Source: Acidobacteriota bacterium
Lineage (GTDB): Bacteria; Bacteroidota; Ignavibacteria; UBA10030; UBA8401
Reading direction: 5' to 3'
NCBI GenBank assembly: GCA_050258555.1
Contig: JBLMZA010000043.1
Coordinates: 2,372 to 66,371, forward strand
DNA length: 64,000 bases
In this document: piece by piece, positions 1 through 64,000 of the stretch
Layout of the letters: the number at the start of each line of letters is the position of its first letter
How positions within the stretch are numbered: position 1 is the stretch's first letter
Program-made: the position numbers and the translations under genes
The notes under the pieces: generated by a model
What the model was told of the DNA's origin: nothing
The model's input: only the letters and a program-made list of their open reading frames with translations
Database searches by the model: none

Positions 1-491
1 CGGGCAGGCGCCGACTGAAGCTGAAGATTATACAGCGTTTCGCTCTGCGGCGAGCGGAAGCCCGCCTTGAGCGGGGCCTCGACATGGGCGCAGACCGACG
101 CCGCCAGCGGTGTCGCATCGAGATTCAGGTCCACGATGACGTCGTATTTCTTTTCCTTCAGGCGCGTGATGAGACTCTTCTTCGGCAGAAAGAAAAAGTT
201 CACCTGTTCTTCATGCACCGGCACCATCACGCACTGCGAAAGCTTTCCTGCCACTGCACGCGAGGCGGTGTTCGAGGCCAGCACCGTGAGCGAGTTGCCT
301 TTGAACTGGTGCTGCGCCTTCTGGATGACGGACAACGCCAGCGTGCGGTGTTCCTCTTCCGGCGGCATGATGAACAGCGCCGAGCGCGCCTTCGTGTAGA
401 CACCCCGAAAGTTCGTCTGTTTGCCGTTTGCGTTCCGTCCCTGCAGGCGCGCGATCATCAATCCGATATGTTTTCTGACTTCTTCTAGCAT
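1..491 (-). CDS. Hypothetical protein, 3' end off-window (partial CDS). Possibly the N-terminal half of a GT-B/GT9-like glycosyltransferase.
   Basis: Open minus-strand frame from ATG (complement of 489-491) to the window edge with no stop; it is absent from the ORF track because it lacks a stop. Strong G/C bias at third codon positions, like neighbouring genes. Translation begins MLEEVRKHIGLMIARLQ...; the segment ...LKEKKYDVIVDLNLDATPLAA...KAGF weakly resembles GT9 heptosyltransferase N-termini. An alternative start is M12, at 458. Confidence 0.4.
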   Translation of the reverse strand, partial: MLEEVRKHIGLMIARLQGRNANGKQTNFRGVYTKARSALFIMPPEEEHRTLALSVIQKAQHQFKGNSLTVLASNTASRAVAGKLSQCVMVPVHEEQVNFFFLPKKSLITRLKEKKYDVIVDLNLDATPLAASVCAHVEAPLKAGFRSPQSETLYNLQLQSAPA

Positions 492-536
492 ATGCAAAAA
501 TAAATTGCAAAAGGTTTGGTTGAAAAGCAAGAACGC

Positions 537-557
537 CCGGCTTCAAAAATGAAGCCG
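537..557 (-). terminator. Possible weak intrinsic terminator after ligA
   Basis: 8-bp perfect stem cggcttca/tgaagccg with loop aaaa, followed on the minus strand by a T-rich tract GGCGTTCTTGCTTTTC. The T-run is not contiguous, so confidence is low. Confidence 0.3.
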
Positions 558-570
558 CCATTCCGCCGCA

Positions 571-3455
<2,885 letters not shown>

Positions 3456-3490
3456 AGGATTGGCTCCATGGTAAAAAAGCAAACTGCGTG

Positions 3491-5671
3491 CTACAAAGTC
3501 AAGACCGAGCGGATCTTCAGGGCCAGCTCGCGTTCGTCGTACGGCTTGCGCAGGAATCCGTCGACGTTCTGCATGAGCGCGGCGTCGCCGGTCAGCGCAT
3601 CGTCGTAACCGCTCGAGATGAGGACGCGGCAGGGATATTTCTTCCGCTTGATCTTCTGGAACAGCTTCTCGCCGTTCATGTGCGGCATATTCAGGTCGAG
3701 TATGACCAGATCGAACGGGCGTTCGGCAAGCACATCGAGCGCTTCCTTGCCGCTCTGGACGGCATGCGGCGCGTAGCCGAGATCCTTCAGTATCGCCGAG
3801 AGCGTGAAACAGATCATCGCTTCGTCGTCGACGATCAGCACCGCTTCGCCGCCGCCTGCCGGGATGTCCGACGCGTCGTCCGGCGCGCATCCCCGGTGAT
3901 TGGAAAGCAGCGGGAAGGTGAGCGAGAAAATCGAGCCTTTGCCCGGAGTGCTCTGCACCGAGACCGATCCGTTATGCGATTTCATCACGCCGTAGACGAC
4001 CGAGAGTCCGAGCCCCGTGCCTTTGCCATGGTCCTTCGTCGTGAAGAACGGTTCGAAGATGTGCCGCTGCACTTCGGGCTCCATGCCCGTTCCCGTATCG
4101 GAGATCGAGACGGTGAGCGTGCGCTCGTTCGGATTCACGCTCGTCGAGACGCTGATCCGGCCGCCGTCGGGCATCGCGTCGCGGGCGTTGAGGAGGATGT
4201 TGAGCAGCGACTGCTGGACCTGCCCCTCGTCGCCGTTGATGAAGCACGGGTGCTGCTCGAAGCGGTGCACGACTTCCATGCCGTGGGGAATGCCCGTCTC
4301 AAAGAGCGCGATGGTCTCCTCCAGAATCAGCTGCAGGTCCACCGGATGGAGTTCCGCGGGCGTGCGGCGTGCGAATGTGAGCAGCTGCGTCGTGAGTTTG
4401 GCGCCGCGCTGGGCGGCCGTCGAGATGATCTCGATGAACGGGTAGAGCTTGTTGCGCGGCGTCACGCGCCGCTGCATGATCGCGGCGGCGTTGCCGATGG
4501 ACGTGAGAATGTTGTTGAAGTCGTGCGCCACGCCGCCGGCAAGGTTTCCCACGCTGTCGATCTTCTGCGCCTGGATGATCTTCTCCTCCATGCGCTTCTT
4601 TTCGGTGATGTCGCGCACGACGCACCGCAGCGACACCGGCACCCCGATTTCGTTGTAGACGAACGACGAGTTTACGCTCACGTCGATGCGCGTGCCGTCG
4701 CGGCGCATCATCTGGTGTTCTTCGTCGCGCGCCTCGCATTCGAGCTCGAATGTCCTGCGGATGAACTCTTCCACCTTCGCATGCTGGTCGGCGGGATAGA
4801 GCGACGTGAGATGCGCGCCGACAATATCCTGTTTCTCGCAGCCGAGCGTCGAGGCTTCGGTCTGGTTGCATCCGATGATCGTCCCGTGCCGATCGATGAG
4901 GTGATACATGTCGGGAGAATGCTCGAAGAGGTCGGCATACTGTTCCTGAGACTGTCTCAGCTGCGAGAAGAGCTGCGCGTTGTTCAGCGCAACGTTGATC
5001 TGGTTGCCGAAGGCGGAAACGAGGTTGATCTTGTTGGGCGAGAAGAAATCCGATGCGCTGCTGGCAAGCACCATCACGCCGGCAAGCCGGTCGGCGGCGC
5101 GCAGGGGCACAAGCACCCACGAGGCGATGCGAAGCTTCCCGAGCTGCGGATGCATCGGCGGCATGTCCCGGTGTCCGTCCGTGCGGTTGGTCTGGATGGT
5201 CTGCATCCAGTGGAGCGAAGCCGGAGGGTGGATCTGCGACGGATCGAAGAACGGCTGCTCCGCGCCGTTCGAGTTTTTGAGCACGAGGGCGTCGTTTTCC
5301 AGGATGTAGAGCCATCCGTATTCGTTCTTGAGAAGGCTCGTGACGGTTGAAAGAACGCTCGTGAAGATCGTGCCGAGATCCATCGTCCGGTTGACGGCGC
5401 GGGCCACGGTGTTGAGCGCCACCAGCTCGCGGTTCTGCTCTTCGAACTGCCGGCCGTACTTCAGCGAAAAATAGACGCCCGCGAAGCCGATCACGCCGAC
5501 CGTCACGATGCTGATGAATTCGAGAAGGCCGATCGTCTTGTTGAGCAGAATGTTCGCGCTGATGATGGTCACCATCATCACGACCACGCCGGTCGAGGCG
5601 ACGATCTGCGCCTGTTCGACCAGGCCGAGATGGAATGAGAAGGCGCGAAGCCGCAGCAAAAGTTTTTTCAT
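3491..5671 (-). CDS. Hybrid sensor histidine kinase (TM-GAF-PAS-HisKA-HATPase_c-REC)
   Basis: N-terminal transmembrane helices; H-box GGVAHDFNNILTSI; N/G boxes (LNARDAMPDGG, DTGTGM, GTGLGLS); C-terminal receiver LIVDDE...DLVILDLNMP...K. Confidence 0.85.
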   Translation of the reverse strand: MKKLLLRLRAFSFHLGLVEQAQIVASTGVVVMMVTIISANILLNKTIGLLEFISIVTVGVIGFAGVYFSLKYGRQFEEQNRELVALNTVARAVNRTMDLGTIFTSVLSTVTSLLKNEYGWLYILENDALVLKNSNGAEQPFFDPSQIHPPASLHWMQTIQTNRTDGHRDMPPMHPQLGKLRIASWVLVPLRAADRLAGVMVLASSASDFFSPNKINLVSAFGNQINVALNNAQLFSQLRQSQEQYADLFEHSPDMYHLIDRHGTIIGCNQTEASTLGCEKQDIVGAHLTSLYPADQHAKVEEFIRRTFELECEARDEEHQMMRRDGTRIDVSVNSSFVYNEIGVPVSLRCVVRDITEKKRMEEKIIQAQKIDSVGNLAGGVAHDFNNILTSIGNAAAIMQRRVTPRNKLYPFIEIISTAAQRGAKLTTQLLTFARRTPAELHPVDLQLILEETIALFETGIPHGMEVVHRFEQHPCFINGDEGQVQQSLLNILLNARDAMPDGGRISVSTSVNPNERTLTVSISDTGTGMEPEVQRHIFEPFFTTKDHGKGTGLGLSVVYGVMKSHNGSVSVQSTPGKGSIFSLTFPLLSNHRGCAPDDASDIPAGGGEAVLIVDDEAMICFTLSAILKDLGYAPHAVQSGKEALDVLAERPFDLVILDLNMPHMNGEKLFQKIKRKKYPCRVLISSGYDDALTGDAALMQNVDGFLRKPYDERELALKIRSVLTL

Positions 5672-5736
5672 GGCACAATGATGAAGGAGGGAAGCGATCG
5701 GACGGGATGCGCACTTCGGATCGCATCCCGCCGCTG

Positions 5737-6903
5737 TCAGAGTCGGTGAGGCTGCAGGCGCTGCTGAACCGCGTGGGCCCTCTTGATCTTTCCTTCGATG
5801 GTTGCGAAAAACAATTCAAGGTCGACCGGCTTCAGGAAATATCCGTCCGCCCCCATCTGCATGCCGGTGCGCTGCACGGCTTCCTGCACCATGCCGCTCA
5901 GGAAGAGAAACGGCACATGGAAGAACTTTTCCATCGATCGGAACTTCTCGAAGAACGCGAAGCCGCTCATATTCGGCTTCGAAAAGTTCACATCGCAGAC
6001 AACGATGTCGGGCACGAGCGATTCGAGCGTCTTCAGCGCCTCTTCGCACGTCGGCACGGCGACGCAATAGTAGCCAGAGTCGGTCATCTGCCGGCAGGCA
6101 AGTTCGAGGAACTCCGCGTCGTCGTCGATCAGCAGCACGGTGCCGACCGACCGGAGCGACTGCAGAAGGAGAAAGACGCGGCCTTCGAGCTGAAGATGCT
6201 CCTGCTCGGTGATGCGGTAGATGCGGCGGAGGTCGTCGAAATTCGTGATGCCCTTTTTCCATGCCTCCTCGATGGCCGAAAGATACGCGGCGAAACGCAC
6301 ATCGCGCTCGGTCGCCGCATGTTCCTCTTCGGTGATGCCGAATGATTCCCGCATCGCGCGCATGCGTTCCTCTTCCGATTCCGTCACGCCGCCGCCGGTC
6401 CAGGCTTCGCTCAACAGCGTCCGATAGGCCTCGAGCAGGGCGGGTGTGTGCTTCACGAAATCGAACGAGCGTCCGGAGGGCTGCAAAGGGATCTCAAGCG
6501 TGACCGGCGTCTGGGCCGGGGGAACCGGCTGCTCGTGGACGGGAGCCGTCCGCACGGCGGGTTCGGGTGTGAGAGGATCCGCTGTCGGCTGAGGTATCGT
6601 CGCCGGCGGCTCAGCCGACTGTGCCGTTGCCGTCGGAAGCGGCGCAGAGGCCGCGTGTTCTTTCGCCGATTCCTGTTGTTGCCGCGCATGCTGAGCCGCC
6701 TTCTCGGCCTGCAGCCGCGCGGCGACCTGCGACTCCTTCAGTGAAAGGATGCGCTCCTGATACGCCCGCGCATACACATTGCGGGGATCGAATTCAAACA
6801 CTTTGCCGATGGCGGTGAGGGCATTGTCGAGATTGCCTTCCTTGATCGCCTTGTCGGCCGACCGGAGAAGTTCGCTCACGGCGCGCTGATTTTCTGGTGT
6901 CAT
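5737..6903 (-). CDS. Response regulator with N-terminal TPR-like segment, Pro-rich linker and C-terminal receiver domain
   Basis: Receiver signature LLIDDDAEFLE...DIVVCDVNF...FLSG...GADGYFLKP lies at the C-terminus; the N-terminus is TPR-like (AIKEGNLDNALTAIGKVFEFDPRNVYARAYQ). It sits adjacent to the hybrid kinase. Confidence 0.7.
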   Translation of the reverse strand: MTPENQRAVSELLRSADKAIKEGNLDNALTAIGKVFEFDPRNVYARAYQERILSLKESQVAARLQAEKAAQHARQQQESAKEHAASAPLPTATAQSAEPPATIPQPTADPLTPEPAVRTAPVHEQPVPPAQTPVTLEIPLQPSGRSFDFVKHTPALLEAYRTLLSEAWTGGGVTESEEERMRAMRESFGITEEEHAATERDVRFAAYLSAIEEAWKKGITNFDDLRRIYRITEQEHLQLEGRVFLLLQSLRSVGTVLLIDDDAEFLELACRQMTDSGYYCVAVPTCEEALKTLESLVPDIVVCDVNFSKPNMSGFAFFEKFRSMEKFFHVPFLFLSGMVQEAVQRTGMQMGADGYFLKPVDLELFFATIEGKIKRAHAVQQRLQPHRL

Positions 6904-6927
6904 AAAAGTATGTGTCCGGCTTATCGT

Positions 6928-7776
6928 CTACCGCCTGCCCAATTCCCGCAGCACGCGTTCGCGCGCCCGGGCCGCTGGAAATTCCCGGCCGGTCCAGAGC
7001 GTGAAGGCTCTGGCGCCCTGCTGAATGAACATTTCCAGGCCGTTGATGACCGAGGCTCCGTCGGCTTCGGCTTTCTGCAGCAATGCGGTCTGCAGCGGTG
7101 TGTATATAATATCGAAAATAATTTGATGAATTGAAAACCGCAGCGTCTCGGGAACAGGAAGGGCCGAGGTGTCCGGAGGCATGCCGACGGTCGTCGTATT
7201 GACGATGAGCGCGGAATCGCCGACGGCGCGCGGTATGCGCGATGCTTCCACCGCTTCGAACGCCACATCGGGAAAAAGGTCCCTGAATGACTGCGTGAGC
7301 TCGCGCGCGCGCTCCGGATTCCGGTTGTAGACGGCGATCGTGCGGGGCGAGCACTCGGCCGCCGCATAGATTACCGCACGCGATGCGCCGCCGGCGCCGA
7401 GCACAAAGACGCTGCAGCCGCGGATTGCGTTCCTATGCGGCATGAGCGAAGCGCGCACGCCGTCGACGTCGGTGTTCTCGCCGCGAAGCCGCCCGTCCTC
7501 GTTGATGATGGTGTTGACCGCGCCGAGGGCGCGGGCTTCGTCACTCAGTTCGTCCATATACGGCATGACAGCCTGCTTGTGCGGCTTCGTCACATTGGCG
7601 CCGCGCACATGCTCCGCGCGCAGCGCGTCGAACAGTCCCGGAAGCATCTCGGCGGAGACGTCGAACACGCCGTACGAATAGGGGAGGCCGAGCGCCTCGA
7701 TCGCTTCGCTGTGCATTGCGGGAGAGAGCGTGTAGCTGATCGAGCGGCCGATGATTCCCAGCAGTCTTCGTTCCAT
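6928..7776 (-). CDS. aroE: Shikimate dehydrogenase AroE
   Basis: GIIG...SYTLSP...NVTKPHK...GAVNTI...NTD..G motifs and VLGAGGASRAV Rossmann fold. Confidence 0.85.
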   Translation of the reverse strand: MERRLLGIIGRSISYTLSPAMHSEAIEALGLPYSYGVFDVSAEMLPGLFDALRAEHVRGANVTKPHKQAVMPYMDELSDEARALGAVNTIINEDGRLRGENTDVDGVRASLMPHRNAIRGCSVFVLGAGGASRAVIYAAAECSPRTIAVYNRNPERARELTQSFRDLFPDVAFEAVEASRIPRAVGDSALIVNTTTVGMPPDTSALPVPETLRFSIHQIIFDIIYTPLQTALLQKAEADGASVINGLEMFIQQGARAFTLWTGREFPAARARERVLRELGRR

Positions 7777-7811
7777 TGATGGTGGCTCTGTGTGATGATG
7801 GTTGCGCGAAA

Positions 7812-7849
7812 TAAAAAAAACCTAATCCTCGTTGCGCAAAGATTAGGTT
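7812..7849 (-). terminator. Rho-independent terminator downstream of the TPR gene
   Basis: 9-bp perfect stem aacctaatc/gattaggtt with a 13-nt loop, followed on the minus strand by a T9 run (plus-strand A-run 7812-7820). Confidence 0.6.
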
Positions 7850-7889
7850 CTCTTGGTCCGATTCCCGGAAAGCCGATGGAATGCGCCGC

Positions 7890-9323
7890 TTACGAACGAA
7901 GCAGCGAGCCGACGAACTCCTTGATCGAGCGCACGCGTGCGAAATCGTTGTCGAAGCGCTCGCGCATCGTGCTGTCGAGACCGATTGCCGTCTTGAGCGC
8001 ATCGATTGCTTCCGAGATCCTGCGCGTCAGGAAGAAGAGCTTCGCCTTGCTGTAATACGGCTCGGCGAATTTCGGATTGAGCTCGATGCTCTTGTTGAGC
8101 GCCGGCAGCGCATCGTCGAGATGGCTGAGCTCGAGCAGCGTGTCGCCGTAGTCGAACCACGCCTCGTAGTTCGAGGGATCGAGCTGAATGACCATCTTGT
8201 AGCTCAGCAGCGACTCCTTCTGCCGGCCCATGTTGTATTCACAGTCGGCTTTGGCATACCACAGCTCGGGATATTCGCGGCAGAGCTCGAGCGCGCGGTT
8301 GTAATCGTTCATCGCCTTGTTGAACTGCTCCATCGCGTCATAGCAGCTTCCGCGTCCGAAGAACGACTCGTAATGCTCGCTGTCGAGCTGGATGGCGCGC
8401 GTGAAGCACTGCACCGCATCCACATAATTCTCCGCTTCCTCGTAGGCGTTGCCGAGGTTGTGCCAGGCGGGCACGTCGTTCGGTTCGTAGCGGAGCGTCT
8501 GGCGGTAGCATTCGATCGCTTCGTGAAGCTTCCCGGCGGTGGCGAGGGCGTTGCCCTTGTTGTACCATGCCGAGGCGAAGTCTTCCTTGATCGCCAGGGC
8601 CATGTCGTAGCTTTCAATCGAGCGCGTCACGTCGCCTTTGCGGGCAAGAACGATGCCGCGGTTGTACCAGGCGTTGTAGTTGTAGGGATCGCGGTCGATG
8701 TGCAGATCGTAGCAGCGGAGCGAATCCTCCAGCCGGTCCATCAGGTCGTAGCAGTAGCCGAGTTCGAAATAGACGTCGCGATTGTCTTTGCTGTCGTCGA
8801 GCAGGAAGTTCAATATGTCGACGGCTTCGGTGTAGCGTTCCATCTTTTCGAGCGTGATGGCCTTGTTGAAGAGCGCCTCGTCGTTGTTCGGCGAAAATTC
8901 AAGCGCACGGTCGAAGTCGGCCAGCGCCTCTTCGCCGCGGCTGGCGTTGTCGAGCGTGATGCCGCGGTTGATGAACAGATCGCTGTCGGCCGGATTCAGG
9001 CTCAGCGCCTGATCGTAGCAGAAGAGCGCCTCGTCGTAGCGGCACATATTGTTCAGGAGCATCCCCTTGCACATCCATGCATCGGAACTGTAGGGAGCAT
9101 ACTCGACGAGCTGGTCGGCGAATCCCAGCGCCTCTTCGAACCGGTCCTGTTCAAAATAAAAATTGATGATCTCTTCCAGTGCTTCTATGCTGGAGATGCC
9201 ATTGCCTCCTTTTTTCAGCAGTTCCTTGAACCGCTCGATATCTTCCTCGCGATGATTTTTTTTCGGAGAATGGGTGCTGTCCGAATCATCATCAAAAAAA
9301 CTGTCGGAATCAAAATAGGACAT
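7890..9323 (-). CDS. Tetratricopeptide (TPR) repeat protein
   Basis: About 12 consecutive 34-aa TPR repeats (W/Y..G.....G.Y.EA...Y..AL..+P.N..A) with an acidic N-terminus. Confidence 0.8.
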   Translation of the reverse strand: MSYFDSDSFFDDDSDSTHSPKKNHREEDIERFKELLKKGGNGISSIEALEEIINFYFEQDRFEEALGFADQLVEYAPYSSDAWMCKGMLLNNMCRYDEALFCYDQALSLNPADSDLFINRGITLDNASRGEEALADFDRALEFSPNNDEALFNKAITLEKMERYTEAVDILNFLLDDSKDNRDVYFELGYCYDLMDRLEDSLRCYDLHIDRDPYNYNAWYNRGIVLARKGDVTRSIESYDMALAIKEDFASAWYNKGNALATAGKLHEAIECYRQTLRYEPNDVPAWHNLGNAYEEAENYVDAVQCFTRAIQLDSEHYESFFGRGSCYDAMEQFNKAMNDYNRALELCREYPELWYAKADCEYNMGRQKESLLSYKMVIQLDPSNYEAWFDYGDTLLELSHLDDALPALNKSIELNPKFAEPYYSKAKLFFLTRRISEAIDALKTAIGLDSTMRERFDNDFARVRSIKEFVGSLLRS

Positions 9324-9513
9324 AGAAGTACGTCGTGATGCGTGTGAGAGAATGAATAATACGGGTATGGATTAATTAACAAAAAAAGCCGGGTGAAGTC
9401 AATAGGAAAGGCCCCGGAACGGATAAATTGCCTGTTTTAGCGCATTTACGGCGATTATTTGCATTTCAACTTCAGTCTCCGTACATTGGCAGGAACAATT
9501 ACGGAACCCCTCT

Positions 9514-9966
9514 GTGGAACACCTGACTGTACGAATTTCTCCCGAAGCGCCGCACGGCGCCGGCCTTCCTCTTCCGCGCTACGCCACCGAGGGATCGGCG
9601 GGCATGGATGTGCTCGCCGCCGTGACGGAACCGGTCGAAATTCCGCCCGGAACCACCGCGCTCATTCCCGCGGGATTCTCCATCGAGCTGCCTCCGGGAT
9701 TCGAAGCGCAGATCCGTCCGCGCTCCGGACTCGCCTTGAAATCGAACATCGGCATTCTCAATGCACCCGGCACCATCGATTCGGATTACCGGGGCGAAGT
9801 GAAGATCATTCTCACGAATTTCGGCCGCTCGGCATTCACGGTGAATCGCGGCGACCGCATCGCTCAGATGGTTGTTGCGCGCCACGCACGCGTCGAATGG
9901 GTCGTGAGCGGGAAGCTCGACGACACCGCGCGGGGGGCGGGCGGCTTCGGCCACACCGGCGTCTGA
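9514..9966 (+). CDS. dut: dUTP diphosphatase
   Basis: All five dUTPase motifs are present ([43 protein letters not shown]). GTG start. Confidence 0.9.
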
Positions 9967-10006
9967 CCGTGCGGCGGCTGCATCTCAACAACCGGAACAC
10001 ACCATT

Positions 10007-11275
10007 ATGAACGATCGCGTCAGAAAGAAAGACGCTCTGCATGCGCAGATGCCAAAACTTACCCCGGTGGAGTTCATCCTCGCCTTTGCGGGCATCGCGC
10101 TGTTCTTCGCACTGCTCTATGCGACGCAGACGCTTTCGTCGCCGTTCGTGCTGATTGCTGCGCTCGCTCTTGTCCTGTACCCGCTGCGGAGCCATCCCGT
10201 GCTGCGCAACATCCTGGCGCTCGCATCGCTCATCTTCGTGCTCTGGCTTCTCAAGACGATCGAAATGGTGATCGCGCCGTTCATCATCGCGCTCGTGCTT
10301 TCGTATCTGCTCCATCCGGTCGTCACACGCATCGAGCGCTGGGGCGTGCCGCGGTGGACCTCGGCGCTCTTCATCATCCTGTGCGCCGTCGCCGTGATCA
10401 TACTGCTGCTCATGGGCATCGTGCCGGTCATCATACAGCAGTTCGGTTCGGTGCTCGAGACGCTCAACAGCCTCTCGGCCCAGTTCACCAACTGGATGAT
10501 GCAGGGCGCCGTCTTCCGGACGCTGCGCCGCTACGGCGTTTCGAACGGACAGCTCCGGAATTTCCTTGCCGACTCGGTTGCGCCGCGCGTCCAGGACATC
10601 ATCAAAGGGCTGATGTCCGGCGCATTCGGCCTGGTGAGCGAATTCAGCGCGGTGCTCACCGGCATCGTGAATATCGTCATCATTCCGTTTCTCACATTCT
10701 TCATACTGAAGGACTTCCCGCTCGTCAAGTACCGCATCAAGATGCTCGTGCCGAGCGCACGCAGGGAAGAGGCGGCCACCTATTACAACTACATCGACGA
10801 CATCGTGGGCCGCTACATCCGGGGCACGATGATCATCGCGATCTTCGATGCGATCATGGTGAGCACCGTTTTCTGGCTCATCGGCATCCCGTATGCGATG
10901 GTGATCGGTCTGGTCTCGGGGACGCTGTTCTTCCTTCCGTACTTCGGCTTTCTGACGATGCTCGTCATCACGACCATCGTCTCGACGTTCGCCGACGGAC
11001 CGGTCCTGTTCACCATGCTGACGGGGCTCGGAACGCTCGGCGCGCTGCATGTGATCGAAAATTATGTGCTGTCTCCGAAGATCATCGGAAGCAAGATCGG
11101 CCTCCATCCCGTGCTGCTGATCCTGTCGCTGTTCATCTTCGGATATTTTTTGGGATTCATCGGACTGCTCATCGCCATCCCCGCGGCGGGAAGCATCATG
11201 GTCATTGCAAAAGAGTGGGAGAAGAAGCGCAAGCAGAGAATGCAGGACGATCTGTTCGACGCGCAGGAAGAATAA
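10007..11275 (+). CDS. AI-2E family transporter (PerM/YhhT, UPF0118)
   Basis: Eight transmembrane helices and the hallmark C-terminal segment ...GLHPVLLILSLFIFGYFLGFIGLLIAIP... Confidence 0.8.
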   Translation: MNDRVRKKDALHAQMPKLTPVEFILAFAGIALFFALLYATQTLSSPFVLIAALALVLYPLRSHPVLRNILALASLIFVLWLLKTIEMVIAPFIIALVLSYLLHPVVTRIERWGVPRWTSALFIILCAVAVIILLLMGIVPVIIQQFGSVLETLNSLSAQFTNWMMQGAVFRTLRRYGVSNGQLRNFLADSVAPRVQDIIKGLMSGAFGLVSEFSAVLTGIVNIVIIPFLTFFILKDFPLVKYRIKMLVPSARREEAATYYNYIDDIVGRYIRGTMIIAIFDAIMVSTVFWLIGIPYAMVIGLVSGTLFFLPYFGFLTMLVITTIVSTFADGPVLFTMLTGLGTLGALHVIENYVLSPKIIGSKIGLHPVLLILSLFIFGYFLGFIGLLIAIPAAGSIMVIAKEWEKKRKQRMQDDLFDAQEE

Positions 11276-11281
11276 TCAGCC

Positions 11282-11965
11282 ATGGAAACAACAGGAGTAT
11301 TGTATCTTGTCGCCACGCCGATCGGCAACTATGCCGATATCACATTCAGAGCCGTCGAGGTCCTGAAGGCTGTCGACGTCGTCGTCTATGAAGAGCGGAA
11401 GGAGGGCAGCCGGCTTTTGCGCCATCTCGGCATCGAGAAGCCGGTGGAAAGCCTGAACGAGCATAACGAACAGGCGGCGACGTTTCATATTCTCGACTTT
11501 CTGAAGTCGGGAAAAAATGTCGCGGTGATTTCCGATTGCGGCACGCCGGTGTTCTCCGATCCCGGACAGATGCTTGTGCGCAAGGCGGTCGAGCTCAAGA
11601 TCAAGGTGGTGCCGATTCCGGGCGCCTCGTCGCTGATGCCGGCGCTTACCGTGTCCGGATTCTCCATCGACCAGTTCGTGTACTACGGCTGGCTTTCTCC
11701 GAAGCGGCCGCGGCGCCTTGCCGAACTCGAACAGCTCCGGCGCGAGCGGCGGACGATCGTGCTGATGGATACGCCGTACCGGCTGCTGCCGCTGCTGAAG
11801 GACATTGCGGACGTCTTCGGGAGCGAACGCCGTATCTGCGTCGCGTTCGATCTGACACTGCCGGGCGAGGAGATTTTCCACGGCACCGCGCCCTCGCTCT
11901 ATAAAAAACTCTCGAGCGAAGAACGCAAGGGCGAGTTCGTCGTGGTGATCGACAAAATGAAATAA
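11282..11965 (+). CDS. rsmI: 16S rRNA (cytidine1402-2'-O)-methyltransferase RsmI
   Basis: LYLVATPIGNYADIT N-terminus and tetrapyrrole-methylase fold motifs (VVYEE, ISDCGTP.SDPG, PIPGASSL). Confidence 0.9.
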   Translation: METTGVLYLVATPIGNYADITFRAVEVLKAVDVVVYEERKEGSRLLRHLGIEKPVESLNEHNEQAATFHILDFLKSGKNVAVISDCGTPVFSDPGQMLVRKAVELKIKVVPIPGASSLMPALTVSGFSIDQFVYYGWLSPKRPRRLAELEQLRRERRTIVLMDTPYRLLPLLKDIADVFGSERRICVAFDLTLPGEEIFHGTAPSLYKKLSSEERKGEFVVVIDKMK

Positions 11966-12025
11966 TCGTTTTGCGTATGGAATGCGGATGTTGCGTTCAC
12001 TGTTCCTTTTGCGTATTATAAATGT

Positions 12026-13054
12026 ATGCTTCTTTCGCGACATATCGACAGCGACCGCAGGGCCCCCGAACTCTACGGCAACTATTGGTTTAACAGCCGT
12101 CCGCTGACGCTGCGGGCGATGCAGGGCGATGTGGTGCTCCTGTTCTTCTGGGATCATGCATCGGCGGCGTCGCTGCGCGTGCTCCGGCATATCAACCGCA
12201 TGCATGAAGAATACGGCCCGATGGGCCTGCGCATCATCGGCGTGCAGGTGGCCGACTACGCCGTCGTCCGCGATCCCGCGAAAAAAGAATCCATCATCGC
12301 TTCCTACAACATCCGGTTTCCCATCGTCGCCGACGACGAACGCCGCATCGCCGACTCGTACCGCGTGGATACGATGCCGACGGCCTGCCTGATCGCGCCG
12401 AACGGCGATATCTATGACATGCAGGTGCCGAAGGGTTCCGCCTCGCGCGTCGAACGCTCGGTCCAGTATCTGCTGCGTCAGGCGGGATATTTCGGCGAGC
12501 TTCCCTTCGTGGAATACCGGGACGATCAGTACAGGGATTATTCGCCCGGTGTCGTCACGCCCGATTTCGATCTCGGCTATCTGCGCGGGTCGCTCGGCAA
12601 CAGCGAGGGCTACAGTCCCGAACTGCCCGCCGAATATCACGATCCCGGATACCACATCGAGGGAAAGTTCTATGCCGAGGGCATCTGGACCGCCGGAAGG
12701 CGTTCGTTCGAATATGCGGGCACAGACAACGGATACATTCTCTTTCCCTATACGGGGTACGATCTTGCCATTGTCTCGGGCAATGAACGGCAGACCGATA
12801 CGGTGCGCGTGCTGATGGACGAGCGCCCGGTCGATGCAGCGATCAGAGGATCAGATATTTTTGTTGATGACAACGGCAATACCATGGTGAAAACAAACAT
12901 CCTTCGGTCGGTTCACCTCATCAGCAGCGAAGCGGCAGCCAGCCACATCATCAAGCTTCTTCCATCGCGGCAGGGCACGGCATTTTACGGCGTCTCGTTC
13001 ATTCCGTTCGATCCCGAATGGAGCCCGCGCCGTGCGCACTTCAGCGCGAATTAA
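12026..13054 (+). CDS. Thioredoxin-fold (TlpA/redoxin-like) protein with a degenerate active site and a C-terminal extension
   Basis: The N-terminal 150 aa follow the TlpA/ResA pattern (VLLFFW...IIGV...FPIVADD...MPT..LI..NG.I), but the WCxxC site reads WDHASAAS, with no cysteines. A C-terminal domain of about 180 aa has unknown function. Confidence 0.55.
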   Translation: MLLSRHIDSDRRAPELYGNYWFNSRPLTLRAMQGDVVLLFFWDHASAASLRVLRHINRMHEEYGPMGLRIIGVQVADYAVVRDPAKKESIIASYNIRFPIVADDERRIADSYRVDTMPTACLIAPNGDIYDMQVPKGSASRVERSVQYLLRQAGYFGELPFVEYRDDQYRDYSPGVVTPDFDLGYLRGSLGNSEGYSPELPAEYHDPGYHIEGKFYAEGIWTAGRRSFEYAGTDNGYILFPYTGYDLAIVSGNERQTDTVRVLMDERPVDAAIRGSDIFVDDNGNTMVKTNILRSVHLISSEAAASHIIKLLPSRQGTAFYGVSFIPFDPEWSPRRAHFSAN

Positions 13055-13205
13055 ACCGACGGCACAGGGTGGGCGGTTCTTCCGCCAGCCGACACACGAT
13101 TATTCGTTATCGACATCAACGGCCCGCGACATCGACAGTCGGAAACGCGGGATGAATGCGGCGCACTGCCGCAATTTTTATTTCATGGACACAGGAAAAA
13201 CGCAC

Positions 13206-14147
13206 ATGGCGATCAACACCAGAATCACGGAACTTTTTGGGATCGAATATCCTTTGAATGCAGCAGGAATGGTATGGGTGTCAGGATGGAAGCTTGCCGC
13301 CGCCGTCTCGAATGCGGGCGGACTCGGACTGATCGGCGCCGGCTCGATGAAGCCCGACCTTCTGCGTGAACATATCCGGAAGATCAAATCGGCAACGACA
13401 AAGCCCTGGGGCGTCAACCTTCCGCTTACGCGCGGCGATGTCGAGGAGCTGCTTGCCGTCATCTTCGATGAAGGAGTCAGGATCATCTTCACCTCTTCCG
13501 GAAATCCCGCCGTGTTCGCTCCCAGGCTGAAGGAAAAAGGCATGACCGTTGTGCACGTCGTGGCCGCCGTGAAGCACGCCCGGAAGGCCGAGGCCGCCGG
13601 ATGCGACGCCGTCGTGGCCGAAGGCTTCGAAGCCGGAGGACATAACGGATTCGACGAGATCACGACGCTTGCGCTTGTGCCGCAGGTTGTGGACGCCGTG
13701 ACGATACCGGTGATCGCCGCCGGCGGCATCGCCGACGGACGACAGATGCTGGCCTGCATGGCGCTCGGCGCCGAAGGCGTGCAGATCGGCACGGCATTCG
13801 CCGCCACGGCGGAATCGTCCGCGCACGAACGCTACAAGCAGTCGATCATCGAGGCCGACGACGGCGCGACGGTGCTCACGATGAAAAAAGTTTCCCCGCT
13901 GCGCATGCTCAAGACTCCGTTCGCGCTGAAGGTGATGGAAGCCGAAGCCGCAGGAAGATCTAAAGAGGAGCTGCGCGAACTCAACGGCAAGGGCCGCGAG
14001 CGCATGGGCATCTTCGAAGGAAACTGGGAGGAAGGGGAATTCGAAATGGGACAGAGCTCCGGACTCGTCAAGGAAATTCTTCCGGCCTGCGAACTCGTCC
14101 GCCGGTTCATCCGGGAATATGAGGACGCGAAAAAGAACATCGCCTGA
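13206..14147 (+). CDS. fabK: Enoyl-ACP reductase II FabK / nitronate monooxygenase family flavoprotein
   Basis: MAINTRITELFGIEYPLNAAGMVWVSGWKLAAAVSNAGGLGLIGAGS...AEGFEAGGH...VIAAGGIADG, the typical FabK/NMO TIM barrel. Start chosen at M59 of the track ORF (AGGAAAAA 6 nt upstream); the upstream extension is non-homologous. Confidence 0.8.
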   Translation: MAINTRITELFGIEYPLNAAGMVWVSGWKLAAAVSNAGGLGLIGAGSMKPDLLREHIRKIKSATTKPWGVNLPLTRGDVEELLAVIFDEGVRIIFTSSGNPAVFAPRLKEKGMTVVHVVAAVKHARKAEAAGCDAVVAEGFEAGGHNGFDEITTLALVPQVVDAVTIPVIAAGGIADGRQMLACMALGAEGVQIGTAFAATAESSAHERYKQSIIEADDGATVLTMKKVSPLRMLKTPFALKVMEAEAAGRSKEELRELNGKGRERMGIFEGNWEEGEFEMGQSSGLVKEILPACELVRRFIREYEDAKKNIA

Positions 14148-14175
14148 TCCAGGGGCGGTCACCCGCTATCACACT

Positions 14176-17100
14176 ATGACAGGACACATGAGATCATTTC
14201 TTGACACACTGAACGAAAAAGTCGTCGTCTTCGACGGCGCAATGGGCACGAACATCCAGGCGCAGATGCTCACCGCGGACGATTTCGGCGGCGAGCATCT
14301 GAACGGCTGCAACGAATACCTCGTCATCTCGAAGCCCTCGGCAATCCGGAAGGTCCATGCCGATTTTCTGGCGGCCGGCGTGGACGTGATCGAGACCGAC
14401 TCGTTCGGCTCGGCGCCCATTGTGCTTGCCGAATACCATCTCGAGAACCGGGCATACGAGCTCAACCTGAAAGCGGCGCATCTGGCCAAAAACGTCGCGC
14501 GCGATTTCTCGACGCCGACGCATCCACGCTACGTCGCCGGATCGATCGGACCCACCACGAAGCTGCCCTCGCTCGGACACATCTCGTTCAGGGAGATGAG
14601 AGAAAGTTATTATCAGCAGGTCTCGGGACTGATCGACGGCGGGGTCGATCTGCTGATGATCGAAACATGCCAGGATATTCTTCAGACGAAGGCGTGCTTG
14701 AGCGCGGTTTTTCAATGCTTTAGGGATAAGCATGTGAAGCTTCCCATTATTGCCTCGATCACGATCGAACAGACCGGCACGATGCTCATGGGCACCGAAA
14801 TCGCTGCGGCGCTGACGGCGCTCGAGCCCTTCGATATCACGGTGATCGGCATGAACTGCGCCACCGGACCGAAGGAAATGTCGGAGAACATCCGCTATCT
14901 CTGCACGAACTCGCCGCTGCCCGTGTCCTGCATTCCCAATGCGGGACTTCCCGAAAATGTCGGGGGACACGCGCATTATCATCTGTCGCCCGAGGATTTT
15001 TCGGGCTATCTCACGCATTTCGTCAAGGATCTCGGCGTCAGCGTCGTGGGCGGCTGCTGCGGCACCCGTCCCGAACATCTGAAGGCGCTTGCCGACTCCG
15101 TGGGCGGCCTCTCGCCGCGTCCGCGCGATGCCGAATATGTGCCGGGGGCGTCGAGTCTCTACGGGGCGTCGCCCTTCTATATCAATCCCGCCCCGGTGAT
15201 TGTGGGCGAGCGGGCGAATGCCAACGGATCGAAAAAATTCCGCGAGCTGCTCCAGGCCGAGGATTTCGATTCGATCGTGAATATCGGCAAGGAGCAGGTG
15301 AAGGAAGGGGCGCACATTCTCGATCTGTGCGTGGCGTACGTGGGGCGCGATGAGGTGCGCGACATGCACGAGGCGGCCTACCGCTACAACACGCAGGTGC
15401 CGCTGCCGGTGATGATCGATTCGACCGAGGCGCCGGTGATCGAAGAGGCGCTGCAGCTGTTTGCGGGAAAGTGCATCATCAATTCGATCAATATGGAGGA
15501 CGGGGAGGAGCGCATCGACAAGATCGTGCCGCTGTGCCGGCAGTACGGAGCCGCCGTCGTGGCGCTGACGATCGACGAAGCCGGCATGGCCAAGACGGCG
15601 GAAAAGAAGGTCGAGATCGCCGGGCGGATCTATTCGCTTGTCGTCGGCAAGTACGGCATGAAGCCGCACGACCTCATCTTCGACACGCTCACGTTCACGC
15701 TCGGATCGGGCGAGGAGGAATTCCGCCGCGCCGGCATCGAGACGATCGAGGCGATCCGTCTGATCAAGGAGCGCTTCCCGCAGGTGAAGACCATTCTCGG
15801 CGTGAGCAATATTTCGTTCGGACTCGGCGCGCACATGCGCCATGTGCTCAATTCCGTGTTCCTGCATTACGCGATCGAAGCCGGCCTCGATATGGCGATC
15901 GTGAATGCGCAGAAGATCCTGCCTCTCTACAAGATCGACGAGAAAGGACGGGAGCTCTGCCGGCAGCTGATCTTCGACGAGCGGCGGTTCGAGGGCGGCG
16001 TATGCACATTCGATCCGCTCATGGAGCTGATGGCGTACTATGCTGACAAAAAATCCGCGCTGAAGGAGGAAAAGAAGGAGCGCGCCGGCACGATCGAGGA
16101 GATCCTGAAGGCGCGCATCATCGACGGAGACCGTCAGGGATTGAACGAGGACCTCGAAGCGGCGTTGAAAAACTATACGGCGCTGGACATCATCAATACG
16201 ATCCTGCTGGACGGAATGAAGACCGTGGGCGAGCTCTTCGGACGCGGCGACATGCAGCTGCCGTTCGTGCTCCAGTCGGCAGAGGTGATGAAATCGGCCG
16301 TCGCCTATCTCGAGCAGTACATGGAAAAATCGGAAACGACCACGAAGGGATCGATCGTGCTGGCGACCGTGAAGGGCGACGTCCACGACATCGGCAAGAA
16401 TCTCGTCGATATCATCCTCACCAATAACGGATATAAGGTGCACAACCTCGGCATCAAGCAGCCGATCGAACACATCATCAAGACGTTCGAGGAAACGAAT
16501 GCCGATGCGATCGGCATGTCGGGCCTCCTGGTGAAGTCGACGCTCGTGATGAAGGAAAACCTCGAGGTGCTGAACGAACGCGGCCTCACGCCGCCGATCG
16601 TGCTCGGCGGCGCGGCGCTCACGCGGCGCTACGTGGAGAACGATCTGCGCGCGGTCTACAAGGGCGTCGTCAGCTATGCCGGCGACGCCTTCGACGGCCT
16701 GCACTTCATGGAAAAACTGAAGAATGAAGGCGCCGCAAGTTTCGACATCGGCCGTGCGGCCGCCGCCGAGGAAGACAGCGAGGAGGTGCTCACCGGCACC
16801 GAAGCGAAGATCGCCCTGTCGATGAAGGAAGTCGGCACATCGGCAATCGTCCCGGCCGAGGACATTCCGTCGCCGCCGTTTTGGGGAACGAAGATCGTCG
16901 AAGATCTTTCTCTGGAGGACATTTACCGCTACGTCAACGAATCGGCGCTCATCAAGGGACAGTGGCAGGTGAGAAAGGGAAGGCGCACGGAGGAGGAATA
17001 CCGCCGGCAGCTGGAGACATCGGTGTATCCCGATCTGAAGGAGCTGAAGGACCTGTGCATGCGCGAACGTCTCCTGGTGCCCAAGGTGGTCTATGGATAT

Positions 17101-17658
17101 TTCCCGTGCCAGTCGTCGGGCAATGATCTCATCATATACGAGGACGATCGGAAGACGGAACGCACGCGCTTCACATTCCCGCGCCAGAAGGACGACCGTC
17201 ATCTCTGCCTGGCCGATTATTTTGCGTCGGTCGGATCGGGAAGAATCGACGTCGTCGCATTCCACCTGGTGACGATGGGACGGCGGGCATCGGAATATTC
17301 GGCCGCGCTGTTCGCGGCGAACGACTACAAGAAGTATCTGTATTTCCACGGCCTGAGCGTGGAATCGACCGAGGCGCTTGCCGAGCTGTGGCACAAGCGG
17401 ATCCGGGAGGAACTCGGCATCGCCGGACAGGATGCGCCTGATATCCGCCGGCTCTTCAGCCAGGGGTACCGCGGATCGCGCTACAGTTTCGGGTATGCCG
17501 CATGTCCGAACCTCGAGGACCATGTGAAGCTCTTTGCGCTGCTCGAGCCGGGCAGAATCGGCGTGAAGCTCACGGAGGAATTCATGCTCGAGCCCGAACA
17601 GTCGACCGATGCGATCATCGTGCATCATCCGCAGGCCAAGTATTTCAACATCAAATAG
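14176..17658 (+). CDS. metH: Cobalamin-dependent methionine synthase MetH
   Basis: All four modules are present: Hcy-binding (VFDGAMGT), pterin-binding, B12-binding (DVHDIGKN...GLSGLL) and the AdoMet reactivation domain. The start could also be ATG 14188. Confidence 0.9.
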   Translation: MTGHMRSFLDTLNEKVVVFDGAMGTNIQAQMLTADDFGGEHLNGCNEYLVISKPSAIRKVHADFLAAGVDVIETDSFGSAPIVLAEYHLENRAYELNLKAAHLAKNVARDFSTPTHPRYVAGSIGPTTKLPSLGHISFREMRESYYQQVSGLIDGGVDLLMIETCQDILQTKACLSAVFQCFRDKHVKLPIIASITIEQTGTMLMGTEIAAALTALEPFDITVIGMNCATGPKEMSENIRYLCTNSPLPVSCIPNAGLPENVGGHAHYHLSPEDFSGYLTHFVKDLGVSVVGGCCGTRPEHLKALADSVGGLSPRPRDAEYVPGASSLYGASPFYINPAPVIVGERANANGSKKFRELLQAEDFDSIVNIGKEQVKEGAHILDLCVAYVGRDEVRDMHEAAYRYNTQVPLPVMIDSTEAPVIEEALQLFAGKCIINSINMEDGEERIDKIVPLCRQYGAAVVALTIDEAGMAKTAEKKVEIAGRIYSLVVGKYGMKPHDLIFDTLTFTLGSGEEEFRRAGIETIEAIRLIKERFPQVKTILGVSNISFGLGAHMRHVLNSVFLHYAIEAGLDMAIVNAQKILPLYKIDEKGRELCRQLIFDERRFEGGVCTFDPLMELMAYYADKKSALKEEKKERAGTIEEILKARIIDGDRQGLNEDLEAALKNYTALDIINTILLDGMKTVGELFGRGDMQLPFVLQSAEVMKSAVAYLEQYMEKSETTTKGSIVLATVKGDVHDIGKNLVDIILTNNGYKVHNLGIKQPIEHIIKTFEETNADAIGMSGLLVKSTLVMKENLEVLNERGLTPPIVLGGAALTRRYVENDLRAVYKGVVSYAGDAFDGLHFMEKLKNEGAASFDIGRAAAAEEDSEEVLTGTEAKIALSMKEVGTSAIVPAEDIPSPPFWGTKIVEDLSLEDIYRYVNESALIKGQWQVRKGRRTEEEYRRQLETSVYPDLKELKDLCMRERLLVPKVVYGYFPCQSSGNDLIIYEDDRKTERTRFTFPRQKDDRHLCLADYFASVGSGRIDVVAFHLVTMGRRASEYSAALFAANDYKKYLYFHGLSVESTEALAELWHKRIREELGIAGQDAPDIRRLFSQGYRGSRYSFGYAACPNLEDHVKLFALLEPGRIGVKLTEEFMLEPEQSTDAIIVHHPQAKYFNIK

Positions 17659-17778
17659 GATTCAATCCTCCTGCGGCGGTTTTTGCTTTTCGGCGGCGGT
17701 TTTCGTATTTTGGAATGATTTTTTTCAGTGCTTATCCATTCCAACCATTACAGTTCAACAGAAGGAATCAGACGAATC

Positions 17779-18414
17779 ATGGGAAATCTCGTATTAGTGC
17801 GCCACGGCGAATCGCAATGGAATCTTGAGAATCGCTTCACCGGCTGGGTCGATGTTCCGCTTTCGACCAAGGGTGAAGAGGAGGCCCGCGCGGCAGGCGA
17901 GAAGCTGAAGGGCTTCACATTCGACAAGGCATTCACCTCCGTGCTTCAGCGCGCCAACAAGACGCTGCAGACGATCCTCGAGGTGACGGGACAGACGGGC
18001 ATTCCCGTCGAATACGACCAGGCGCTGAACGAACGCCACTACGGCGCGCTGCAGGGACTGAACAAGGCCGAGACAGCCGAAAAATACGGAGCCGAACAGG
18101 TGAAGATCTGGCGCCGCAGCTACGATGTTCCGCCTCCGGCCGACAAGACCGAACTGAATCCCGACGGCATCAGCGAAAGCCTCAAGGATACGGCGGCGCG
18201 CACGCTTCCGTATTACGAGAAGCACATTCTGCCCGAGATCCTGGCGGGGAAGAACATCATCGTCGCCGCGCATGGCAACAGCCTGCGATCGATCGTCATG
18301 CATCTCGAGGATCTGACCAAGGAGCAGGTGCTCGAGCTCAACATTCCGACCGGCGCGCCGCTTCTGTACGTGTTCGATGCCTCCGGCGCCATTGTGGACC
18401 ACAAGTATCTCTGA
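17779..18414 (+). CDS. gpmA: 2,3-bisphosphoglycerate-dependent phosphoglycerate mutase
   Basis: [12 protein letters not shown] catalytic His motif, ERHYG and AHGNSLR. Start at M18 of the track ORF with AAGGAA upstream. Confidence 0.9.
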
Positions 18415-18450
18415 GCGCGTCCTGAATTTTTTCAACAAACCTGTGGTGAT

Positions 18451-18490
18451 GCCCGGAAAGCCGAACGCTGTTCCGGGCATATTTTTTTTG
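18451..18490 (+). terminator. Rho-independent terminator of gpmA
   Basis: 8-bp stem gcccggaa/ttccgggc with a 12-nt loop, followed by a T8 run. Confidence 0.8.
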
Positions 18491-18498
18491 AACGTGTA

Positions 18499-18527
18499 TT
18501 GATATTCCATCTTGTTTTTGCTATCAT
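18499..18527 (+). promoter_or_regulatory. Candidate sigma70-type promoter for the ferredoxin gene
   Basis: TTGATA-17 bp-TATCAT in an AT-rich 235-bp intergenic region; it would give a 5' UTR of about 115 nt. Confidence 0.35.
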
Positions 18528-18649
18528 TCACAATACAATAATAGGACCGGCTAACACCATCCCTGTACAACACTGCATAGAAGTATAGGAATTATATACA
18601 CTTTCAATCACCCCCTTACTATTTTTTTCTTGTTCAAGGAGACAGTCTC

Positions 18650-18988
18650 ATGGCAACAAAGATCACAGATGAATGCATCAACTGCGGTGCATGCGAACCC
18701 GAATGCCCCAACACGGCCATCTACGCCGGCGGCGCACAGTATGAACTGAACGGCGGAACGTTCGACGCGCTGTCGAACGACTTCTACTACATCGTTCCCG
18801 AGAAGTGCACGGAATGCGTCGGCCACTTCGACCAGGAACAGTGCGCGTCGGTCTGCCCGGTCGACTGCTGCGTCCCCGATCCGGACCGCGTCGAATCGGA
18901 AGAGGCGCTTCTCGAGCGCGCAAAGGCGATTCATCCCGAGCGTGAGTTCGGCGAACTGAGCGCGGCAAACTCGCACTACCGCAAGTAA
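18650..18988 (+). CDS. 2x[4Fe-4S] ferredoxin
   Basis: [12 protein letters not shown] and [21 protein letters not shown] cysteine clusters; AAGGAGA Shine-Dalgarno 8 nt upstream. Confidence 0.85.
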
Positions 18989-19006
18989 GGCTGTATGACC
19001 ATACAA

Positions 19007-19043
19007 AGTCGGTTTGTCGCATTCGATGAACCGGCTTTTTTTA
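19007..19043 (+). terminator. Possible intrinsic terminator/attenuator between the ferredoxin and Rieske genes
   Basis: 8-bp stem with one G-U pair (agtcggtt/aaccggct) and a 14-nt loop, followed by a T7 run. Confidence 0.45.
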
Positions 19044-19066
19044 TTTTAAACGCGTCCCGCACACAC

Positions 19067-19381
19067 ATGGCACGGATCAGAATCGCACACATCGACGAGC
19101 TCAAACCGCGGCGCGGCATCGTCCGCACCGTTCACGGAGAGGACATCGCGCTGTTCATCGTGGACGGCGCCGTTCACGCCGTCAGCAACTATTGTCCGCA
19201 TCAGCACGCCTCGAAGCTGCACGAGAGCATCGTGGAAGGGTCCGTGATCACCTGTCCGATGCACGGATGGGCGTTCGATCTCTGCACCGGCGCGCCGGTG
19301 AATGCGGCCGGCCGTCTGACGAAGTTCGCGACGGAAGTGCGGGGCGGCATCGTCTATGTCGACATCGATGACGCCGACTGA
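19067..19381 (+). CDS. Rieske [2Fe-2S] domain protein (NirD-like small Rieske ferredoxin)
   Basis: CPHQHASK...CPMHGW Rieske ligand boxes in a 104-aa protein. Start taken at M25 of the track ORF. Confidence 0.75.
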   Translation: MARIRIAHIDELKPRRGIVRTVHGEDIALFIVDGAVHAVSNYCPHQHASKLHESIVEGSVITCPMHGWAFDLCTGAPVNAAGRLTKFATEVRGGIVYVDIDDAD

Positions 19382-20324
19382 ACAGATACGGCGCAGGGCG
19401 CTCGAGCTGGGATTTGCGAAAGTGGGGATCGCCCGGGCCGACGTGCTCGAACCTGAGGCGGCCCGGCTGGAGGAATGGCTGCGCCGCGGCTACCACGCGG
19501 AGATGGAGTGGATGAGGAACTCCGTCGCCAAGCGGAGCGACGTGCGCGTGCTCGTGCCGGGTGCGAAGAGCGTGATCGTCGCAGCGGAAAATTACTATAC
19601 GCCCGTCCGCCACGGCACGGCGGCGGACGAGGGGAAGATCTCGCGCTATGCATGGGGCGACGACTATCACATCCACGCGCAGAAAAGAATCGAAGCGCTC
19701 TTTGACTGCATCAAACAAATAGAGCCCGGGGCGCCGGGACGGTACTACGTGGACACGGGCCCCGTGATGGAAAAAGCGTGGGCTGCGCGCGCGGGGCTCG
19801 GCTGGCAGGGCAAGCATTCGAACCTCATCACGCGGGAATTCGGATCGTGGGTGTTTCTGGCGGTGATCATCACGACGCTCGAACTCGACGCCGACGAACC
19901 CCTGGCCGACATGTGCGGCACCTGCAGAGCCTGCATCGATGCATGTCCGACGCAGGCGATCACCGAGCCGTATGTCGTCGATGCGGGCCGATGCATTTCC
20001 TTTCAGACGATCGAGCACCGGGGAGACATCGATGCGGAGCTTGCCGACAAATTCGGCAGCTGGGTCTACGGGTGCGATATCTGCCAGGATGTGTGTCCAT
20101 GGAACCGTTTCGCCAGGGAGACACCGCATCAGGCATATCAGCCCCGGGAAGGCGCCGCGGCGCCGAAACTCGAGACGCTGATCTCGATGACGCAGGAGGA
20201 TTTTTCGTTCCGGTTTTCAAAAAGCGCGGTCAAGCGCGCAAAACTTGCGGGACTCGTCCGGAATGCCCTGATCGCCCGGCGCAATGCGGACCGGGAGCAG
20301 GACGACGAGAGAACCCCGCACTAA
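19368..20324 (+). CDS. queG: Epoxyqueuosine reductase QueG
   Basis: QueG N-terminal domain plus two 4Fe-4S motifs (CGTCRACIDACP, CDICQDVCPWN) and a HEAT-like C-terminus. It overlaps the Rieske gene by 14 nt; the alternative start 19356 gives a 26-nt overlap. Confidence 0.85.
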   Translation: MTPTEQIRRRALELGFAKVGIARADVLEPEAARLEEWLRRGYHAEMEWMRNSVAKRSDVRVLVPGAKSVIVAAENYYTPVRHGTAADEGKISRYAWGDDYHIHAQKRIEALFDCIKQIEPGAPGRYYVDTGPVMEKAWAARAGLGWQGKHSNLITREFGSWVFLAVIITTLELDADEPLADMCGTCRACIDACPTQAITEPYVVDAGRCISFQTIEHRGDIDAELADKFGSWVYGCDICQDVCPWNRFARETPHQAYQPREGAAAPKLETLISMTQEDFSFRFSKSAVKRAKLAGLVRNALIARRNADREQDDERTPH

Positions 20325-20396
20325 CTTTCACTGTTACGATCATACAGAGGCGCCGCGTTTTCGGGACGGGCGCCGCATACCACAGCAAGGGATACT

Positions 20397-21341
20397 ATGG
20401 AACCACAGCATCGCAATGTCATCATCATCGGATCGGGACCGGCAGGACTCACCGCGGGCATTTATACGGGACGCGCGAACCTTTCACCGCTGATCTTCGA
20501 AGGCATGCAGCCCGGAGGACAGCTCACAATCACCACCGAAGTCGAGAATTATCCCGGATTTCCGAACGGCATCATGGGACCGGAAATGATGGAAACCATG
20601 CGCGCGCAGGCGCTGAAATTCGGCGCGGAGTCGATGTTCAAAGAAGTCACCTCCGTCGATTTCTCGAAGCGTCCGTTTGAGATCGTCGCCGATGAGCAGC
20701 TCTATACGGCATCGGCCGTCATCGTCGCCACCGGCGCCTCGGCCAAGCTGCTCAACATTCCTTCGGAAGCCGAATACATGGGCTACGGCGTGAGCGCCTG
20801 CGCCACATGCGACGGATTCTTCTATCGGGGCAAGGAAGTGTTCGTGGTCGGCGGCGGGGACACCGCGCTGGAGGAAGCCACGTTCCTGACGCGCTTCGCA
20901 TCGAAAGTGACCGTGATCCACCGCCGCGACGAATTCCGCGCATCGAAGATCATGCAGGAGCGCGCTCTCAAGAATCCGAAGGTTTCCGTGCTCTGGGATA
21001 CCGCCGTCGACGAAGTGCTGGGGAAGAAGGAAGACGGCCGGAAATTCGTGACGGGATTGAAATTGAAGCATACGAAGACCCATGCAATAACGGAAGTCGC
21101 AGCCGACGGTCTTTTTATCGCCATCGGCCATCAGCCGAATACGAAGCTCTTCCGCGGCATGCTCGACATGGATGAGAAGGAGTATCTGAAGGTGCAGCCG
21201 GGTTCGACACGCACGAATATTCCGGGCGTGTTCGCCGCCGGCGATGTCGCCGATTCGGTCTACCGGCAGGCGGTCACCGCGGCCGGCTCGGGCTGCATGG
21301 CGGCCATCGACGCCGAACGATATCTTGAAACCATGGATTGA
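20397..21341 (+). CDS. trxB: Thioredoxin-disulfide reductase TrxB
   Basis: GSGPAG FAD motif, redox-active CATC, GGGDTA NADPH motif and C-terminal GDV.D. Confidence 0.9.
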   Translation: MEPQHRNVIIIGSGPAGLTAGIYTGRANLSPLIFEGMQPGGQLTITTEVENYPGFPNGIMGPEMMETMRAQALKFGAESMFKEVTSVDFSKRPFEIVADEQLYTASAVIVATGASAKLLNIPSEAEYMGYGVSACATCDGFFYRGKEVFVVGGGDTALEEATFLTRFASKVTVIHRRDEFRASKIMQERALKNPKVSVLWDTAVDEVLGKKEDGRKFVTGLKLKHTKTHAITEVAADGLFIAIGHQPNTKLFRGMLDMDEKEYLKVQPGSTRTNIPGVFAAGDVADSVYRQAVTAAGSGCMAAIDAERYLETMD

Positions 21342-21361
21342 GCGATACATCGGCTGATCTG

Positions 21362-21387
21362 TTCATATGCGCACATGCGCATATGAA
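21362..21387. promoter_or_regulatory. 26-bp near-perfect palindrome TTCATATGCGCA-CA-TGCGCATATGAA
   Basis: Perfect 11-bp inverted arms with a 4-nt spacer, 20 bp after the trxB stop and immediately before the trxB terminator. It may be an operator or an accessory hairpin. Confidence 0.3.
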
Positions 21388-21388
21388 A

Positions 21389-21428
21389 AAGCCCTTCTGC
21401 AATGCACGATTGCGGAAGGGCTTTTTTT
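21389..21428 (+). terminator. Rho-independent terminator of trxB
   Basis: 15-bp stem (aagcccttctgcaat/attgcggaagggctt, one G-U pair) with loop gcacg, followed by a T7 run. Confidence 0.85.
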
Positions 21429-21569
21429 ATGTTGAAAAATTGTCGCACGGAGATGTCAAAATTTCAGCGAAAAAATATCATTCTGGCAGGCAGGGTGACA
21501 AAGTGCCGAGCATGAGGCCGCCCCTGCGGAAGAGGCACGGAAATCGGCAGGATTTTGCGGGGCAAAAAT

Positions 21570-21585
21570 TGGCACGCCGTTTGAA
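21570..21585 (+). promoter_or_regulatory. Sigma54-like -24/-12 element upstream of the Hsp20 cluster (imperfect)
   Basis: TGGCACGccgtTTGA: a perfect -24 TGGCACG with correct spacing, but the -12 reads GA instead of the near-invariant GC. No enhancer-binding-protein gene was seen in the window. Confidence 0.2.
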
Positions 21586-21651
21586 AAAGTATATAGCGTG
21601 AACGACAACGAAGACAACCACCATCAAAAAGATCAACAGAGGAGGAAAGCC

Positions 21652-22086
21652 ATGTTAGTACGATTCCAATCCGCCCCGATTCCACAGTCGCCGCTGGAAC
21701 TGCTCTTCGACCGCGGAACGATGTTCCCCGATTTGTTCTGGCAGCCGCTTGAAGCGCGCACGAATGCGTTCCCGTATGTGAACATTGCGGACATGAACGA
21801 CACGATCCATGTGGTCGCAGAGATCCCCGGCGTGCCGAAGAGCGACATCAACATCCACCTGCAGAACGATGTGCTCACGATCAGCGGCGAGAGGAAGCGG
21901 CCCGAGGAGAAACCCGAGGCTGCGCATGTGCGGCGCGAGATCCGGTATGGACAGTTTGAACGCTCATTCAAGCTGCCGTACGAAGTGGATGCGTCGAAAG
22001 TGACGGCCGAATACAGCGACGGCGTGCTTCGCATACAGCTTCCGAAGACCGAAGCGGCGAAGCCGAGGTCGATCGATATCAAGTAA
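21652..22086 (+). CDS. Hsp20/alpha-crystallin family small heat-shock protein
   Basis: Alpha-crystallin domain (DMNDTIHVVAEIPGVPKSDINIHLQNDVLTISGERK...GQFERSFKLP...AEYSDGVLRIQLPK). GGAGGA Shine-Dalgarno 6 nt upstream. Start is M19 of the track ORF. Confidence 0.85.
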   Translation: MLVRFQSAPIPQSPLELLFDRGTMFPDLFWQPLEARTNAFPYVNIADMNDTIHVVAEIPGVPKSDINIHLQNDVLTISGERKRPEEKPEAAHVRREIRYGQFERSFKLPYEVDASKVTAEYSDGVLRIQLPKTEAAKPRSIDIK

Positions 22087-22120
22087 GCAACTGAATCGGA
22101 TTGTGAAAGGAGAAATGATT

Positions 22121-22474
22121 ATGGAACAGAATCAAACCAGACCGGCGGCCCGGCGCGTCGTGCCGGCAGCCGATATCCAGGAACTGCCTCAGTCGTATAT
22201 TGTGCGCATGGACATGCCCGGCGCATCGCGCGATGCGATCAAGGCGCAGATCGAGGAAGGCGTGCTGACCGTTGAAGTGACGGTCGATCCCTACTTCGCG
22301 AAGGACGCCACGCTGCTCGTGGACGATTCGCTGCCGATCGAATATCATCGCAAATTTTCACTGGCCGAGGACGTCGACCAGCAGGCCGTCGATGCGGCCT
22401 ACGACCTTGGTGTGCTGACCATCACGCTCAACAAGAAGCAGCATTTTCTGCCGCGCCAGATCTCGATCCAGTAA
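22121..22474 (+). CDS. Hsp20 family protein (divergent)
   Basis: Alpha-crystallin-like core (YIVRMDMPGASRDAIKAQIEEGVLTVEV...FSLAEDVD...YDLGVLTITL); AAGGAG Shine-Dalgarno 8 nt upstream of ATG 22121. Confidence 0.75.
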   Translation: MEQNQTRPAARRVVPAADIQELPQSYIVRMDMPGASRDAIKAQIEEGVLTVEVTVDPYFAKDATLLVDDSLPIEYHRKFSLAEDVDQQAVDAAYDLGVLTITLNKKQHFLPRQISIQ

Positions 22475-22529
22475 GGGGCCGGCAGGCACAGTATCAATCA
22501 ATCATGTATTCATTCAAAGGAGGATCGTT

Positions 22530-23021
22530 ATGGCACTCATGAAGCGCAATCCGTCGTCTGAGCTGGATGTGTGGAACCGCGACTTCCCGGTCGCGCGGAG
22601 TCTCCATTCCTTCCAGCGCGAAATGAACCGCATGCTTGACAATTTCTTCCGCGAAGACCTGTTCGAGGAAGGCCGTTTCGGCGGCGTCCAGGAATTCGCG
22701 CCGGCGGTCGACATCTCGGAAACGAAGGATGCCTATGTGATCAAGGCAGAGCTTCCCGGCATGAAGAAAGAGGATGTGAAGGTGACGATGAACAACAACA
22801 TCGTGACGATTTCCGGCGAGAAGAAAATCGAAGAGGAGAAGCGGGAGGGAAGCTACTATCGCATGGAGCGCTCGTTCGGTTCGTTCGAGCGTTCGATCGC
22901 CATTCCGGGTCCGGTCAAGCCGGATGACATCGAATGCAAGTACGTGGACGGCCTGCTGACTGTGTCGCTTCCGAAAACGGAAGAGGCGAAGCAGCGGGTG
23001 ATCGATGTGAAGGTGAAATAA
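22530..23021 (+). CDS. Hsp20/alpha-crystallin family small heat-shock protein
   Basis: DISETKDAYVIKAELPGMKKEDVKVTMNNNIVTISGEKK...YRMERSFGSFERSIAIP...YVDGLLTVSLPK; AAGGAGGA Shine-Dalgarno. Confidence 0.9.
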   Translation: MALMKRNPSSELDVWNRDFPVARSLHSFQREMNRMLDNFFREDLFEEGRFGGVQEFAPAVDISETKDAYVIKAELPGMKKEDVKVTMNNNIVTISGEKKIEEEKREGSYYRMERSFGSFERSIAIPGPVKPDDIECKYVDGLLTVSLPKTEEAKQRVIDVKVK

Positions 23022-23105
23022 GCGCCGGCGGTTCGCCGATGCCGGAAGAGAAGGGAAGGACGCCCTTGTGCGGCGCGCTGAGCGCGGCATGGGGGCGTCC
23101 GCATT

Positions 23106-23390
23106 TTAAACGGTCGTATCGATGTTCGGCTCCGGTATCGCCGTGACGTTTTTTCCCTTCACCATATAGCGCAGCGTGCGCTTTTCCTTCGGCGTCGAGT
23201 CGCGCTTCACGGCTCGCTCGGGCTTTTCTTTCGGCAGGACCTGTTCGAGGACCGCCTGAAGTTTCTGCTGTGTCTGCTTTTCCACATGCGCATGATGGGG
23301 CAGCGACTGTGTGCCGAGCTGCTGCTTGGCTGCATCCGCCTGGTTGACGTTCTGTGTCAGGACGCTTCCGGCTGTATTGCTGACGTTCAT
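23106..23390 (-). CDS. Small hypothetical protein (94 aa, Q/K-rich)
   Basis: Strong G/C third-position bias; GGGAGA Shine-Dalgarno 7 nt before the second ATG. No recognisable family. Confidence 0.35.
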   Translation of the reverse strand: MNVSNTAGSVLTQNVNQADAAKQQLGTQSLPHHAHVEKQTQQKLQAVLEQVLPKEKPERAVKRDSTPKEKRTLRYMVKGKNVTAIPEPNIDTTV

Positions 23391-23457
23391 GGTCATTCTC
23401 CCTTACTGTCATCATCGGCGGATGTTTCAAAATCATAAGCGTTCCGAAAAACAGTGC

Positions 23458-23486
23458 TTGACAGGAAGAAGAAAATTTGCTATAAT
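23458..23486 (+). promoter_or_regulatory. Consensus sigma70-type promoter of the TetR gene
   Basis: TTGACA-17 bp-TATAAT, a perfect consensus, 35 bp upstream of the TetR start. Confidence 0.65.
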
Positions 23487-23510
23487 GAATAGTGAATCAT
23501 TATTCATTAT
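23482..23510. promoter_or_regulatory. Palindromic operator overlapping the -10 (putative TetR autoregulatory site)
   Basis: Perfect 9-bp inverted repeat ATAATGAAT-N11-ATTCATTAT, with an inner TGAAT-N4-ATTCA. Confidence 0.5.
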
Positions 23511-23520
23511 AGGCTTGCCC

Positions 23521-24126
23521 ATGCGAACTCTCGATGCCAACAAACGGAATGCGATTCTCAACGCGGCGACGTCCGTCATCGCTGAAGACGGATTTCACGG
23601 CGCGAAAATCGCGAAGATCGCCGAACGCGCCGGCGTCGCCACTGGCAGCATCTACCGCTACTATCCCAACAAGGAAGCGATCATCGTCGTGATCCTCGAG
23701 CAGCTCTGGGAAAACCTCGCGCGGGAGGTCCGGCTGCTCATTCCGCGCACAGACATCCATCCGGTCGAGAAGCTCGACATGGTCGTCGATCTTGTCTTCG
23801 ACATCTTCACTGCCAACACCTCGCTCGCCACGATCTTCGTGAACGAACACCATCAGTTCCTGGTCCGGGAGGTCGGAAAGCTGCGCCTCTTCTACGACAG
23901 CTTCCTCGATTCGGCCGAGGAGATCGTCCGGGAGGGCGTGCACAGGCATGTCTTCAACGCCAACGTCGATATCAAGATCTTCCGTCATTTCATCATCGGA
24001 GCGTTCCGGCACATCCTGCAGCAGTGGACGCTGGACCCCGAAACATTCCCCCTCAACAAAGTGCGGCAGAATCTGAAGTTCATCATCAAGAACGGAATTT
24101 TGCAGCATGGCAGTGCAAAAAAGTGA
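23521..24126 (+). CDS. TetR/AcrR family transcriptional regulator
   Basis: N-terminal HTH (RNAILNAATSVIAEDGFHGAKIAKIAERAGVATGSIYRYYPNKEA) and helical ligand-binding domain. Confidence 0.85.
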   Translation: MRTLDANKRNAILNAATSVIAEDGFHGAKIAKIAERAGVATGSIYRYYPNKEAIIVVILEQLWENLAREVRLLIPRTDIHPVEKLDMVVDLVFDIFTANTSLATIFVNEHHQFLVREVGKLRLFYDSFLDSAEEIVREGVHRHVFNANVDIKIFRHFIIGAFRHILQQWTLDPETFPLNKVRQNLKFIIKNGILQHGSAKK

Positions 24127-24131
24127 CCGCC

Positions 24132-25643
24132 ATGAAGAACCCTACGGAACAACCATCCATGACAATCAGGACTGTCCGGCGCCGCATGACGCTCTGGACG
24201 GCCGCGGCGCTGTGCCTGCCGGCCATGTTGTGCGCGCAGACACTCACGCTCGATGCGGCCGTGCAGACGGCGCTGGCAAAGAACGAACGCATCAGCCAGT
24301 ATGAAGAACGGCTGAAACAGAAGGAGTACGGAAACCGCGAGGCCTGGGGCAACTTCCTGCCTTCGCTGAATTTTACGGCAAGCTACACGCATCTGAAGGA
24401 GCCGATGAAGATCGATCTGGAGCCGGTGCGTCAGGCGATCATCACGATGCAGGCCGGAACGCAGACCGAGTTCGCAAACGTCTACAGCATGATGCAGGGG
24501 CGTCCGGCGCTGACTCAGGCGCAGCGCGACGCACTGAATGCGCAGAACTTCAAGGCGCTCGACGCCAGGCTGCCCTTGTTCGTCGAGGAGATGAAGAAAC
24601 AGGATTATAAGACGGGAACCTTCGTTGCCACGCAGCCTCTTTTTCTCGGAGGCAAGCTCCTGGCCGCCAGGCAGTACGCAGCCTCCGAGATGCGGTCGGC
24701 CGGCATCGAGCTCGAGCGCGCAAAAAACGAGATCGTCCAGGAGGCCCTCGTCAATTACCTTGCCGTCGTGCTCATGACCGATGTGGTCCGGACGCGCGAG
24801 GATGTTCTTGCGGGTATGAATCGACATGATACACAGGCAAAGAAGCTCTTCGCCGAAGGACTCATCGCCAATCATCAGGTCATGCGCGCCGAAGTGGCCG
24901 TGGCCGACGCCGAGCGCAACCTGATCGATGACCGGAACCGGCTCGAGCTTGCGCGCATCGCGCTGCGCGCCACGCTCGGACTGCCGTCCGACGCGCCGGT
25001 CGAGGTGTTGGAAACGCTCTCGTACCGTCGGACCGGCGACACGCTCGAGGCCTGCGAGGCGCAGGCGCTCGTGCGCAATCCCGTGATGCAGGTGCTCGCC
25101 GAGAAGCGCGAGGCGGCATCGGCCAACTACAATCTCCAGCGCTCCGAATTCCTGCCGCAGATCGCCGCCTTCGGCAAGTACGAGGTGTACCCCCAATATC
25201 TCTCCATCCTCGAGCCGCGCTGGGCCGTCGGCGTCCAATTGAGCATGAACCTCTTCAGCGGAATGAAGAAATATGCGAAGCTCGAATCGGCCTCGCATCT
25301 CGAGCGCGAAGTGGAATATCTCGAAGCCGACACGAAAAAGAAAATCGGCCTGCTTGTCAACAAGGACTACCGCGAGCTCGACAACGCCCGAAGCCGCTAT
25401 GAACGCCTGAAGAAAAACATCCGTCTTTCGGAGGAGAACCTGCGCCTGATGAGGAACCGGTTCGAAACCGGGCTCGGCACGTCGCTCGATGTGATCGACG
25501 CGGAACTCGTGCTCGAGAAGAATCTCATCGAAAGCAAGACCTCGCTGTTCGACTACTACAAGGCGATGGCCGATTTGTACACCGCCGTGGGCGAACCGGA
25601 AAAATTTCTGTCCATCTGGAATGCAAAAGGAGAAGAGCAATGA
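24132..25643 (+). CDS. TolC-like outer membrane efflux protein (OEP family)
   Basis: Signal peptide followed by two OEP repeats with coiled-coil character. Alternative starts are at 24159 and 24186. Confidence 0.75.
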   Translation: MKNPTEQPSMTIRTVRRRMTLWTAAALCLPAMLCAQTLTLDAAVQTALAKNERISQYEERLKQKEYGNREAWGNFLPSLNFTASYTHLKEPMKIDLEPVRQAIITMQAGTQTEFANVYSMMQGRPALTQAQRDALNAQNFKALDARLPLFVEEMKKQDYKTGTFVATQPLFLGGKLLAARQYAASEMRSAGIELERAKNEIVQEALVNYLAVVLMTDVVRTREDVLAGMNRHDTQAKKLFAEGLIANHQVMRAEVAVADAERNLIDDRNRLELARIALRATLGLPSDAPVEVLETLSYRRTGDTLEACEAQALVRNPVMQVLAEKREAASANYNLQRSEFLPQIAAFGKYEVYPQYLSILEPRWAVGVQLSMNLFSGMKKYAKLESASHLEREVEYLEADTKKKIGLLVNKDYRELDNARSRYERLKKNIRLSEENLRLMRNRFETGLGTSLDVIDAELVLEKNLIESKTSLFDYYKAMADLYTAVGEPEKFLSIWNAKGEEQ

Positions 25644-26632
25644 AATTCAGAAAACAGACGGCCGTTCTCGCCGTCCCCGCCGTTATTGCCGTCGTATCGC
25701 TTGCCGTGCTGTTGGTGAAAGCCGCCGCCCCCGACGAAATTGTGATCACAGGCCAGGCCGAGGCCTCTGAGATCGATGTTGCCTCGAAAATCCCCGGCCG
25801 CATCGATACGGTCTATGTGAAGGAAGGCGATACGGTGGTGAAGGGCCAGCTCCTGGCGCTGCTTGAAAGCAAGGAGATCGCCGCGAAAGTCGGGCAGGCC
25901 AAGGGAGCCATGGAAGCGGCCCGCGCCAGAATGATGATGGCCGAACACGGCGCTCGTCCCGAGGAAAAGGAAGGGGCAAAGAAACTGTACGAGCAGGCGA
26001 AGTCGCAGTTCGAACTCGCCCAGAAGACCTGGAAGCGCGTCGAGAAGGTCTACCGCGACAGCCTCATCAGCACGCAGGAGCGCGATCAGGCCGAATTCCA
26101 GTTCAAGGCTGCACGCGACCAGATGGACGCCGCAAAGGCACGGTATGATATGGCGCTGCATGGCGCGCGTGCCGAGGAGATCGACGGCGCGCGCTCGCTG
26201 TTCCATCAGGCCGAGAACGCCTACAACGAGGCGCTTGCCTACGACAGCGAAACGCACATCGTGAGCCGGATGAATGGCGAAGTCACCAAGCGGATCGTCG
26301 ATGCCGGGGAGATGGCCGCCGGAGGCTACCCGATCTTCACGATCATGGACCCGTCCGATGTCTGGGTGGTGATCCAGGTGCGCGAAGACCAGCTCGGCGG
26401 CATCCGCAAAGGCCAGACGCTGGAGGCCCGGATTCCCGCACTGAACAATGAGCGGTTCGCTTTCGAAGTCTCGGCCCTGGCGGCGATGGCCGATTATGCC
26501 TCATGGCGTCCGACGAAGCAGAAGGGGGAATACGACCTCAAGACATTCGAAGTGCGCCTGCGTCCGAAAGCGCCGATTCCGGGACTTCGTCCCGGCATGT
26601 CCGTCAATGTTGCGCTGGCAGGAAGGTCATGA
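25640..26632 (+). CDS. HlyD-family membrane fusion protein
   Basis: N-terminal transmembrane helix, biotin-lipoyl-like hairpin (YVKEGDTVVKGQLLALLE), long coiled coil and beta-barrel. ATGA overlap with the upstream gene. Confidence 0.85.
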   Translation: MKFRKQTAVLAVPAVIAVVSLAVLLVKAAAPDEIVITGQAEASEIDVASKIPGRIDTVYVKEGDTVVKGQLLALLESKEIAAKVGQAKGAMEAARARMMMAEHGARPEEKEGAKKLYEQAKSQFELAQKTWKRVEKVYRDSLISTQERDQAEFQFKAARDQMDAAKARYDMALHGARAEEIDGARSLFHQAENAYNEALAYDSETHIVSRMNGEVTKRIVDAGEMAAGGYPIFTIMDPSDVWVVIQVREDQLGGIRKGQTLEARIPALNNERFAFEVSALAAMADYASWRPTKQKGEYDLKTFEVRLRPKAPIPGLRPGMSVNVALAGRS

Positions 26633-27828
26633 GCACGCCATTCGTCATGCCGCTGTTGCGTGTGATGCGCCGGGAGTTCCGGCGGATTGCCGGGCGGCCC
26701 ACGCTCTGGATGCTGTCGATCGGACTTCCGGTCGGCATGTTTCTCTTCCTTGCCTACATCTATAAGGACGCGCTGGTGCGCGAGCTTCCCGTGGCCGTCT
26801 GCGATGAAGACGGTTCGGAGCTCTCGCGCATGATCATCCGTTCTGTCGACGCCACCGCGTCGATGAAGGTCGTCATGCGCGCACACTCGATGAACGAGAT
26901 CCGGGAGGCGATGCTGGCCGGAAACGTACAGGCCGGCATTTACATCCCGCGCCGGTTCGAAGCGGACGTGAAAGGCGGGACGAGCTCGACCGTCACGGTC
27001 GTCAAGAACACGTTCAACCTGATCATCGGCAATCTCATCTACCGCGATGCTGCGACGATCCTGAAGACCGTCTCCGGCGGAGCGCTGCTCAAGAAGCTGC
27101 GTTCACGCGGCATGAGCGGGGAGCAGGCGATGAATGTCATCAATCCGATCCGCCTCGATACGCAGGTGCTCTACAATTCGAATTACAGCTATCTGAATTA
27201 TCTCATCCCGCCCATGCTCGCCGTCGTGCTGCAGATGGTCATCATGGTCTCGGGCGTGCTGGTGTTCAGTTCCGAATTCACGCATGGAACCATGGACGAG
27301 CTGCTTGAAACCGGAAACAACAGCCTGGCGGCCGTGCTCCTCGGCAAGGCGCTTCCGCATTTTCTCGTGCATGCCTCGACGGCGCTCGGCATCATCGGAC
27401 TGGTCATGCCGATATTCGGACTCGGCATCGGCGGATCCTCCGCGCTTGTCTTCGGGCTGCTGCTTCTGTTCGTCGCGGCGTCGCTTGCCCTGGCGCTTGC
27501 GATCTCGGGCGTCGTGCATGAGCAGCTGAAGGCGACCGAAGTCGCGGTCTTCCTCGTGACGCCGGCATTCGTCTTCAGCGGACTCACGTTTCCGGCATGG
27601 GCGATGCCTGCGCTGCATTCATGGTATGCGCAGACGATGCCCTTCACGCCGTTTCTGTCCGCATTTCTGAAACTGTATCAGATGAATACCCCGGTCACAT
27701 ACATCGCTCCCGAAGCGCTTCACCTTTCGGCATTCCTCATCCTTTCAACGGCCGTGGCAATCGTGTCGCTGCGGCGGCAGATCCATCGGCATATTACATC
27801 GCGCATGGGAACGGAGGCCTCGTCATGA
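26629..27828 (+). CDS. ABC-2 type transporter permease (YhhJ-like)
   Basis: N-terminal transmembrane helix, large periplasmic loop and six C-terminal transmembrane helices (ABC2_membrane_3). ATGA overlap. Confidence 0.8.
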   Translation: MSTPFVMPLLRVMRREFRRIAGRPTLWMLSIGLPVGMFLFLAYIYKDALVRELPVAVCDEDGSELSRMIIRSVDATASMKVVMRAHSMNEIREAMLAGNVQAGIYIPRRFEADVKGGTSSTVTVVKNTFNLIIGNLIYRDAATILKTVSGGALLKKLRSRGMSGEQAMNVINPIRLDTQVLYNSNYSYLNYLIPPMLAVVLQMVIMVSGVLVFSSEFTHGTMDELLETGNNSLAAVLLGKALPHFLVHASTALGIIGLVMPIFGLGIGGSSALVFGLLLLFVAASLALALAISGVVHEQLKATEVAVFLVTPAFVFSGLTFPAWAMPALHSWYAQTMPFTPFLSAFLKLYQMNTPVTYIAPEALHLSAFLILSTAVAIVSLRRQIHRHITSRMGTEASS

Positions 27829-29003
27829 AACAGCGCATCAGAGGATACGTCGAGGTCATCCTCCGCGAAGCCCGCTCGCTCATCGGCGACGTCAACATCC
27901 GCATGATCGTGCTGGTGGCGCCGCTGCTGTATCCGCTTCTCTACGGCACGGTCTATTGGCACAAGACCGAGGCCGATGTGCCCATCGTCGTGGTGGACGG
28001 GGACCATTCGGCGCTCTCGCGTCAGTTCATCCGCGATCTCGATGCGCACCAGCTGATCCGCGTGGCGGAGGTCACGGCCGATGCGGGCCAGGCGCAGGAC
28101 CGGCTCTACCGGATGGATGCGCAGGGCATCGTCATTATTCCTTCGGGCTTTTCACGATCGCTCCTGAAGGCGGAAGGCGCCGATGTGAAGGTGCTTCTCA
28201 ACACGACGAAGTTCCTTCCCTCCAATGACCTCAACAAGGCGATCACCGCCGTCGCCATGAGCCGGGCCGCGGACATGCGCGTGAAGTTTCTGCGCATGGC
28301 GGGCTTCAGCAGGAAGCAGGCGGAGGAGGCGGCGGATCCGGTGCGCGACGATATCCGTCCCATGTTCAACGTGACGGAAACCTACGGAGACTTTCTCATT
28401 CCCGGCATCTTCATTCTCATACTCCAGCAGACGCTGCTCATCGGACTTTCGGAAAGCGTCGCCAGGGAGCGCGAGGAAGGGACGCTGCCCGAGCTGTTGC
28501 GGACTGCAAACGGAAGCGTCACGGCCGCCGTGTGGGGCAAGGGGGGGATCTACCTCGCGCTCTATGCGTCGTATGCACTTTTTTATGCCGCGGTGTACTT
28601 CCGGCTCTTCTCGCTTCCGATTGCCGGCAGCGCTTCGGCGCTCGCCGTTGCCACCGTACTCTTTCTGATCTCGGTCGTGTACATCAGCATCTTCGTTTCC
28701 TCCTTCTTCACGCGCAAGATCCTCGCGCTGCAGACGATCACATTCACCACATATCCCATCTTCTTCATTTCCGGCTACAGTTGGCCGGCCGAAGCGCTTC
28801 CGCTGCCTCTGCAATGGCTCACGCAGCTCTTGCCGAGCACGCAGTATTTCACCGCCGCCGTTCGCATCATGCAGATGGATGCGGGGTGGAAGGAAACGGC
28901 GCCGGAACTCCTCCGGCTTGCCGCGCTTGCCGCCGCAGGCTTCGTGGTCACGCGCATGCGCATGCGAACACTGCTTCGGCGTGCAGACTTGAACGCCGGA
29001 TAA
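27825..29003 (+). CDS. ABC-2 type transporter permease (YhhJ-like), second paralog
   Basis: Same architecture as the previous gene. ATGA overlap; GGAGG Shine-Dalgarno. Confidence 0.8.
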   Translation: MKQRIRGYVEVILREARSLIGDVNIRMIVLVAPLLYPLLYGTVYWHKTEADVPIVVVDGDHSALSRQFIRDLDAHQLIRVAEVTADAGQAQDRLYRMDAQGIVIIPSGFSRSLLKAEGADVKVLLNTTKFLPSNDLNKAITAVAMSRAADMRVKFLRMAGFSRKQAEEAADPVRDDIRPMFNVTETYGDFLIPGIFILILQQTLLIGLSESVAREREEGTLPELLRTANGSVTAAVWGKGGIYLALYASYALFYAAVYFRLFSLPIAGSASALAVATVLFLISVVYISIFVSSFFTRKILALQTITFTTYPIFFISGYSWPAEALPLPLQWLTQLLPSTQYFTAAVRIMQMDAGWKETAPELLRLAALAAAGFVVTRMRMRTLLRRADLNAG

Positions 29004-29064
29004 TTATTTCCTACATTAGGTTTTCTATCCTGCAGCGCAGAAGCACACGAAGACTATCCAGAAA

Positions 29065-31218
29065 ATGTCACGAAAAATCAAGATCGGCATCGATGTCGGC
29101 GGAACGTTCACACACGCCGTTGCGGTGGATATTGCCCACTTCGGCATTGTCGGGAAGGCGGTTGTTCCCACTTCCCACAGCGCCAAAGAAGGCGTCGCCC
29201 GCGGCGTCGTCGAGTCGATGCAGAAGCTGCTCGAGACCGCACACATCCATCCGGACGAAGTCATTCTCATTGCGCACAGCACCACACAGGCAACGAACGC
29301 GCTGCTTGAAGGCGACGTTGCGCCGGTGGGCATCATCGGCATGGGGACGGGACTGGAAGGCCGGAGGGCGAAAAACGAGACGAACACGAACCGGATTGAG
29401 CTTGCGCCGGGCAAGTTCGCGAAGACCTGTCATCGCTTTCTTGATACGGGCAGACGCTTCGACGATGAGACGATACGCCGGACGATCACGGAACTCATGA
29501 ATGACGGTGCGCAGGTGATCGTGGCCAGCGAGGCCTTCGGCGTCGATCATCCCGAATCGGAGCAGCGCGTGGTGAAGGCGGCATCGGCCATGGGCATACT
29601 TGCCACGTCCGCTTCCGAGATTTCGCAGCTCTACGGACTCCGCATCCGCACGCGCACGGCCGTGATCAATGCGAGCATGATGCCGAAGATGCTCGAAACG
29701 GCGAACATGACGGAGGATTCGGTGCGCAAAAGCGGCATCAACGCGCCGCTGATGGTGATGCGCAGCGACGGCGGCATCATGGACATCAATGAAATGCGCC
29801 GCCGTCCCATACTCACCATGCTCTCGGGACCCGCCGCCGGCGTCGCCGCGGCGCTGATGTACATTAAAATTTCGGACGGCATCTTTCTCGAAGTCGGCGG
29901 CACCTCGACCGACATCTCGATCATCAAGAACGGCAAGCCCATCATCCGCACGGCGGAGATCGGAGGCAACAAGCTCTTCGTGCGCACGCTCGACGTCCGC
30001 ACGATCGGCGTGGCAGGCGGCTCGATGCTGCGCCTGCATAAGGGGAAGGTCGTCGATGTGGGACCGCGTTCGGCGCATATTGCGGGATTGAAGTACGCGA
30101 CATTTTTTGCGCCCGATGAAGTACCCCCGGTTGAATCCCTTTCGCTTGCATCCATGACGCCGCGCGAGGGCGACCCCGACGATTACGTTGGCATAGCGGT
30201 CAACGGAGGAGCTCCTTCGATCGCCGTGACGCCGACCGGCGCGGTGAATGTGCTCGGCATCGCGCAGGGCTACAGCAAGGCCAAGTCGGAATTCGTGCAC
30301 AGGATCTTCGGCTGGCTTGCCTCGCATATCGGCACGACGCCCGAGAAGCTCGCGACCGAAATTCAGGAAGTCTGCGCCGCCAAGAACAAGGAGGTCATCG
30401 ATGCGATCATCGACGAGTACAAGCTCGACAAATCGCTCCTGACGCTCGTCGGCGGCGGAGGAGGCGCCGAGGCGATCGTGCCATACACGGCAAAGGTGAT
30501 GGGCATGAAGCACACGATTGCCGAGAATGCCGAAGTGATTTCCGCCATCGGCATCGCCCTGGGCATCATCCGCGATACGATCGAACGCACGATCATCAAT
30601 CCCACGGAGCAGGATCTTCTGCTCATCCGGAAGGAAGCGATGGAGCGCATCCAGCGCATGGGCGCGATCCCCGAAACGATCGAAGTGACGATCGATGTCG
30701 ACCGACAGACGAAGCGCGTGACGGCGGTCGCCACCGGCTCGTCCGAGCTTCGCACGCGCGACATCATGTCGAAGCCGAAGACGGACGACGAGCTGAAGGC
30801 GATCTCCGCCGCCTCGATCGGATCGAATCATGTCGAGCTCAAAGGCCGCGCAGGCGTGCTCCGCGTGTTTCAGGGACGCCGTGAGGAGACGCGTCTTTTC
30901 GGACTGTCGAAGAAGACGACGCACCCGCTTCGCGTGATCGACGAGGACGGCATCGTCCGGCTGCAGCTTGCGCACGGCGAGGTGAGAGCGACGACCGTCG
31001 GCCTGGTGACCGGAACGCTCCGGGCCCTGCTCGACGAGTTCACGTCGTACGGCGATGCGGGCGGACTCCTGCCCGATGTGTTCATCATCGCCTCCGGCCG
31101 CGTCATCGATCTGACGGGGCTGGTCATGAAAGATCAGATCCTCTCGATGGCGCAGGCCGAGACGGAAAAGATTTCCAACGACGAGCCATGCATCATCATC
31201 GGATCGAAGAAGAAGTAG
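29065..31218 (+). CDS. Hydantoinase/oxoprolinase (HyuA-like) family protein
   Basis: Hydantoinase_A N-terminal ASKHA fold (KIGIDVGGTFTHAV, EVGGTSTDISII). 717 aa, with no HyuB partner nearby. Confidence 0.75.
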   Translation: MSRKIKIGIDVGGTFTHAVAVDIAHFGIVGKAVVPTSHSAKEGVARGVVESMQKLLETAHIHPDEVILIAHSTTQATNALLEGDVAPVGIIGMGTGLEGRRAKNETNTNRIELAPGKFAKTCHRFLDTGRRFDDETIRRTITELMNDGAQVIVASEAFGVDHPESEQRVVKAASAMGILATSASEISQLYGLRIRTRTAVINASMMPKMLETANMTEDSVRKSGINAPLMVMRSDGGIMDINEMRRRPILTMLSGPAAGVAAALMYIKISDGIFLEVGGTSTDISIIKNGKPIIRTAEIGGNKLFVRTLDVRTIGVAGGSMLRLHKGKVVDVGPRSAHIAGLKYATFFAPDEVPPVESLSLASMTPREGDPDDYVGIAVNGGAPSIAVTPTGAVNVLGIAQGYSKAKSEFVHRIFGWLASHIGTTPEKLATEIQEVCAAKNKEVIDAIIDEYKLDKSLLTLVGGGGGAEAIVPYTAKVMGMKHTIAENAEVISAIGIALGIIRDTIERTIINPTEQDLLLIRKEAMERIQRMGAIPETIEVTIDVDRQTKRVTAVATGSSELRTRDIMSKPKTDDELKAISAASIGSNHVELKGRAGVLRVFQGRREETRLFGLSKKTTHPLRVIDEDGIVRLQLAHGEVRATTVGLVTGTLRALLDEFTSYGDAGGLLPDVFIIASGRVIDLTGLVMKDQILSMAQAETEKISNDEPCIIIGSKKK

Positions 31219-31290
31219 GCGCTGTTCACGCGCGGCTCAGCACTCGTGTCCGCGCGCATTTCATCACACACACAGGTCAATGTGGATCAT

Positions 31291-33195
31291 ATGAGAAAAC
31301 TGCTTTCACTGCTGTTGTTCGGATTCATGCTGTATAACGGAACGGCATCGGCCGCCGAAGAGCTGCGCGGCGCATGGCTGTCGAGAAATGAAGTGGTGAC
31401 GCGCGCGAAGATCGCGGAAGTGATGGATTCGCTTGCCAACAACAATTTCAACGTTGCCTATGTCAACTGCTGGAGCCGCGGTTATACGCTGTTTCCCAGC
31501 GAAACGATGAAGAAGCATACGGGCGTGGAGATCGATCCCGCATATGTCGGACGCGACGTGCTGGCCGAAGCGATTGCCGAAGGCCATCGCCGCGGCATCG
31601 AGGTGGAAGCATGGTTCGAATACGGATTCGTGGGCGGCTATACCGGCTATTATCCCGGTTCGGGCGGCCGCGGGAAGATCTTCGATGCGCATCCCGACTG
31701 GGTGGCAAAGAAAGTGGACGGCACCGAGAAAGACAACTCAAACTTTTATTGGATGGTTGCGACGCGACCCGATGTGCGGCAGTTCATGGTCGATCTGCAT
31801 GTGGAGGTGGCAAGGAAGTACGACATCGACGGCATCGAGCTCGACCGCATCCGCTACGCGGGCAATGTCTACGGATACGATGCCTATACCGACAGCGTGT
31901 ATATGGCGCGCTACGGCGTGCATCCTCCGACCGACGTGGCCGATGCGCAGTGGATGCGGTTCCGCGCCGACATCCTGAACGGCTTCATGCGCACGGTCTA
32001 CGACTCGATCAAAGCCGTCAATCCGAATGTGTTCGTGACGAATGCGCCGGGATTTTATTCCTCATCGTCCTATCAGTCGTACAACGACAACCTGCAGGAC
32101 TGGTGGCAGTGGCTCGCCGCCGGTTCGGTCGATCACGTGCAGGTGCAGATGTATGTCGGCTCGAACAGCTCGCTCAAGAGCTATCTGAATTATCTGTTCG
32201 CCAATGTGCCGCAGAAGGAGAAAATGATTCCGGCTATCGCCACCTCGCCCAACGGCAACGCCATTGCCGAGAGCGAACTCATGAACATGGTCACGACTAC
32301 GCGTTCGCTCGGACTGAAGGGCAACGCCTGGTGGTACTACGGCGACATGGCGCCCTATTGGAATTTCTACCGCACGCAGGCGTATCCGACGCCCGCCGCA
32401 GTGCCGGGACGCTCATACACATGGCGCACGCCGGCTGTGATCGTCAATGAGACGGACAGCGCGCTCGTCACATACACCGGCAAGTGGCTCACGGCTCCGG
32501 CATCGGTGCCCGGCTATAAAGGCACATCGCTCTATGCCGATTCGATCGGCGTGAATGCGATCGAGTACCGTGCGGCCGTTCCGGCAGGCGGATGGTATGA
32601 AGTCTATGCCTACCAGGCAACGCAGGCATTCCGGACGATGCAGGCGCCGTTCGATCTGTATGATTCGAGCGGTGCAGCACGGCGCGTGCTCATCGATCAG
32701 ACCAACGACAAGCTCAAAGGCTGGTATAAGCTCGGCGATGTGTATCTGAAGAGCGGCGTGCGGAAAGTCGTGCGTCTTTCAAACGACAATATCGGCGGCG
32801 GCCGCAACGGCTATGTGTCGGCCGATGCGGTGATGCTGGTGCTCAATCGCCGGCTGAGTCCCGGCGCACGGCTGACGGAGGTGCCGCACGGAAATTTTAC
32901 CGATCCCCAGCCAGGTAAGTTCTGGCTGGGGCAGAATTTCCCGAATCCGTTCAATCCGTCCACAACGGTGTCCTTCGCCTTGAAAAGCGCCGCCGCGGTG
33001 CGTCTGTCGGTCTTCGATGTGCTGGGACGCGAATGCGCGGTGCTCATCGACGGCATGCGTCCGGCAGGGATGCAGACGGTCGAATGGAATGCCGGCGCGA
33101 TGCCGAGCGGCGTCTACTTCTGCCGCCTGCAAGTGTCGGCGCCGGGGGCAGGTGCGGCGTTTGCGGAAACGAAGAAGTTGCTTTTGCAGAAATAA
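31291..33195 (+). CDS. Secreted glycoside-hydrolase-like (GHL10/DUF4015-type) protein with a T9SS C-terminal sorting domain
   Basis: Signal peptide. TIM-barrel-like N-terminal region (LRGAWLSRNEVV...NFNVAYVNCWSRGYTLFPSE...EVEAWFEYGF). C-terminal LGQNFPNPFNPSTTVSF...SGVYFCRL...KKLLLQK. Confidence 0.7.
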   Translation: MRKLLSLLLFGFMLYNGTASAAEELRGAWLSRNEVVTRAKIAEVMDSLANNNFNVAYVNCWSRGYTLFPSETMKKHTGVEIDPAYVGRDVLAEAIAEGHRRGIEVEAWFEYGFVGGYTGYYPGSGGRGKIFDAHPDWVAKKVDGTEKDNSNFYWMVATRPDVRQFMVDLHVEVARKYDIDGIELDRIRYAGNVYGYDAYTDSVYMARYGVHPPTDVADAQWMRFRADILNGFMRTVYDSIKAVNPNVFVTNAPGFYSSSSYQSYNDNLQDWWQWLAAGSVDHVQVQMYVGSNSSLKSYLNYLFANVPQKEKMIPAIATSPNGNAIAESELMNMVTTTRSLGLKGNAWWYYGDMAPYWNFYRTQAYPTPAAVPGRSYTWRTPAVIVNETDSALVTYTGKWLTAPASVPGYKGTSLYADSIGVNAIEYRAAVPAGGWYEVYAYQATQAFRTMQAPFDLYDSSGAARRVLIDQTNDKLKGWYKLGDVYLKSGVRKVVRLSNDNIGGGRNGYVSADAVMLVLNRRLSPGARLTEVPHGNFTDPQPGKFWLGQNFPNPFNPSTTVSFALKSAAAVRLSVFDVLGRECAVLIDGMRPAGMQTVEWNAGAMPSGVYFCRLQVSAPGAGAAFAETKKLLLQK

Positions 33196-33310
33196 ATCTC
33201 ATACTTTGAAGCGGGGGCAGGCGGATGCGGTTTTTTCATGGAACACCGCGGGCGGGATGCGGTGTTGGATGGGAGAATGCTGCTCATTCACCAACCATCA
33301 TGGAGGAACC

Positions 33311-34069
33311 ATGAAGATCCTACGTACATACTGGATTATCCTGCTTGTGATGCCGGCCGTCGCATTCGGATACAAGAACGGCATCAGCGGCCGCACGCTG
33401 AAGTCATCGACCAACGGCTGCAGCTGCCACAATTCCTCGGCCGCATCGAGCGTGCTTGTGGCCATTACCGGCCCGTCGTCGCTGATTCCCGGCAGAGTCG
33501 GCACATACACCGTGACGGTCAACGATGTTCCCGGCAATTCGGGAGGCATCGATATTGCCGCCTCATCGGGCACGCTGGCGCCGGCGTCGACAAACCTGAA
33601 GCTGCTCAATGGCGAGCTGACGCAGACGACATCGACCGCGGTGCCCTCGACGTACAGTTTCACATACACGGCGCCCGCTTCGGCCGGTACGGCGACGCTC
33701 TATGCCACGGCGAAGGGAACCGCCTTTGCGTCATGGAACCATGCGCCGAATTTCACGGTCACGGTGACGAACGCCTCGGCTGTGACACAGGAGGGACAGA
33801 CGCCTGCCGTCTTCGCTCTCGAACAGAATTTCCCGAACCCGTTCAACCCGTCGACGCAGATCCGCTTCTCGATTCCCCAGGCGCAGCACGCGACGCTGGC
33901 GATCTACGACATGCAGGGCCGGGAAGTCGCCGTGCTCGTGAATGCGCGGTTGGAGGCCGGCACCTATTCCACGCAGTGGAACGCGGAGAAGATGCCGACA
34001 GGCGTTTATCTGTACAGGCTCAAGGCGGGAACGTTGAGCGAAACGAAAAAGCTGCTGATACAAAAATAA
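33311..34069 (+). CDS. Small secreted beta-rich protein with a T9SS C-terminal sorting domain
   Basis: Signal peptide MKILRTYWIILLVMPAVAFG, a GCSCH motif and a T/S/A-rich Ig-like region. C-terminal LEQNFPNPFNPSTQIRF...GVYLYRLKAG...KKLLIQK. GGAGGA Shine-Dalgarno. Confidence 0.7.
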   Translation: MKILRTYWIILLVMPAVAFGYKNGISGRTLKSSTNGCSCHNSSAASSVLVAITGPSSLIPGRVGTYTVTVNDVPGNSGGIDIAASSGTLAPASTNLKLLNGELTQTTSTAVPSTYSFTYTAPASAGTATLYATAKGTAFASWNHAPNFTVTVTNASAVTQEGQTPAVFALEQNFPNPFNPSTQIRFSIPQAQHATLAIYDMQGREVAVLVNARLEAGTYSTQWNAEKMPTGVYLYRLKAGTLSETKKLLIQK

Positions 34070-34161
34070 TTTCTTAACCGATCAACTGCAGCATGCCGCC
34101 CATTCATTGATCATTGCTTCACCAGTGAATGGGCGGATCTGCATCAATCCAAACGCACACC

Positions 34162-35832
34162 ATGCTCAAACGACTGCTTCTACTGCTCGTCATCGCCTGC
34201 ACGCTGTCTCACGCACAATCCATCACATGGACGGAGATCACGACGCGCTATGCTCTTCCATCCGGAATAAAGGTATTCAAGGGGGAGCGGACCGCGCCCG
34301 CGCTTGCGGCGTACTACATCGATGTCGACCTGAATAATCCGAAGCTCATGCTGCTTCCGTACCTCTCGACGGCGTCGGGCGGAAAGGAGACGATCGTGCC
34401 GTTCGTCGCGCGCACGGGCGCCATCGCCGGAGTGAACGGGGGATTCTTCGGAGGCTCCGCCTCGTATTCGACCGTCATCGTGCCCGAAGGCGTGCTTGCG
34501 CAGAATGTGCCGTCGGTCACCAGGACCGGGGGAGTGTTTCCGATGATGCGAAGCATGTACTCGATCGATAAAAACAAAAAGCAGTCCGTCAACTGGATCT
34601 ATCATTTCGGAAGCGCCGCAGGCGATGTCTATTCGTTCGCGCAGCCCATGCCGTACGTGAACAACGACCCGACGCCGCGCCCCGCGCCGGTCAAGACGCA
34701 GGGCACGCCGATGAACGGGATCCTGGCCGGCATCGGCGGCGGACCGACGCTTGTCAAGGCAGGGCAGCCGCGCGTCACATTCAACGAGGAAGTGCTCTGG
34801 GGATCGGGCGTGGCGACGGATATCAACTCGCCGGCGGATCCGCGCACAGCCGTCGGATCGACGGCGGCCAATCATGCGATACTGCTTGCGGCCGACGGAC
34901 GCGGCGCGAGCCTGGGACTTACGCTTGCCGAGCTGGCGCAGGTGATGATCGATCTCGGATGCACGGAGGCGATGAATCTGGACGGAGGCGGATCGACGCA
35001 GATGGCCGTTGGCGGAACGCTGGTCAATACGCCGAGCGAAAGCCGCGCCGTGCCGACCATGCTGGCGGTGGTGTATGCCGATTCGCTGCATCTGCCGAAG
35101 ACGCCGCTGTTTGAAAAGACGTATGATACGAATGCGCCCGAATGCAGCCTCGTCGGTCCCGGCTGGTTCCAGTCGGCCAATCCCGGATATTTCGGCGCCG
35201 AAAAAGCGCAGCTCAATGCGACCGGCACCGGCGGCAGCTATGCGAAATTTTCGCTTTCGCTTCCGCGTGCGGGCGTGTATGAAGTCTACGGCTGGTGGGT
35301 GAATTCCTCGAACCGCTCGACCGAAACGCCCTTCATCGTCACACATCGGAACGGCACCGATACCGTGCGCGCCGACCAGACGCAGAAAGGCTCCGCATGG
35401 AATCTGATCGGCACCTATACGTTCCGGGGCGACACGACCGATGCCGTCGTCATTTCGAACGCCGTCAAGAATCCGAATTCAAACCTGTATATCGTCGCAG
35501 ACGGGCTGCGCGTCGTTTCGTACGATCCGGCGGTGACCGCTGTCGAACGGAGCGCCACGATGGAGCCGTCAGCCTATGCGCTTTCGCAGAATTATCCGAA
35601 TCCGTTCAATCCCTCCACCGAGTTCCGATACACGGTCGCGGCATCGGGCAGGACGACGCTGAAAATCTACGACATGCTCGGCCGGATTGCCGCCGTGCTC
35701 GTCGATGCAACGCTGGCGCCCGGCACATACACCGCCGGCTGGAATGCCTCACAGATGCCGAGCGGAGTCTATCTGCTCCGCATGACATCGGGCTCGTTCA
35801 CGGAAACAAAGAAGCTCATCGTACAGAAATAA
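34162..35832 (+). CDS. Phosphodiester glycosidase (NAGPA/DUF2233) family protein with a T9SS C-terminal sorting domain
   Basis: Signal peptide; NAGPA-like core (GVNGGFFGG...GGGPTLVKAG...AMNLDGGGSTQMAV); C-terminal LSQNYPNPFNPSTEFRY...SGVYLLRM...KKLIVQK. Confidence 0.75.
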   Translation: MLKRLLLLLVIACTLSHAQSITWTEITTRYALPSGIKVFKGERTAPALAAYYIDVDLNNPKLMLLPYLSTASGGKETIVPFVARTGAIAGVNGGFFGGSASYSTVIVPEGVLAQNVPSVTRTGGVFPMMRSMYSIDKNKKQSVNWIYHFGSAAGDVYSFAQPMPYVNNDPTPRPAPVKTQGTPMNGILAGIGGGPTLVKAGQPRVTFNEEVLWGSGVATDINSPADPRTAVGSTAANHAILLAADGRGASLGLTLAELAQVMIDLGCTEAMNLDGGGSTQMAVGGTLVNTPSESRAVPTMLAVVYADSLHLPKTPLFEKTYDTNAPECSLVGPGWFQSANPGYFGAEKAQLNATGTGGSYAKFSLSLPRAGVYEVYGWWVNSSNRSTETPFIVTHRNGTDTVRADQTQKGSAWNLIGTYTFRGDTTDAVVISNAVKNPNSNLYIVADGLRVVSYDPAVTAVERSATMEPSAYALSQNYPNPFNPSTEFRYTVAASGRTTLKIYDMLGRIAAVLVDATLAPGTYTAGWNASQMPSGVYLLRMTSGSFTETKKLIVQK

Positions 35833-35834
35833 TC

Positions 35835-36683
35835 ATGACGACAGCATCGGATGCCGAGGCCTCGCTTGAAACGCTCGCGCTGCGGCATTATGAAAATTTT
35901 CCCGTCGCCTCGCGCTTCCTTCCGAAGAAGTACCGGAGGCCGATCCATCTGATCTATGCCTATGCGCGCACGGGAGACGACATCGCCGACGAATGGACCG
36001 ATGCGCCCGACGTGCGCCTGCGCGCGCTCGATGACTGGTCGTCGTGCCTGCATGCGGCCGTTGAGCGGGGGGAAGGGACGCCGTTTTTCCTCGAGCTTGC
36101 ATCGGTCATCGGCACATACGGTCTCGAGCTGAAGCTGTTCGACGACCTGATCGAGGCGTTCAGGATGGATGTGCGCCATCATGGCTTCGCCGCCTACGAG
36201 GAGCTGCTGGAATACTGCCGTCATTCTGCCAATCCGGTCGGTCGGCTCATGCTGCAGATCTTCGGCAGCGCGTCGCAGGAGCGCTGCGCGCTGTCGGATG
36301 CGTTCTGCACGGCGCTTCAGCTTGCAAATTTCTGGCAGGATTTGTTTATTGATATCAGGCGGGAGCGATGGTATATTCCTGAGGAAGACCTTGTCCGCTT
36401 TGGCGTTACGCGAAGCGAACTGCACCGGCATTCGGCAGGAGAACGCATGCGCCCGCTCATGCGCTTCGAAGTCGAGCGGACACGCGCGCTGTTCCAGACG
36501 GCCCGCCGCCTGCCGGCGCTCGTCAATCCGGCGCTGCGCTTCGAGCTGAAGCTGATCTGGCATGGAGGCATGCGGATTCTGGAGAAAATCGAACGCGGCG
36601 GATTCGACACGCTCTCGCAGCGCCCCGCGCTGACCGCGGCCGACAAGCTGGCCGTGCTCTTTCGCGCATGCGTCGATGGATAA
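35835..36683 (+). CDS. hpnC: Squalene/phytoene synthase family enzyme, HpnC-like (hydroxysqualene synthase)
   Basis: YENFPVAS N-terminal motif, YAYARTGDDIADE (first DxxxD) and NFWQD. Lies 2 nt after the upstream stop. Confidence 0.8.
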   Translation: MTTASDAEASLETLALRHYENFPVASRFLPKKYRRPIHLIYAYARTGDDIADEWTDAPDVRLRALDDWSSCLHAAVERGEGTPFFLELASVIGTYGLELKLFDDLIEAFRMDVRHHGFAAYEELLEYCRHSANPVGRLMLQIFGSASQERCALSDAFCTALQLANFWQDLFIDIRRERWYIPEEDLVRFGVTRSELHRHSAGERMRPLMRFEVERTRALFQTARRLPALVNPALRFELKLIWHGGMRILEKIERGGFDTLSQRPALTAADKLAVLFRACVDG

Positions 36684-37561
36684 TGCTCACCAACGGTTGG
36701 TCTATGGAAAATCTCGCGCTGTACGATACATTCGAAAAGAACAAACGAAGCAACTTCTATTACTCATTCCTGCTGCTGCCCAAGCAGAAACGTGAAGCCA
36801 TCAATGTCGTCTATGCATGGTGCCGGCTGACCGACGACATCGTCGATGAAGAGCAGACCGTCAACCACAAGCATGCGCGCCTGCGCCAATGGACATACGA
36901 GTTCGAACAGGCGATGCAGGGCGTTTCCCGCTATCCGCTTTTGAACAAGCTGAGCCAGACCGTCCGCCGCTTCAACATCCCCGTGAATCATTTCCGCGAT
37001 CTCATCGTCGGCATGGAGATGGATCTGGTGAAGATGCGGTATGCGACATTCGAAGAGCTGCGCGAGTACTGCTACCGCGCCGCCTCCACCGTCGGACTGA
37101 TGTGCACGGAGATCTTCGGATACAAGCATGAGGGCGCGAAGGAATACGCCGTCAATCTCGGCATCGCGCTGCAGCTGACGAACATTCTGCGCGATGTGGC
37201 CGCCGATGCGGAAAAGGGAAGAGTGTATCTGCCGCAGGAGGATCTGGTGCGGTTCAACTATTCGGACGAGGACATTGCGGCGCACCGCTACAACGGAAAT
37301 TTCCGCGCGCTCATGAAGTTTGAATGCGAGCGCGCCCGCTCGTATTTCAGCAAGGCGATCATGCACCTTTCGGAAGACGACAAGCCGCTGTTCCTGGCGG
37401 CGCGCATCATGGAGGCGATTTATTTCCGCATTCTGCAGGAGATCGAAATGGCCGACTACAACGTCTACGAGAAGCGCGTCCGCCTTTCCGCATTCAAGAA
37501 AATCATGATCACCGCGAATGTCTGGTGGCATAATCCCGCAGCCGGTGACGGCGCAGCCTGA
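36683..37561 (+). CDS. hpnD: Squalene/phytoene synthase family enzyme, HpnD-like (presqualene diphosphate synthase)
   Basis: SNFYYSFLLLPKQKREAINVVYAWCRLTDDIVDE and LQLTNILRDVAADAEKGRVYLP. TAATG overlap with hpnC; the alternative start is ATG 36704. Confidence 0.8.
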   Translation: MLTNGWSMENLALYDTFEKNKRSNFYYSFLLLPKQKREAINVVYAWCRLTDDIVDEEQTVNHKHARLRQWTYEFEQAMQGVSRYPLLNKLSQTVRRFNIPVNHFRDLIVGMEMDLVKMRYATFEELREYCYRAASTVGLMCTEIFGYKHEGAKEYAVNLGIALQLTNILRDVAADAEKGRVYLPQEDLVRFNYSDEDIAAHRYNGNFRALMKFECERARSYFSKAIMHLSEDDKPLFLAARIMEAIYFRILQEIEMADYNVYEKRVRLSAFKKIMITANVWWHNPAAGDGAA

Positions 37562-38906
37562 TGTGCTCGTTGCCGGCGGCGGCATCGCCGGCCTCTGCGC
37601 CGCGGTCGAACTTGCCTCGCGCGGATGGAGCGTCGTGCTTGCAGAGCGGAGCCGGCATCTGGGCGGCCGCGCCTACTCGTTCATTCATCCCGATACAGGA
37701 GACGAAGTCGATAACGGCCAGCACCTCATGCTCGGCTGTTATCATGCCGCCCGTCGATACATGGAGACCGTCGGCACCATCTCCGACTGCACGCTCCAGG
37801 ACTCGCTTTCGATTCCGTTTCGCAGCGCAACCGGCTCGTTCGAGCTGCGCGCCGCGCGCCTTCCTTCACCATTGCACATCGCCGGAGCCCTCGTTACGCT
37901 CAAGACGCTCTCGCTCAGGGACCGCCTGATGCTTCTCCGCATTGCTCCGTCGCTGTTGCTTGCAGGCGAAGGACGCGAAGCCCATCTCCGTTCGGTCACC
38001 GTTTCGGAGTGGCTCGATGAGACCGGCCAGTCCGAAGCTGCCAAACGCTCGCTCTGGAACATTCTTGCCATCGGCACGCTCAATGAACGGCCGGAGCAGG
38101 CGAGCGCCGCGCTCTTTGTGCATGTGCTCAGAACGGTCTTTCTCGGCGCACCGAGCGACGCGTCGGTGCTGCTGCCGCGGCGCGGACTGAGCCGGATCTT
38201 CGGCGATGCCGGCGCGTCCTATCTTTCCTCTCATCATGGATGCGTGCGCATGAAGACGCCGGTGCGCGCCATGCGCATCGCCGCCGGCCGCGTCACATCG
38301 GTCGATGTCGGATGTGAAACGCTCCATCCGCGTGCGGTCATCTCGGCCGTGCCTCAGTATGCGATCGGATCGCTCTTCGCGGACGATGCGGCCGCGCATA
38401 TCCCGATGCTCGCACACGCGGCGCGCTTTGCCGAAGTGCCGATCGTCTCGATTCATCTCTGGTTCGACGCGCATTTCATGGATGAGCATTTTACGGCGCT
38501 GCTCGATTCGCCGATCGACTGGATCTTCAACAGAACGAAGATCGCGCGGCAGGAAAATCCGGGCGGACTCATGCAGCTGTCGCTTGTGGTGAGCGCTGCA
38601 CGGATGCTTGCCGGACAGCCGAAGCACGAGATCATCGGGACGGCGATGGGGGAGGTGAAGCGGATGTTTCCTTCGGCGTCGTCGGCGCGCCTTGTGCATG
38701 CGCTCGTGGTGAAGGAAAAGCGCGCCACGTTTTCCCCTGTGCGGGGAGTCGAAGCCTTCCGTCCGGCGCACGAGACGCCGGTCAAAAATCTCTTCATTGC
38801 GGGGGATTGGACGGATACGAAACTTCCGGCGACGATCGAAGGAGCCGCCGGAAGCGGCTATGCATGCGCGGAACTCGCGCATGCGCTGCTGAAGCATGCA
38901 AGTTAG
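37545..38906 (+). CDS. hpnE: FAD-dependent amine-oxidase family enzyme, HpnE-like (hydroxysqualene dehydrogenase)
   Basis: DVLVAGGGIAGLCAAVELASRGWSVVLAERSRHLGGRAYSF dinucleotide fold. GTG start chosen at 37545 (MTAQPDVLVAGGG). The alternative GTG 37518 is the track ORF start; both overlap the hpnD 3' end. Confidence 0.7.
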   Translation: MTAQPDVLVAGGGIAGLCAAVELASRGWSVVLAERSRHLGGRAYSFIHPDTGDEVDNGQHLMLGCYHAARRYMETVGTISDCTLQDSLSIPFRSATGSFELRAARLPSPLHIAGALVTLKTLSLRDRLMLLRIAPSLLLAGEGREAHLRSVTVSEWLDETGQSEAAKRSLWNILAIGTLNERPEQASAALFVHVLRTVFLGAPSDASVLLPRRGLSRIFGDAGASYLSSHHGCVRMKTPVRAMRIAAGRVTSVDVGCETLHPRAVISAVPQYAIGSLFADDAAAHIPMLAHAARFAEVPIVSIHLWFDAHFMDEHFTALLDSPIDWIFNRTKIARQENPGGLMQLSLVVSAARMLAGQPKHEIIGTAMGEVKRMFPSASSARLVHALVVKEKRATFSPVRGVEAFRPAHETPVKNLFIAGDWTDTKLPATIEGAAGSGYACAELAHALLKHAS

Positions 38907-40531
38907 AGGGGAAGGAAAAGCTTGATCGCCGTGCCTTTGCCGAGTTCCGATTCGATCTCGATCTTGCCGTTATGATCGTCGATGATCTTCTTCACGATCG
39001 CCATGCCGAGCCCCGTTCCGTGCTTCTTGCCGTGCGTGACGAAGGGCTCGAAAATCTTCCGCTTCACTTCCTCCGGCATGCCGGTGCCCGTATCGGCAAA
39101 TTCGATCATGAGCATCGAACCGAGATTTTCCGTCGTCACCGTGAGCGTGCCGCCCTCGGGCATGGCATCGGCGGCGTTGCCGGCGATGTTGTAGAAGACG
39201 CGCATCATCTTGTCCGGATCCATCATCACCGCGCCGTCGTAGTTCAGGCGCCTGACCAGCTCCACGTTCCGCTTCGTCAGATCCTTCTCGATGAACATCA
39301 GCGCCCCGTCGACCGCCTCGCTGCATGAGATCTCGCGCATATTCGTGGCGCTCACACCGCGGCTGAAGTCCAGGATCTCCTGAGTCATCGTCACGAACCG
39401 GTCGACCTGCGTGATCATCTCGTCGGCAAGCTTCGATGCTTCCTCGTTCCCCGATTTCTTCTTCATCACCTGCGCATACACGCGCAGCGTGCTCATGGGA
39501 TTCTTGATGTCGTGAATGATCGTGCTGGCCATGCGGCCGACGGCGGTGAGGCGCTCGTTGTTCACCATTTCCTTGGCGATGCGCGCGTTCTCGATCGCGA
39601 TCGACGCGTGCATCGACAGCGCGTTGATGAAATCCTCGTCGCCCTTCGTGAAGGGGGCATCCTTCTTGTTCAGGAGCTGGAAGACGCCGATCAGCTTGCC
39701 GTCCCGGTTGCGCATCGGCATGCAGAGCATGTTGTTCGTGCGGTAGCCCGTGCGCTTGTCGACTTCGGGATTGAAGCGCGGATCGTTGTAGGCGTCGGGA
39801 ATGCTGATCGTTTCTCCGGTCTTCGCCACGTATCCGGCCAGTCCCTTGCCGAGCGGAAGGCGGATCTCGGTGAGCTCCGTTCCCTGAATGACCGTGGACC
39901 AGATTTCGTTTTTCGCTTCATCGAGCAGATACAGCGTGCCTCTGTCGGCGCCGATGGACTTCGTGGCGGATTCGAGGATGACTTCGAGCAGCTTGTCGAG
40001 GTCGAGCGTGGAATTCACCGACTTCGTCGCTTCGATGAGCTGATTCAGGCGGCTGATATGCTGCTTCGAGATCTCGATCGTGCGGTCGAGTTCGGTCACG
40101 ATCGCCGTGTCGGCGCTGCGCAGACGCTTCACCATCGCCTTGAGCATGTTCAATGCGACAATGTGATTCGTCTTGATGAGCGAGTCGAAATCCTGCTGCG
40201 ACATGCAGGCGAGCACCGTATGGTCCACCGTCGTGGTGCGTGCCGAGCGCGGTTGGTCGTCCAGCAGTTCCATTTCTCCGAAGAATTCTCCTTTGCCGAG
40301 CGTCGTGATGTTGGTTTCGACTCCGTAGCGTGTGACCTTCGAGATGCGGACGCGTCCTTCAAGAATGAGATAGAGCCGTTCTCCTTTGGTATTCTCCTGG
40401 AAGATGAGCGTATCGGCGGGGTATGATTCCTCCTTGAGAATCTTGAGGATGTTCTGAAGATTGACGTCGCTGATGTATTTAAAAAGGGAATTGGCCTTGA
40501 GGTTCTCGACGGAAAGGAGTGAAGGTTCCAT
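38903..40531 (-). CDS. Sensor histidine kinase with N-terminal cyclic-nucleotide-binding domain and GAF domain
   Basis: cNMP-binding fold (LIFQENTKGERLYLILEGRVRISK...GEFFGEMELLDDQPRSARTTTV), GAF domain, H-box STIIHDIKNP and HATPase N/G boxes (GNAADAMPEGG, DTGTGMP, GTGLGMAI). ATG 40531 is M27 of the TTG-initiated track ORF. Confidence 0.8.
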   Translation of the reverse strand: MEPSLLSVENLKANSLFKYISDVNLQNILKILKEESYPADTLIFQENTKGERLYLILEGRVRISKVTRYGVETNITTLGKGEFFGEMELLDDQPRSARTTTVDHTVLACMSQQDFDSLIKTNHIVALNMLKAMVKRLRSADTAIVTELDRTIEISKQHISRLNQLIEATKSVNSTLDLDKLLEVILESATKSIGADRGTLYLLDEAKNEIWSTVIQGTELTEIRLPLGKGLAGYVAKTGETISIPDAYNDPRFNPEVDKRTGYRTNNMLCMPMRNRDGKLIGVFQLLNKKDAPFTKGDEDFINALSMHASIAIENARIAKEMVNNERLTAVGRMASTIIHDIKNPMSTLRVYAQVMKKKSGNEEASKLADEMITQVDRFVTMTQEILDFSRGVSATNMREISCSEAVDGALMFIEKDLTKRNVELVRRLNYDGAVMMDPDKMMRVFYNIAGNAADAMPEGGTLTVTTENLGSMLMIEFADTGTGMPEEVKRKIFEPFVTHGKKHGTGLGMAIVKKIIDDHNGKIEIESELGKGTAIKLFLPL

Positions 40532-40669
40532 GCGCGTTACGGGAGAAATGGGAGACACGGTTGCAAAAAAAATTAAAAAAAATTTACGACATCCGTTGGT
40601 CAGAATCAAGCACGCCGGGGCGAATAACCGCCTTCCGTGCAGGAGATGTGATCTGCTTCACACCCGGCG

Positions 40670-41740
40670 TTACACGGCGGATTCCTCATCGAAGAGCGTG
40701 CCTTTGTCGCGCCGCGAGGGAGTGAGTCCGCAGTGCTTGTATGCGCGCGTGGTCGCTTCGCGTCCGCGCGGCGTGCGAATGATGAAGCCTTCCTGGATCA
40801 GGTAGGGTTCATACACTTCCTCGATCGTGCCAGGCTCCTCGCCCACGGCGACGGCGAGCGTGTTGACGCCGACAGGGCCGCCGTTGTATTTTTCGATGAG
40901 CGCGTGAAGGATGCGCTTGTCCATCTCGTCGAGGCCGAACTCGTCCACTTCAAGCGCGCGCAGCGCGTGCGAGGCGACTTCCTGCGTGATGACGCCTTTG
41001 AACTGGGCGAGCTTTTTGTCCGCTTCGGCGAAATCGCGGCAGCGCTTGAGCAGGCGGTTGGCGATGCGCGGGGTGCCGCGCGAGCGTTTCGCGATTTCCA
41101 TCGCTCCGGCATCGTCGATCTTCACATTCAGGATGCCGGCGGAGCGGAGAAGGATCGTATAGAGCACTTCCGGCGTATAGTAATCGAGCCGGTTGGTCAC
41201 GCCGAACCGGGCGCGCAAAGGCGCCGTCAGCAGTCCCGCGCGCGTGGTGGCGCCGACAAGCGTGAAGCGGGGCAGCGAGAGCTGTATGCTGCGCGCGCTC
41301 GGTCCCGAATCGACCATGATGTCGAGGCGGAAGTCCTCCATGGCCGAGTAAAGATACTCTTCGACGACCGCATTGAGGCGGTGGATTTCGTCGATGAAGA
41401 GCACGTCGCCTTCCTCGAGATTCGTGAGAAGGCCGGCGAGATCGCCGGGCTTGTCGAGCACGGGACCGGAGGTGATCTTGATATTGGCGCCCATCTGATG
41501 CGCGATGATGTGCGAAAGCGTGGTCTTGCCGAGTCCCGGCGGCCCGGTGAGCAGCACATGGTCCAGGGTCTCGTGCCGCTGCTGGGCGGCGGCGATGAAG
41601 ATCTTCAGATTGTCGACGATCTTTTTCTGGCCGAAGAATTCGGTGAAGGCGGCGGGACGCAGCGCGCGGTCCAGATCGGGTTCGTTCTCGATGCGTTCGG
41701 GAACGACGGTGTCTTTCTTGCGTTTGTCGGATTTGGGCAT
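40670..41740 (-). CDS. ruvB: Holliday junction branch-migration DNA helicase RuvB
   Basis: Walker [10 protein letters not shown], Walker [10 protein letters not shown], sensor motifs and winged-helix C-terminus. Confidence 0.92.
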
Positions 41741-41780
41741 GCTCCCAATCTACAAAGAAGAGCGGTGAAATTCAATTTTG

Positions 41781-41809
41781 GTTGACTTTCTTGGCGCAAG
41801 TTGGTATGT
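41781..41809 (+). promoter_or_regulatory. Candidate sigma70-type promoter
   Basis: TTGACT-17 bp-TATGTT, about 45 bp upstream of ATG 41852, in the divergent ruvB/membrane-protein intergenic region. Confidence 0.45.
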
Positions 41810-41851
41810 TTTCCCGTCCCGTATGCAGCGCATCAACTATTCCTCAACGCC

Positions 41852-42400
41852 ATGGAATCCCCGACAGTGCGTCTTACGCTTTCGCTCCTCGGATGCGCGG
41901 TGCTCGCCTACATCATCACGCTTCTGCCCGACGCATTCTATACTCCGTCCGTCCGACCCGACCTGCGCGGTCCGCTGTGGCTGATTCACCTGATCTTCCT
42001 GTTCATTCACGAGGGCGGGCATTTCGTCTTCCGTCCGCTCGGAGAGACGATGTATCTGCTCGGCGGCTCTATCATGCAGGTGCTGGCGCCGGGTGCATGG
42101 ATCGCCGCCGCGCTCTATGAACGGTCGAAGCTTGCGGCACTCGCGCTGTTTTTCACCGGATACAGCCTGGTCGATGTGAGCGTCTACATCAAGGATGCGG
42201 AGACGCACGTGCTTCCGCTCATCGGAGGCAGGGGAACGAGCCATGACTGGTGGACGGTGCTGTCGCGGCATGACGCCCTGGATCTCGCCGCTCCGCTCGG
42301 AGAGACGTGCTTCTGGCTCGGCATGGGTGCGGCGCTGGGCGCCACGGCGTGGGCCGTTGCGCTCTCGGTTGCCGCGTATCGCGAAAAAGCCTCCGGTTAA
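41852..42400 (+). CDS. Integral membrane protein with an HExxH motif (putative membrane zinc metalloprotease-like, DUF3267-type)
   Basis: Four to five transmembrane helices and HEGGH in a membrane-proximal segment (LIFLFIHEGGHFVF). The track ORF start lies inside the promoter, so M18 was chosen. Confidence 0.55.
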   Translation: MESPTVRLTLSLLGCAVLAYIITLLPDAFYTPSVRPDLRGPLWLIHLIFLFIHEGGHFVFRPLGETMYLLGGSIMQVLAPGAWIAAALYERSKLAALALFFTGYSLVDVSVYIKDAETHVLPLIGGRGTSHDWWTVLSRHDALDLAAPLGETCFWLGMGAALGATAWAVALSVAAYREKASG

Positions 42401-42471
42401 AGTTTTAAATCCTGCGGCCGATAATGCTGAAAGCAGGCAGAGAGTATCACCATGTACAACAGGAGGCGTGT

Positions 42472-42666
42472 ATGCAACTCGGCGGCGTGGATTCGACGGC
42501 GGCAAAAGTGGATGTCACACAGGAGATCGCAATGAAGGTGGTCAAAGACCAGTTGAAGATGCAGGAGCAGATGGCGGCGGCGCTGACGCAGCCGACCATG
42601 GTGTACAATGCGGACGGAAGCGTGAGTGCCGTTCCTCCGCAGGCATCGTTCGATGTGAAGATGTAA
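42472..42666 (+). CDS. YjfB-like small protein (putative motility protein family, DUF1157)
   Basis: 64-aa protein; VDVTQEIAMKVVKDQLKMQEQMAAALTQ resembles YjfB. AGGAGG Shine-Dalgarno 5 nt upstream of ATG 42472. Confidence 0.55.
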   Translation: MQLGGVDSTAAKVDVTQEIAMKVVKDQLKMQEQMAAALTQPTMVYNADGSVSAVPPQASFDVKM

Positions 42667-42690
42667 GCCGATCACTCAAGTCTGTATGCA

Positions 42691-42738
42691 GGCGCGCCGG
42701 TCCTCCGCACGAGAGGAAACCGGAGCGCCTTTTATTTT
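42691..42738 (+). terminator. Probable intrinsic terminator after the yjfB-like gene
   Basis: Imperfect GC-rich hairpin (ggcgcgccggtcctc...gaggaaaccggagcgcc) followed by TTTTATTTT. Confidence 0.4.
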
Positions 42739-42808
42739 GCCTCTTTGATTTTTCTGCGCGTTTTTACATATTGTGTTCATTTCGCCCCCTCGCAAGGAAA
42801 TCCCGACC

Positions 42809-44500
42809 ATGATTTTTGATTTTTCAACATTGAACGGAATGCTGGCGCGCAGCGCGGAACGCTTCGCCGCCAGTCCGGCGCTCTCCACCGTCAACGGAGA
42901 GCCGCTGACATACGCCATGCTGTACGAGAAAGTGCGCGACATCTCCCGGCTGCTCCATGAGCAGGGCATCGTGGCCGGAGACCGCGTGGCCATTCTCAGC
43001 GAGAACAAGCCTGAATGGGCCGTCGCGTACTTTGCCGTGATCTTCACCGGAGCGATCGCGGTGCCGATCCTTCCCGATTTTCATTCGACCGAAGTGCAGC
43101 ACATCCTGCGCCATTCCGAGTGCAAGGCGATCTTCATTTCCGAACGGTACTATCAGAAGATCGAAGGCGGAACCTTCGATACGCTTTCCACGATCTTCCT
43201 GATCGACAATTTCTCGATCGTTCCTCCCCAGACGCAAAAAGGCCGTCTCAAGGAAATGCTCGATGAAGGGATGAAGGAATTTGCGAAGCTGAAGGAGTCG
43301 GCGATGCGCCTGGTGGGATGGATTCCGGCCGAGACGCAGCCCGACGATGTGGCATCCATCATCTACACATCGGGCACCACCGGCCACTCGAAAGGCGTGA
43401 TGCTCACGCACCGCAATCTGCTCGAGGATGTGAAGGCGACCGCCGAGCTGGTCTCGATCGTTCCGACCGACCGCATGCTGTCCATTCTTCCGCTGTCGCA
43501 TGCCTATGAAGGCACGCTCGGACTTCTCACGCCGCTTTCCTGCGGCATGTCGGTCTATTATCTCGACAAGCCGCCCACGCCGCAGGTGCTTCTGCCGGCC
43601 TTGCAGGCGGTCAGGCCGACCATCGTGTTGAGCGTGCCGCTGGTGATCGAAAAAATCTACCGGGGGAGAATCCTTCCCCAGCTCACGGCGAACAAGATCG
43701 CGCGGCGCCTCTATAAGGTTCCGTTTGTGCGCAAGCGGCTGAACCGCATCGCCGGCAAAAAACTGATGGAGACCTTCGGCGGCAACCTCCGGCTCTTCTG
43801 CATCGGCGGCGCGCCGCTGGCGCACGATGTGGAGCGCTTCCTGCGCGAAGCGCGGTTTCCGTATGCGATCGGCTACGGCCTCACCGAAACCTCGCCGCTC
43901 ATTGCCGGCACCGATACGCACGCGACGCGCTTCGGCTCGACGGGACCGGCGCTTGCCGGCGTCGAGCTCCGCATCGATCATCCCGATCCGCACAGCGGCG
44001 AAGGAGAGATCTGCGTCCGGGGCCCGGTCGTGATGAAGGGCTACTACAAGGATCCCGAGCGCACGCGCGAAGCCTTCACGATCGACGGCTGGTTTCGCAC
44101 GGGCGACCTCGGCGTGTTCGACCCGGACGGCTATCTCTTCATCAAAGGCCGTCTGAAGAATGTCATTCTCGGCCCGAGCGGCGAGAATATTTATCCGGAA
44201 GAGATCGAATCGGTGATCAACGAATTCGAGATCGTCAACGAATCTCTCGTCTTCTCCCAGCAGCACCAGCTCGTCGCGCGCGTGCATCTGAACTATGAAG
44301 CGATCGAGCGGCTGTATGCCGAGGAGGCGAAACTCGGCGAGTCGGAAATCAGGAAGAAGATCGACTCGCTGCTCCTGGAGCTTCGCGACGGGGTGAACGC
44401 CAGAGTCTCGAAATTCTCCCAGCTCAGCAGGGTGATCGAACAGATGGAGCCGTTCGAAAAGACGCCCACACAGAAGATCAAACGGTATCTCTATGCATAA
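42809..44500 (+). CDS. fadD: Long-chain fatty acid-CoA ligase (AMP-dependent synthetase/ligase)
   Basis: AMP-binding motif IYTSGTTGHSKGVMLTHRN, YGLTE, GWFRTGDLG and the C-terminal lid. AAGGAAA Shine-Dalgarno. Confidence 0.85.
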   Translation: MIFDFSTLNGMLARSAERFAASPALSTVNGEPLTYAMLYEKVRDISRLLHEQGIVAGDRVAILSENKPEWAVAYFAVIFTGAIAVPILPDFHSTEVQHILRHSECKAIFISERYYQKIEGGTFDTLSTIFLIDNFSIVPPQTQKGRLKEMLDEGMKEFAKLKESAMRLVGWIPAETQPDDVASIIYTSGTTGHSKGVMLTHRNLLEDVKATAELVSIVPTDRMLSILPLSHAYEGTLGLLTPLSCGMSVYYLDKPPTPQVLLPALQAVRPTIVLSVPLVIEKIYRGRILPQLTANKIARRLYKVPFVRKRLNRIAGKKLMETFGGNLRLFCIGGAPLAHDVERFLREARFPYAIGYGLTETSPLIAGTDTHATRFGSTGPALAGVELRIDHPDPHSGEGEICVRGPVVMKGYYKDPERTREAFTIDGWFRTGDLGVFDPDGYLFIKGRLKNVILGPSGENIYPEEIESVINEFEIVNESLVFSQQHQLVARVHLNYEAIERLYAEEAKLGESEIRKKIDSLLLELRDGVNARVSKFSQLSRVIEQMEPFEKTPTQKIKRYLYA

Positions 44501-46319
44501 GCGTCCGCATCCCGCTCTGGAGGCGAAGGTCAAATCGCTGGTGCTCGACCTCCGTTCGATGGAGGAGTGGTACCGCGGCATGTACGAGATGAACGCCGTG
44601 CCGGTGCTGCTCATCGATCCGGAATCGGCGGAAATCGAGGATGCCAATCCCTCGGCATGCCGTCTCTACGGATGGACGCGCGAACCGTTCGCGCGGATGC
44701 CTCTTGCGGCAATCGCGCCGGAGTTCCAGGCGTGGGATCGCGCGCTGGATCAGCTGGCCGACGGCAGGCAAGCGCATTTCCACACCACGCACCATGTGCG
44801 TGAGGGACTCATGCAGGATGTGGAAGTGTTCGCTGCGGGCTTTCCCCTCGGCGGCAGACTGATCGTCCATGCATCGCTCTACGACGTGAGCGAGAATAAA
44901 CGACTTGCACGCGCGCTCACCGAAAGCGAACAGACGTACCGTTCGCTGCTGACGCAGATCGACGACAGCGTCCTCTTCTTCAATATCGAGAGCCGCCAAC
45001 TGCTCAATTGCAACGACGCCTTTCAGGAGCTGACCGGATACTCGCACGAGGAACTGCCTTCCCATACCATCTATGATATCGTCGTGGAGGACCGCGCCTC
45101 GGTCGACGAGAATATCCGCACGGTTGATGAACGGCTCAGGCTCGATCTCCGCGAGCGGTTCCTGCGCTGCAAGGACGGAAGAATCCTCACGATGGACATC
45201 AATTCGTCGGTGGTGGGTACGGGCAGAAACCGCATGGTCTGCCTCATCATGCGCGACGTGACCGATCACAACCGGCTGGTGCAGGCGCTGAAGCGCAGCG
45301 AGGAGCTCTACCGGACGCTCTATGAGAACAACACGGCCGCGATGCTGCTGATCAATCCGCTCACCTCAACCATCATCGATGCAAATCCGACCGCGTGCGC
45401 GTTCTACGGATGGGATAAGAAGACCTTTCACGGAAAGAGCCTCACCGACATTGTCGCCGCGCCTGACGACAGCAAGATAGGCGAGATCGCGTTTTCGATG
45501 CACGGCAGTTCCGACCACTTCTTCATGCGCCAGCGCGCCGCCAACGGCAGCACGCGCGAAGTGGAAGTCTACACCAGTCCCGTGCGTCTGCGCCACACGC
45601 ATCTGATGTATGCGATCGTACACGATGTGACCGAAAAGGTGAAGACGGAAGAGGAACTGAAGCAGTCGCAGGAGGACCTGCGCCGCCTTGCGCTCCACCT
45701 TGAAACGGTGCGCGAGGAGGAGCGGACGCACATCGCGCGTGAAGTGCACGACGAACTGGGGCAGGCCCTCACGGCGCTGAAGATGGATGCGCGATGGATC
45801 GAGAATTCATTCGGTGCGGCGAATCCGCAGCTCAAGACGAAGACCGTCGCGATGCAGAAGCTGATCGACTCCACGGTCAAATCCGTTCAGCGCATTTCCT
45901 CCGAACTGCGCCCCGGCATGCTCGACGATCTCGGACTCGGCGCGGCGATCGAGTGGCAGACGGAGGAATTCGAAGCGCGCACAGGCGTGCACTGCATGCT
46001 CAGGATCGTTCCCGATGAGATTGTCGTCGACGAGAAGATCGCCACCACGGTCTTCCGCGTGTTCCAGGAGACGCTCACGAACATCGCACGGCATGCCGAA
46101 GCGAGCGTGGTGCACATCTCGCTGCTGAAGAACGAGGGGATGCTGACGCTTTCCGTGCGCGACAATGGAAAGGGGATCTATGACCACGACATCCACGCCA
46201 AGAAGTCGATCGGCCTGATGGGCATCCGCGAGCGCGTGCGGAGCCATAAGGGAACGGTGGACATCATCGGACGCAGCACGATTGGCACGGCGGTGATCGT
46301 GAAGATCCCCCTCGGATAA
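44493..46319 (+). CDS. PAS-domain sensor histidine kinase (HisKA_3 / NarX-type)
   Basis: Three PAS/PAC modules, then H-box REVHDELGQALTALK and an HATPase_c domain. 8-nt overlap with fadD. Confidence 0.85.
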   Translation: MHKRPHPALEAKVKSLVLDLRSMEEWYRGMYEMNAVPVLLIDPESAEIEDANPSACRLYGWTREPFARMPLAAIAPEFQAWDRALDQLADGRQAHFHTTHHVREGLMQDVEVFAAGFPLGGRLIVHASLYDVSENKRLARALTESEQTYRSLLTQIDDSVLFFNIESRQLLNCNDAFQELTGYSHEELPSHTIYDIVVEDRASVDENIRTVDERLRLDLRERFLRCKDGRILTMDINSSVVGTGRNRMVCLIMRDVTDHNRLVQALKRSEELYRTLYENNTAAMLLINPLTSTIIDANPTACAFYGWDKKTFHGKSLTDIVAAPDDSKIGEIAFSMHGSSDHFFMRQRAANGSTREVEVYTSPVRLRHTHLMYAIVHDVTEKVKTEEELKQSQEDLRRLALHLETVREEERTHIAREVHDELGQALTALKMDARWIENSFGAANPQLKTKTVAMQKLIDSTVKSVQRISSELRPGMLDDLGLGAAIEWQTEEFEARTGVHCMLRIVPDEIVVDEKIATTVFRVFQETLTNIARHAEASVVHISLLKNEGMLTLSVRDNGKGIYDHDIHAKKSIGLMGIRERVRSHKGTVDIIGRSTIGTAVIVKIPLG

Positions 46320-46349
46320 GTTCAATTTTCAATCAATGAAAGAGACGCA

Positions 46350-46976
46350 ATGATCAGGGTGTTATTGGCAGACGACCATACGATTGTCCGCGAAGGGCTC
46401 CGTATGATGCTCGAACAGACGGAAGATATCCGCGTGACCGATGAGGCGGGAAACGGAACGGAGACGCTCGAGAAACTCGAGAAGCACGACACCGATGTCG
46501 TGGTGCTCGATATCGCCATGCCGGATATGAACGGGATCGAAGTGCTCCGGCAGATCAAGCAGAAGCATCCAGCGGTGCATGTGATGATGCTCAGCACGTA
46601 TCCCGAAAAGCAGTATGCCGTGCGCGCGCTCAAATCCGGAGCATCCGGCTATCTGACGAAGGATAGTGCGACCGAAGAACTCATCACCGCGATCCGGCGT
46701 GCGGCGCAGGGGCGCAAATACCTGAGTGTGGAACTCGCCGAGAAGATCGCGGATAACTTCGATAATTCGACCAAGGCGCCGCATGAACTGCTCTCGGAAC
46801 GGGAATATGACGTGATGATCCTACTGGGCAAGGGAAACTCCGTGTCGGCCATCGCCGAATTGCTGTCCCTGTCGGTTCCTACAGTCAATACATACCGCGC
46901 CCGAATCCTTCAAAAACTCAATCTGTCCGGCAATTCCGCCGTGATTCATTATACGATCGAAAACAAGCTCATCTAA
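46350..46976 (+). CDS. NarL/LuxR family response regulator
   Basis: Receiver domain (VLLADDH...VVVLDIAMPDMNG...K) plus C-terminal LuxR HTH (LSEREYDVMILLGKGNSVSAIAELLSLSVPTVNTYRARILQKL). Confidence 0.9.
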   Translation: MIRVLLADDHTIVREGLRMMLEQTEDIRVTDEAGNGTETLEKLEKHDTDVVVLDIAMPDMNGIEVLRQIKQKHPAVHVMMLSTYPEKQYAVRALKSGASGYLTKDSATEELITAIRRAAQGRKYLSVELAEKIADNFDNSTKAPHELLSEREYDVMILLGKGNSVSAIAELLSLSVPTVNTYRARILQKLNLSGNSAVIHYTIENKLI

Positions 46977-47032
46977 GCGGACGAAATCCTCCGAAAAACT
47001 ACGCGGTATCGCGTAATAGATTTAATGGCATC

Positions 47033-47069
47033 AAAATCATATGATTCGTGACACGAAAATCATATGATT
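47033..47069. promoter_or_regulatory. Two direct copies of AAAATCATATGATT, each containing the perfect 12-bp palindrome AATCATATGATT
   Basis: Copies at 47033-47046 and 47056-47069, 23 bp apart, between the NarL-type regulator and the orphan receiver gene. Candidate dimeric transcription-factor sites. Confidence 0.4.
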
Positions 47070-47173
47070 AACGATACCCTTGAAATGAATCCGTGCCTAT
47101 CTTACATGCAGACCATTGCATCGGCTGCAGCACGGCCGATGCGAGCACCATCACATTCATGGGCATCGGGACT

Positions 47174-47566
47174 ATGGCACGCATTTTTTTAGGATATCAG
47201 TCTGCGCTTGTCGGAGCGCGGCTTTCTGAGATGCTGACCGAAATGAACGGAGTGGATCTCATGGGCGTCGTTTTCGAGAGCGACAAGCTCGAGCATGCGC
47301 TCGAGACGCTCGAGCCGGAAATCGCCATCGTTGACATCCGTCTTCTGATCGCCTCGCGTATCGGAGACTTGAATGTTCTGAAGACGCGGTTTCCGGAGAC
47401 TCAGTTCATCCTTCTCTACGATTTCCCCTACAATCAATATTCACGCGAATGCAAACGATTCGGAGCGGAATATTGCTTCGAAACGCTGCATCAGTTCATG
47501 GATATTGAACGCGTCGTTGCGGAGTATAACCGCCGCCGGCGTACACGCATGTCGCGCGCCTCATAG
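47174..47566 (+). CDS. Stand-alone receiver-like (CheY-like) domain protein
   Basis: MARIFLGYQ...EIAIVDIRLL...ILLYDFP is a CheY-like fold with no output domain. The start is uncertain; the alternative is ATG 47159. Confidence 0.5.
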   Translation: MARIFLGYQSALVGARLSEMLTEMNGVDLMGVVFESDKLEHALETLEPEIAIVDIRLLIASRIGDLNVLKTRFPETQFILLYDFPYNQYSRECKRFGAEYCFETLHQFMDIERVVAEYNRRRRTRMSRAS

Positions 47567-47668
47567 GCCTGCGGCGTTCACCGCGTCGTTTCCCCGACGA
47601 TAAAAAATTCGAAAAGGCAGGCCGCTATGGGGGAGACGGCCTGCCTTTGGAAGTTCTTGCAGCACCAA

Positions 47669-47716
47669 AAAGAAAGGGCCCGTCGACTCGGAGCGAGACG
47701 GGCCCTTTCTTTTTTT
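47669..47716 (+). terminator. Strong rho-independent terminator (bidirectional potential)
   Basis: Perfect 16-bp stem aaagaaagggcccgtc/gacgggccctttcttt with a 12-nt loop, followed by TTTT. A second 10-bp hairpin (aggcaggccg/cggcctgcct) lies at 47615-47646. Confidence 0.75.
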
Positions 47717-47744
47717 CCACTCATGCCTTCGCACAGAAACACGG

Positions 47745-47790
47745 TTTAAAACAGCAATCTCTCTGCATGATCCTGCCATTCAGAGAGATT
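47745..47790 (-). terminator. Probable terminator of tRNA-Leu
   Basis: Perfect 10-bp inverted repeat aatctctctg/cagagagatt with a 15-nt loop, followed on the minus strand by GCTGTTTT. Confidence 0.4.
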
Positions 47791-47812
47791 CGTCACTGCT
47801 TCGATACTTGAG

Positions 47813-47898
47813 ATGGTGCCCGAAGGGAGACTTGAACTCCCATGCGCTCACGCGCGCCGCCTCCTGAAGACGGTGTGTCTGCCATTTCACCATTCGGG
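47813..47898 (-). tRNA. tRNA-Leu (anticodon CAG)
   Basis: Manual fold: acceptor GCCCGAA/TTCGGGC; D-arm GTG-AAATGGCAGA-CAC; anticodon stem CCGTC/GGCGG with loop TTCAGGA; long variable arm CGCGCGTGAGCGCAT; T-arm GGGAG-TTCAAGT-CTCCC; discriminator A plus encoded CCA. 86 nt. Confidence 0.85.
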
Positions 47899-48072
47899 CA
47901 TTGTTGCGTTACAGCATAACAAACATACGAAAACATTTGGCGGAAATCAAGACGAACGGGAAAAAAAAATCACTTCCGTCCATATCAATTTCATTCCTTG
48001 TTTTTCATTCGATGTTTGCCTATTTTTAGAGTATCATCTCAAGTATAACCTCACAAAAGGAGACGACCACGA

Positions 48073-48681
48073 ATGAAATCAAAAGGACTTATCATCGCTC
48101 TGGCAGTCGTCGGCGGCATTATCCTGATCGGCATCATGACGATCACATGGGGTGTCCGCACATACAATATGCTCGTGGGCATGGACGAATCGGTCAACGG
48201 CGCCTGGTCCCAGGTGCAGAATCAATATCAGCGGCGGTTCGATCTGATCCCGAATCTCGTCGAGACCGTGAAGGGATATGCGACGCACGAAAAGGAAACG
48301 CTTGAGAATGTCACCAATGCGCGTGCGAAAGTCGGGCAGATGGTCATTTCACCCGAAGTCCTGAAAAATCCGCAGGCCTTCCAGATGTTCGAGAAGGCGC
48401 AGGGCGAACTCTCGTCGGCGCTGACGCGTCTCATGGCCGTTTCCGAGAACTATCCCAATTTGAAGGCGAACGAGAATTTCCTCCAGCTGCAGGCGCAGCT
48501 CGAGGGGACGGAAAACAGGATCTCTGTTGAGCGCCGCCGCTTCAACGAGGTCGTGCAGGCGTACAATGCCAGGATCCGGACCGTTCCGACATCGCTTGTC
48601 GCCGGCTTCGGCGGATTCACACCCAAGCAGTATTTCCAGGCTGCTGCCGGCGCAGAAGCCGCTCCGAAAGTGAAATTCTGA
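48073..48681 (+). CDS. lemA: LemA family protein
   Basis: N-terminal transmembrane helix plus the LemA domain (YNMLVGMDESVNGAWSQVQNQYQRRFDLIPNLVETVKGYATHEKETL). AAGGAG Shine-Dalgarno. Confidence 0.9.
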   Translation: MKSKGLIIALAVVGGIILIGIMTITWGVRTYNMLVGMDESVNGAWSQVQNQYQRRFDLIPNLVETVKGYATHEKETLENVTNARAKVGQMVISPEVLKNPQAFQMFEKAQGELSSALTRLMAVSENYPNLKANENFLQLQAQLEGTENRISVERRRFNEVVQAYNARIRTVPTSLVAGFGGFTPKQYFQAAAGAEAAPKVKF

Positions 48682-48682
48682 T

Positions 48683-49459
48683 ATGTCTCCATCCGTCCGA
48701 TTCCGTCGTCATCTGTTGCTGGCCGCCCTGCTCTTGGCGTGCGCCGCCGTCCGGCTCGCCGCACAGAGTCCTGCGATACCGAAACTGACATCGCCTGTCT
48801 ACGACGCCACCTCGACGTTGAGTGCAGCAGAACAGGCGGCGCTGGTGCGTGAAGTGCGCCGGTTCGAGGACAGCACATCGAATCAGATCGCCGTCGTCGT
48901 CATTCCGTCGATCGGCGATGCGGACATCCGCGAATACGGCATCGACGTGCTGAAACAAAATGCGATCGGGCAGAAGGGGCGCGACAACGGCGTGCTGCTC
49001 CTGGTCGCGAAGGACGACAGAAAAGTGTCGATCGAGGTGGGATACGGACTCGAGGGCGTGCTGCCCGATGCCGTGTGCAGCCAGATCATACGCAACGAAC
49101 TCTCTCCGCGCTTCAGGGAAGGAGACTTCTTCGGCGGCATCGCGTCGGCCGTCCGGTCCATCGAGCAGGCCACGCAGGGAGAGTATAAAGGGACAGGGAA
49201 AAAATCGAAGAACGGCTCCGGGTCGTTTGCGCTGCTGCTTGTCGTTTTCGTGATCGGCGCGATCCTCATGTCGATTTTCCGGGGTGGACGGCGGTATTCC
49301 ATTAAGGGGCGCGGCTATCGTTCGGGACCGTGGTGGTGGGGAGGCGGCGGGTTTGGAGGCGGCGGATTCGGCGGCGGCGGATTCGGCGGAGGCGGCGGGG
49401 GCGGATGGTCGGCCGGCGGCGGATCGTTTGGAGGCGGGGGAGCAAGCGGAAGCTGGTAG
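48683..49459 (+). CDS. TPM-domain (YgcG-like) protein with C-terminal transmembrane helix and Gly/Phe-rich tail
   Basis: Signal peptide; TPM/DUF477 fold (PVYDATSTLSAAEQAALVREVRRFEDSTSNQIAVVVIPSIGDADIREYGIDVLKQNAIGQKGRDNGVLLLVAKDDRKVSIEVGYGLEG); transmembrane helix; (GGGF)n tail. Confidence 0.85.
   Translation: MSPSVRFRRHLLLAALLLACAAVRLAAQSPAIPKLTSPVYDATSTLSAAEQAALVREVRRFEDSTSNQIAVVVIPSIGDADIREYGIDVLKQNAIGQKGRDNGVLLLVAKDDRKVSIEVGYGLEGVLPDAVCSQIIRNELSPRFREGDFFGGIASAVRSIEQATQGEYKGTGKKSKNGSGSFALLLVVFVIGAILMSIFRGGRRYSIKGRGYRSGPWWWGGGGFGGGGFGGGGFGGGGGGGWSAGGGSFGGGGASGSW
49345..49440 (+). repeat. Short tandem repeat encoding the Gly-Gly-Gly-Phe tail
   Basis: ggcggcgg(a/g)ttcgg units repeated about four times within the TPM gene 3' end. 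Low-complexity coding repeat. Confidence 0.5.
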
Positions 49460-49508
49460 AGGGAATACTCCGGCACACATGAATGGATTAATTAAGGACG
49501 CTCAGACG

Positions 49509-50180
49509 ATGGCAGAAGCAGTGAAAATACTCGTTGTGGATGACGACCCGCAGTTCTCGCGATTCATCGAAATGCTCCTTCTCCAAAGCGGCAAAGGCTG
49601 CTTCAGCGTGACAATGTGCGGCGATGCCACGTCGACTCTCGGCCTGCTCAAGCGGGACAGCACATTTGATGTCATCCTGCTCGATTATTATTTGCCCGGC
49701 ATGAACGGCGATGCGCTGATCCGGACGCTTATCGAGAACGGCGTCTACGTGCCGGTGATCTTCGTAACGGTGATCAAGGAATTCCGGCTCGCCGTTGAAG
49801 CGATGAAGCTCGGCGTCTACAATTATCTGGTCAAGGAAAACCTTACGGCACAAACGCTCATCAAATCCGTCTATAACGTGGTCGAGCGCAATCGCCTGCG
49901 GCAGGAACTCTCCACGCTCGAGGTGAGCACCAACCGCCTCGAAGCGATACAGGAACTGGTCTTCGACATCAGCCGCAATCTGGTCGAACCGATTGCGGCG
50001 ATGCGCAGAGATGTTGCCGAGCTGCAGAAGAATCCCGGCCTCGGCGATATGCATACGTATCTGCGCATCATCAGCGACAACATCGAACGCATGCAGGCAA
50101 AGCTCGACAAGTTGAAAATGCTGAAGGAAGACAAGACGATCGAATACGTGAAGAATATCCGCATGCTTGATCTTTCATAA
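49509..50180 (+). CDS. Response-regulator receiver protein with C-terminal coiled-coil / degenerate HisKA-like helical domain
   Basis: KILVVDDDPQFSRF...DVILLDYYLPGMNG...K receiver domain, then a roughly 100-aa helical region with no output HTH. Start 49509 (MAEAVKILVVDDD, AAGGA Shine-Dalgarno); the alternative is ATG 49479. Confidence 0.65.
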   Translation: MAEAVKILVVDDDPQFSRFIEMLLLQSGKGCFSVTMCGDATSTLGLLKRDSTFDVILLDYYLPGMNGDALIRTLIENGVYVPVIFVTVIKEFRLAVEAMKLGVYNYLVKENLTAQTLIKSVYNVVERNRLRQELSTLEVSTNRLEAIQELVFDISRNLVEPIAAMRRDVAELQKNPGLGDMHTYLRIISDNIERMQAKLDKLKMLKEDKTIEYVKNIRMLDLS

Positions 50181-50183
50181 CCG

Positions 50184-50642
50184 ATGGAGACAGCCGTGGC
50201 ACATACGCTTCTGACAGAAGAAGAGCTTCGACGCATCGCCTCGACGATCGGAGAGGTGGAAGAATCGACGAGCGGCGAGATACGCGTGAACATACACGAG
50301 AAGCGGTCGTGGACCGAGCGCAGGCTCAGCCTTCGCGATCTTGCGCTGAAGCACTTCCATTCCCTCGGCATGGAAAAAACGCGGGACAAGACCGGAGTGC
50401 TGATCTTCATCTGCGTGCGCGAGCGCGAATTCTATATCGCCGCCGATGAAGGGATACATGCGAAGTTTCCGCAGGAGTATTGGGACTCGGTTGCAGAAAC
50501 GATGACACGCCAGTTCAAGGCGAGCCGTTTCTGCGAAGGCATCTGCTTCGCGGTGCGCGAGATCGGCACGGCGCTTGCCCGGGAGTTCCCGCTGCGCGAA
50601 GGGGATACGAACGAACTATCGAACGACGTGAGTTTTACTTAA
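50184..50642 (+). CDS. TPM-domain protein (second TPM paralog of the LemA cluster)
   Basis: TPM/DUF477 signature (EIRVNIHEK...KTGVLIFICVREREFYIAADEGIHAKFPQEYWDS). Cytoplasmic form lacking a signal peptide. Confidence 0.8.
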   Translation: METAVAHTLLTEEELRRIASTIGEVEESTSGEIRVNIHEKRSWTERRLSLRDLALKHFHSLGMEKTRDKTGVLIFICVREREFYIAADEGIHAKFPQEYWDSVAETMTRQFKASRFCEGICFAVREIGTALAREFPLREGDTNELSNDVSFT

Positions 50643-50654
50643 CAGGTCTCAAGC

Positions 50655-51515
50655 ATGAATTGTACAGTAGCAGTCGCGCAGATCGATGCGGCAGTGGGCA
50701 ATCTCAAGGCAAATGCGGCGCGCCATGCCGACGCCGTGCGGAAGGCGATCGCGGCGCGCGCCGACATCGTCGTCTTTCCTGAACTGAGCCTTACCGGCTA
50801 CACGGTGCGCGATCTGAATTGGGATGTCGCACTCCGTGCGCAGAAGCAGGAGTTGTTCGACGAACTGATCAACCTGAGCTCGCAGATCACGATCGTCTTC
50901 GGAGCGGTGGAAGAGGCTCCCAATTTCGGCATCTATAATTCGGCGTTCGTGATCGAAGAGGGAATCATTGCTTCGGCGCACCGCAAGGTGTATCCGCCGA
51001 CATACGGCATGTTCGAGGAGATGCGGTACTTTTCGCGCGGATCCGATGTGCGCTGCTTCGAATCGAGGCACGGACGGCTCGGCATCCTGATCTGCGAGGA
51101 CCTGTGGCACATGTCGCTGCCGTATGTGCTGGCGCAGGACGGTGCGGAGGTCATCATCGGCATTGCGGCCAGCCCGACGCGCCTGTCGGGACAGTCGGCC
51201 ATGCTGCCGGGCCTGGCGCTCAATTACGAGCATCATAAGACGTATGCGCGCCTGCTCAGCTCCTACATCGTGTATTGCAACCGCGTGGGCATGGAAGACG
51301 GTGTGAGTTTCTGGGGCGGATCGCATGTGGTGGGACCGGCCGGCGACATTCTGGCGCAGGCGCAGCTGTTCGAAGAGGATCTGATTACGGCGAGAATCGA
51401 AGCCAACGAAGTGCGGCGTGCCCGGCGCTTATCGCGCCACTTTATCGACGATGACATGCATCTCACGGTCCAGCAGCTTGAACGCATACAGAGAGAGCGC
51501 GATGCACAGCGCTGA
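50655..51515 (+). CDS. Carbon-nitrogen hydrolase (nitrilase superfamily) protein
   Basis: Catalytic triad context E (VVFPELSLTGY), K (HRKVYPP) and C (ILICEDLWH). Confidence 0.85.
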   Translation: MNCTVAVAQIDAAVGNLKANAARHADAVRKAIAARADIVVFPELSLTGYTVRDLNWDVALRAQKQELFDELINLSSQITIVFGAVEEAPNFGIYNSAFVIEEGIIASAHRKVYPPTYGMFEEMRYFSRGSDVRCFESRHGRLGILICEDLWHMSLPYVLAQDGAEVIIGIAASPTRLSGQSAMLPGLALNYEHHKTYARLLSSYIVYCNRVGMEDGVSFWGGSHVVGPAGDILAQAQLFEEDLITARIEANEVRRARRLSRHFIDDDMHLTVQQLERIQRERDAQR

Positions 51516-51524
51516 CAACATCGC

Positions 51525-52139
51525 ATGAGAATACGCCTCATACTGCCGGCTGTACTCCTCCTTGCAGCCGCCGCCGCGTTCGGCGGCGACGACGGGGCGC
51601 CGCGTCCCGCGCGTGATCTCTTCACTGCGGCATGCCGCGAGACAGGCAAGGAACTTGCGGCCGGAAGCGGGCTTTCACGGAGCGCGTCTGTCCTGGTCCG
51701 CTTCGCCGGAGACAAAACGGAATTCTTCCGCACGCCGCTCATGGATGCGCTTTCGGCGGCATGCGGCGCGGTCTACGTCTCCGGCGCATCGGCCGATACG
51801 ATTGTCACGTTCGGCATCGAAGACGCGGCGATCGGCTATGGACCCGCGTTCCGCGAAGGATGGTTCCGAGAACGCAGGACCGAGCGCTCGGTCCGGGTCC
51901 GTCTGCGCATGGAGATGATTTCCTCTTCCAGCGGAAAGGTGCTCTATACGCGGACGCTTGACGGCCTTGAGCGCGATACGATCGCGGTCGACGAGATCCA
52001 GGAAACGGGCGCCTCGGCGCGGCACATCGCCGTTGGCGCGGCTCCCGAGCCATCGCTGTGGGAACGCATCCTGGAACCCGCGATTCTGACGGTGTCGTCG
52101 GGAATTGCGGTCTACCTGTTTTTCACTGTTCGAAGCTGA
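51525..52139 (+). CDS. Hypothetical exported protein with C-terminal membrane anchor
   Basis: Signal peptide MRIRLILPAVLLLAAAAAFG and C-terminal transmembrane helix ILTVSSGIAVYLFF. No recognisable family. Confidence 0.5.
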   Translation: MRIRLILPAVLLLAAAAAFGGDDGAPRPARDLFTAACRETGKELAAGSGLSRSASVLVRFAGDKTEFFRTPLMDALSAACGAVYVSGASADTIVTFGIEDAAIGYGPAFREGWFRERRTERSVRVRLRMEMISSSSGKVLYTRTLDGLERDTIAVDEIQETGASARHIAVGAAPEPSLWERILEPAILTVSSGIAVYLFFTVRS

Positions 52140-52144
52140 CCGCA

Positions 52145-53188
52145 ATGCAGGCGCGCCGGACGATGCATATGCTTTTCCTGTTTGGCGCCGGCGCCTGGCT
52201 GTACTTCGGTTTGACGACGGATTACCGGACGCATATACGGAAGAATACGGCGTACGGTGTGCCGGCAGGCCGTGCGACGCTTCTGGCATTCGGCGACGTG
52301 AATCTGGGGCGCACGCTCGGCCGGCAGCTGCTGCGCGAGGGTCCCGGCTGCGTGTTCGACGAATTCCGGTTCGATACGGCCGACGTCGTCTTCGTGAATC
52401 TGGAAAGCACGCTTTCGGATCAGGGCGGCGAGACCGAATCGCCGGAGAGCAATTACATTTTCACAGGGCCGCCGGTCGGCGCGCTTGCGCTGGCGCGCGC
52501 GGGCATCACGGTTGTCGCGACGGCGAACAATCACGCCTATGATTACGGCGAGCGCGCGCTGAAGGAAACGATCGATCACCTCGATGCGGCGAACATCGGG
52601 CATGCAGGCACGTCCAAAGAGGAAGAGACCGTGCTCGAGCCGCTCTGCCTCACGGCTAACGGGATGAAGTTCGCATTCTTTGCGGTGACCGATTTCATGA
52701 ACATGGGATACGGCTGGCGCCGTCATGCGGCTGCGGCCGATTCGGCGAGGCTGTTTCCGAAGCTGCGCGAGGCCGCCGGGTGGGCCGATGCGGTGATCGT
52801 CAGCGTCCACGGCGGCGATGAGTATGCCGATGTGCCGTCGGCGCGCGTCTCGGCATTCATGCGCGCCTGCATCGACCAGGGAGCCATGCTCGTGCTGGGA
52901 CATCATCCGCATGTGCCGTACGGCATCGATTCGGTCCGGGGCGGCTACATCGTTTCCTCGCTCGGCAATTTTGTATTTTCGCAGCCGCAGCGGGAATGGA
53001 CGCAGCTGAGCTACGGCGTGCTCTTCGAATTTACGCGGGCAGGGAGGCGCGCTGACATCCGGCTCCGGCGCGTCATCCCGATCGAGACCGGCTTCCGGCC
53101 GCTGCGCATGGACCGCCGTGAAGGGCGCGAGAAAATCATGGCGCGCGCCCAGCAGTATTCGTCTTTTTCATTGAAGCAGTTTTATTAA
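52145..53188 (+). CDS. capA: CapA family protein (PGA-synthesis-type metallophosphatase fold)
   Basis: LLAFGDVNLGR, VFVNLES, TVVATANNHAYDYG and LVLGHHPHV, the CapA/YwtB calcineurin-like signature. N-terminal transmembrane helix. Confidence 0.8.
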   Translation: MQARRTMHMLFLFGAGAWLYFGLTTDYRTHIRKNTAYGVPAGRATLLAFGDVNLGRTLGRQLLREGPGCVFDEFRFDTADVVFVNLESTLSDQGGETESPESNYIFTGPPVGALALARAGITVVATANNHAYDYGERALKETIDHLDAANIGHAGTSKEEETVLEPLCLTANGMKFAFFAVTDFMNMGYGWRRHAAAADSARLFPKLREAAGWADAVIVSVHGGDEYADVPSARVSAFMRACIDQGAMLVLGHHPHVPYGIDSVRGGYIVSSLGNFVFSQPQREWTQLSYGVLFEFTRAGRRADIRLRRVIPIETGFRPLRMDRREGREKIMARAQQYSSFSLKQFY

Positions 53189-53209
53189 CTCATAACGACA
53201 CGTAATCCT

Positions 53210-54037
53210 ATGACAGCAGTACGACGACAGTTCCCCATTGCGGCGGCATTCATCCTCATCACGGGCGCGGCGATTCTACTTTCATCCTGCAGCGCGAGCA
53301 AGAGCGCCGAAGAGCCGATGACGGCCGAAGGACAGTTTGCCCGGGCGATGAAGGAATTCAATGATGAAAAGTACCTCGATGCAATCGAAGCCTTCAAAAC
53401 GATCACAGTCCAGTATCAGGGAAGCGGCGTCGCCGATGCGGCGCAGTTCTATATCGGCGAATCGCGATTCAACCGCGGCGAATACATACTTGCCGCCGCC
53501 GAGTACGACATGCTGATCCGTTCGATGCCGTCGTCAAAATATATTCCGACGGCGCGCTACAAGCGTGCGCTTGCCTACTACGAGATGTCGCCCAAGTCGC
53601 AGCTCGATCAGAAGTATACGCGGCTGGCGATCGACGACTTCCAGACGTTTCTGGAATACGCGCCGAACGATTCGCTCGCCAAAGACGCAGACGCGAAGGT
53701 CCGCGAGCTCACCGACAAACTCGCCCGGAAGATTTTCGAGAGCGGCAGGCTCTACTTCCGGCGCGAATATTACAAGGCGGCGATCGTCTATTTCGACAAT
53801 GTGATCGACCAGTATCACGACACCCGGTATGCCGACCAGGCGATGTACTGGAAGGCGCGCGCCCAGCGCGAACGCAGGGAATATGACGCCTCGCTCAGGA
53901 CGCTCGACCAGCTCTTTGAAAAATTCCCGTCCACATCACTGAAGGACGATGCACAATCGCTGCGCAAGGAAGTCGAACGCCTGAAGCTTCTGCCGGCGGA
54001 AGGCAGCGGCGCAGGCAAATCCGACGGAGCGTTATGA
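53210..54037 (+). CDS. bamD: Outer membrane protein assembly factor BamD (YfiO/ComL-like lipoprotein)
   Basis: Lipobox LLSSC and TPR-like repeats (FNDEKYLDAIEAFK..., YYKAAIVYFDNVIDQY). Confidence 0.75.
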   Translation: MTAVRRQFPIAAAFILITGAAILLSSCSASKSAEEPMTAEGQFARAMKEFNDEKYLDAIEAFKTITVQYQGSGVADAAQFYIGESRFNRGEYILAAAEYDMLIRSMPSSKYIPTARYKRALAYYEMSPKSQLDQKYTRLAIDDFQTFLEYAPNDSLAKDADAKVRELTDKLARKIFESGRLYFRREYYKAAIVYFDNVIDQYHDTRYADQAMYWKARAQRERREYDASLRTLDQLFEKFPSTSLKDDAQSLRKEVERLKLLPAEGSGAGKSDGAL

Positions 54038-54504
54038 GCGAAGCCAAAACCGTGAAACAATCGCAGGCACGCATGACGCAGCTCGTGCTGCCGGACGAGA
54101 CCAATCAGCTGGGCAACCTGCTCGGAGGCCAGCTCATGCACTGGATCGATCTTGTAGCTGCGATCGCCGCGATGCGGCATGCGCGGAAGGTCTGCGTGAC
54201 CGCGTCGGTCGACGAGATCAATTTCATCAATCCGGTAAAGCAGGGCGAAGTCGTCACTCTTCTTGCGTCAGTCAACCGCGTGTTTACGACCTCGATGGAA
54301 ATCGGCGTCTCCGTTTCGGCGGAGAACCTGCTGACGGGGGAAACGCATCACACGAATTCCGCTTATCTGACATTCGTAGCCATCGATGAACAGGGAAGGC
54401 CCGTGCCGGTCGATCCGATCGTCTGCGAGGACGATGGGGAGATCCGGCGGTTCAATGAGGCTCTTCATCGGCGCGAACTGCGGCTTCAGCGGCGGATCAA
54501 ATAA
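54034..54504 (+). CDS. Acyl-CoA thioesterase (hot-dog fold, YciA-like)
   Basis: MTQLVLPDETNQLGNLLGGQLMHWIDLVAAIAA...VTASVDEINFINPVKQGEVV; ATGA overlap with bamD. Confidence 0.85.
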   Translation: MSEAKTVKQSQARMTQLVLPDETNQLGNLLGGQLMHWIDLVAAIAAMRHARKVCVTASVDEINFINPVKQGEVVTLLASVNRVFTTSMEIGVSVSAENLLTGETHHTNSAYLTFVAIDEQGRPVPVDPIVCEDDGEIRRFNEALHRRELRLQRRIK

Positions 54505-54505
54505 G

Positions 54506-56776
54506 ATGACACCACACGACGCCGAACCGACGCCGAACCACCACTTCTCGGTTTACCAGTTCAGCCATCCGATTGCGGTGCGCCGAAGCGCTATCGCATT
54601 GATGATCGTGCTTGCCTGCGTTGCCCGCAGCGCGGGCGCGCTTCGTGCGAGTGCGTCGCTCGGTATGACGGTGCAGTGCGACCTCCCGTTCACGCCGATG
54701 TTTCCGGCGTTCATCCATTATTCGAGCGCTCGCGCCGTCGACCTCGCCTGCATCGATCCGTCGACGTCGCAGCTGGTCATTCTTAAAAACGACGGACACG
54801 GCGGCTTCGGAAGCCCCGTCGTGGCGGCGCGCATTGCCGATGCCGCCTCGATGACGACGGGCGATCTGAATATGGACGGCATCGATGATCTCGTCATCGT
54901 GCGACGCGAACAGCGGCAGATCGATGTGCTGTTAAGCTCGACAGCCGACTCGGCGTACACGCTCGTCCGATATCCCGTGAAATATTATCCCGAGCATGCG
55001 GTCATCGCCGATCTCAACAACGACCGCATCCCCGACATCATCAGCTGCGGCCGCGTGTCTTCAGGCATCACGCTGCTGCGCGGGACAGGCAAGGGAACGT
55101 TCATGGAGGCGAAGGAATTGTTTCCCGACATCCCCGTGAGCGATGTCTACGTGCGGAAGCTCAACGGCGACCATTATCCGGACATCATTCTCTACAACTG
55201 GCTGGCGGGGGAGATGTCGTTTTCGATCGGCATGGGCGATCTGCAGTTTGCCGAGCAGACGCTGATGCCGTTTCAGAAGGATTCTTCCGGCATCGTCTTC
55301 ATCAACAGCAACGGCGATGCCGTGACGGACTTTGCCATTGCGTCGAATGAACGAAACACGCTTCAAATTTACGAAGGCGACGGTCTGGGCTCCTATCATC
55401 CGCGGCAGGCGCTGTCGATGTCGATCAATCCGACGCGCCTGGAAGCGGTGCACATCCGCTCGAAGCAGAACGACGACGTGCTCGCCTCGAATGCGGAGAA
55501 CGGCATGTTTTCGCTCTACCTCAACCGGGGCGACGGAACATACGACGACGAGATCCAGTTCGGCGGCAGCGAGGGCGTGCTGCTGACGGGCGATGTCGAC
55601 GGCGACGGCCAGGAGGATCTTGCCTCGATCGCCGCGCGCGGACGCTCGATGCAGATCTATTACAACGGACAGAAAGCCGCGCAGACGATCCCGGACGGGG
55701 AAGGCGCGGTCTCCTATCCCGTGGGCAGGATCCCGCTTGCGCTTGCGGTGGGGGATTTCAACAACGACGGGCGGGATGACATCGCCGCGGCCAACACGGG
55801 AACGTCGACCGTGTCGCTCCTTCTTTCGGGAACATCTTCCATGTTCACGGGACAGCGGTCGTTCGAAACCGTCTCATCGCCGACCTCGATCCGTCTGTAT
55901 GCCAGAAGCGACAGCTCGGTGACATTCGTCTTCGCGCATGCGACGCGCTCGCGCGTGTCCGTGCTTTCGCTCGCCGAGCATGTCCGCAACAGCGGAGAGG
56001 CGGGCATCGAATCGCAGCTCTACACGATCCCCACGGCGGAGCGCCCCGCGCTCATCCTTTCGGATCTCGCAGTGCAGAGAAAGTCGATCGAGTTCTATGT
56101 CGCATCGGGTTCGCCCCAGACATCGCTGTCCTACTATCAGCAGGTGAAGGGAACAAAGTTCATCGAACGCAGCTTCAAGCCGATCATTCCGGCGAGGATC
56201 CTTGCCGGCGCTGTCACCGACTTCAACGGCGACGGGCGCCCGGACCTCGCCTATGTCTACGGGGACCAGTCGACGGGAAGAAATGTCCTGGGCATCACGT
56301 TCAGCGACACGACGGGCCAATACCGCTCCAATACGCTTTCGTATGTGTTCCCCGACAGCGTCATGAAGCGGTGCGTCCTGTTGTTCGACGACTTCGACGG
56401 CGACGGACAGGCCGACTGTCTGCTAGCGCAGTCGCCGGCGAACACGCTTGGTGTGGCGCTCGGTACCGGAGGAGGCAAATTCCGCGGGATGCGCACGGTG
56501 GCGCGGGGGATGATCACCGGCGCCGAGCAGGTGCAGACGCTCGATTTCAACGGAGACGGGATCACCGACATTGCATTCATGGACGGATCGTCCTCCGAAC
56601 TGTTTCTGCTGCTGGGCAGAGGCAATGGCACTTTCTCCGAGAAGCAGTTCATTCTCGATGTGCCGATCGACGGAGCATTCCGCTGCGCCGATATGAACCG
56701 GGACGGCGCGATGGATGTCGTCGTCACCGATCCGAAACGAAACATAGTGACCATTCAGTATGCGAAACATCGTTAA
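54506..56776 (+). CDS. FG-GAP/VCBS repeat-containing protein (integrin-alpha-like beta-propeller)
   Basis: At least seven DxNxDGxxD calcium-loop repeats (GDLNMDGIDDL, ADLNNDRIPDI, GDFNNDGRDDI, TDFNGDGRPDL, DDFDGDGQAD, LDFNGDGITDI, ADMNRDGAMDV). Signal-peptide-like region after an N-terminal extension; the start is uncertain. Confidence 0.75.
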   Translation: MTPHDAEPTPNHHFSVYQFSHPIAVRRSAIALMIVLACVARSAGALRASASLGMTVQCDLPFTPMFPAFIHYSSARAVDLACIDPSTSQLVILKNDGHGGFGSPVVAARIADAASMTTGDLNMDGIDDLVIVRREQRQIDVLLSSTADSAYTLVRYPVKYYPEHAVIADLNNDRIPDIISCGRVSSGITLLRGTGKGTFMEAKELFPDIPVSDVYVRKLNGDHYPDIILYNWLAGEMSFSIGMGDLQFAEQTLMPFQKDSSGIVFINSNGDAVTDFAIASNERNTLQIYEGDGLGSYHPRQALSMSINPTRLEAVHIRSKQNDDVLASNAENGMFSLYLNRGDGTYDDEIQFGGSEGVLLTGDVDGDGQEDLASIAARGRSMQIYYNGQKAAQTIPDGEGAVSYPVGRIPLALAVGDFNNDGRDDIAAANTGTSTVSLLLSGTSSMFTGQRSFETVSSPTSIRLYARSDSSVTFVFAHATRSRVSVLSLAEHVRNSGEAGIESQLYTIPTAERPALILSDLAVQRKSIEFYVASGSPQTSLSYYQQVKGTKFIERSFKPIIPARILAGAVTDFNGDGRPDLAYVYGDQSTGRNVLGITFSDTTGQYRSNTLSYVFPDSVMKRCVLLFDDFDGDGQADCLLAQSPANTLGVALGTGGGKFRGMRTVARGMITGAEQVQTLDFNGDGITDIAFMDGSSSELFLLLGRGNGTFSEKQFILDVPIDGAFRCADMNRDGAMDVVVTDPKRNIVTIQYAKHR

Positions 56777-58352
56777 CTTCATCGGCATCGCGATGCTGGT
56801 GCTGTATGCCGCCGGACGTGCGCAGTCGCCCGCACCGGGAAAATGCACGACGTTCGACCGGTTTCGCACCGGTCTGCCCCCCGGCATCAGCGCGAAAGTG
56901 ACCGAGGAGCGTCCCGATCTCCAGACGAGCATCCTCAGTCCCCGGAAGCATTTCCGCATCCATTTCGACACGACGGGCATCAATACGCCGGCGTTCGTGA
57001 CGACGCAGGGGGCGAGAATCGAAGGCACGGCCCGGCAGTTTGCCGATACCACCGCGAAGATTTTCGATTCGGTGTGGACGGCGGAAATCGGGACGATCGG
57101 TTTTGCCGCTCCGCCTTCCGATCTGGGGCTGGGAGGAGGGGACGAATACGATGTGTACATTCTCGATCGCGGAGCGAATAATTTCGGTGAGACGATGTGG
57201 GATCCGAATGCGCCGCTGTCTTCCACAACGGCGGCTCCGCGCTTCGCCTCGTACATCAACATCGACAACGATTTCGGAAGCGGCTTTCGCACGATGGGGC
57301 TTGCCGGCGTGATGAGCACGGCCGCGCACGAGTTCCATCATGCCATACAGATCGGCGGCTACGGCATCTGGTACAGCGATCTGTATTTTTACGAGCTTTC
57401 CGCCGAATCGATGGAACCGACCGTCTTTCCCGTGTCGAAGGATTACATCAACGACGTCGGCACGTATTTCCGGAACATCGACAACATATCGCTCTACACG
57501 TCGAATGCGACATACAGCGGATACGAGCGGGCCATCTGGGGCGTCTTCCTCATGCGGCGCTACGGAACCGGCATCATGCGCGAGATCTGGGAGGCGGTTG
57601 CCGCGGCGAAGCCGGTGCCGGCCATGAAGACCGCGCTTGAAAAGCGCGGCACGTCGCTGACGAAGGAATTTTCCGAATTCTGTTTCTGGAATTACTATAC
57701 GGGATGGCGCGCCGATACCACACGGTTCTATGCCGATGCGCATCTCTTTCCGGTGGTGGCCATGCGCGCGCGCGAAACGCTTCACACGCAGCCCATCACG
57801 TTCCAGTACGCCTGCAGGGGATTCGGCGTGAATTATCTCGAGGTGCAGAATCCTCCCGACACGGCCGCGTTCATCGTCGCCAACACGAACATGGATGATG
57901 CGCTCGGCGCGCAGTCCGGCCAGTACGGCTATCAGGTGCGCGTATCGGCCGGCGCCGGCAATGGCGGCACGCAGCTCTCGAACGGGATGTACGCCGACTT
58001 CACCGTCTCCGATCCGGGGAACTGGAAATATCTGCCGCTGGCCGGCCAGGCTCCTGCTTCGGTGAGTGCTGCCGCATGTTTTCCGAATCCGTTCAATCCG
58101 TCGACATCATCGCTCTACATCAGCCTGACGAGGGAGCAGGCACTGCAGACGACGCGCACGCTGAATGTGTATTCGGCTTCCTACGACTGCGTGTATTCGG
58201 GAAGCGTGCCGAGGCAGTCGTTCAACGGCGCGCAGTACGCCGTGTGGGACGGAAAGACATCGCAGGGCGGATTGTGCGCCACGGGAGTGTATCTCTACGT
58301 GCTCACATCCGGCGGCACAACCATGAAAGGAAAGTTTGCGGTCATACGATGA
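56760..58352 (+). CDS. Secreted HExxH metalloprotease-like protein with a T9SS C-terminal sorting domain
   Basis: Signal peptide MRNIVNFIGIAMLVLYAAGRAQS, zinc-binding motif AAHEFHHAIQIGGYG, and C-terminal CFPNPFNPSTSSLYISL...GVYLYVLTSGG...KGKFAVIR. Overlaps the upstream gene by 17 nt and ccmA by ATGA. Confidence 0.7.
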   Translation: MRNIVNFIGIAMLVLYAAGRAQSPAPGKCTTFDRFRTGLPPGISAKVTEERPDLQTSILSPRKHFRIHFDTTGINTPAFVTTQGARIEGTARQFADTTAKIFDSVWTAEIGTIGFAAPPSDLGLGGGDEYDVYILDRGANNFGETMWDPNAPLSSTTAAPRFASYINIDNDFGSGFRTMGLAGVMSTAAHEFHHAIQIGGYGIWYSDLYFYELSAESMEPTVFPVSKDYINDVGTYFRNIDNISLYTSNATYSGYERAIWGVFLMRRYGTGIMREIWEAVAAAKPVPAMKTALEKRGTSLTKEFSEFCFWNYYTGWRADTTRFYADAHLFPVVAMRARETLHTQPITFQYACRGFGVNYLEVQNPPDTAAFIVANTNMDDALGAQSGQYGYQVRVSAGAGNGGTQLSNGMYADFTVSDPGNWKYLPLAGQAPASVSAAACFPNPFNPSTSSLYISLTREQALQTTRTLNVYSASYDCVYSGSVPRQSFNGAQYAVWDGKTSQGGLCATGVYLYVLTSGGTTMKGKFAVIR

Positions 58353-59017
58353 CAACACTGTGTTTTGAAGCAAAGGACATCACGAAAGAGTTCAACCGGA
58401 AGCGCATCGTCGAGCACATCTCGTTCGAACTGCACGAGCGCCAGTCGCTCGCTCTGGTCGGACGGAACGGGGCGGGCAAGTCGACCGTCGCGAAAATTCT
58501 CTGCGGCCTTCTGTCGCCGACGCGCGGCACGGTCGCGCTCACGGTCGACGGCGCGCAGGCGGCGTACCCTTCGGCCATGTATCCGCATCTCGGATTTGTG
58601 GCGCCCTACATCAATCTCTACGACGAGTTCACGGGATACGAGAACCTTCGGCTTTGCGCGCGGATGCGCGGCATCGGAGTTGAGGGCGGGGACCGCAGCG
58701 AGATGCTGCTGAAGCAGTTCAGCCTGTACGAAAAACGGCATGACGAGCTCCGCACGTATTCTTCCGGCATGAAGCAGCGCCTCAAATACTGCGCGGCCCT
58801 TCTGCATGCGCCTGCGCTGCTGGTGCTGGACGAGCCGTGCGCGAATCTTGACGAGGAAGGCATACGCGTGGTGCGCACGGTGATGACGCGCCAGAAGGAG
58901 TCCGGCATCCTGATCATCGCCACCAACGACCGGGATGATCTTGCCTATGCCGACTCGATCGTGACGGTCGAGAGGGCGGGCGCGGCGGCGGTCCCGCCGG
59001 AAGGAGGCCGCGCATGA
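58349..59017 (+). CDS. ccmA: Cytochrome c biogenesis (heme exporter) ATP-binding protein CcmA
   Basis: Walker A GRNGAGKST, ABC signature YSSGMKQRL and Walker B LLVLDEP. The non-homologous N-terminal 91 aa of the track ORF are rejected. Confidence 0.85.
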   Translation: MTTLCFEAKDITKEFNRKRIVEHISFELHERQSLALVGRNGAGKSTVAKILCGLLSPTRGTVALTVDGAQAAYPSAMYPHLGFVAPYINLYDEFTGYENLRLCARMRGIGVEGGDRSEMLLKQFSLYEKRHDELRTYSSGMKQRLKYCAALLHAPALLVLDEPCANLDEEGIRVVRTVMTRQKESGILIIATNDRDDLAYADSIVTVERAGAAAVPPEGGRA

Positions 59018-59688
59018 ACACGTTTCTGAAAAGCGCCTACGTGCTCGTGGAAAAAGAAATCCTGTCCGAATTCAGGACACGCTATGCGCTCAATGCGCTC
59101 ATGATGTTCGTCATCACGACGCTCTCGATCATCCTCTTCTCGCTCGGAGGCGAAACGGTGTCGAGCGACGTGCTCTGCGGACTGCTGTGGATCGTCATTT
59201 TCTTCAGCGCCATGTCGGGCCTGTCCCGTTCGTTCGTGGCCGAAGAGGAGCGCGGCACGGTCATGACGCTTCAGCTGCTGACGCACCCGTCGGCGGTCTT
59301 CGCCGGAAAGCTCGTGTATAATATCATACTGGCCCTGGCGCTCGATCTCTTCATCGGGCTGGCCTACCAGGCGGTCGTGCCCGATTTCATGATCAGAACA
59401 CAGTCCATCTTCTGGCTCGCGATCGTCATGGGAAGCATCGGACTGGCGAGCGCATCGACCATCCTTGCGGCCATTATCGCGAAAGCCAACACGAAGGGAA
59501 CTCTTTTCCCCGTCCTGGCATTTCCAATTTTGTTACCGCTGCTTCTGACCGCGATCAACGCAACAAAACTCTCCGCCGACGGCGCGTCGTTCATCGAGGC
59601 GCTGCAGGAATTCCAGATCCTGCTTTCGTTTTCCGTCGTCGTGATCACGGTCTCGCTTGTACTCTTTGAATACGTTTGGAAAGACTAA
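59014..59688 (+). CDS. ccmB: Heme exporter protein CcmB
   Basis: Six-transmembrane CcmB fold (FRTRYALNALMMFVITTLSIILFSL...). ATGA overlap with ccmA. Confidence 0.85.
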   Translation: MNTFLKSAYVLVEKEILSEFRTRYALNALMMFVITTLSIILFSLGGETVSSDVLCGLLWIVIFFSAMSGLSRSFVAEEERGTVMTLQLLTHPSAVFAGKLVYNIILALALDLFIGLAYQAVVPDFMIRTQSIFWLAIVMGSIGLASASTILAAIIAKANTKGTLFPVLAFPILLPLLLTAINATKLSADGASFIEALQEFQILLSFSVVVITVSLVLFEYVWKD

Positions 59689-59709
59689 CATCAGAAAGGA
59701 TCTCACGTC

Positions 59710-60420
59710 ATGTCAATGCGGCCGGGCAAAATATTCCTCTCGCTGTGGATTACAGCGGTGATCGTGTTCGGATTTGCCATGCCTATGGTTCCGGAGCCTC
59801 AGCACTGGTACGAACTTCCGCTGATTCCCGGGCTCGAGGAAAAATCGCGCAATATCATCTTCCATGTGCCGATGGCCTGGACGACCGTGGTGGCGTTCGT
59901 CGTCTCGGTCATTTTCAGCATCCGCTATCTGAAAACGAAGCATTACATGGAGGAAATCAGGGCCGTGGCGGCGGCGGGACTGGGAACGATGTTCTGCATC
60001 CTGGCGACGGCCACCGGCTCGCTGTGGGCGAAATTCAACTGGGGTTCGTTCTGGAACTGGGATCCCCGTGAAACTTCAATCTTCATTTTGCTGTTAATCT
60101 ATAGTGCATACTTCGCGTTGCGCTCGGCGATCGATAACGAGGAAAAACGCGCAACACTCTCGTCTGTTTATGCCATTATTGCAGGTGTCACAGTGCCGTT
60201 TTTCATCTTCGTCATGCCGCGCATCATGTCGGGACTCCATCCCGGGTCGAAAGGCGATGAAATGGGGTCCGCCCCCGTGGCGCAGCTCCACATGCCGCCC
60301 AATATGCTCGTGCTCTTTCTCGCATCAATCTTCGGCTTCACGATGTTCTTTTTCTGGATGTATGATCTGAAAGTGCGGTCTCTCGTGCTCGAACACAAAC
60401 AACACATGTCGGCTCAATAA
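59710..60420 (+). CDS. ccmC: Heme exporter protein CcmC
   Basis: WWD domain WAKFNWGSFWNWDPRE and conserved His residues in the flanking loops. Confidence 0.9.
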   Translation: MSMRPGKIFLSLWITAVIVFGFAMPMVPEPQHWYELPLIPGLEEKSRNIIFHVPMAWTTVVAFVVSVIFSIRYLKTKHYMEEIRAVAAAGLGTMFCILATATGSLWAKFNWGSFWNWDPRETSIFILLLIYSAYFALRSAIDNEEKRATLSSVYAIIAGVTVPFFIFVMPRIMSGLHPGSKGDEMGSAPVAQLHMPPNMLVLFLASIFGFTMFFFWMYDLKVRSLVLEHKQHMSAQ

Positions 60421-60446
60421 CGGAATACTAGACGAACGAGGATATT

Positions 60447-60581
60447 ATGCTGATGGATTTTCTGGAAAAGAACCAGCTCTACATCGCGATGCTGGTCGTG
60501 CTCATCAACTGGGTCGGAATTCTCTTTTATCTCTTCCGCCTCGACTCTAAAATCACAAAACTCGAAAAAACACAACGCTGA
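60447..60581 (+). CDS. ccmD: CcmD-like small membrane protein (44 aa)
   Basis: Not in the ORF track because it is too short. MLMDFLEKNQLYIAMLVVLINWVGILFYLFRLDSKITKLEKTQR has a single transmembrane helix and a basic C-terminus. GAGGA Shine-Dalgarno 5 nt upstream. It sits between ccmC and ccmE, as in System I operons. Confidence 0.5.
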   Translation: MLMDFLEKNQLYIAMLVVLINWVGILFYLFRLDSKITKLEKTQR

Positions 60582-60595
60582 ACAGGAACAAGGGA

Positions 60596-60985
60596 ATGAA
60601 TATCAAGATCATCATCGCTGCGGTCGTCATTGTCGGAGCCCTCATCTTCGGTGCGATGTCGTTCGTTGAAAGCAACGTCGAATACACCGATTTTGCGCGC
60701 GCCGAAGTCGTGAAGAAAAAGGTGCAGGTCAAGGGCACATGGGTGAAGGAAAAACCGGCGGCCTTCGATGCGGCGCAGGGGCAGTATACGTTTTTCATGA
60801 AGGATGACAACGACAAGGAAGTGAGGGTGGTGCTTGACGGCGCAAAGCCGAACAACTTCGACATCGCGACCAGCATCGTTGCGAAGGGACGCTTCCAGGG
60901 CGGGGAGTTCCACGCCTCCGAGATTCTGACGAAATGTCCTTCGAAGTATAACGGCGATTCGACCGCCGTCAAAAAATCATTGTAG
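60596..60985 (+). CDS. ccmE: Cytochrome c-type biogenesis heme chaperone CcmE
   Basis: N-terminal transmembrane anchor, OB-fold core (VKGTWVKEK...VRVVLDGAKPNNFDIATSIVAKGRFQ) and the C-terminal heme-binding His context EFHASEIL. Confidence 0.8.
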   Translation: MNIKIIIAAVVIVGALIFGAMSFVESNVEYTDFARAEVVKKKVQVKGTWVKEKPAAFDAAQGQYTFFMKDDNDKEVRVVLDGAKPNNFDIATSIVAKGRFQGGEFHASEILTKCPSKYNGDSTAVKKSL

Positions 60986-61045
60986 CGGGCGCGCGGCCGC
61001 CGAGCCGGCGTGCACATACGGCCACCATCCGAGTGAGGAATCTGT

Positions 61046-63364
61046 ATGGCGGGAGCGTTCATCATCAGGCTTGCGTTTGCATCATCCGTTTTCTCCGTTC
61101 TTTGTTACTTCTTCTCATTCCGGAACTCCGCCGCACGGCTTGCCTCGTACGGAAGAATGTTCTATGCGGCGGCGGCGGCGGGCATCATCGCCGCTGCGGG
61201 CGTGCATGTCTACAATATCGTCACGCATCAGTTCCAGTACTACTACGTGTGGAATCACAGCTCGACCGATCTGCCGCTTCCGCTCTTGGTGTCGACGTCG
61301 TATGCCGGGCAGGAGGGAAGCTTCCTGCTCTGGGCGTTCTACACGGGCATTCTCGGATTCTTCCTCTCGCGCTACGCGCTCCGCAAGCACTATGAAGCGG
61401 AACTCATGATCGTCTTCGGATCGATCTTCTCCTTTCTTCTGCTGATGCTCATCGTCAAGGATCCGTTCGCGATGATCTGGGACGTCTTTCCGAACGAACT
61501 GATACACACGGGCATCGTGCCTCCCAATCTGAATTTTCAGTGGCTTGACCGCGCCAAAGGCCTCTGGGCGCAGGTGCCGGTCGAAGGCAAGGGCCTGAAT
61601 CCGTTATTGCAGAACTACTGGATGGTCATCCATCCACAGGTGCTCTTCATCGGCTTCACCGCGATGTCGGTGCCGTATGCCTACGCCGTGGCCGGCATGC
61701 TCAAGCGCGATTACGTGAGCTGGGTGCGCGTTGCGGCGCCGTGGACGATCTTCGGCGCGATGGTGCTCGGCACGGGCATCATCATGGGCGGCTACTGGGC
61801 CTACGAGACATTGGGCTGGGGCGGTTTCTGGGGATGGGATCCGGTCGAAAATTCCTCTCTTGTTCCGTGGCTTGTATGCGTGGCATCGATCCACACGATG
61901 CTGTCGCAGCGCAGAAGCGGCGCATTCATCAAGACGAATTTCGTCCTGAGCATGCTCTGCTTCGTGATGGTGCTGTATTCGACGTTCCTCACCAGAAGCG
62001 GCGTTTTGGGCGACACCTCGGTGCACTCGTTTGTCGACGCCGGCATGTGGGTGTACTGGATGCTGCTGGCGGTCATCGTCGTTGCGGCTGCGGCCGGATT
62101 CGGTCTCTTTGCCGCGCGGTGGAAGGAAATGCCGGCGGTGCCGGTCGAGCATTCATTCTTCTCGCGGGAGTTCGCGCTCTTTCTCGGCGCATCGGCCCTG
62201 GTCTGCGCTTCGGCCTTCATCGCCGTCGGCACATCGGCGCCGCTCATTACGGGACTGCTCGAAGGCAAGCCCTCGGCTGTCGATCCCTCGTTTTATGTGA
62301 CCACCACGCTGCCGCTGGGCATCGCCGTGGCGCTTCTGGCCGGCATCGGTCAGATGCTGTGGTGGAAGCGGACCACGCCGAAAGACCTGCTCGACAATCT
62401 GCTGCTTCCGTTCGTGCTGGCCTCGCTTCTCACGGTCGCCGCCATCGCCATCGGCGCGCACCATGTTTCGATGATCGTGTTCATCCTCGTGTCCTCGTTC
62501 GCGCTCTTTGCCAATGCCGCGATCGGCTGGAAGATCATGAAGGGGAATCCGAAGCTTGCCGGCGGATCGCTCGCGCATATCGGCATCGCGCTCATGTTCC
62601 TCGGTTTTGTCTCCTCCGCGAAATACGACGAGAAGCAGACCGTCTCGCTCGAACAGGGCCGGACGGTCTCATCGATGGGATACACGATGAAATACGTGGG
62701 GTATCATCCGCTCGAGCGCGGACGCTACGCCTTCACCGTCGAAGTCGAGCGCAACGGAAGGAAGTTCACCGTCGAGCCGGTCATGTTCGAATCGCAGGAA
62801 ATGGGCGGGCTCATGCGCAATCCCGATATCATCAATCTGATCACGAAGGATTTTTATCTGGCGCCGCTTTCGTTCGAGACACCTCCCGAGGTGAACGAAC
62901 AGGAAGTGACGATGAAGACGAATGAACCGGCCGACGCGCACGGAATCCGCATCATCTACCGGGGATACGAATTCAGCCAGTCGGACCAGGGCAACCGCGT
63001 CGCCGCCAATATCGACGTGCTCAAGGACGGAAAGATCCTCCGCATCCGGCCCGTGATGCAAAACCGCCGCGGTGAAGTCGAATATGTGCCGGCTTCCATT
63101 CCCGGCACGAACATGTCGCTGGTGATCAAGAGCATGACGCCGAACCGGCAGGATGCCTCGCGCTCGACGATGACGCTCGGCGTGCAGACGCCGATTGACC
63201 CCTCGGCGCCGAAGAAGCCGGATACGTTCATCGTCGAAGCGACGGTGAAGCCCCTGATCAATCTCGTCTGGATCGGGACCTTTGCGCTCGTGGGAGGATT
63301 TCTGATAACAATCGTGCGCCGCGCGCTGGAGAATAAACAGGCATCGGTTTCCGTCCGGCACTGA
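61046..63364 (+). CDS. ccmF: Cytochrome c-type biogenesis protein CcmF (heme lyase subunit)
   Basis: WWD domain GWGGFWGWDPVENSSL, 13 or more transmembrane helices and a C-terminal periplasmic domain. Confidence 0.9.
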   Translation: MAGAFIIRLAFASSVFSVLCYFFSFRNSAARLASYGRMFYAAAAAGIIAAAGVHVYNIVTHQFQYYYVWNHSSTDLPLPLLVSTSYAGQEGSFLLWAFYTGILGFFLSRYALRKHYEAELMIVFGSIFSFLLLMLIVKDPFAMIWDVFPNELIHTGIVPPNLNFQWLDRAKGLWAQVPVEGKGLNPLLQNYWMVIHPQVLFIGFTAMSVPYAYAVAGMLKRDYVSWVRVAAPWTIFGAMVLGTGIIMGGYWAYETLGWGGFWGWDPVENSSLVPWLVCVASIHTMLSQRRSGAFIKTNFVLSMLCFVMVLYSTFLTRSGVLGDTSVHSFVDAGMWVYWMLLAVIVVAAAAGFGLFAARWKEMPAVPVEHSFFSREFALFLGASALVCASAFIAVGTSAPLITGLLEGKPSAVDPSFYVTTTLPLGIAVALLAGIGQMLWWKRTTPKDLLDNLLLPFVLASLLTVAAIAIGAHHVSMIVFILVSSFALFANAAIGWKIMKGNPKLAGGSLAHIGIALMFLGFVSSAKYDEKQTVSLEQGRTVSSMGYTMKYVGYHPLERGRYAFTVEVERNGRKFTVEPVMFESQEMGGLMRNPDIINLITKDFYLAPLSFETPPEVNEQEVTMKTNEPADAHGIRIIYRGYEFSQSDQGNRVAANIDVLKDGKILRIRPVMQNRRGEVEYVPASIPGTNMSLVIKSMTPNRQDASRSTMTLGVQTPIDPSAPKKPDTFIVEATVKPLINLVWIGTFALVGGFLITIVRRALENKQASVSVRH

Positions 63365-63436
63365 CGGGCTGCGTGCACTCTTCAGGAAATATTTTTATAT
63401 TGGTGCATGGCAAATCTGTGCGGACTGTATCATCGA

Positions 63437-63470
63437 GGCCGGACGCTGTCGTCCGGCCATTTTTTATTTC
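63437..63470 (+). terminator. Rho-independent terminator of the ccm operon
   Basis: Perfect 9-bp stem ggccggacg/cgtccggcc with loop ctgt, followed by ATTTTTTATTTC. Confidence 0.85.
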
Positions 63471-63481
63471 TTCGGAGCCCC

Positions 63482-64000
63482 ATGAAACGAATGCTCGCGT
63501 TCTTCCTCTGTATCCTCTCATTCACAGTGTTCGGTCAATCGAAACAGGTTGCGGTCACCATCGACGATCTTCCGGTAGCCGGCGGCGATCCGAACGATAT
63601 CGCGTTTCAGCGCTCCGTGACAGACGATCTGATGCGGGCGCTCGCCCGGCATCATGTGCCCGCCATCGGATTCGTGAATGAAAGCAAACTGCTCACGAGC
63701 GGCACCATCGACGCGCGCAAAGCGGATCTGCTTTCACGATGGCTCGCGCACGGTATGGAGCTCGGCAATCATACCTTTGCCCATAAGGATTACAACGCGG
63801 TCACGTTCACAGAAATGGCGGAAGATGTGCTCAAGGGCGAAAGGACGGTCTCACGGCTGCTGAAAGAGCGGGGAAAAGAATTGCGGTATTTCCGGCAGCC
63901 GTTCCTTCATCGCGGCAACTCGAAAGAGAAGGCCGATTCGCTTGCCGCATTTCTCAAGGAACGCGGATATGTTGAGGCGCCGGTGACGATCGATAACGGA
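63482..64000 (+). CDS. Polysaccharide deacetylase (NodB/CE4-like) family protein, 3' end off-window (partial)
   Basis: Open frame to the window end, not in the track because it lacks a stop. Signal peptide MKRMLAFFLCILSFTVFGQS. TIDDLP and HTFAH motifs typical of the NodB homology domain. Confidence 0.55.
   Translation, partial: MKRMLAFFLCILSFTVFGQSKQVAVTIDDLPVAGGDPNDIAFQRSVTDDLMRALARHHVPAIGFVNESKLLTSGTIDARKADLLSRWLAHGMELGNHTFAHKDYNAVTFTEMAEDVLKGERTVSRLLKERGKELRYFRQPFLHRGNSKEKADSLAAFLKERGYVEAPVTIDNG

Follow-up and report, generated by a model that had tools for sequence, protein, structure and literature searches.

A lineage-specific Rieske-queG-trxB operon and a candidate redox partner for epoxyqueuosine reductase

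The epoxyqueuosine reductase QueG catalyzes the last step of queuosine biosynthesis, and, to our knowledge, where its very-low-potential electrons come from has been an open question since the discovery of the enzyme. The initial annotation of the locus described here started from the premise that this donor has not been firmly identified, and the literature bears this out: the redox partners of QueG are reported as unknown, its clusters lie near the protein surface, and in 2015, little was known of the redox partners of any class III B12 enzyme (PMC4646009). The locus raises the question of whether the genes that accompany queG in the window (the whole 64-kb stretch of DNA that was analysed) may encode such a partner. 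All the open reading frames previously described were found where they had been placed, and the features on which the argument turns are as follows.

18449..18489, plus strand: terminator-like hairpin and T-run after gpmA (-21.5 kcal/mol, z = -3.1, then AUUUUUUUU)
18499..18527, plus strand: sigma-70-like promoter candidate 5' of fdx (TTGATA-17-TATCAT, extended TG, 10/12; a consensus match only)
18650..18988, plus strand: fdx, 2x[4Fe-4S] ferredoxin of the YfhL/AlvinFdx family, 112 aa (NCBIfam NF033683)
19005..19050, plus strand: intrinsic terminator between fdx and the Rieske gene, with a 15-bp stem (hairpin 19005-19038) and a T-run
19067..19381, plus strand: Rieske gene, small soluble [2Fe-2S] protein, 104 aa (Pfam Rieske)
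19368..20324, plus strand: queG, epoxyqueuosine reductase, 318 aa (TIGR00276; DYH motif; 8 Cys ligands)
20397..21341, plus strand: trxB, NADPH-thioredoxin reductase (TIGR01292)
21389..21428, plus strand: strong intrinsic terminator ending the Rieske-queG-trxB unit (-41 kcal/mol, z = -6.2, stem then TTTTTTT)

The product of queG scores 352.9 bits against TIGR00276 (equivalog cutoff 200) and matches the QueG of B. subtilis (5d08) with an E value of 5.7e-49. Its translation includes WGDDYHIH, with the DYH motif that is named as a feature of QueG (PMC4646009), together with CGTCRACIDACP and GRCISF...GCDICQDVCPWN, as aligned to 5d08, and the eight cysteine ligands for the two [4Fe-4S] clusters are present, so that the protein is a predicted cobalamin-dependent reductase converting oQ-tRNA to Q-tRNA. 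Two in-frame ATGs are available to queG, at 19356 and 19368, and the latter is the sole start codon on offer in the homologs L001, L005, and L007, which supports the 14-nt overlap with the Rieske gene that had been noted at the outset.

The placement of trxB directly after queG also stands, with TrxB scoring 419.6 bits against TIGR01292 (equivalog cutoff 343.45) and belonging to the Pyr_redox_2 superfamily of Pfam. The protein of the window has a GGGDTA motif, the CATC redox disulfide, and the HRRDEFR NADPH motif, the latter two being kept in 18/18 relatives. The CATC and HRRxxxR motifs rule out both a thioredoxin reductase-like ferredoxin-NADP reductase and a ferredoxin-dependent thioredoxin reductase.

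The small protein encoded between fdx and queG scores 61.4 bits against the Pfam Rieske family (PF00355; gathering threshold 20.3), and its CxH...CxxH ligands (C43, H45, C63, and H66) are the same in all 19 homologs compared. In a Foldseek search with its AF2 model (pLDDT 91.6), the top 19 matches were all Rieske ferredoxins (TM 0.80-0.90). The matches to the Rieske ferredoxins of oxygenase systems had TM values of 0.82-0.90 and an rmsd of 1.3-2.0 A, and they include ferredoxins crystallised with their partner proteins. The best matches by sequence in the PDB are also oxygenase-system Rieske ferredoxins (E 4e-11 to 1e-4), and the modelled fold is that of the soluble electron-shuttle Rieske ferredoxins. 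The protein resembles BphF/BphA3, CarAc, the ferredoxins of the naphthalene and nitrotoluene dioxygenases, and T4moC, all soluble one-electron shuttles, in its size (~100-110 aa) and CxH...CxxH ligands, and in the low-potential-type box II motif CPxHGxxF, without the disulfide pair. It nevertheless falls below every NCBIfam equivalog cutoff (HcaC, AndAb, and others; 57.8 against 113 for HcaC). Unlike the oxygenase systems, its operon has neither an oxygenase alpha subunit nor a GR-type ferredoxin reductase, only queG and trxB, and the enzyme to which it is genetically linked, a cobalamin/[4Fe-4S] reductase, needs electrons of much lower potential.

The 2x[4Fe-4S] ferredoxin assigned to 18650-18988 proved to belong to the YfhL family, with a score of 102.3 bits against NF033683 (cutoff 86), and 2fgo, 1blu, and 2zvs (YfhL) as its closest PDB entries. 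In the translation, C56 and C65 are separated by eight residues, where the classical ferredoxins have two, which represents a six-residue insertion, and 43 residues follow C69. The signature of the AlvinFdx family is an insertion of 6-7 aa between two of the cysteine ligands of one cluster, together with a C-terminal fragment of 27-43 aa; ferredoxins of this type have potentials below -450 mV, and where they have been studied, the genes are monocistronic, constitutive, and housekeeping (PMC2984482). The fdx gene shares the monocistronic layout of the fdx1 of P. aeruginosa, with its own promoter-like site and terminator (PMC2984482), and its host lies outside the Proteobacteria, in which the AlvinFdx/YfhL family was first inventoried. 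It differs from this family in an additional insertion of ~15 residues past the first cluster motif, which brings the protein to 112 aa and could have changed its properties.

The boundaries of the transcription units are marked by hairpins. The hairpin on the gpmA side (18449..18489) insulates fdx from upstream, and the hairpin at 19005-19038 (-24 kcal/mol, z = -2.6), which is followed by TTTTTTTATTTT, is kept in seven relatives, with all the pairs retained and two compensatory pairs. A possible attenuator had been proposed between fdx and the Rieske gene; the hairpin itself is real, but its anatomy is that of an intrinsic terminator. Rfam returned nothing at the gathering threshold across the window and nothing at E<=1 within 18400-19150, and this permissive scan left a riboswitch or attenuator at the fdx/Rieske hairpin without a match.

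The junctions were compared in ~170 related loci. Terminators were found at 15/15 of the junctions from fdx to the Rieske gene, at 36/43 of those from fdx to a gene encoding an MBL-fold hydrolase, which lies between fdx and the Rieske gene in most relatives, and at 15/23 in a third set of junctions after fdx, as well as after trxB in 37/56 relatives, while they are nearly absent from the junctions between MBL and Rieske (0/78), Rieske and queG (3/88), and queG and trxB (3/64). The presence of terminators after fdx and trxB, and their rarity between the Rieske gene, queG, and trxB, indicate a conserved unit, (MBL-fold hydrolase)-Rieske-queG-trxB, with fdx standing apart, and delineate a predicted operon of this composition bounded by intrinsic terminators. 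The ferredoxin gene is thus a separately terminated housekeeping neighbour of the operon. This conserved terminator stands between fdx and the Rieske gene, and none lies within the stretch that runs from the Rieske gene through queG to trxB in the window. In the loci of the Ignavibacteriales, the terminator after fdx is followed by an AT-rich spacer of 50-250 nt, which leaves room for a promoter, whereas the end of the T-run and the ATG of the Rieske gene are only ~8-16 nt apart in the window clade, and room for a separate promoter is not visible. Given this, co-transcription from fdx into the Rieske gene by read-through is possible in the window clade.

The conservation of this arrangement was assessed in 17 Ignavibacteria-like loci at the species level, and in 72 metagenome loci anchored on the Rieske gene. 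The Rieske gene lies directly 5' of queG in 12/17 of the former, and queG lies directly 3' of the Rieske gene in 69/72 of the latter, a sample biased to Rieske proteins of the Ignavibacteriales type by its query, an alignment of a subfamily of seven sequences, which was used because the 19-sequence alignment had no sufficiently conserved stretch. The pairing has been kept even though the identity of the Rieske proteins falls to 28-41% and the genes beyond fdx and trxB vary. In most of the species-level loci, the two genes overlap by 14 nt or 4 nt, or are separated by a gap of 0-9 nt, and they overlap or lie a few nt apart in the window clade, while many loci of the Ignavibacteriales have a spacer of 30-200 nt. 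Outside the lineage, the adjacency was found in 0/62 QueG loci of other phyla, where no small redox carrier was found within 2 kb of queG, save for a loose motif match in L053, and queG is not in the neighbourhood of the genes for the closest Rieske proteins of the outgroup. The conservation in relatives on which the significance of the locus had been made to depend therefore extends to the Rieske-queG pair within one class-level lineage, and stops there. The ferredoxin gene, for its part, is no more than 700 nt away from the operon, on its upstream side, in 13/17 species loci and 32/42 metagenome loci, despite changes further upstream, and is often tandem-duplicated in the Ignavibacteriales; it is absent or distant in approximately one-quarter of the loci. 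Its proximity is thus common, but it is qualified by the terminator and, often, by the intervening MBL gene.

Within the lineage, trxB is the most constant partner, accompanying queG in 18/18 loci. The Rieske gene has been lost approximately four times independently (in L020, L023, L027, and L031), with queG-trxB being retained, and in two of these loci, L020 and L023, it is the MBL gene that now overlaps queG or lies immediately next to it. The MBL gene is found directly 5' of the Rieske gene in 63/69 loci, and with a median of 2.5 nt, this junction is the tightest in the operon. The pair has stayed together in L017, where a gene on the opposite strand comes between it and queG. The Rieske gene adjoins queG without an MBL gene in the window clade, in L009, and in the L100-type loci, while L020, L023, and L031 have kept the MBL gene and lack the Rieske gene. 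A search of the 64-kb window recovered no MBL homolog. The ancestral operon included an MBL gene, which has apparently been lost from the window clade, where this loss leaves the Rieske gene as the first cistron of the operon.

Fusion proteins and coevolution provide little further resolution. No fusion between a Rieske domain and QueG was found among the best 150 representatives or the best 120 profile matches, and three candidates selected by length, P0196 (384 aa), P0225 (429 aa), and P0184 (435 aa), have unrelated N-terminal regions or a DUF2231 domain. Small Rieske domains of the same type are fused to protoglobin, UbiD, NIR_SIR, PSP1, and DUF2231. Mirror-tree and partial-Mantel comparisons of the distances among Rieske, QueG, MBL, and TrxB gave partial correlations that all lie between 0.2 and 0.58; the correlation between QueG and MBL is as high as that between Rieske and QueG, so the approach does not discriminate, probably because the TrxB control evolves slowly.

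The Rieske-queG-trxB array is a real, previously undescribed, and lineage-specific operon, and the partnership of its two iron-sulfur proteins is plausible. Of the products of the three-gene operon of the window, QueG would be the only one to require an external one-electron donor. The Rieske protein, made together with QueG, would act as an accessory, lineage-specific one-electron partner, passing electrons to the surface-exposed [4Fe-4S] clusters of QueG, and from there to the cobalamin. That the Rieske protein is a lineage-specific accessory redox partner of QueG is a tentative reading, given somewhat less than even credence, and the stronger claim, that it serves QueG as its co-translated, physiological redox partner in the Ignavibacteria-like bacteria, is considered rather doubtful. 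The literature provided no support for a link between Rieske proteins and QueG. For structurally similar Rieske ferredoxins, potentials of -112 to -173 mV have been published (PMC4814904), and those of the QueG clusters are -510 and -575 mV (PMC5175355), so that direct reduction by a protein at approximately -150 mV would be ~0.35 V uphill. On thermodynamic grounds, these values and the potentials below -450 mV of the AlvinFdx type (PMC2984482) would speak against a Rieske donor and in favour of the ferredoxin, and it is possible that the low-potential ferredoxin serves as a general donor to QueG from outside the dedicated unit. For the Rieske protein to act, its potential might have to be unusually low, or the endergonic step might be pulled by the reduction of the epoxide.

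The closest parallel to such a linkage is found in the reductive dehalogenases (RdhA), class III B12 systems in which a B12/2x[4Fe-4S] enzyme is also genetically linked to a [2Fe-2S] carrier or a flavoprotein. The catabolic enzymes either are powered by NADPH by way of a flavin/[2Fe-2S] reductase domain fused to them, which is PDOR-like in the self-sufficient RdhAs, or cluster with ferredoxin genes, and this linkage suggests a path from NAD(P)H through flavin, [2Fe-2S], and the two [4Fe-4S] clusters to cobalamin (PMC10463259). The carriers of those systems are plant-/PDR-type [2Fe-2S] proteins, often fused, whereas here, a separate Rieske-type protein is involved, and the flavoprotein encoded with it is a genuine thioredoxin reductase. 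The NpRdhA gene cluster encodes a ferredoxin reductase and two ferredoxins (PMC10463259), but the reconstitution of this cognate cluster in vitro failed, which is a warning that genomic context alone can mislead.

The arrangement may also be read as operon inertia, in which the Rieske protein is a redox protein of general use or with some other target, whose gene became fixed in an ancestral, compact queG-trxB housekeeping operon. All the positive loci belong to one clade, which is consistent with one ancestral arrangement having been passed on vertically. The junction that is conserved best, queG-trxB, likewise has no obvious functional logic, and queG persists both where the Rieske gene has been lost and, in other phyla, with no redox carrier nearby. 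The abutment of the MBL gene with queG after the loss of the Rieske gene implies that tight coupling may reflect a compact operon, rather than a partnership, and the fusion of same-type Rieske domains to many unrelated partners fits a protein of broad use. Nevertheless, the Rieske/queG junction has outlived the divergence of the Rieske protein and the turnover of the flanking genes, only 3/72 of the Rieske-anchored loci lack queG downstream, and the window clade kept the Rieske gene tight against queG after the deletion of the MBL gene, and inertia is considered unlikely. The tightness of the MBL-Rieske junction, its freedom from terminators, and the survival of the pair in L017 would also suit a two-component metalloenzyme akin to CMP-Neu5Ac hydroxylase, whose domain layout combines a Rieske centre with an MBL-fold domain. 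CMAH is listed as both an MBL-fold protein and a Rieske protein (PMC8480522 and its cited reference). The MBL-fold protein would then be the true partner of the Rieske protein, which would be an orphan in the window clade. This is decidedly unlikely, given that the MBL protein, with an HxHxDH motif of the hydrolase type and a full-length alignment to YtnP-type lactonases (190-198 bits), is not obviously a redox enzyme. In addition, at least three groups have the Rieske gene next to queG but no MBL gene there, the MBL gene also persists where the Rieske gene is lacking, the window has no MBL homolog, and no MBL-Rieske fusion was found among the best 150 representatives.

The other two readings draw on further genes of the locus. 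The full model of the initial annotation, in which the ferredoxin and the Rieske protein form a dedicated two-carrier chain for QueG, is very unlikely. It has in its favour the frequent position of fdx just upstream of the operon, potentials of AlvinFdx-type proteins that suit the QueG clusters, and the proximity of the T-run to the Rieske ATG in the window clade, where the expression of the operon may rely on transcripts that start at the fdx promoter and read through. It has to contend with the strong conserved terminator after fdx, the promoter room that follows this terminator in the Ignavibacteriales, the housekeeping habit of the ferredoxin family, and the loci in which fdx is missing or distant; a relay from approximately -500 mV (ferredoxin) through -150 mV (Rieske) to -510/-575 mV (QueG) would also make no energetic sense, and if the ferredoxin were the donor, a Rieske carrier between it and QueG would not be needed. 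The proposed module of ferredoxin and Rieske protein is supported in part, more in its Rieske-queG half than in its ferredoxin half. A chain driven by NADPH from TrxB through the Rieske protein to QueG, as an unfused analogue of the reductase-ferredoxin-oxygenase systems and the self-sufficient reductive dehalogenases, would fit the pattern of reductase, Rieske ferredoxin, and terminal enzyme in the operon. The reductases known to serve Rieske ferredoxins, such as BphA4, belong to the same Pyr_redox_2 superfamily as TrxB, and one of the matches of the fold search, 2yvj, is BphA4 in complex with BphA3. The constancy of queG-trxB also favours this chain, but TrxB is a canonical low-molecular-weight thioredoxin reductase in every relative, and we know of no enzyme of this class that reduces iron-sulfur proteins. 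The queG-trxB pair outlasts the loss of the Rieske gene, and trxB may be the sole copy in the genome, and hence housekeeping. Even with the precedent of the related class III B12 enzymes that are powered by fused NADPH/[2Fe-2S] reductase domains (PMC10463259), this chain is very unlikely indeed.

Should electrons indeed pass from the Rieske protein to QueG, this would identify the first natural donor for any epoxyqueuosine reductase, and the first Rieske ferredoxin known to serve a cobalamin/[4Fe-4S] (class III B12) enzyme, rather than an oxygenase, which would extend the partners of the Rieske ferredoxins beyond the oxygenases and provide a cognate reductant for work with QueG in vitro. Among the loci compared, well over a hundred have the operon, which offers a concrete candidate protein of ~104-120 aa, while the ferredoxin next to it, although the more obvious candidate, is a housekeeping unit of its own. 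If, on the other hand, QueG is not fed by the Rieske protein, the locus would serve as a caution that genes can remain adjacent throughout a class, and even overlap, without having a function in common.

The Rieske protein had initially been labelled as NirD-like, and while the assignment to a 104-aa Rieske protein holds, the likeness to NirD is loose. The scores against the NirD models are below their cutoffs (55.7 against 74.65 for TIGR02378, and 22.7 against 135 for NF007066), and NirD structures rank 20 and 37 in the fold search, behind the Rieske ferredoxins. There is no nirB near the Rieske gene, which has fdx and queG as its neighbours, while the gene of a true NirD homolog, P0289, adjoins nirB (upstream), narK, and nasA. 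NirD and the Rieske protein have in common a similar size and a match to Rieske_2 (PF13806), with a score of 54 bits for the latter protein. The members of this Rieske family are often annotated in databases as "nitrite reductase small subunit".

The ferredoxin, Rieske and queG genes were recovered by both the ORF list and the family scans at the positions proposed in the initial annotation, and so was the trxB gene that follows them. The features of the locus are as follows.

18449-18489, terminator after gpmA, upstream of fdx
18499-18527, promoter-like site of fdx
18650-18988, fdx, 2x[4Fe-4S] ferredoxin of 112 aa (NCBIfam YfhL equivalog, 102 bits against a cutoff of 86)
19005-19038, hairpin with a 15-bp stem, followed by TTTTTTTATTTT
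19067-19381, Rieske protein of 104 aa (Pfam Rieske, 61 bits; Rieske_2, 54 bits)
19368-20324, queG (TIGR00276, 353 bits against a cutoff of 200)
20397-21341, trxB, canonical NADPH-thioredoxin reductase (TIGR01292, 420 bits; CATC and HRRDEFR motifs)
21389-21428, very strong terminator downstream of trxB

The QueG protein (epoxyqueuosine reductase) retains the DYH motif and the eight cluster cysteines, and aligns with the QueG of B. subtilis at E 6e-49. Two in-frame ATGs, at 19356 and 19368, are candidate starts, and in the homologous loci L001, L005 and L007 the sole queG ATG is the equivalent of 19368, which supports the 14-nt overlap of the Rieske gene with queG originally described.

The pairing of the Rieske gene with queG is strongly conserved, yet lineage-specific. 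All the close relatives (Rieske identity 67-81%) have the order fdx-Rieske-queG, although they share with the window the entire 12-kb synteny, from metH through a TolC-like gene, and are thus not independent evidence for the adjacency. A scan for QueG in one genome per species returned 80 loci (QueG identity 44-71%). Searches of these loci by tblastn and purpose-built HMMs placed trxB directly 3' of queG in 18, all labelled Ignavibacteria, Ignavibacteriota or 'Bacteroidota MAG'. The Rieske gene lies directly 5' of queG in 12 of the 17 of these loci that are assessable upstream; in L017, it is 1.5 kb off, with an opposite-strand gene in between, and in L020, L023, L027 and L031 it is missing. 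Among the remaining 62 loci, from Pyrinomonadaceae and other Acidobacteriota, cyanobacteria, Flavobacteriia, Cytophagia, Planctomycetota and others, none has a Rieske gene beside queG, or a small ferredoxin or rubredoxin within 2 kb of it, apart from one 75-aa ORF of L053 that matches a motif loosely. When metagenomes were searched with Ignavibacteriales-type Rieske queries, queG was directly downstream in 69 of the 72 loci (from a total of 80) with enough sequence, and the three exceptions include one rearrangement and one insertion. The nearest Rieske relatives outside the clade have no queG nearby, and include stand-alone genes with divergently oriented neighbors (P0012-like proteins) and a genuine NirD adjoining nirB (P0289). 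The Rieske-queG half of the adjacency on which the initial annotation was built therefore holds in most loci of the lineage and is absent from the other 62 QueG loci.

In locus L165 (10-1584), a Rieske gene with an altered C-terminus is followed by an opposite-strand NERD-like gene in the expected place of queG, which looks like a disruption caused by insertion. Synteny ties the window locus to MAGs labelled Bacteroidota or Ignavibacteriae (compared with L007-L009), and to none of approximately 30 Acidobacteriota QueG loci. The MAG that encodes an identical Rieske protein (P0001) carries the NCBI label 'Acidobacteriota bacterium'; an incorrect label, or else mis-binning of the contig, is the probable explanation.

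The limits of the operon were approached through a survey of all gene junctions in approximately 170 related loci, using an RNAfold-based finder.

Loci with a terminator-like hairpin at each junction (MBL, MBL-fold hydrolase gene)
fdx to Rieske, 15/15
fdx to MBL, 36/43
fdx to second fdx, 15/23
MBL to Rieske, 0/78
Rieske to queG, 3/88
queG to trxB, 3/64
after trxB, 37/56

This distribution, together with the bracketing of the window fdx by the gpmA terminator and its own, indicates that the conserved transcription unit is probably Rieske-queG-trxB, with fdx as a separate unit, in agreement with the description of AlvinFdx/YfhL genes as monocistronic housekeeping genes that are essential in P. 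aeruginosa (PMC2984482). The hairpin between fdx and the Rieske gene, initially read as a possible attenuator, is real and is kept in seven relatives with all pairs intact and two compensatory changes, but its anatomy is that of an intrinsic terminator, and the Rfam scan found no known riboswitch across the window, including a permissive scan around this spacer. Read-through may nevertheless matter: in the window clade (close relatives in which the Rieske gene comes first in the operon), only about 8-16 nt separate the end of the T-run from the Rieske ATG, where a conventional promoter does not fit. The operon may therefore be expressed by transcription that passes the terminator, or from a promoter lying over the end of fdx, and to that degree the initial term 'attenuator' may still apply. 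A perfect 26-nt palindrome, TTCATATGCGCACATGCGCATATGAA, at 21362-21387, between the trxB stop and terminator and ahead of the hsp20 cluster, may serve as an operator or belong to a bidirectional terminator.

In most of the wider clade, a gene of approximately 281 aa for an MBL-fold hydrolase sits between fdx and the Rieske gene (L008:3833-4678 and L026:3788-4630, for example, and some 75 further loci), its 3' end abutting or overlapping the Rieske start. Its product has the HxHxDH motif and is a relative of the YtnP-type lactonases (190-198 bits, under the equivalog cutoff of 425). In the arrangement inferred for the ancestor, fdx is a separate unit and is followed by MBL-Rieske-queG-trxB, with MBL as the first gene of the operon. 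According to a crude QueG+TrxB tree, the Rieske gene was probably lost about four times independently and the MBL gene two or three times, in the window clade plus L009, in L027 and in a peat-metagenome group with the order fdx-fdx-Rieske-queG. The queG-trxB junction (window 20324-20397) is the most invariant of the neighborhood, being kept in all 18 Ignavibacteria-like loci and persisting in L027 despite the loss of the Rieske gene as well as the MBL gene; a functional rationale for this co-transcription is not evident. The association of the Rieske gene with queG is confined to one lineage and dispensable, and the repeated loss of this gene and its absence from other phyla make the Rieske protein at most a dispensable, lineage-specific addition.

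The four cluster ligands of the Rieske protein are invariant in 19 family members, at identities down to 28%. The closest structural matches of its AlphaFold model (pLDDT 91.6) are the Rieske ferredoxins of nitrotoluene, biphenyl, carbazole, naphthalene and toluene oxygenase systems (TM 0.82-0.90), soluble electron shuttles that the PDB sequence search also favors, whereas NirD structures rank lower and all the NCBIfam equivalog models (HcaC, NirD and others) fall under their cutoffs. The family comprises 1802 clusters at 90% identity (E<=1e-5) and is large within the Ignavibacteria; the best 120 of these clusters consist entirely of stand-alone proteins of 108-132 aa. Among 50%-identity representatives, the family blends into a broad set of small Rieske proteins with many unrelated fusion partners, and no fusion to QueG, MBL, TrxB or Fdx occurs among the best 150. 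Unusual multi-domain proteins built on the small Rieske module (P0142, P0211, P0162, P0252, P0164, P0263 and P0133) include a protoglobin that precedes two Rieske domains, UbiD-Rieske, NIR_SIR-Rieske, Rieske-PSP1 and a triple tandem Rieske. The Ignavibacteriales-type proteins (L012, L017, L026, L039, L042, L044, L047 and L054) end in a conserved Trp (NW, EW, SW or RW), while those of the window clade lack it and have an acidic end (DDAD); the C-terminus may serve to dock a partner, in a way that varies with the subclade.

Of the three products of the window operon, only QueG requires an outside source of single electrons, and the Rieske protein resembles a one-electron shuttle. Given this, and the conserved, often overlapping junction, the single most likely role of the Rieske protein, proposed tentatively, would be that of an accessory redox partner of QueG. 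This kind of Rieske ferredoxin has potentials of -112 to -173 mV (PMC4814904), and the QueG clusters lie at -510 and -575 mV (PMC5175355). This gap is the chief objection to a donor role, and is not decisive, for two reasons. Endergonic tunnelling of this size would presumably be feasible, given a slow enzyme and a strongly favorable overall reaction. Related class III B12 enzymes, moreover, use NADPH efficiently by way of a flavin/[2Fe-2S] reductase domain fused to them (PMC10463259), and the [2Fe-2S] center of phthalate dioxygenase reductase is quoted at about -174 mV in PMC4814904.

Operon inertia, in which the Rieske protein and QueG are neighbors with no partnership, is a less likely reading, and a mirror-tree test did not discriminate between the QueG-partner reading and its rivals. 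It is unlikely that the partner is the MBL-fold protein, of which the whole 64-kb window contains no homolog, although the MBL-Rieske pair is intact apart from queG in L017. In L020 and L023, where the Rieske gene is gone, the MBL cistron overlaps or directly abuts queG. The two-carrier module of ferredoxin and Rieske protein put forward initially is improbable; fdx does stay close to the operon (within 700 nt) in 13 of the 17 species loci and in 32 of the 42 from metagenomes, but it is separately terminated, and is better explained as an adjoining housekeeping gene. With potentials below -450 mV (PMC2984482), an AlvinFdx-type ferredoxin would, on thermodynamic grounds, be a better-matched direct donor to QueG, although it is probably not co-transcribed, and a serial chain from ferredoxin through the Rieske protein to QueG is energetically senseless. 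A three-component system from TrxB through the Rieske protein to QueG is attractive by analogy, yet very improbable, as it conflicts with the identity of TrxB as a canonical thioredoxin reductase.

The premise that the QueG donor lacks firm identification is upheld: a 2015 paper noted how little was known of redox partners for class III B12 enzymes (PMC4646009), and the literature search found no later identification of a donor, no mention of QueG with a Rieske partner, and no related discussion of queuosine in Ignavibacteria. Each of the proteins is a member of a known family; the novelty lies in the conserved genetic coupling by which a Rieske-type ferredoxin is linked to a cobalamin/[4Fe-4S] reductase and to trxB. 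With its putative function, the locus represents a concrete, testable candidate for the open question of the QueG donor.

In many Ignavibacteriales loci, the operon is preceded by a tandem pair of YfhL-type ferredoxin genes, each often followed by a terminator (L026:2796-3623, L039, L044, L054, L096, L104-L107 and others). In the window, the gene of the presumed very-low-potential ferredoxin is flanked by the genes of cobalamin-dependent MetH (14119-17658) and QueG, and metH-gpmA-fdx also occurs in L008, L009 and L038. Since MetH also requires reductive reactivation, a ferredoxin donor common to both enzymes is conceivable; in the Ignavibacteriales loci, however, metH is not nearby.

Downstream of trxB, three tandem hsp20 (alpha-crystallin) genes (21598-23021) form a triplet that is kept in L001, L007 and another close relative, and a 96-aa ORF (23106-23396, minus strand) with no Pfam match, between the hsp20 cluster and a TetR gene, has a 94-aa counterpart in the same position in relatives. 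A LemA-like gene, at 48073-48681 in the window, approximately 30 kb from the operon, lies together with its next gene directly upstream of fdx in the Ignavibacteriales loci, which indicates that the flanks have been rearranged around an intact operon core.

Follow-up and report, generated by a model that had tools for sequence, protein, structure and literature searches.

The locus at positions 23521-29003 of the 64-kb window (the whole stretch of DNA analyzed here, 64,000 nucleotides) is best explained as an autoregulated five-gene tripartite efflux operon, comprising a TetR-family repressor, a TolC-family outer membrane factor, a periplasmic adaptor and two paralogous ABC-2 permeases (P1 and P2), with no nucleotide-binding domain (NBD) gene within or close by. 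ABC exporters are defined by their ATPase. Its absence here is an invariant trait of a very large family and not an accident. The reading we favor by analogy with known systems, to which we would give slightly short of an even chance, is that the P1-P2 dimer draws its power from an ABC ATPase whose gene lies elsewhere in the genome and which is either dedicated to it, though unlinked, or shared.

All five genes lie on the + strand, and Pfam assignments bore out the gene content and coordinates given in a preliminary description of this DNA. The FadR/YsiA-like TetR-family repressor (23521-24126; TetR_N, 3e-15; TetR_C_4, 6e-8) is followed by an OEP gene (24132-25643; Pfam OEP, 5e-45), whose product is assigned to the TolC family by two OEP repeats and an N-terminus that is signal-like as read from the translation (TIGR01844: 2.4e-32, 112 bits, below the subfamily cut-off of 225). 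Next comes a YbhG-type periplasmic adaptor (membrane fusion protein [MFP]; 25640-26632; HlyD_D23, 2e-21, and HlyD_3) carrying an N-terminal membrane anchor, then P1 (26629-27828; ABC2_membrane_3, 1.3e-42) and its paralogue P2 (27825-29003; ABC2_membrane_3, 5e-53). The top NCBIfam match of the adaptor was the YbhG model PRK03598 (2e-37, below the equivalog cut-off); the protein is 23% identical to Escherichia coli YbhG over 304 residues (full-length BLAST match, E = 2e-17), and Pfam HH_YBHG is present in its homologues. The locus thus has the YbhG/YhiI-type adaptor gene beside the permeases that characterizes MFP-dependent ABC-2 exporters, while the in-operon or fused cognate NBD of such exporters is missing. 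All open reading frames (ORFs) are intact, and the four structural genes are translationally coupled. ATGA overlaps, originally described for every junction, were found at three of the four (OEP/HlyD, HlyD/P1 and P1/P2); at the TetR/OEP junction the ATG at 24132 follows the TGA at 24124-24126, and a GTGA overlap arises only if the OEP gene starts at an alternative GTG at 24123 (+ strand). Upstream neighbors of the operon are three HSP20 genes and a thioredoxin-reductase-like gene, and downstream lie a hydantoinase and a GHL10 type IX secretion (T9SS) protein.

The operon is preceded by a sigma-70-type promoter (TTGACA-17 nt-TATAAT with an extended −10 TG; 23458..23486, + strand) that matches the consensus at 12/12 positions, is the sole perfect match within 23000-29400 and is followed, 35 nt downstream, by the tetR ATG. 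Overlapping its −10 element is a candidate palindromic operator, CTATAATGAATAGTGA / TCATTATTCATTATAG (23480..23512, no strand assigned; 16-nt arms, 94% complementary, 1-nt spacer). The palindrome is unique in the 64-kb window, where the chance expectation was 0 matches; a second operator copy that might have led to a co-regulated ATPase was sought across the window and was not found. Related loci L001-L003 and L009 keep the same palindrome upstream of tetR, and L007, L012 and L018 carry half-sites akin to it. The regulator itself resembles, in sequence, the acyl-CoA-sensing FadR of Bacillus: it matched the NCBIfam FadR model NF053878 (1.4e-31, 109.8 bits against a cut-off of 200), and its top full-length solved relatives were B. 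subtilis FadR (3whb/1vi0) and the TetR regulators 5gpa/5gp9 (E about 1e-20), with full-length PDB matches to FadR 3whb and 1vi0 at E about 3e-19. A TetR_N regulator adjoining pump genes, with a predicted palindromic operator at the promoter, is the layout of a TetR-repressed efflux operon. The FadR-like repressor would bind the palindrome overlapping its own perfect promoter, and so be autoregulated, and would leave it upon encountering an amphipathic ligand, probably a long-chain acyl-CoA or a fatty-acid-like molecule.

P1 and P2 are 26% identical (E = 7e-42), and both have six transmembrane (TM) helices, of which TM1 and TM2 are separated by a large periplasmic domain (Pfam, AF2 topology and Foldseek), ∼140 aa long in P1. 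The AF2 model of P2 (pLDDT 81) had as its top Foldseek match in the PDB the Tribolium ceramide exporter ABCH-9C (E = 2e-10, TM 0.62), followed by ABCA and ABCG transporters, indicating that the modeled permease has the fold of type V ABC membrane domains and is nearest to this lipid exporter. The ABCH-9C match spans about 410 alignment columns and so includes the periplasmic domain. ABCH-9C, ABCA and ABCG proteins are all lipid or amphiphile exporters (ABCA1 and ABCA7 are among the closest folds); unlike P2, to which they are 16% identical or less, they are eukaryotic, have fused NBDs and lack an adaptor or outer membrane partner. Membership in the YhgE/Pip (PIP) family was rejected, with P2 scoring only 16 bits to TIGR03061 against a cut-off of 96. 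Natural tandem P1-P2 fusion proteins exist, which supports pairing of the two permeases. P1 and P2 are thus well supported as the two halves of a type V ABC membrane domain, a heterodimer whose periplasmic portions are large and which the YbhG-type adaptor bridges to the TolC-type channel. The assembled complex would carry lipophilic compounds out of the cell, taking them from the inner membrane or the periplasm.

To locate an ATPase gene, the five operon proteins were searched with Pfam, which returned no ABC_tran (PF00005) domain, and the 64-kb window was scanned in six frames for Walker A and signature motifs and with an iterated NBD HMM that detected both positive controls, E. coli YbhF and RbbA. 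These scans recovered a single NBD (about 58349-59017), 29 kb from the operon, which we read as CcmA because CcmB-like and CcmC-like ORFs come next; it was rejected as a partner, being half of a CcmAB pair. Within the 64-kb span, therefore, no candidate partner ATPase for P1 and P2 was identified, in agreement with the original description of a TetR-headed TolC/MFP/double ABC-2 permease operon that lacks an NBD gene in or next to it. Two escapes had been envisaged there, an NBD gene just beyond the window edge and a cryptic NBD in one of the permeases. The first is ruled out by the mid-window position of the operon, with >20 kb inspected on each side. The second fails because ABC2_membrane_3 covers nearly the whole of both permeases (residues 26-378 of 399 in P1 and 28-375 of 392 in P2), leaving no room for such a domain.

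The ATPase-less layout extends far beyond this genome. Gene order TetR-OEP-MFP-P1-P2 was kept in 80 related loci from species-level genomes, and 77 of these loci had a P1 ortholog at the corresponding place (73 of the orthologs being complete enough to align). An NBD gene was found inside the operon in none of these 80 loci, in none of 10 distant relatives gathered by profile search and context look-ups (0/10, including Firmicutes, Flavobacteriia, Chitinophaga and Dyella) and in none of three plasmid copies (0/3). Likewise, none of these about 93 loci, 80 in related genomes and 13 either more distant or plasmid-borne, had a free NBD within ±8-10 kb; at least eight phyla are represented. Such NBDs as did occur within ±10 kb of the related loci were each fused to, or directly beside, a permease of their own. 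Those rejected as partners included NBDs of the MacB/FtsX type (L051), NatAB-like (L004, L005, L027 and L056) or ABC_membrane fusions (L079), together with an ABC-F protein in Dyella and a MalK-like NBD in L092. Carriers of the module include Ignavibacteria, Zixibacteria, Calditrichia, Spirochaetota, Firmicutes, Flavobacteriia, Chitinophagia and Proteobacteria as well as plasmids, so that the comparison with Bacteroidota/Chlorobi-type genomes proposed at the outset did recover homologous ATPase-less operons there, although they are not confined to such genomes. Genomic contexts of the related loci vary. A complete 37-kb multidrug-resistance plasmid of Riemerella, bearing tet(X), carries the module among its resistance genes and has no NBD anywhere; on an Agrobacterium conjugative plasmid the NBD-less module adjoins an integrase and an IS110 element.

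Among characterized systems, E. coli CecR(YbiH)-YbhG-YbhF-YbhS-YbhR is alike in having a TetR-family regulator at the operon head, a YbhG-type adaptor, two paralogous permeases of the ABC2_membrane_3 type whose periplasmic domains are both large, and “RE” and “ARERExGT” motifs. It differs in that the tandem-NBD gene ybhF stands between adaptor and permeases, whereas this operon has none, and in that tolC lies elsewhere in the E. coli genome, whereas the TolC-type gene is here in cis. The relationship is distant: P1 and P2 are just 18-20% identical to YbhR and YbhS, the E. coli proteins reach ≤96 bits against members of the P1/P2 family compared with >210 bits for the family's own HMMs, and the TetR protein is not orthologous to CecR(YbiH) (E = 0.01). 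E. coli YhiI-RbbA-YhhJ likewise combines an adaptor with two ABC-2 membrane domains, and the permease region of NCBIfam RbbA was the top named match for P1 (E = 4e-25) and P2 (E = 1e-22), far below the model cut-off of 1050 bits. RbbA has two fused NBDs, and P1 and P2 have none. The preliminary comparison with YhiI-RbbA-YhhJ was accurate on this point, the NBDs being fused in RbbA, while YbhF is a separate gene within ybhGFSR.

A precedent in gene content is the Helicobacter pylori HP1489-HP1486 operon, which as described also has an OEP, an MFP, two ABC-2 permeases and no NBD gene, although it lacks a TetR gene and its phenotype concerns the flagellar sheath and flagellum stability. The ATPase-less problem is already noticed for this operon, whose authors stated that the ATPase “presumably is present at a different locus” (PMC9570263). 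The corresponding operon of H. anseris contains an ATPase whose H. pylori ortholog is the orphan HP0853, the authors' candidate (PMC9570263). None of the roughly 93 loci examined had an NBD-bearing operon like that of H. anseris. We found no paper in the literature on the energization of NBD-less ABC-2/MFP operons other than the one with this comment on H. pylori; YbhG, YhiI and RbbA go unmentioned, and YbhFSR appears in passing, in the accessible portion of a review of tripartite systems (PMC8277102).

By the favored reading, energy for P1-P2 would come from an unlinked or shared ABC ATPase, as presumed for HP1489-HP1486, and the H. pylori/H. anseris precedent with its orphan HP0853 favors this by analogy. 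Where ABC permeases look orphaned, the NBD usually turns out to be unlinked or shared, as in LptB/LptFG, GldA/GldFG, MsiK/MsmX and the ECF modules, whose membrane components, like P1 and P2, are encoded without an adjoining NBD gene; in those cases the ATPase is known, whereas the unlinking of P1 and P2 extends over many phyla and plasmids. Residue conservation may point the same way. The N-terminal “RE” and post-TM2 “E-x-E-x-G” motifs are retained in P1, in P2 and in all distant NBD-less relatives, and are common to the NBD-dependent YbhR, YbhS, YhhJ and RbbA; by analogy with other type V transporters, the two motifs would mark the NBD-contacting parts, namely the connecting helix and the coupling-helix region, and their retention favors an ATPase in trans. 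So does the family alignment, in which we found no membrane-embedded carboxylate able to relay protons that was conserved across the NBD-less family: P1 E304 is clade-specific, its place being taken by Q in P2 and the single-permease relatives and by S in Dyella. Against an ATPase in trans stands the consistent unlinking over about 93 loci and at least eight phyla, which is unusual. Firmicutes ABC operons are expected to be compact. Moreover, the 150 closest family representatives include about 20 membrane-domain fusions and zero NBD fusions, and the travel of the NBD-less module on the Riemerella and Agrobacterium plasmids suggests that it is self-sufficient.

These same observations (no NBD gene in cis across many phyla including Gram-positives, plasmid copies equally without one, and no NBD fusions despite frequent membrane-domain fusions) are what would be expected if the module needs no ATPase, P1-P2 acting in the inner membrane as an ATP-independent component that is either ion-gradient-driven or an equilibrative conduit. 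We regard this as a serious possibility, though one we would bet against. In the equilibrative variant, lipophilic molecules would be passed from the outer leaflet into the adaptor/TolC tunnel. Either variant would amount to a new energetic class of tripartite pump, one based on an ABC fold. Conserved polar residues peculiar to the family, which likewise count against an ATPase in trans, may offer a route. The NBD-less family has a polar signature of Q-Q-T/V in TM2 (Q201/Q202/T203) and A-T-Q in TM5 (Q303; T303-E304 in P1); in P1, Q202, T303-E304 and a motif S-S-E-F-x-H-x-T after TM2 are among the family-conserved residues, and in P2 Q202-T203 is invariant, with K/R-E-R-E after TM2. Counted by alignment columns (the string QQ[VT] also occurs in the YbhR periplasmic domain), the TM2 and TM5 signatures are absent from the NBD-dependent E. 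coli paralogs YbhR and YbhS. A weak hint that the NBD interface is relaxed comes from the N-terminal helix, relatively less conserved in P1/P2 (AUC 0.36-0.37, P about 0.03) than in the YbhR family (0.51), with the same trend for the coupling loop (0.42-0.45 versus 0.59), although this contrast uses one control family, YbhR, at a very different divergence depth (∼86% versus ∼56% conserved). For the E. coli relative YbhFSR, proton-coupled efflux could not be ruled out by the authors who studied it, but the claim of Na+/H+ antiport is weak, depending on YbhF overexpression (PMC7190983). The ATP-independent mechanism that the preliminary description entertained thus stays a possibility only, given the lack of a family-wide ionizable intramembrane residue, the retained cytoplasmic motifs and the H. 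anseris precedent, which indicates an ATPase. We know of no type V ABC membrane domain for which transport in the absence of an NBD has been demonstrated.

Tentatively, and with more doubt than belief, P1-P2 and their relatives might be regarded as a large undescribed class of exporter, tripartite (bipartite in Gram-positives), that combines a type V domain with a YbhG-type adaptor, has no NBD and is driven by an ion gradient or acts as a gradient-following conduit for lipids and amphiphiles, with transport perhaps running via the Q-Q-T (TM2) and T-Q/E (TM5) polar cluster. If so, the ABC fold would have been co-opted for transport without ATP, and resistance plasmids could spread the module as a self-contained cassette.

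An improbable further alternative is that the complex spans the envelope chiefly in a structural or lipid-homeostasis role, and not as a drug or toxin pump. It might deliver or remove outer membrane lipid, with energy-dependent pumping not its main task. This alternative would accommodate the lipid-exporter folds closest to P2 (ABCH-9C, ABCA1 and ABCA7), the acyl-CoA-sensor-like regulator, the beta-oxidation genes close to the Firmicute-type modules in L088 and L094, and the finding that deletion of the H. pylori OEP-MFP-double ABC-2 system destabilizes the sheathed flagellum, with no drug-efflux phenotype reported (PMC9570263). However, the inducible TetR-repressed layout is typical of detoxifying efflux pumps, the Riemerella module sits among resistance genes, and the variable contexts show no link to envelope biogenesis genes. 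An explanation of the missing ATPase by artefact or recent decay (an assembly gap, lineage loss, a cryptic NBD or one outside the inspected region) found no support and is already refuted by the position of the locus, full coverage of the permeases by the membrane-domain model, the intact and coupled ORFs, and the same architecture in the 93 relatives.

Adaptor-linked ABC-2 permeases spread over many phyla and never accompanied by an ATPase in cis represent either a large hidden case of a shared or unlinked ATPase or a switch of energy source, and either outcome alters how resistome surveys should annotate and count the common “ABC transporter permease” genes. Fatty acids and other amphiphiles are candidate substrates, as suggested by the FadR-like regulator and the lipid-exporter-like fold, and the module on the tet(X)-bearing Riemerella plasmid may be an unrecognized mobile resistance determinant. 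The Bacteroides thetaiotaomicron bile-salt pump BT2792-BT2795, with a single inner membrane component plus a regulator, is of another type and was rejected as a homologue; BT3902-04 and Porphyromonas gingivalis PG0091-94 do have the present architecture and have been entered in published tables without comment.

The operon at 23521-29003 consists of five co-directional genes on the + strand, as established by ORF listing, translation and scans against Pfam and NCBIfam: a TetR regulator (23521-24126; Pfam TetR_N and TetR_C_4), a TolC-family outer-membrane factor with two OEP repeats (24132-25643), a membrane fusion protein (MFP, 25640-26632; HlyD_D23/HlyD_3, with the YbhG model as top NCBIfam match) and two permeases, P1 (26629-27828) and P2 (27825-29003), each assigned to ABC2_membrane_3 and sharing 26% identity (E = 7e-42). 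ATGA overlaps had been described at every junction; direct inspection upheld them for OEP/MFP, MFP/P1 and P1/P2 but not for TetR/OEP, where the two genes are separated by 5 nt, or overlap as GTGA should the start codon be GTG 24123. A TTGACA-17-TATAAT promoter, perfect in sequence and extended by a TG at its -10, is located at 23458-23486 (+), and this -10 element is overlapped by a palindrome with 16-nt arms (23480-23512), a candidate operator. The palindrome has no second copy within the window; the closest relatives also carry it in front of tetR, and more distant ones have related half-sites. The layout of putative promoter and operator is that of a classic autorepressed TetR efflux operon.

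The preliminary description held that no nucleotide-binding domain (NBD; ABC ATPase) is encoded in or beside the operon and that neither permease carries a cryptic one, and both statements were borne out. The 64-kb window was searched in all six frames for Walker A and signature motifs, and also with an iterated NBD HMM that proved sensitive, giving E. coli YbhF and RbbA scores of 256-282 bits; the sole NBD detected lies at ~58349-59017, 29 kb from the operon. As it directly precedes CcmB- and CcmC-like ORFs, it is the haem-exporter ATPase CcmA of a ccmA-ccmB-ccmC-like cluster (58349-60420, +). The membrane-domain model spans nearly the full length of both P1 and P2, leaving no place for a concealed NBD in either. 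None of the flanking genes is transport-related: three tandem HSP20/alpha-crystallin genes (21598-22086, 22103-22474 and 22530-23021, +) lie immediately upstream, preceded on their 5' side by a thioredoxin-reductase-like gene (pyridine-nucleotide disulphide oxidoreductase, 20397-21341), and a hydantoinase/oxoprolinase gene (29065-31218) lies downstream of P2. Only 61 nt (29004-29064) separate the P2 stop from the latter gene, with no terminator-like hairpin in that interval, and transcription past P2 into the hydantoinase gene is possible; in other relatives inspected by Pfam the gene 3' of P2 differs. Further along the + strand are a secreted-looking GHL10 protein with a T9SS C-terminal sorting signal (31246-33195; Por_Secre_tail Pfam match) and a second secreted-looking protein whose C-terminus was judged T9SS-like by eye only (56760-58352). 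Sorting signals of this type put the organism in the Bacteroidota/Ignavibacteria (FCB) group, in line with its nearest related loci.

Comparison with homologous operons, taking one genome per GTDB species, gave 80 related loci, and the NBD was missing from the operon in all of them. These loci come mainly from Ignavibacteria, Melioribacteraceae and Bacteroidota MAGs, with some from Zixibacteria, Calditrichia and Spirochaetota; in the three nearest (L001-L003) P2 identity is 68-74%, and no representative GTDB genome exceeds 74%. The order TetR-OEP-MFP-P1-P2 was kept in nearly all loci, contig permitting, and a few (L025, L037, L053, L064) retained reduced sets of HlyD-P1-P2 or P1-P2 only. Counting CcmA of the window together with 14 from the loci, fifteen NBD ORFs were present at distances of up to ±10 kb, all of them fused to a membrane domain or adjoining their own multi-TM permease; those verified by Pfam belonged to a MacB/FtsX system, a NatAB-like pair and ABC_membrane fusions. 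The Pfam-annotated context of a Zixibacteria locus agrees in being NBD-less. Separately, in one locus (L051) the NBD-less operon converges with another ABC efflux cluster that is complete in itself (8007-13657, minus) and encodes TetR, an unknown protein of 372 aa, an NBD, a pair of FtsX/MacB-type permeases and a LolA-like protein. By HMM only, L043 has the same NBD and neighboring genes, and L012 and L040 have a similar downstream TetR-then-NBD arrangement.

A wider search of 1.84 billion cluster representatives returned 4866 relatives, and for 396 the match reached E ≤ 1e-30. Of the best relatives, 150/150 had far higher scores with the P1 and P2 HMMs than with E. coli YbhR, YbhS, YhhJ or RbbA, and sequence comparison places the operon in a family separate from, and much larger than, these E. 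coli paralogs. Approximately 20 of the best 150 were tandem fusions of two permease domains (740-813 aa), and no NBD fusion was indicated among the 150 by length or match pattern. Eight fusions scanned with Pfam each contained two ABC2_membrane_3 domains and none contained ABC_tran; NBD-less fusions include the single polypeptides P0127, P0156, P0169, P0202, P0221, P0255 and P0259 and a permease fusion at L071 8783-11161. Such natural P1-P2 fusions are a Rosetta-stone indication and argue that P1 and P2 would pair as one heterodimer. A profile search started from distant representatives reached further relatives, including cultured organisms, whose module was NBD-less in 10/10 contexts: TetR-MFP-one permease in Kyrpidia, Aneurinibacillus and a related metagenomic contig; an optional TetR followed by OEP-MFP-one permease in Elizabethkingia, Chitinophaga and three metagenomic contigs; and OEP-MFP-two permeases in Dyella and one further locus (L092). 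The missing NBD is a family trait.

The NBD-less module was also found on three plasmid records. On an Agrobacterium conjugative plasmid it adjoins an integrase and an IS110 element, and a Bacteroides finegoldii plasmid record likewise carries it without an NBD. The third, Riemerella anatipestifer pRCAD0416RA-1 (NZ_CP073240.1), is a complete 37-kb multidrug-resistance plasmid with genes including tet(X), lnu(I), blaOXA and ere(D), and no NBD was detected anywhere on it by annotation or HMM. Its MarR-TolC-MFP-single ABC-2 permease cassette (L098 5672-9632) lies in the resistance region, with tet(X4) on one side and lnu(I) on the other; it is not mentioned in the paper describing the plasmid and may be an unrecognized mobile efflux determinant.

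The E. coli systems CecR-YbhGFSR and YhiI-RbbA-YhhJ are related to the operon and alike in working, but their defining feature, a cis or fused NBD, is absent from it. In the accessible sections of the main tripartite-pump review (PMC8277102), YbhFSR receives one passing paragraph and YbhG, YhiI and RbbA are not mentioned; published tables list P. gingivalis PG0091-94 and B. thetaiotaomicron BT3902-04 without comment. The locus represents a branch of the adaptor-dependent ABC-2 exporters that lacks the NBD. In an AF2 model of P2 (pLDDT 81), an N-terminal helix is followed by TM1, a periplasmic domain of ~140 aa, TM2, a short helix (221-227) and TM3-TM6 with re-entrant helices, a predicted fold with the type V ABC membrane-domain layout. 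The top Foldseek match in the PDB was the Tribolium ceramide exporter ABCH-9C (E = 2e-10, TM 0.62), followed by ABCA7, ABCA1, ABCA3 and ABCG transporters, and a PDB sequence search agreed.

The permeases may well be powered by an ABC ATPase encoded elsewhere. 'Orphan' ABC permeases have usually been found to use unlinked or shared ATPases (LptB, GldA, MsiK/MsmX), a general rule that favors an ATPase in trans. The NBD-dependent E. coli paralogs have an N-terminal 'RE' and a post-TM2 'E-x-E-x-G', and both motifs are kept by P1, by P2 and by all of the distant relatives without an NBD; no intramembrane carboxylate common to the whole family was found for proton coupling. ABCG2 has intramolecular salt-bridge partners at comparable motifs; by analogy, 'RE' and 'ExE' may be such partners here, in which case their retention is no proof of an NBD. 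H. pylori HP1489-HP1486 shares both the architecture and the ATPase question with our operon: its four gene types match, and an ATPase gene is likewise missing. The H. anseris operon contains an ATPase, and the ortholog of that ATPase in H. pylori is the orphan HP0853 (PMC9570263). Beyond that remark, no literature on the energization of NBD-less operons was found.

Alternatively, the module may work without any NBD, independently of ATP, which, if shown, would raise the interest of the locus. The cis NBD is uniformly missing across phyla and on mobile plasmids, and NBD fusions are missing where membrane-domain fusions abound. The family also has a polar signature of its own, not in the E. coli paralogs: [Q/H]201-Q202-T203 and Q303 in P2, Q202 and T303-E304 in P1, and LQQV and ATQ in single-permease relatives. 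The N-terminal helix is comparatively less conserved than in YbhR (AUC 0.36-0.37, P about 0.03, versus 0.51), with the same trend in the coupling loop, a contrast that rests on YbhR as one control at very different divergence. Given the salt-bridge caveat and this single divergent control, we judge a trans-acting ATPase to have nearly an even chance, and NBD-independent operation to be a credible but lesser prospect. A mainly structural or lipid-homeostasis role takes what probability remains, and the missing ATPase being an artefact is left with almost none.

The TetR regulator aligns over its full length with B. subtilis FadR/YsiA (3whb, 1vi0) and with regulators 5gpa and 5gp9 (E about 1e-20), and also matches the NCBIfam FadR model, below cut-off. 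We infer, rather than observe, that the inducer and substrate are probably lipophilic, of the fatty-acid or acyl-CoA class. In two Firmicute-type loci, the TetR-MFP-permease module is followed, 1.5-3 kb further downstream, by a beta-oxidation cluster (L088 10461-15678 and L094 10959-14649; minus strand), with genes for acyl-CoA dehydrogenase, 3-hydroxyacyl-CoA dehydrogenase, enoyl-CoA hydratase and thioesterase. These neighbors fit a fatty-acid-related substrate or inducer, but their position may be coincidence.

What the first reader, a model, noticed from the sequence alone, without database searches (positions are those of the whole stretch)
48073..50642. LemA-TPM-TPM module interrupted by a receiver and coiled-coil protein
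LemA with two TPM (DUF477/YgcG-type) proteins is a widespread, functionally unassigned membrane module. Here a response-regulator receiver with a C-terminal coiled-coil (a degenerate HisKA-like helical domain with no DNA-binding output) is inserted between the exported and cytoplasmic TPM paralogs. Junctions are tight (48681/48683; 50180/50184). This suggests the module is phosphorylation-controlled, which I do not believe has been described.
Basis: partly seen in the sequence, partly recalled or inferred. Interest (0 to 1): 0.5.

Follow-up and report, generated by a model that had tools for sequence, protein, structure and literature searches.

The report
Truncated kinase-like receiver inside LemA–TPM operon
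A membrane-associated gene trio of unknown function (LemA plus two TPM proteins) is split here by a small signalling protein, the leftover of a sensor-kinase cassette that sits at the same spot in related bacteria; the two modules also occur apart, so control of the trio by phosphorylation is possible but not shown.

Summary
Four co-directional, tightly packed genes encode LemA (48073-48681), an exported, membrane-anchored BA41-like TPM protein (48683-49459), a 223-aa receiver protein (49509-50180) and a cytosolic BA42-like TPM protein (50184-50642).

The receiver keeps all of its phospho-acceptor residues. Its C-terminus is a DHp/HisKA-type helical hairpin that has lost the phospho-His, and the protein ends where a kinase's ATP-binding domain would begin.

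In 34 orthologous loci from Ignavibacteria/Bacteroidota MAGs this gene almost always follows a large cytoplasmic PAS/GAF histidine kinase, often with a small receiver between them, and precedes a CN-hydrolase gene. LemA-TPM1 lies upstream in 21 of 25 informative loci and TPM2 directly downstream in 15 of 32. The window's clade has lost the kinase, but the receiver gene remains under purifying selection (dN/dS about 0.1).

The two modules also occur apart. The kinase cassette is found without any TPM gene nearby, and the same syntenic block is found with LemA-TPM1-DAHP synthase-TPM2 and no kinase cassette. DAHP synthase is an unrelated gene that occupies the same junction.

The receiver is therefore best read as the remnant of an embedded two-component cassette, co-expressed with LemA/TPM. 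Dedicated phospho-control of the module is plausible (about 0.25) but unproven. I rate it a new variant of known kinds, of moderate interest.

The parts
48073..48681 (+). LemA family protein (202 aa): N-terminal TM helix plus helical-bundle domain
   Evidence: Pfam PF04011 E 1.6e-62. PDB 2ETD LemA 2.2e-49. NCBIfam MamQ 1e-30, below that model's cutoff.
48683..49459 (+). TPM1, BA41-like (258 aa): signal peptide, TPM domain, TM helix, Gly-rich cytosolic tail
   Evidence: Pfam PF04536 E 1.7e-41. PDB 5ANP BA41 1.5e-33 over residues 7-258. Signal peptide, TM helix and tail were read from the sequence.
49509..50180 (+). REC-DHp protein (223 aa; alternative ATG at 49479), a truncated kinase-type response regulator
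   Evidence: Homologues and P0001 start here. Pfam Response_reg 1.7e-18. dN/dS 0.08-0.13 against L086-L088.
49509..49847 (+). Receiver domain (residues 1-113) with intact D12, D59, T87 and K109
   Evidence: These columns are invariant or nearly invariant in A1 and A2. The AF2 model shows a (beta-alpha)5 fold with pLDDT about 90.
49848..50123 (+). DHp/HisKA-like helical hairpin (residues 114-205). The phospho-His column is Arg (ISRNLVEPI); the H-box Pro is kept.
   Evidence: Aligns to canonical H-boxes of the sister clade and of REC-HisKA-HATPase kinases. Pfam HisKA scores only E 0.61 here but 3.7e-8 in P0049. The AF2 model has helices 114-173 and 181-205.
50124..50177 (+). Family-signature C-terminal tail, LKEDKTIEYVKNIRMLDLS. 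It aligns to the DHp-CA linker and first CA strand of intact kinases.
   Evidence: Conserved in all 34 orthologues whatever their neighbours. Aligns to '..KEIDLNKVV' of P0062 and similar proteins. Predicted disordered, pLDDT below 50.
50184..50642 (+). TPM2, a BA42-like stand-alone cytosolic TPM protein (152 aa; the database start gives 148 aa)
   Evidence: Pfam PF04536 1e-16. PDB 4OA3/2LT2 BA42 7e-24. P0099 is 99% identical.
50655..51515 (+). CN-hydrolase, a near-constant downstream neighbour of the REC-DHp gene in relatives
   Evidence: Pfam PF00795 1.2e-37. Follows REC-DHp, or REC-DHp-TPM2, in all informative loci except L013, L024 and L027. Resembles the NAD synthase glutaminase domain at 6e-49, below the cutoff.
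51525..54504 (+). Rest of the conserved co-directional block: hyp204, PGA_cap, BamD/YfiO and 4HBT thioesterase
   Evidence: The same order is found in most related loci.

Best explanation
What the gene encodes. The interrupting gene encodes a kinase-derived response regulator. It has an intact phospho-receiver whose last helix runs into a DHp-type helical hairpin. That hairpin has lost the phospho-accepting His, and the protein stops where the ATP-binding domain of a REC-HisKA-HATPase kinase would begin.

Where it came from. It is the surviving member of a two-component cassette: a cytoplasmic multi-PAS/GAF histidine kinase, an optional ~146-aa receiver, and REC-DHp. An ancestor of this Ignavibacteria-like lineage acquired the cassette at the junction between the two TPM genes of a LemA-TPM-TPM operon, a junction that also holds DAHP synthase in many relatives. 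The window's clade later deleted the kinase, the small receiver and DAHP synthase, but kept REC-DHp under purifying selection.

Inferred mechanism. REC-DHp is phosphorylated on Asp59 by a kinase now encoded elsewhere in the genome. Phosphorylation re-packs the receiver dimer and is passed along the continuous alpha5-DHp helix to a dimeric four-helix bundle and the conserved C-terminal tail. These act by protein-protein contact, most likely within the kinase pathway itself: DivL-like docking of a receiver or kinase, or a phosphate sink or connector role.

Relation to LemA/TPM. Its place in the operon makes it co-expressed with LemA and the TPM proteins, but it is not an obligate or dedicated controller of them.

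Shown: gene anatomy, homology, loss of the His, truncation point, the synteny statistics and purifying selection. Inferred: phosphorylation, dimerisation, partner identity, co-transcription.
For: - Receiver residues D12, D59, T87 and K109 are conserved.
- H-box homology with the His lost. The column is variable (R/K/Q/T/N/G/S/A/D/E) and His is retained only in L018 and L031.
- The tail aligns to the DHp-CA junction of full REC-HisKA-HATPase kinases. The best full-length PDB sequence match is LvrB 8VC9.
- The AF2 model (pLDDT 81.9) shows a receiver plus helical hairpin plus disordered tail.
- Tally over 34 orthologous loci: kinase immediately upstream in 26 of 31 informative loci, CN-hydrolase downstream in all but 3, LemA(-TPM1) upstream in 21 of 25, TPM2 downstream in 15 of 32.
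- The kinases are PAS/GAF-HisKA-HATPase and not hybrid; the extra gene at the junction is DAHP synthase.
- Close relatives share the kinase-less arrangement, with dN/dS 0.08-0.13 at dS about 1.
- The block occurs without the cassette in L090 and L091, which nest among cassette-bearing loci in the CN-hydrolase tree.
- Gaps between genes from LemA to CN-hydrolase are mostly under 50 nt in all loci.
- The DHp+tail module is a small family with a single architecture: 44 cluster representatives among 1.84 billion.
Against: - LemA-TPM1 upstream of the cassette in 21 of 25 loci, and REC-DHp-to-TPM2 gaps of 3-18 nt in all 15 loci that have TPM2, are what a real functional link would also produce.
- In the window's clade the gene stayed between the TPM genes after its kinase was lost, which could mean its relevant partners are the TPM/LemA proteins.
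- 'TPM2 absent from the locus' is not 'absent from the genome'. Solo BA42-like genes exist elsewhere in related MAGs, so the dissociation is shown only at the level of the locus.
- No kinase for this protein was identified in the 64-kb window. The three kinases there are not orthologues of the cassette kinase.
- The NJ trees carry no support values.
Confidence: 0.55

Rival explanations
1. REC-DHp is the phospho-switch of the LemA-TPM-TPM module. When phosphorylated, its helical bundle or tail binds the cytosolic BA42-like TPM protein, the cytosolic tail of TPM1, or LemA, and so gates the module's activity or assembly. The PAS/GAF kinase in relatives would be the sensor for this module.
For: - The cassette sits inside the LemA-TPM1...TPM2 string across orthologues of 37-88% identity, with operon-like spacing.
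- TPM2 at this position looks ancestral: it is present in three deep clades.
- The window clade kept REC-DHp between the TPM genes after losing the kinase, under purifying selection.
- The conserved but disordered beta-prone tail could complete a partner's sheet. TPM sheets are known to be completed by a strand supplied from elsewhere, in trans by AscG in AscF/AscG and by the protein's own C-terminal tail in BA42 (PMC13456599).
Against: - All occurrences descend from one syntenic block, so no independent association has been shown.
- The cassette also occurs with no LemA or TPM nearby (L002, L018, L024, L031), or without TPM2 (17 of 32 loci).
- The module also occurs without the cassette (L090, L091, and the canonical L092).
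- The tail is equally conserved where TPM2 or LemA are not adjacent.
- DAHP synthase shares the junction.
- The canonical triad works without any receiver in other bacteria.
Confidence: 0.25
2. REC-DHp works with the downstream genes instead. It would modulate the CN-hydrolase (similar to the NAD synthase glutaminase domain), or more broadly the envelope-related string hyp204-PGA_cap-BamD-4HBT.
For: CN-hydrolase is a near-constant downstream neighbour, missing only in L013, L024 and L027, with gaps from -4 to 97 nt where the two genes abut. The downstream string is conserved in most loci.
Against: L090 and L091 keep CN-hydrolase and the whole downstream string without REC-DHp. There is no precedent or structural hint for such an interaction. 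The conserved order may be simple syntenic inertia.
Confidence: 0.1
3. The gene is a decaying, functionless remnant left behind when the kinase cassette was deleted from the window's clade.
For: The phospho-His is lost and that column is variable. The adjacent kinase and small receiver are gone from this clade.
Against: dN/dS is 0.08-0.13 at dS about 1 among four species of the kinase-less clade, similar to the neighbouring CN-hydrolase. The reading frame is intact, all receiver catalytic residues are conserved, and the tail is highly conserved.
Confidence: 0.03

Closest known systems
Canonical LemA-TPM-TPM operon (LemA as in T. maritima 2ETD; BA41 and BA42 of Bizionia argentinensis)
   Same: All three components are present, in the same order and on the same strand: LemA, then a BA41-like exported TPM protein with a TM helix and Gly-rich tail, then a BA42-like stand-alone TPM protein. 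An uninterrupted example was seen in L092.
   Different: Here the triad is split between the two TPM genes by a receiver gene. In relatives it is split by up to four genes (DAHP synthase, kinase, receiver, REC-DHp). The function of the canonical module is itself unknown. For TPM the debate is between a phosphatase/ATPase and an assembly factor (PMC11237479, PMC13456599, 10.1101/2025.01.14.632903). MamQ is the only LemA member linked to a known process (PMC4902198).
LvrB-type REC-HisKA-HATPase hybrid response regulator/kinases (PDB 8VC9)
   Same: An N-terminal receiver followed directly by a DHp. It is the best full-length sequence match in the PDB (profile positions 7-210). Database relatives P0062, P0063, P0077, P0086 and P0097 have this architecture and align through the tail.
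   Different: The window protein lacks the whole CA (HATPase) domain and the phospho-His, so it can neither autophosphorylate nor transfer phosphate through His.
Sister clade of REC-HisKA proteins that keep the His but lack a CA domain (P0043-P0052; loci L033-L046)
   Same: Similar length and the same two-domain architecture, with 30-35% identity over about 70-90% of the length.
   Different: They keep a canonical H-box (MCHEFNNPLAAIK) and lack the LKEDKTVxYIKxIRMxDLS tail. They sit divergently from a small receiver plus a ~456-aa second response regulator (domains not checked), never next to LemA or TPM.
DivL-type histidine pseudokinase (Caulobacter)
   Same: A DHp that has lost the phospho-His and is thought to signal by docking a receiver rather than by phosphotransfer. 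This is a functional analogy drawn from established knowledge (see abstracts of PMC9430884 and PMC4853435).
   Different: DivL keeps a CA domain and PAS sensors and has no N-terminal receiver. No sequence relationship was tested here.
Spo0B/ChpT DHp-type histidine phosphotransferases
   Same: A DHp-like helical bundle without kinase activity. The cassette order in relatives (kinase, receiver, REC-DHp) resembles a phosphorelay.
   Different: Those proteins need the His for phosphotransfer, and it is absent here and in most orthologues. They also carry a pseudo-CA domain.

Membership tests
LemA family (PF04011) | Match to the family profile above the curated cutoff; N-terminal TM helix plus helical bundle | tested here: met
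   210 bits against a cutoff of 26.2. 2ETD 2e-49. The TM helix was read from the sequence.
TPM domain family (PF04536), BA41-like | TPM domain above cutoff, with signal peptide, C-terminal TM helix and low-complexity tail | tested here: met
   141.6 bits against a cutoff of 22.1. Full-length alignment to BA41 5ANP at 1.5e-33.
TPM domain family (PF04536), BA42-like stand-alone | A single TPM domain with no signal peptide or TM helix | tested here: met
   61.5 bits against a cutoff of 22.1. BA42 4OA3 7e-24 over residues 9-150.
TPM domain family | Phosphatase or ATPase activity, or metal binding | not testable with these tools
   These activities are reported for TLP18.3, BA41 and BA42 but are disputed (PMC13456599, PMC11237479).
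Canonical LemA-TPM-TPM operon | Three contiguous genes | tested here: not met
   A 672-nt receiver gene lies between TPM1 and TPM2. The canonical contiguous form is seen in L092.
Response regulator receiver (PF00072) | Profile match plus the acidic pair, phospho-Asp, Thr/Ser and Lys | tested here: met
   67 bits against a cutoff of 30.2. D12, D59, T87 and K109 are conserved.
Response regulator receiver | Actually phosphorylated by a cognate kinase | not testable with these tools
   There is no adjacent kinase in the window's clade. Orthologues sit next to a PAS/GAF kinase.
HisKA / DHp domain (PF00512) | Homology to the DHp helical hairpin | tested here: met
   Aligns with the H-box and helix 2 of His-bearing relatives and of full kinases. 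The AF2 model shows a hairpin. The Pfam score of the window protein itself is below threshold (E 0.61), while P0049 scores 3.7e-8.
HisKA / DHp domain (PF00512) | Conserved phospho-accepting His in the H-box | tested here: not met
   The column is Arg in the window, and K/Q/T/N/G/S/A/D/E in other orthologues.
Histidine kinase | HATPase_c catalytic domain | tested here: not met
   The protein ends at the DHp-CA junction and has no HATPase hit.
Spo0B/ChpT/Hpt phosphotransferase | Phosphorylatable His | tested here: not met
   The His is absent.
Anti-phage defence systems (PADLOC) | Match to a defence-system protein model | tested here: not met
   Only two marginal partial hits, E 2e-4 to 4e-4.

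The most novel reading that the evidence does not exclude
An ancient two-component cassette is a genuine sensory input to the LemA-TPM-TPM module. A giant cytoplasmic PAS/GAF kinase signals to the His-less REC-DHp adaptor. The adaptor's conserved C-terminal strand then docks, in a phosphorylation-dependent way, onto the cytosolic BA42-like TPM protein or the cytosolic tail of the membrane TPM protein. If so, this would be the first known regulatory input for a widespread membrane module whose function is still unassigned.
Probability: 0.2. Interest if true: 0.6.

Novelty: new variant of a known kind. Interest (0 to 1): 0.35.

Why it matters
LemA and TPM proteins are widespread and still lack an assigned function. 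MamQ is the only LemA member tied to a known process, and the role of the TPM domain is disputed between an enzyme and an assembly factor. A conserved signalling cassette embedded in the operon would give an experimental entry point: which signal, which kinase, and which partner.

Separately, the REC-DHp family shows how a receiver-kinase fusion can be cut back to a receiver plus a catalytically dead dimerisation hairpin while staying under selection. That adds a bacterial pseudokinase-type adaptor to the list of response-regulator outputs.

The value is limited for three reasons. The link between the signalling cassette and LemA/TPM rests on a single inherited syntenic block. Each of the two modules occurs without the other. 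The family is confined to one uncultured lineage.

Tried and rejected
- The longest ORF for the receiver (GTG 49284, 298 aa) was rejected. It overlaps the TPM1 Gly-rich tail, and homologues start at 49509.
- I looked in the window for the orthologue of the cassette kinase. The three kinases there (3491-5671 minus strand, 38903-40609 minus strand, 44493-46319 plus strand) score only 2e-17, 6e-25 and 1e-10 against HK_L001, whereas true orthologues score 1e-140 or better, and their architectures differ. The upstream HisKA_3 kinase and NarL-type pair is a separate unit, cut off by hairpins and an opposite-strand tRNA-Leu.
- No DAHP synthase, M48 peptidase or GDH homologue was found in the window.
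- The Foldseek search against the PDB returned mostly receiver-only matches and added little beyond a REC-plus-helix similarity to 6OAP and LvrB.
- The promoter/terminator scan found no more sites than the shuffled controls and placed no plus-strand terminator at a gene boundary.
- PADLOC gave no defence-system link.
- Literature searches for LemA+TPM, LemA/YgcG/DUF477/BA42, and TPM with two-component terms found no description of a receiver or kinase embedded in a LemA-TPM operon. That library lacks most subscription journals, so this absence is weak evidence.
- The decaying-remnant idea was rejected on the dN/dS result.
Full report
**Observation.** The region holds four co-directional genes.
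- LemA, 48073-48681: Pfam LemA 1.6e-62; PDB 2ETD 2e-49.
- TPM1, 48683-49459: TPM domain 1.7e-41, with a signal peptide, a TM helix and a Gly-rich tail. It aligns over its full length to BA41 (5ANP) at 1.5e-33.
- A receiver protein: Response_reg 1.7e-18, with no DNA-binding domain.
- TPM2, 50184-50642: TPM 1e-16; BA42 (4OA3) 7e-24; no signal peptide or TM helix.

The quoted junctions are correct. The only correction concerns the receiver gene's start. The 298-aa ORF from GTG 49284 overlaps the TPM1 tail. Homologues and the identical database protein P0001 (223 aa) start at ATG 49509, which leaves a 49-nt spacer after TPM1. A tRNA-Leu on the opposite strand (47814-47899) and GC-rich hairpins at about 47617-47716 (read by eye) separate this string from the upstream HisKA_3 kinase and NarL-type pair.

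**What the interrupting protein is.** An alignment of 33 homologues (A1) shows an intact receiver. D12, T87 and K109 are invariant and the phospho-Asp D59 is nearly so.

The C-terminal half is homologous to the DHp (HisKA) hairpin. A sister clade (P0043-P0052) carries a textbook H-box, MCHEFNNPLAAIK, and passes Pfam HisKA (3.7e-8 for P0049). The window protein has Arg at the His column (ISRNLVEPI) and scores only E 0.61. Across orthologues that column is R/K/Q/T/N/G/S/A/D/E, and His survives only in L018 and L031.

Aligned with full REC-HisKA-HATPase kinases (A2), the protein ends at the DHp-CA junction. Its last 18 residues, LKEDKTIEYVKNIRMLDLS, align with the linker and first CA strand ('..KEIDLNKVV'). 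This tail is the most conserved part of the family and is conserved whatever the neighbouring genes are.

The AF2 model (pLDDT 81.9) gives a receiver whose helix alpha5 continues into a long helix (114-173), a turn, a second helix (181-205) and a disordered tail. The best full-length PDB sequence match is the REC-HisKA-HATPase protein LvrB, 8VC9. Foldseek added little.

The DHp+tail module is rare. It has 44 cluster representatives among 1.84 billion, and every full-length one is 215-250 aa with the module at the C-terminus.

The protein is therefore a receiver-kinase fusion cut back to a receiver plus a catalytically dead dimerisation hairpin.

**Context in relatives.** I collected 34 distinct orthologous loci from Ignavibacteria/Bacteroidota MAGs and tabulated their neighbours with phmmer. 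The modal order is:

LemA - TPM1 - [DAHP synthase] - PAS/GAF-HisKA-HATPase kinase (700-2000 aa, not hybrid) - [~146-aa receiver] - REC-DHp - [TPM2] - CN-hydrolase - ... - hyp204 - PGA_cap - BamD - 4HBT.

Counts over informative loci:

| Feature | Count |
|---|---|
| Kinase directly upstream of REC-DHp | 26 of 31 (missing only in the four window-clade loci and L028) |
| CN-hydrolase downstream | all but L013, L024, L027 |
| LemA(-TPM1) upstream | 21 of 25 |
| TPM2 directly downstream | 15 of 32 |

Gaps between genes are mostly under 50 nt everywhere. The gap from REC-DHp to TPM2 is 3-18 nt in all 15 cases.

The close relatives of the window (76-88% identity; L086-L088) share the kinase-less order LemA-TPM1-REC-DHp-TPM2-CN-hydrolase. 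Within that clade REC-DHp has dN/dS 0.08-0.13 at dS about 1, similar to its neighbours. So the gene is functional without an adjacent kinase.

**Dissociation of the two modules.** Starting from TPM2 homologues, I found four kinds of context:
- a canonical, uninterrupted LemA-TPM-TPM (L092);
- the same syntenic block as the window with LemA-TPM1-DAHPS-TPM2-CN-hydrolase and no kinase, receiver or REC-DHp (L090, L091);
- a cassette-bearing block (L093);
- solo BA42-like genes elsewhere in the genome (L094, L095).

In a CN-hydrolase NJ tree, L090 and L091 nest among cassette-bearing loci, which suggests the cassette was lost secondarily while the TPM genes stayed. Conversely, L002, L018, L024 and L031 keep kinase-REC-DHp with no LemA or TPM nearby, and 17 loci lack an adjacent TPM2. 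The REC-DHp tree shows TPM2 at this position in three deep clades, so it is probably ancestral there and was removed from the locus at least five times.

Caveats: the trees are NJ without support values, and 'absent from the locus' does not mean absent from the genome.

**Interpretation.** What is conserved, however, is a whole two-component cassette, and the window retains only its last gene. That cassette shares the TPM1|TPM2 junction with an unrelated metabolic gene. All instances descend from one syntenic block, so they count as one evolutionary event rather than repeated association.

The best-supported reading is that REC-DHp belongs first to the PAS/GAF kinase pathway. It would be phosphorylated on D59 and would signal through its helical bundle and tail by protein-protein contact, by analogy with DivL-type pseudokinases and NtrC1/DctD-type receiver-coiled-coil switches. 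It is co-expressed with LemA/TPM rather than dedicated to them (confidence about 0.55). Direct phospho-control of the LemA-TPM module remains a live alternative (about 0.25). Persistence of the gene between the TPM genes after the kinase was lost, and the tight coupling to TPM2, favour that alternative. A role with CN-hydrolase or the downstream envelope genes is possible (about 0.1). Decay is disfavoured (about 0.03).

**Comparison with what is known.**
- TPM function is unsettled. TLP18.3, BA41 and BA42 are reported to have phosphatase or ATPase activity, whereas comparative-genomics work argues for an assembly-factor role and AscF acts as an adapter subunit (PMC13456599; PMC11237479; 10.1101/2025.01.14.632903).
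- LemA has one functionally linked member, MamQ (PMC4902198). The window LemA hits the MamQ model at 1e-30, below that model's cutoff.
- In F. columnare, lemA and a gene for a TPM-domain protein both rise when sppA is deleted, an envelope-stress condition (PMC13236525).
- My searches found no report of a receiver or kinase embedded in a LemA-TPM operon, and none of this His-less REC-DHp family. The library is incomplete, so this is weak evidence of novelty.

**Verdict.** The feature is real and accurately described. It is a lineage-specific variant of two known kinds: a LemA-TPM-TPM operon and a kinase-derived response regulator. The proposed phospho-control is unproven and is weakened by the dissociation of the two modules. 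Interest 0.35.

Noticed in passing
window 47814-47899 (minus strand): A tRNA-Leu(CAG) gene lies directly upstream of LemA on the opposite strand. The 87-aa ORF at 47813-48076 overlaps it and is spurious.
   Followed up: partly
window ~47617-47650 and ~47673-47716: Two GC-rich hairpins, the second followed by a T-run, lie after the 47093-47566 ORF. They look like terminators of the upstream kinase-NarL operon. The scanner missed them, probably because the loop is longer than 8 nt.
   Followed up: no
window 47093-47566 (+): A 157-aa ORF downstream of the HisKA_3 kinase (44493-46319) and the NarL-type regulator (46350-46976). It reads like a degenerate receiver but has no Pfam or NCBIfam hit.
   Followed up: no
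window 50178-50186: REC-DHp and TPM2 are in the same reading frame, separated only by TAA CCG. The database model of TPM2 (P0099, 148 aa) starts four codons later.
   Followed up: no
window 51525-52139 (+): A 204-aa protein with a signal-peptide-like N-terminus and a C-terminal hydrophobic helix. It is conserved in most related loci but matches no Pfam or NCBIfam family.
   Followed up: partly
L004, L006-L008, L021, L023, L028, L032, L090, L091, L093: A DAHP synthase gene (with an FXD domain) sits between TPM1 and the next gene, so the TPM1|TPM2 junction has taken in unrelated genes more than once.
   Followed up: yes
L009, L011-L013, L015, L018, L020, L024, L027, L031: The kinases next to REC-DHp in these loci are giant (about 2000 aa) cytoplasmic proteins. 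The one scanned, from L011, gave six PAS-type and four GAF-type matched stretches.
   Followed up: partly
L018 and L031 REC-DHp orthologues: The H-box His is retained (VVHEFEVPL, FIHDFEDPV) in a clade whose loci lack LemA and TPM, whereas it is lost elsewhere. The His seems to have been lost several times, or only gradually.
   Followed up: partly
L094 5001-5456; L095 5074-5529: Solo BA42-like TPM genes lie next to divergent His_Phos_1, AhpC and ECF-sigma genes. The cytosolic TPM paralogue can therefore live apart from LemA and TPM1.
   Followed up: no
L009, L011, L013, L021, L029, L030 (upstream of LemA): A second, PGA_cap-like gene sits immediately upstream of LemA in several relatives, in addition to the conserved PGA_cap gene downstream.
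   Followed up: no
P0001 / P0099 source labels: NCBI labels the MAG that carries the identical proteins 'Acidobacteriota bacterium'. Every related locus comes from Bacteroidota/Ignavibacteria-labelled MAGs, and one relative is labelled Bacteriovoracaceae, so some of these taxonomic labels are probably wrong.
   Followed up: no
L033-L046: The His-bearing REC-HisKA sister clade always sits divergently from a ~123-aa receiver plus a ~456-aa protein that matched only receiver-containing queries (possibly NtrC-type; its domains were not checked). This is a different circuit, with no LemA or TPM.
   Followed up: partly
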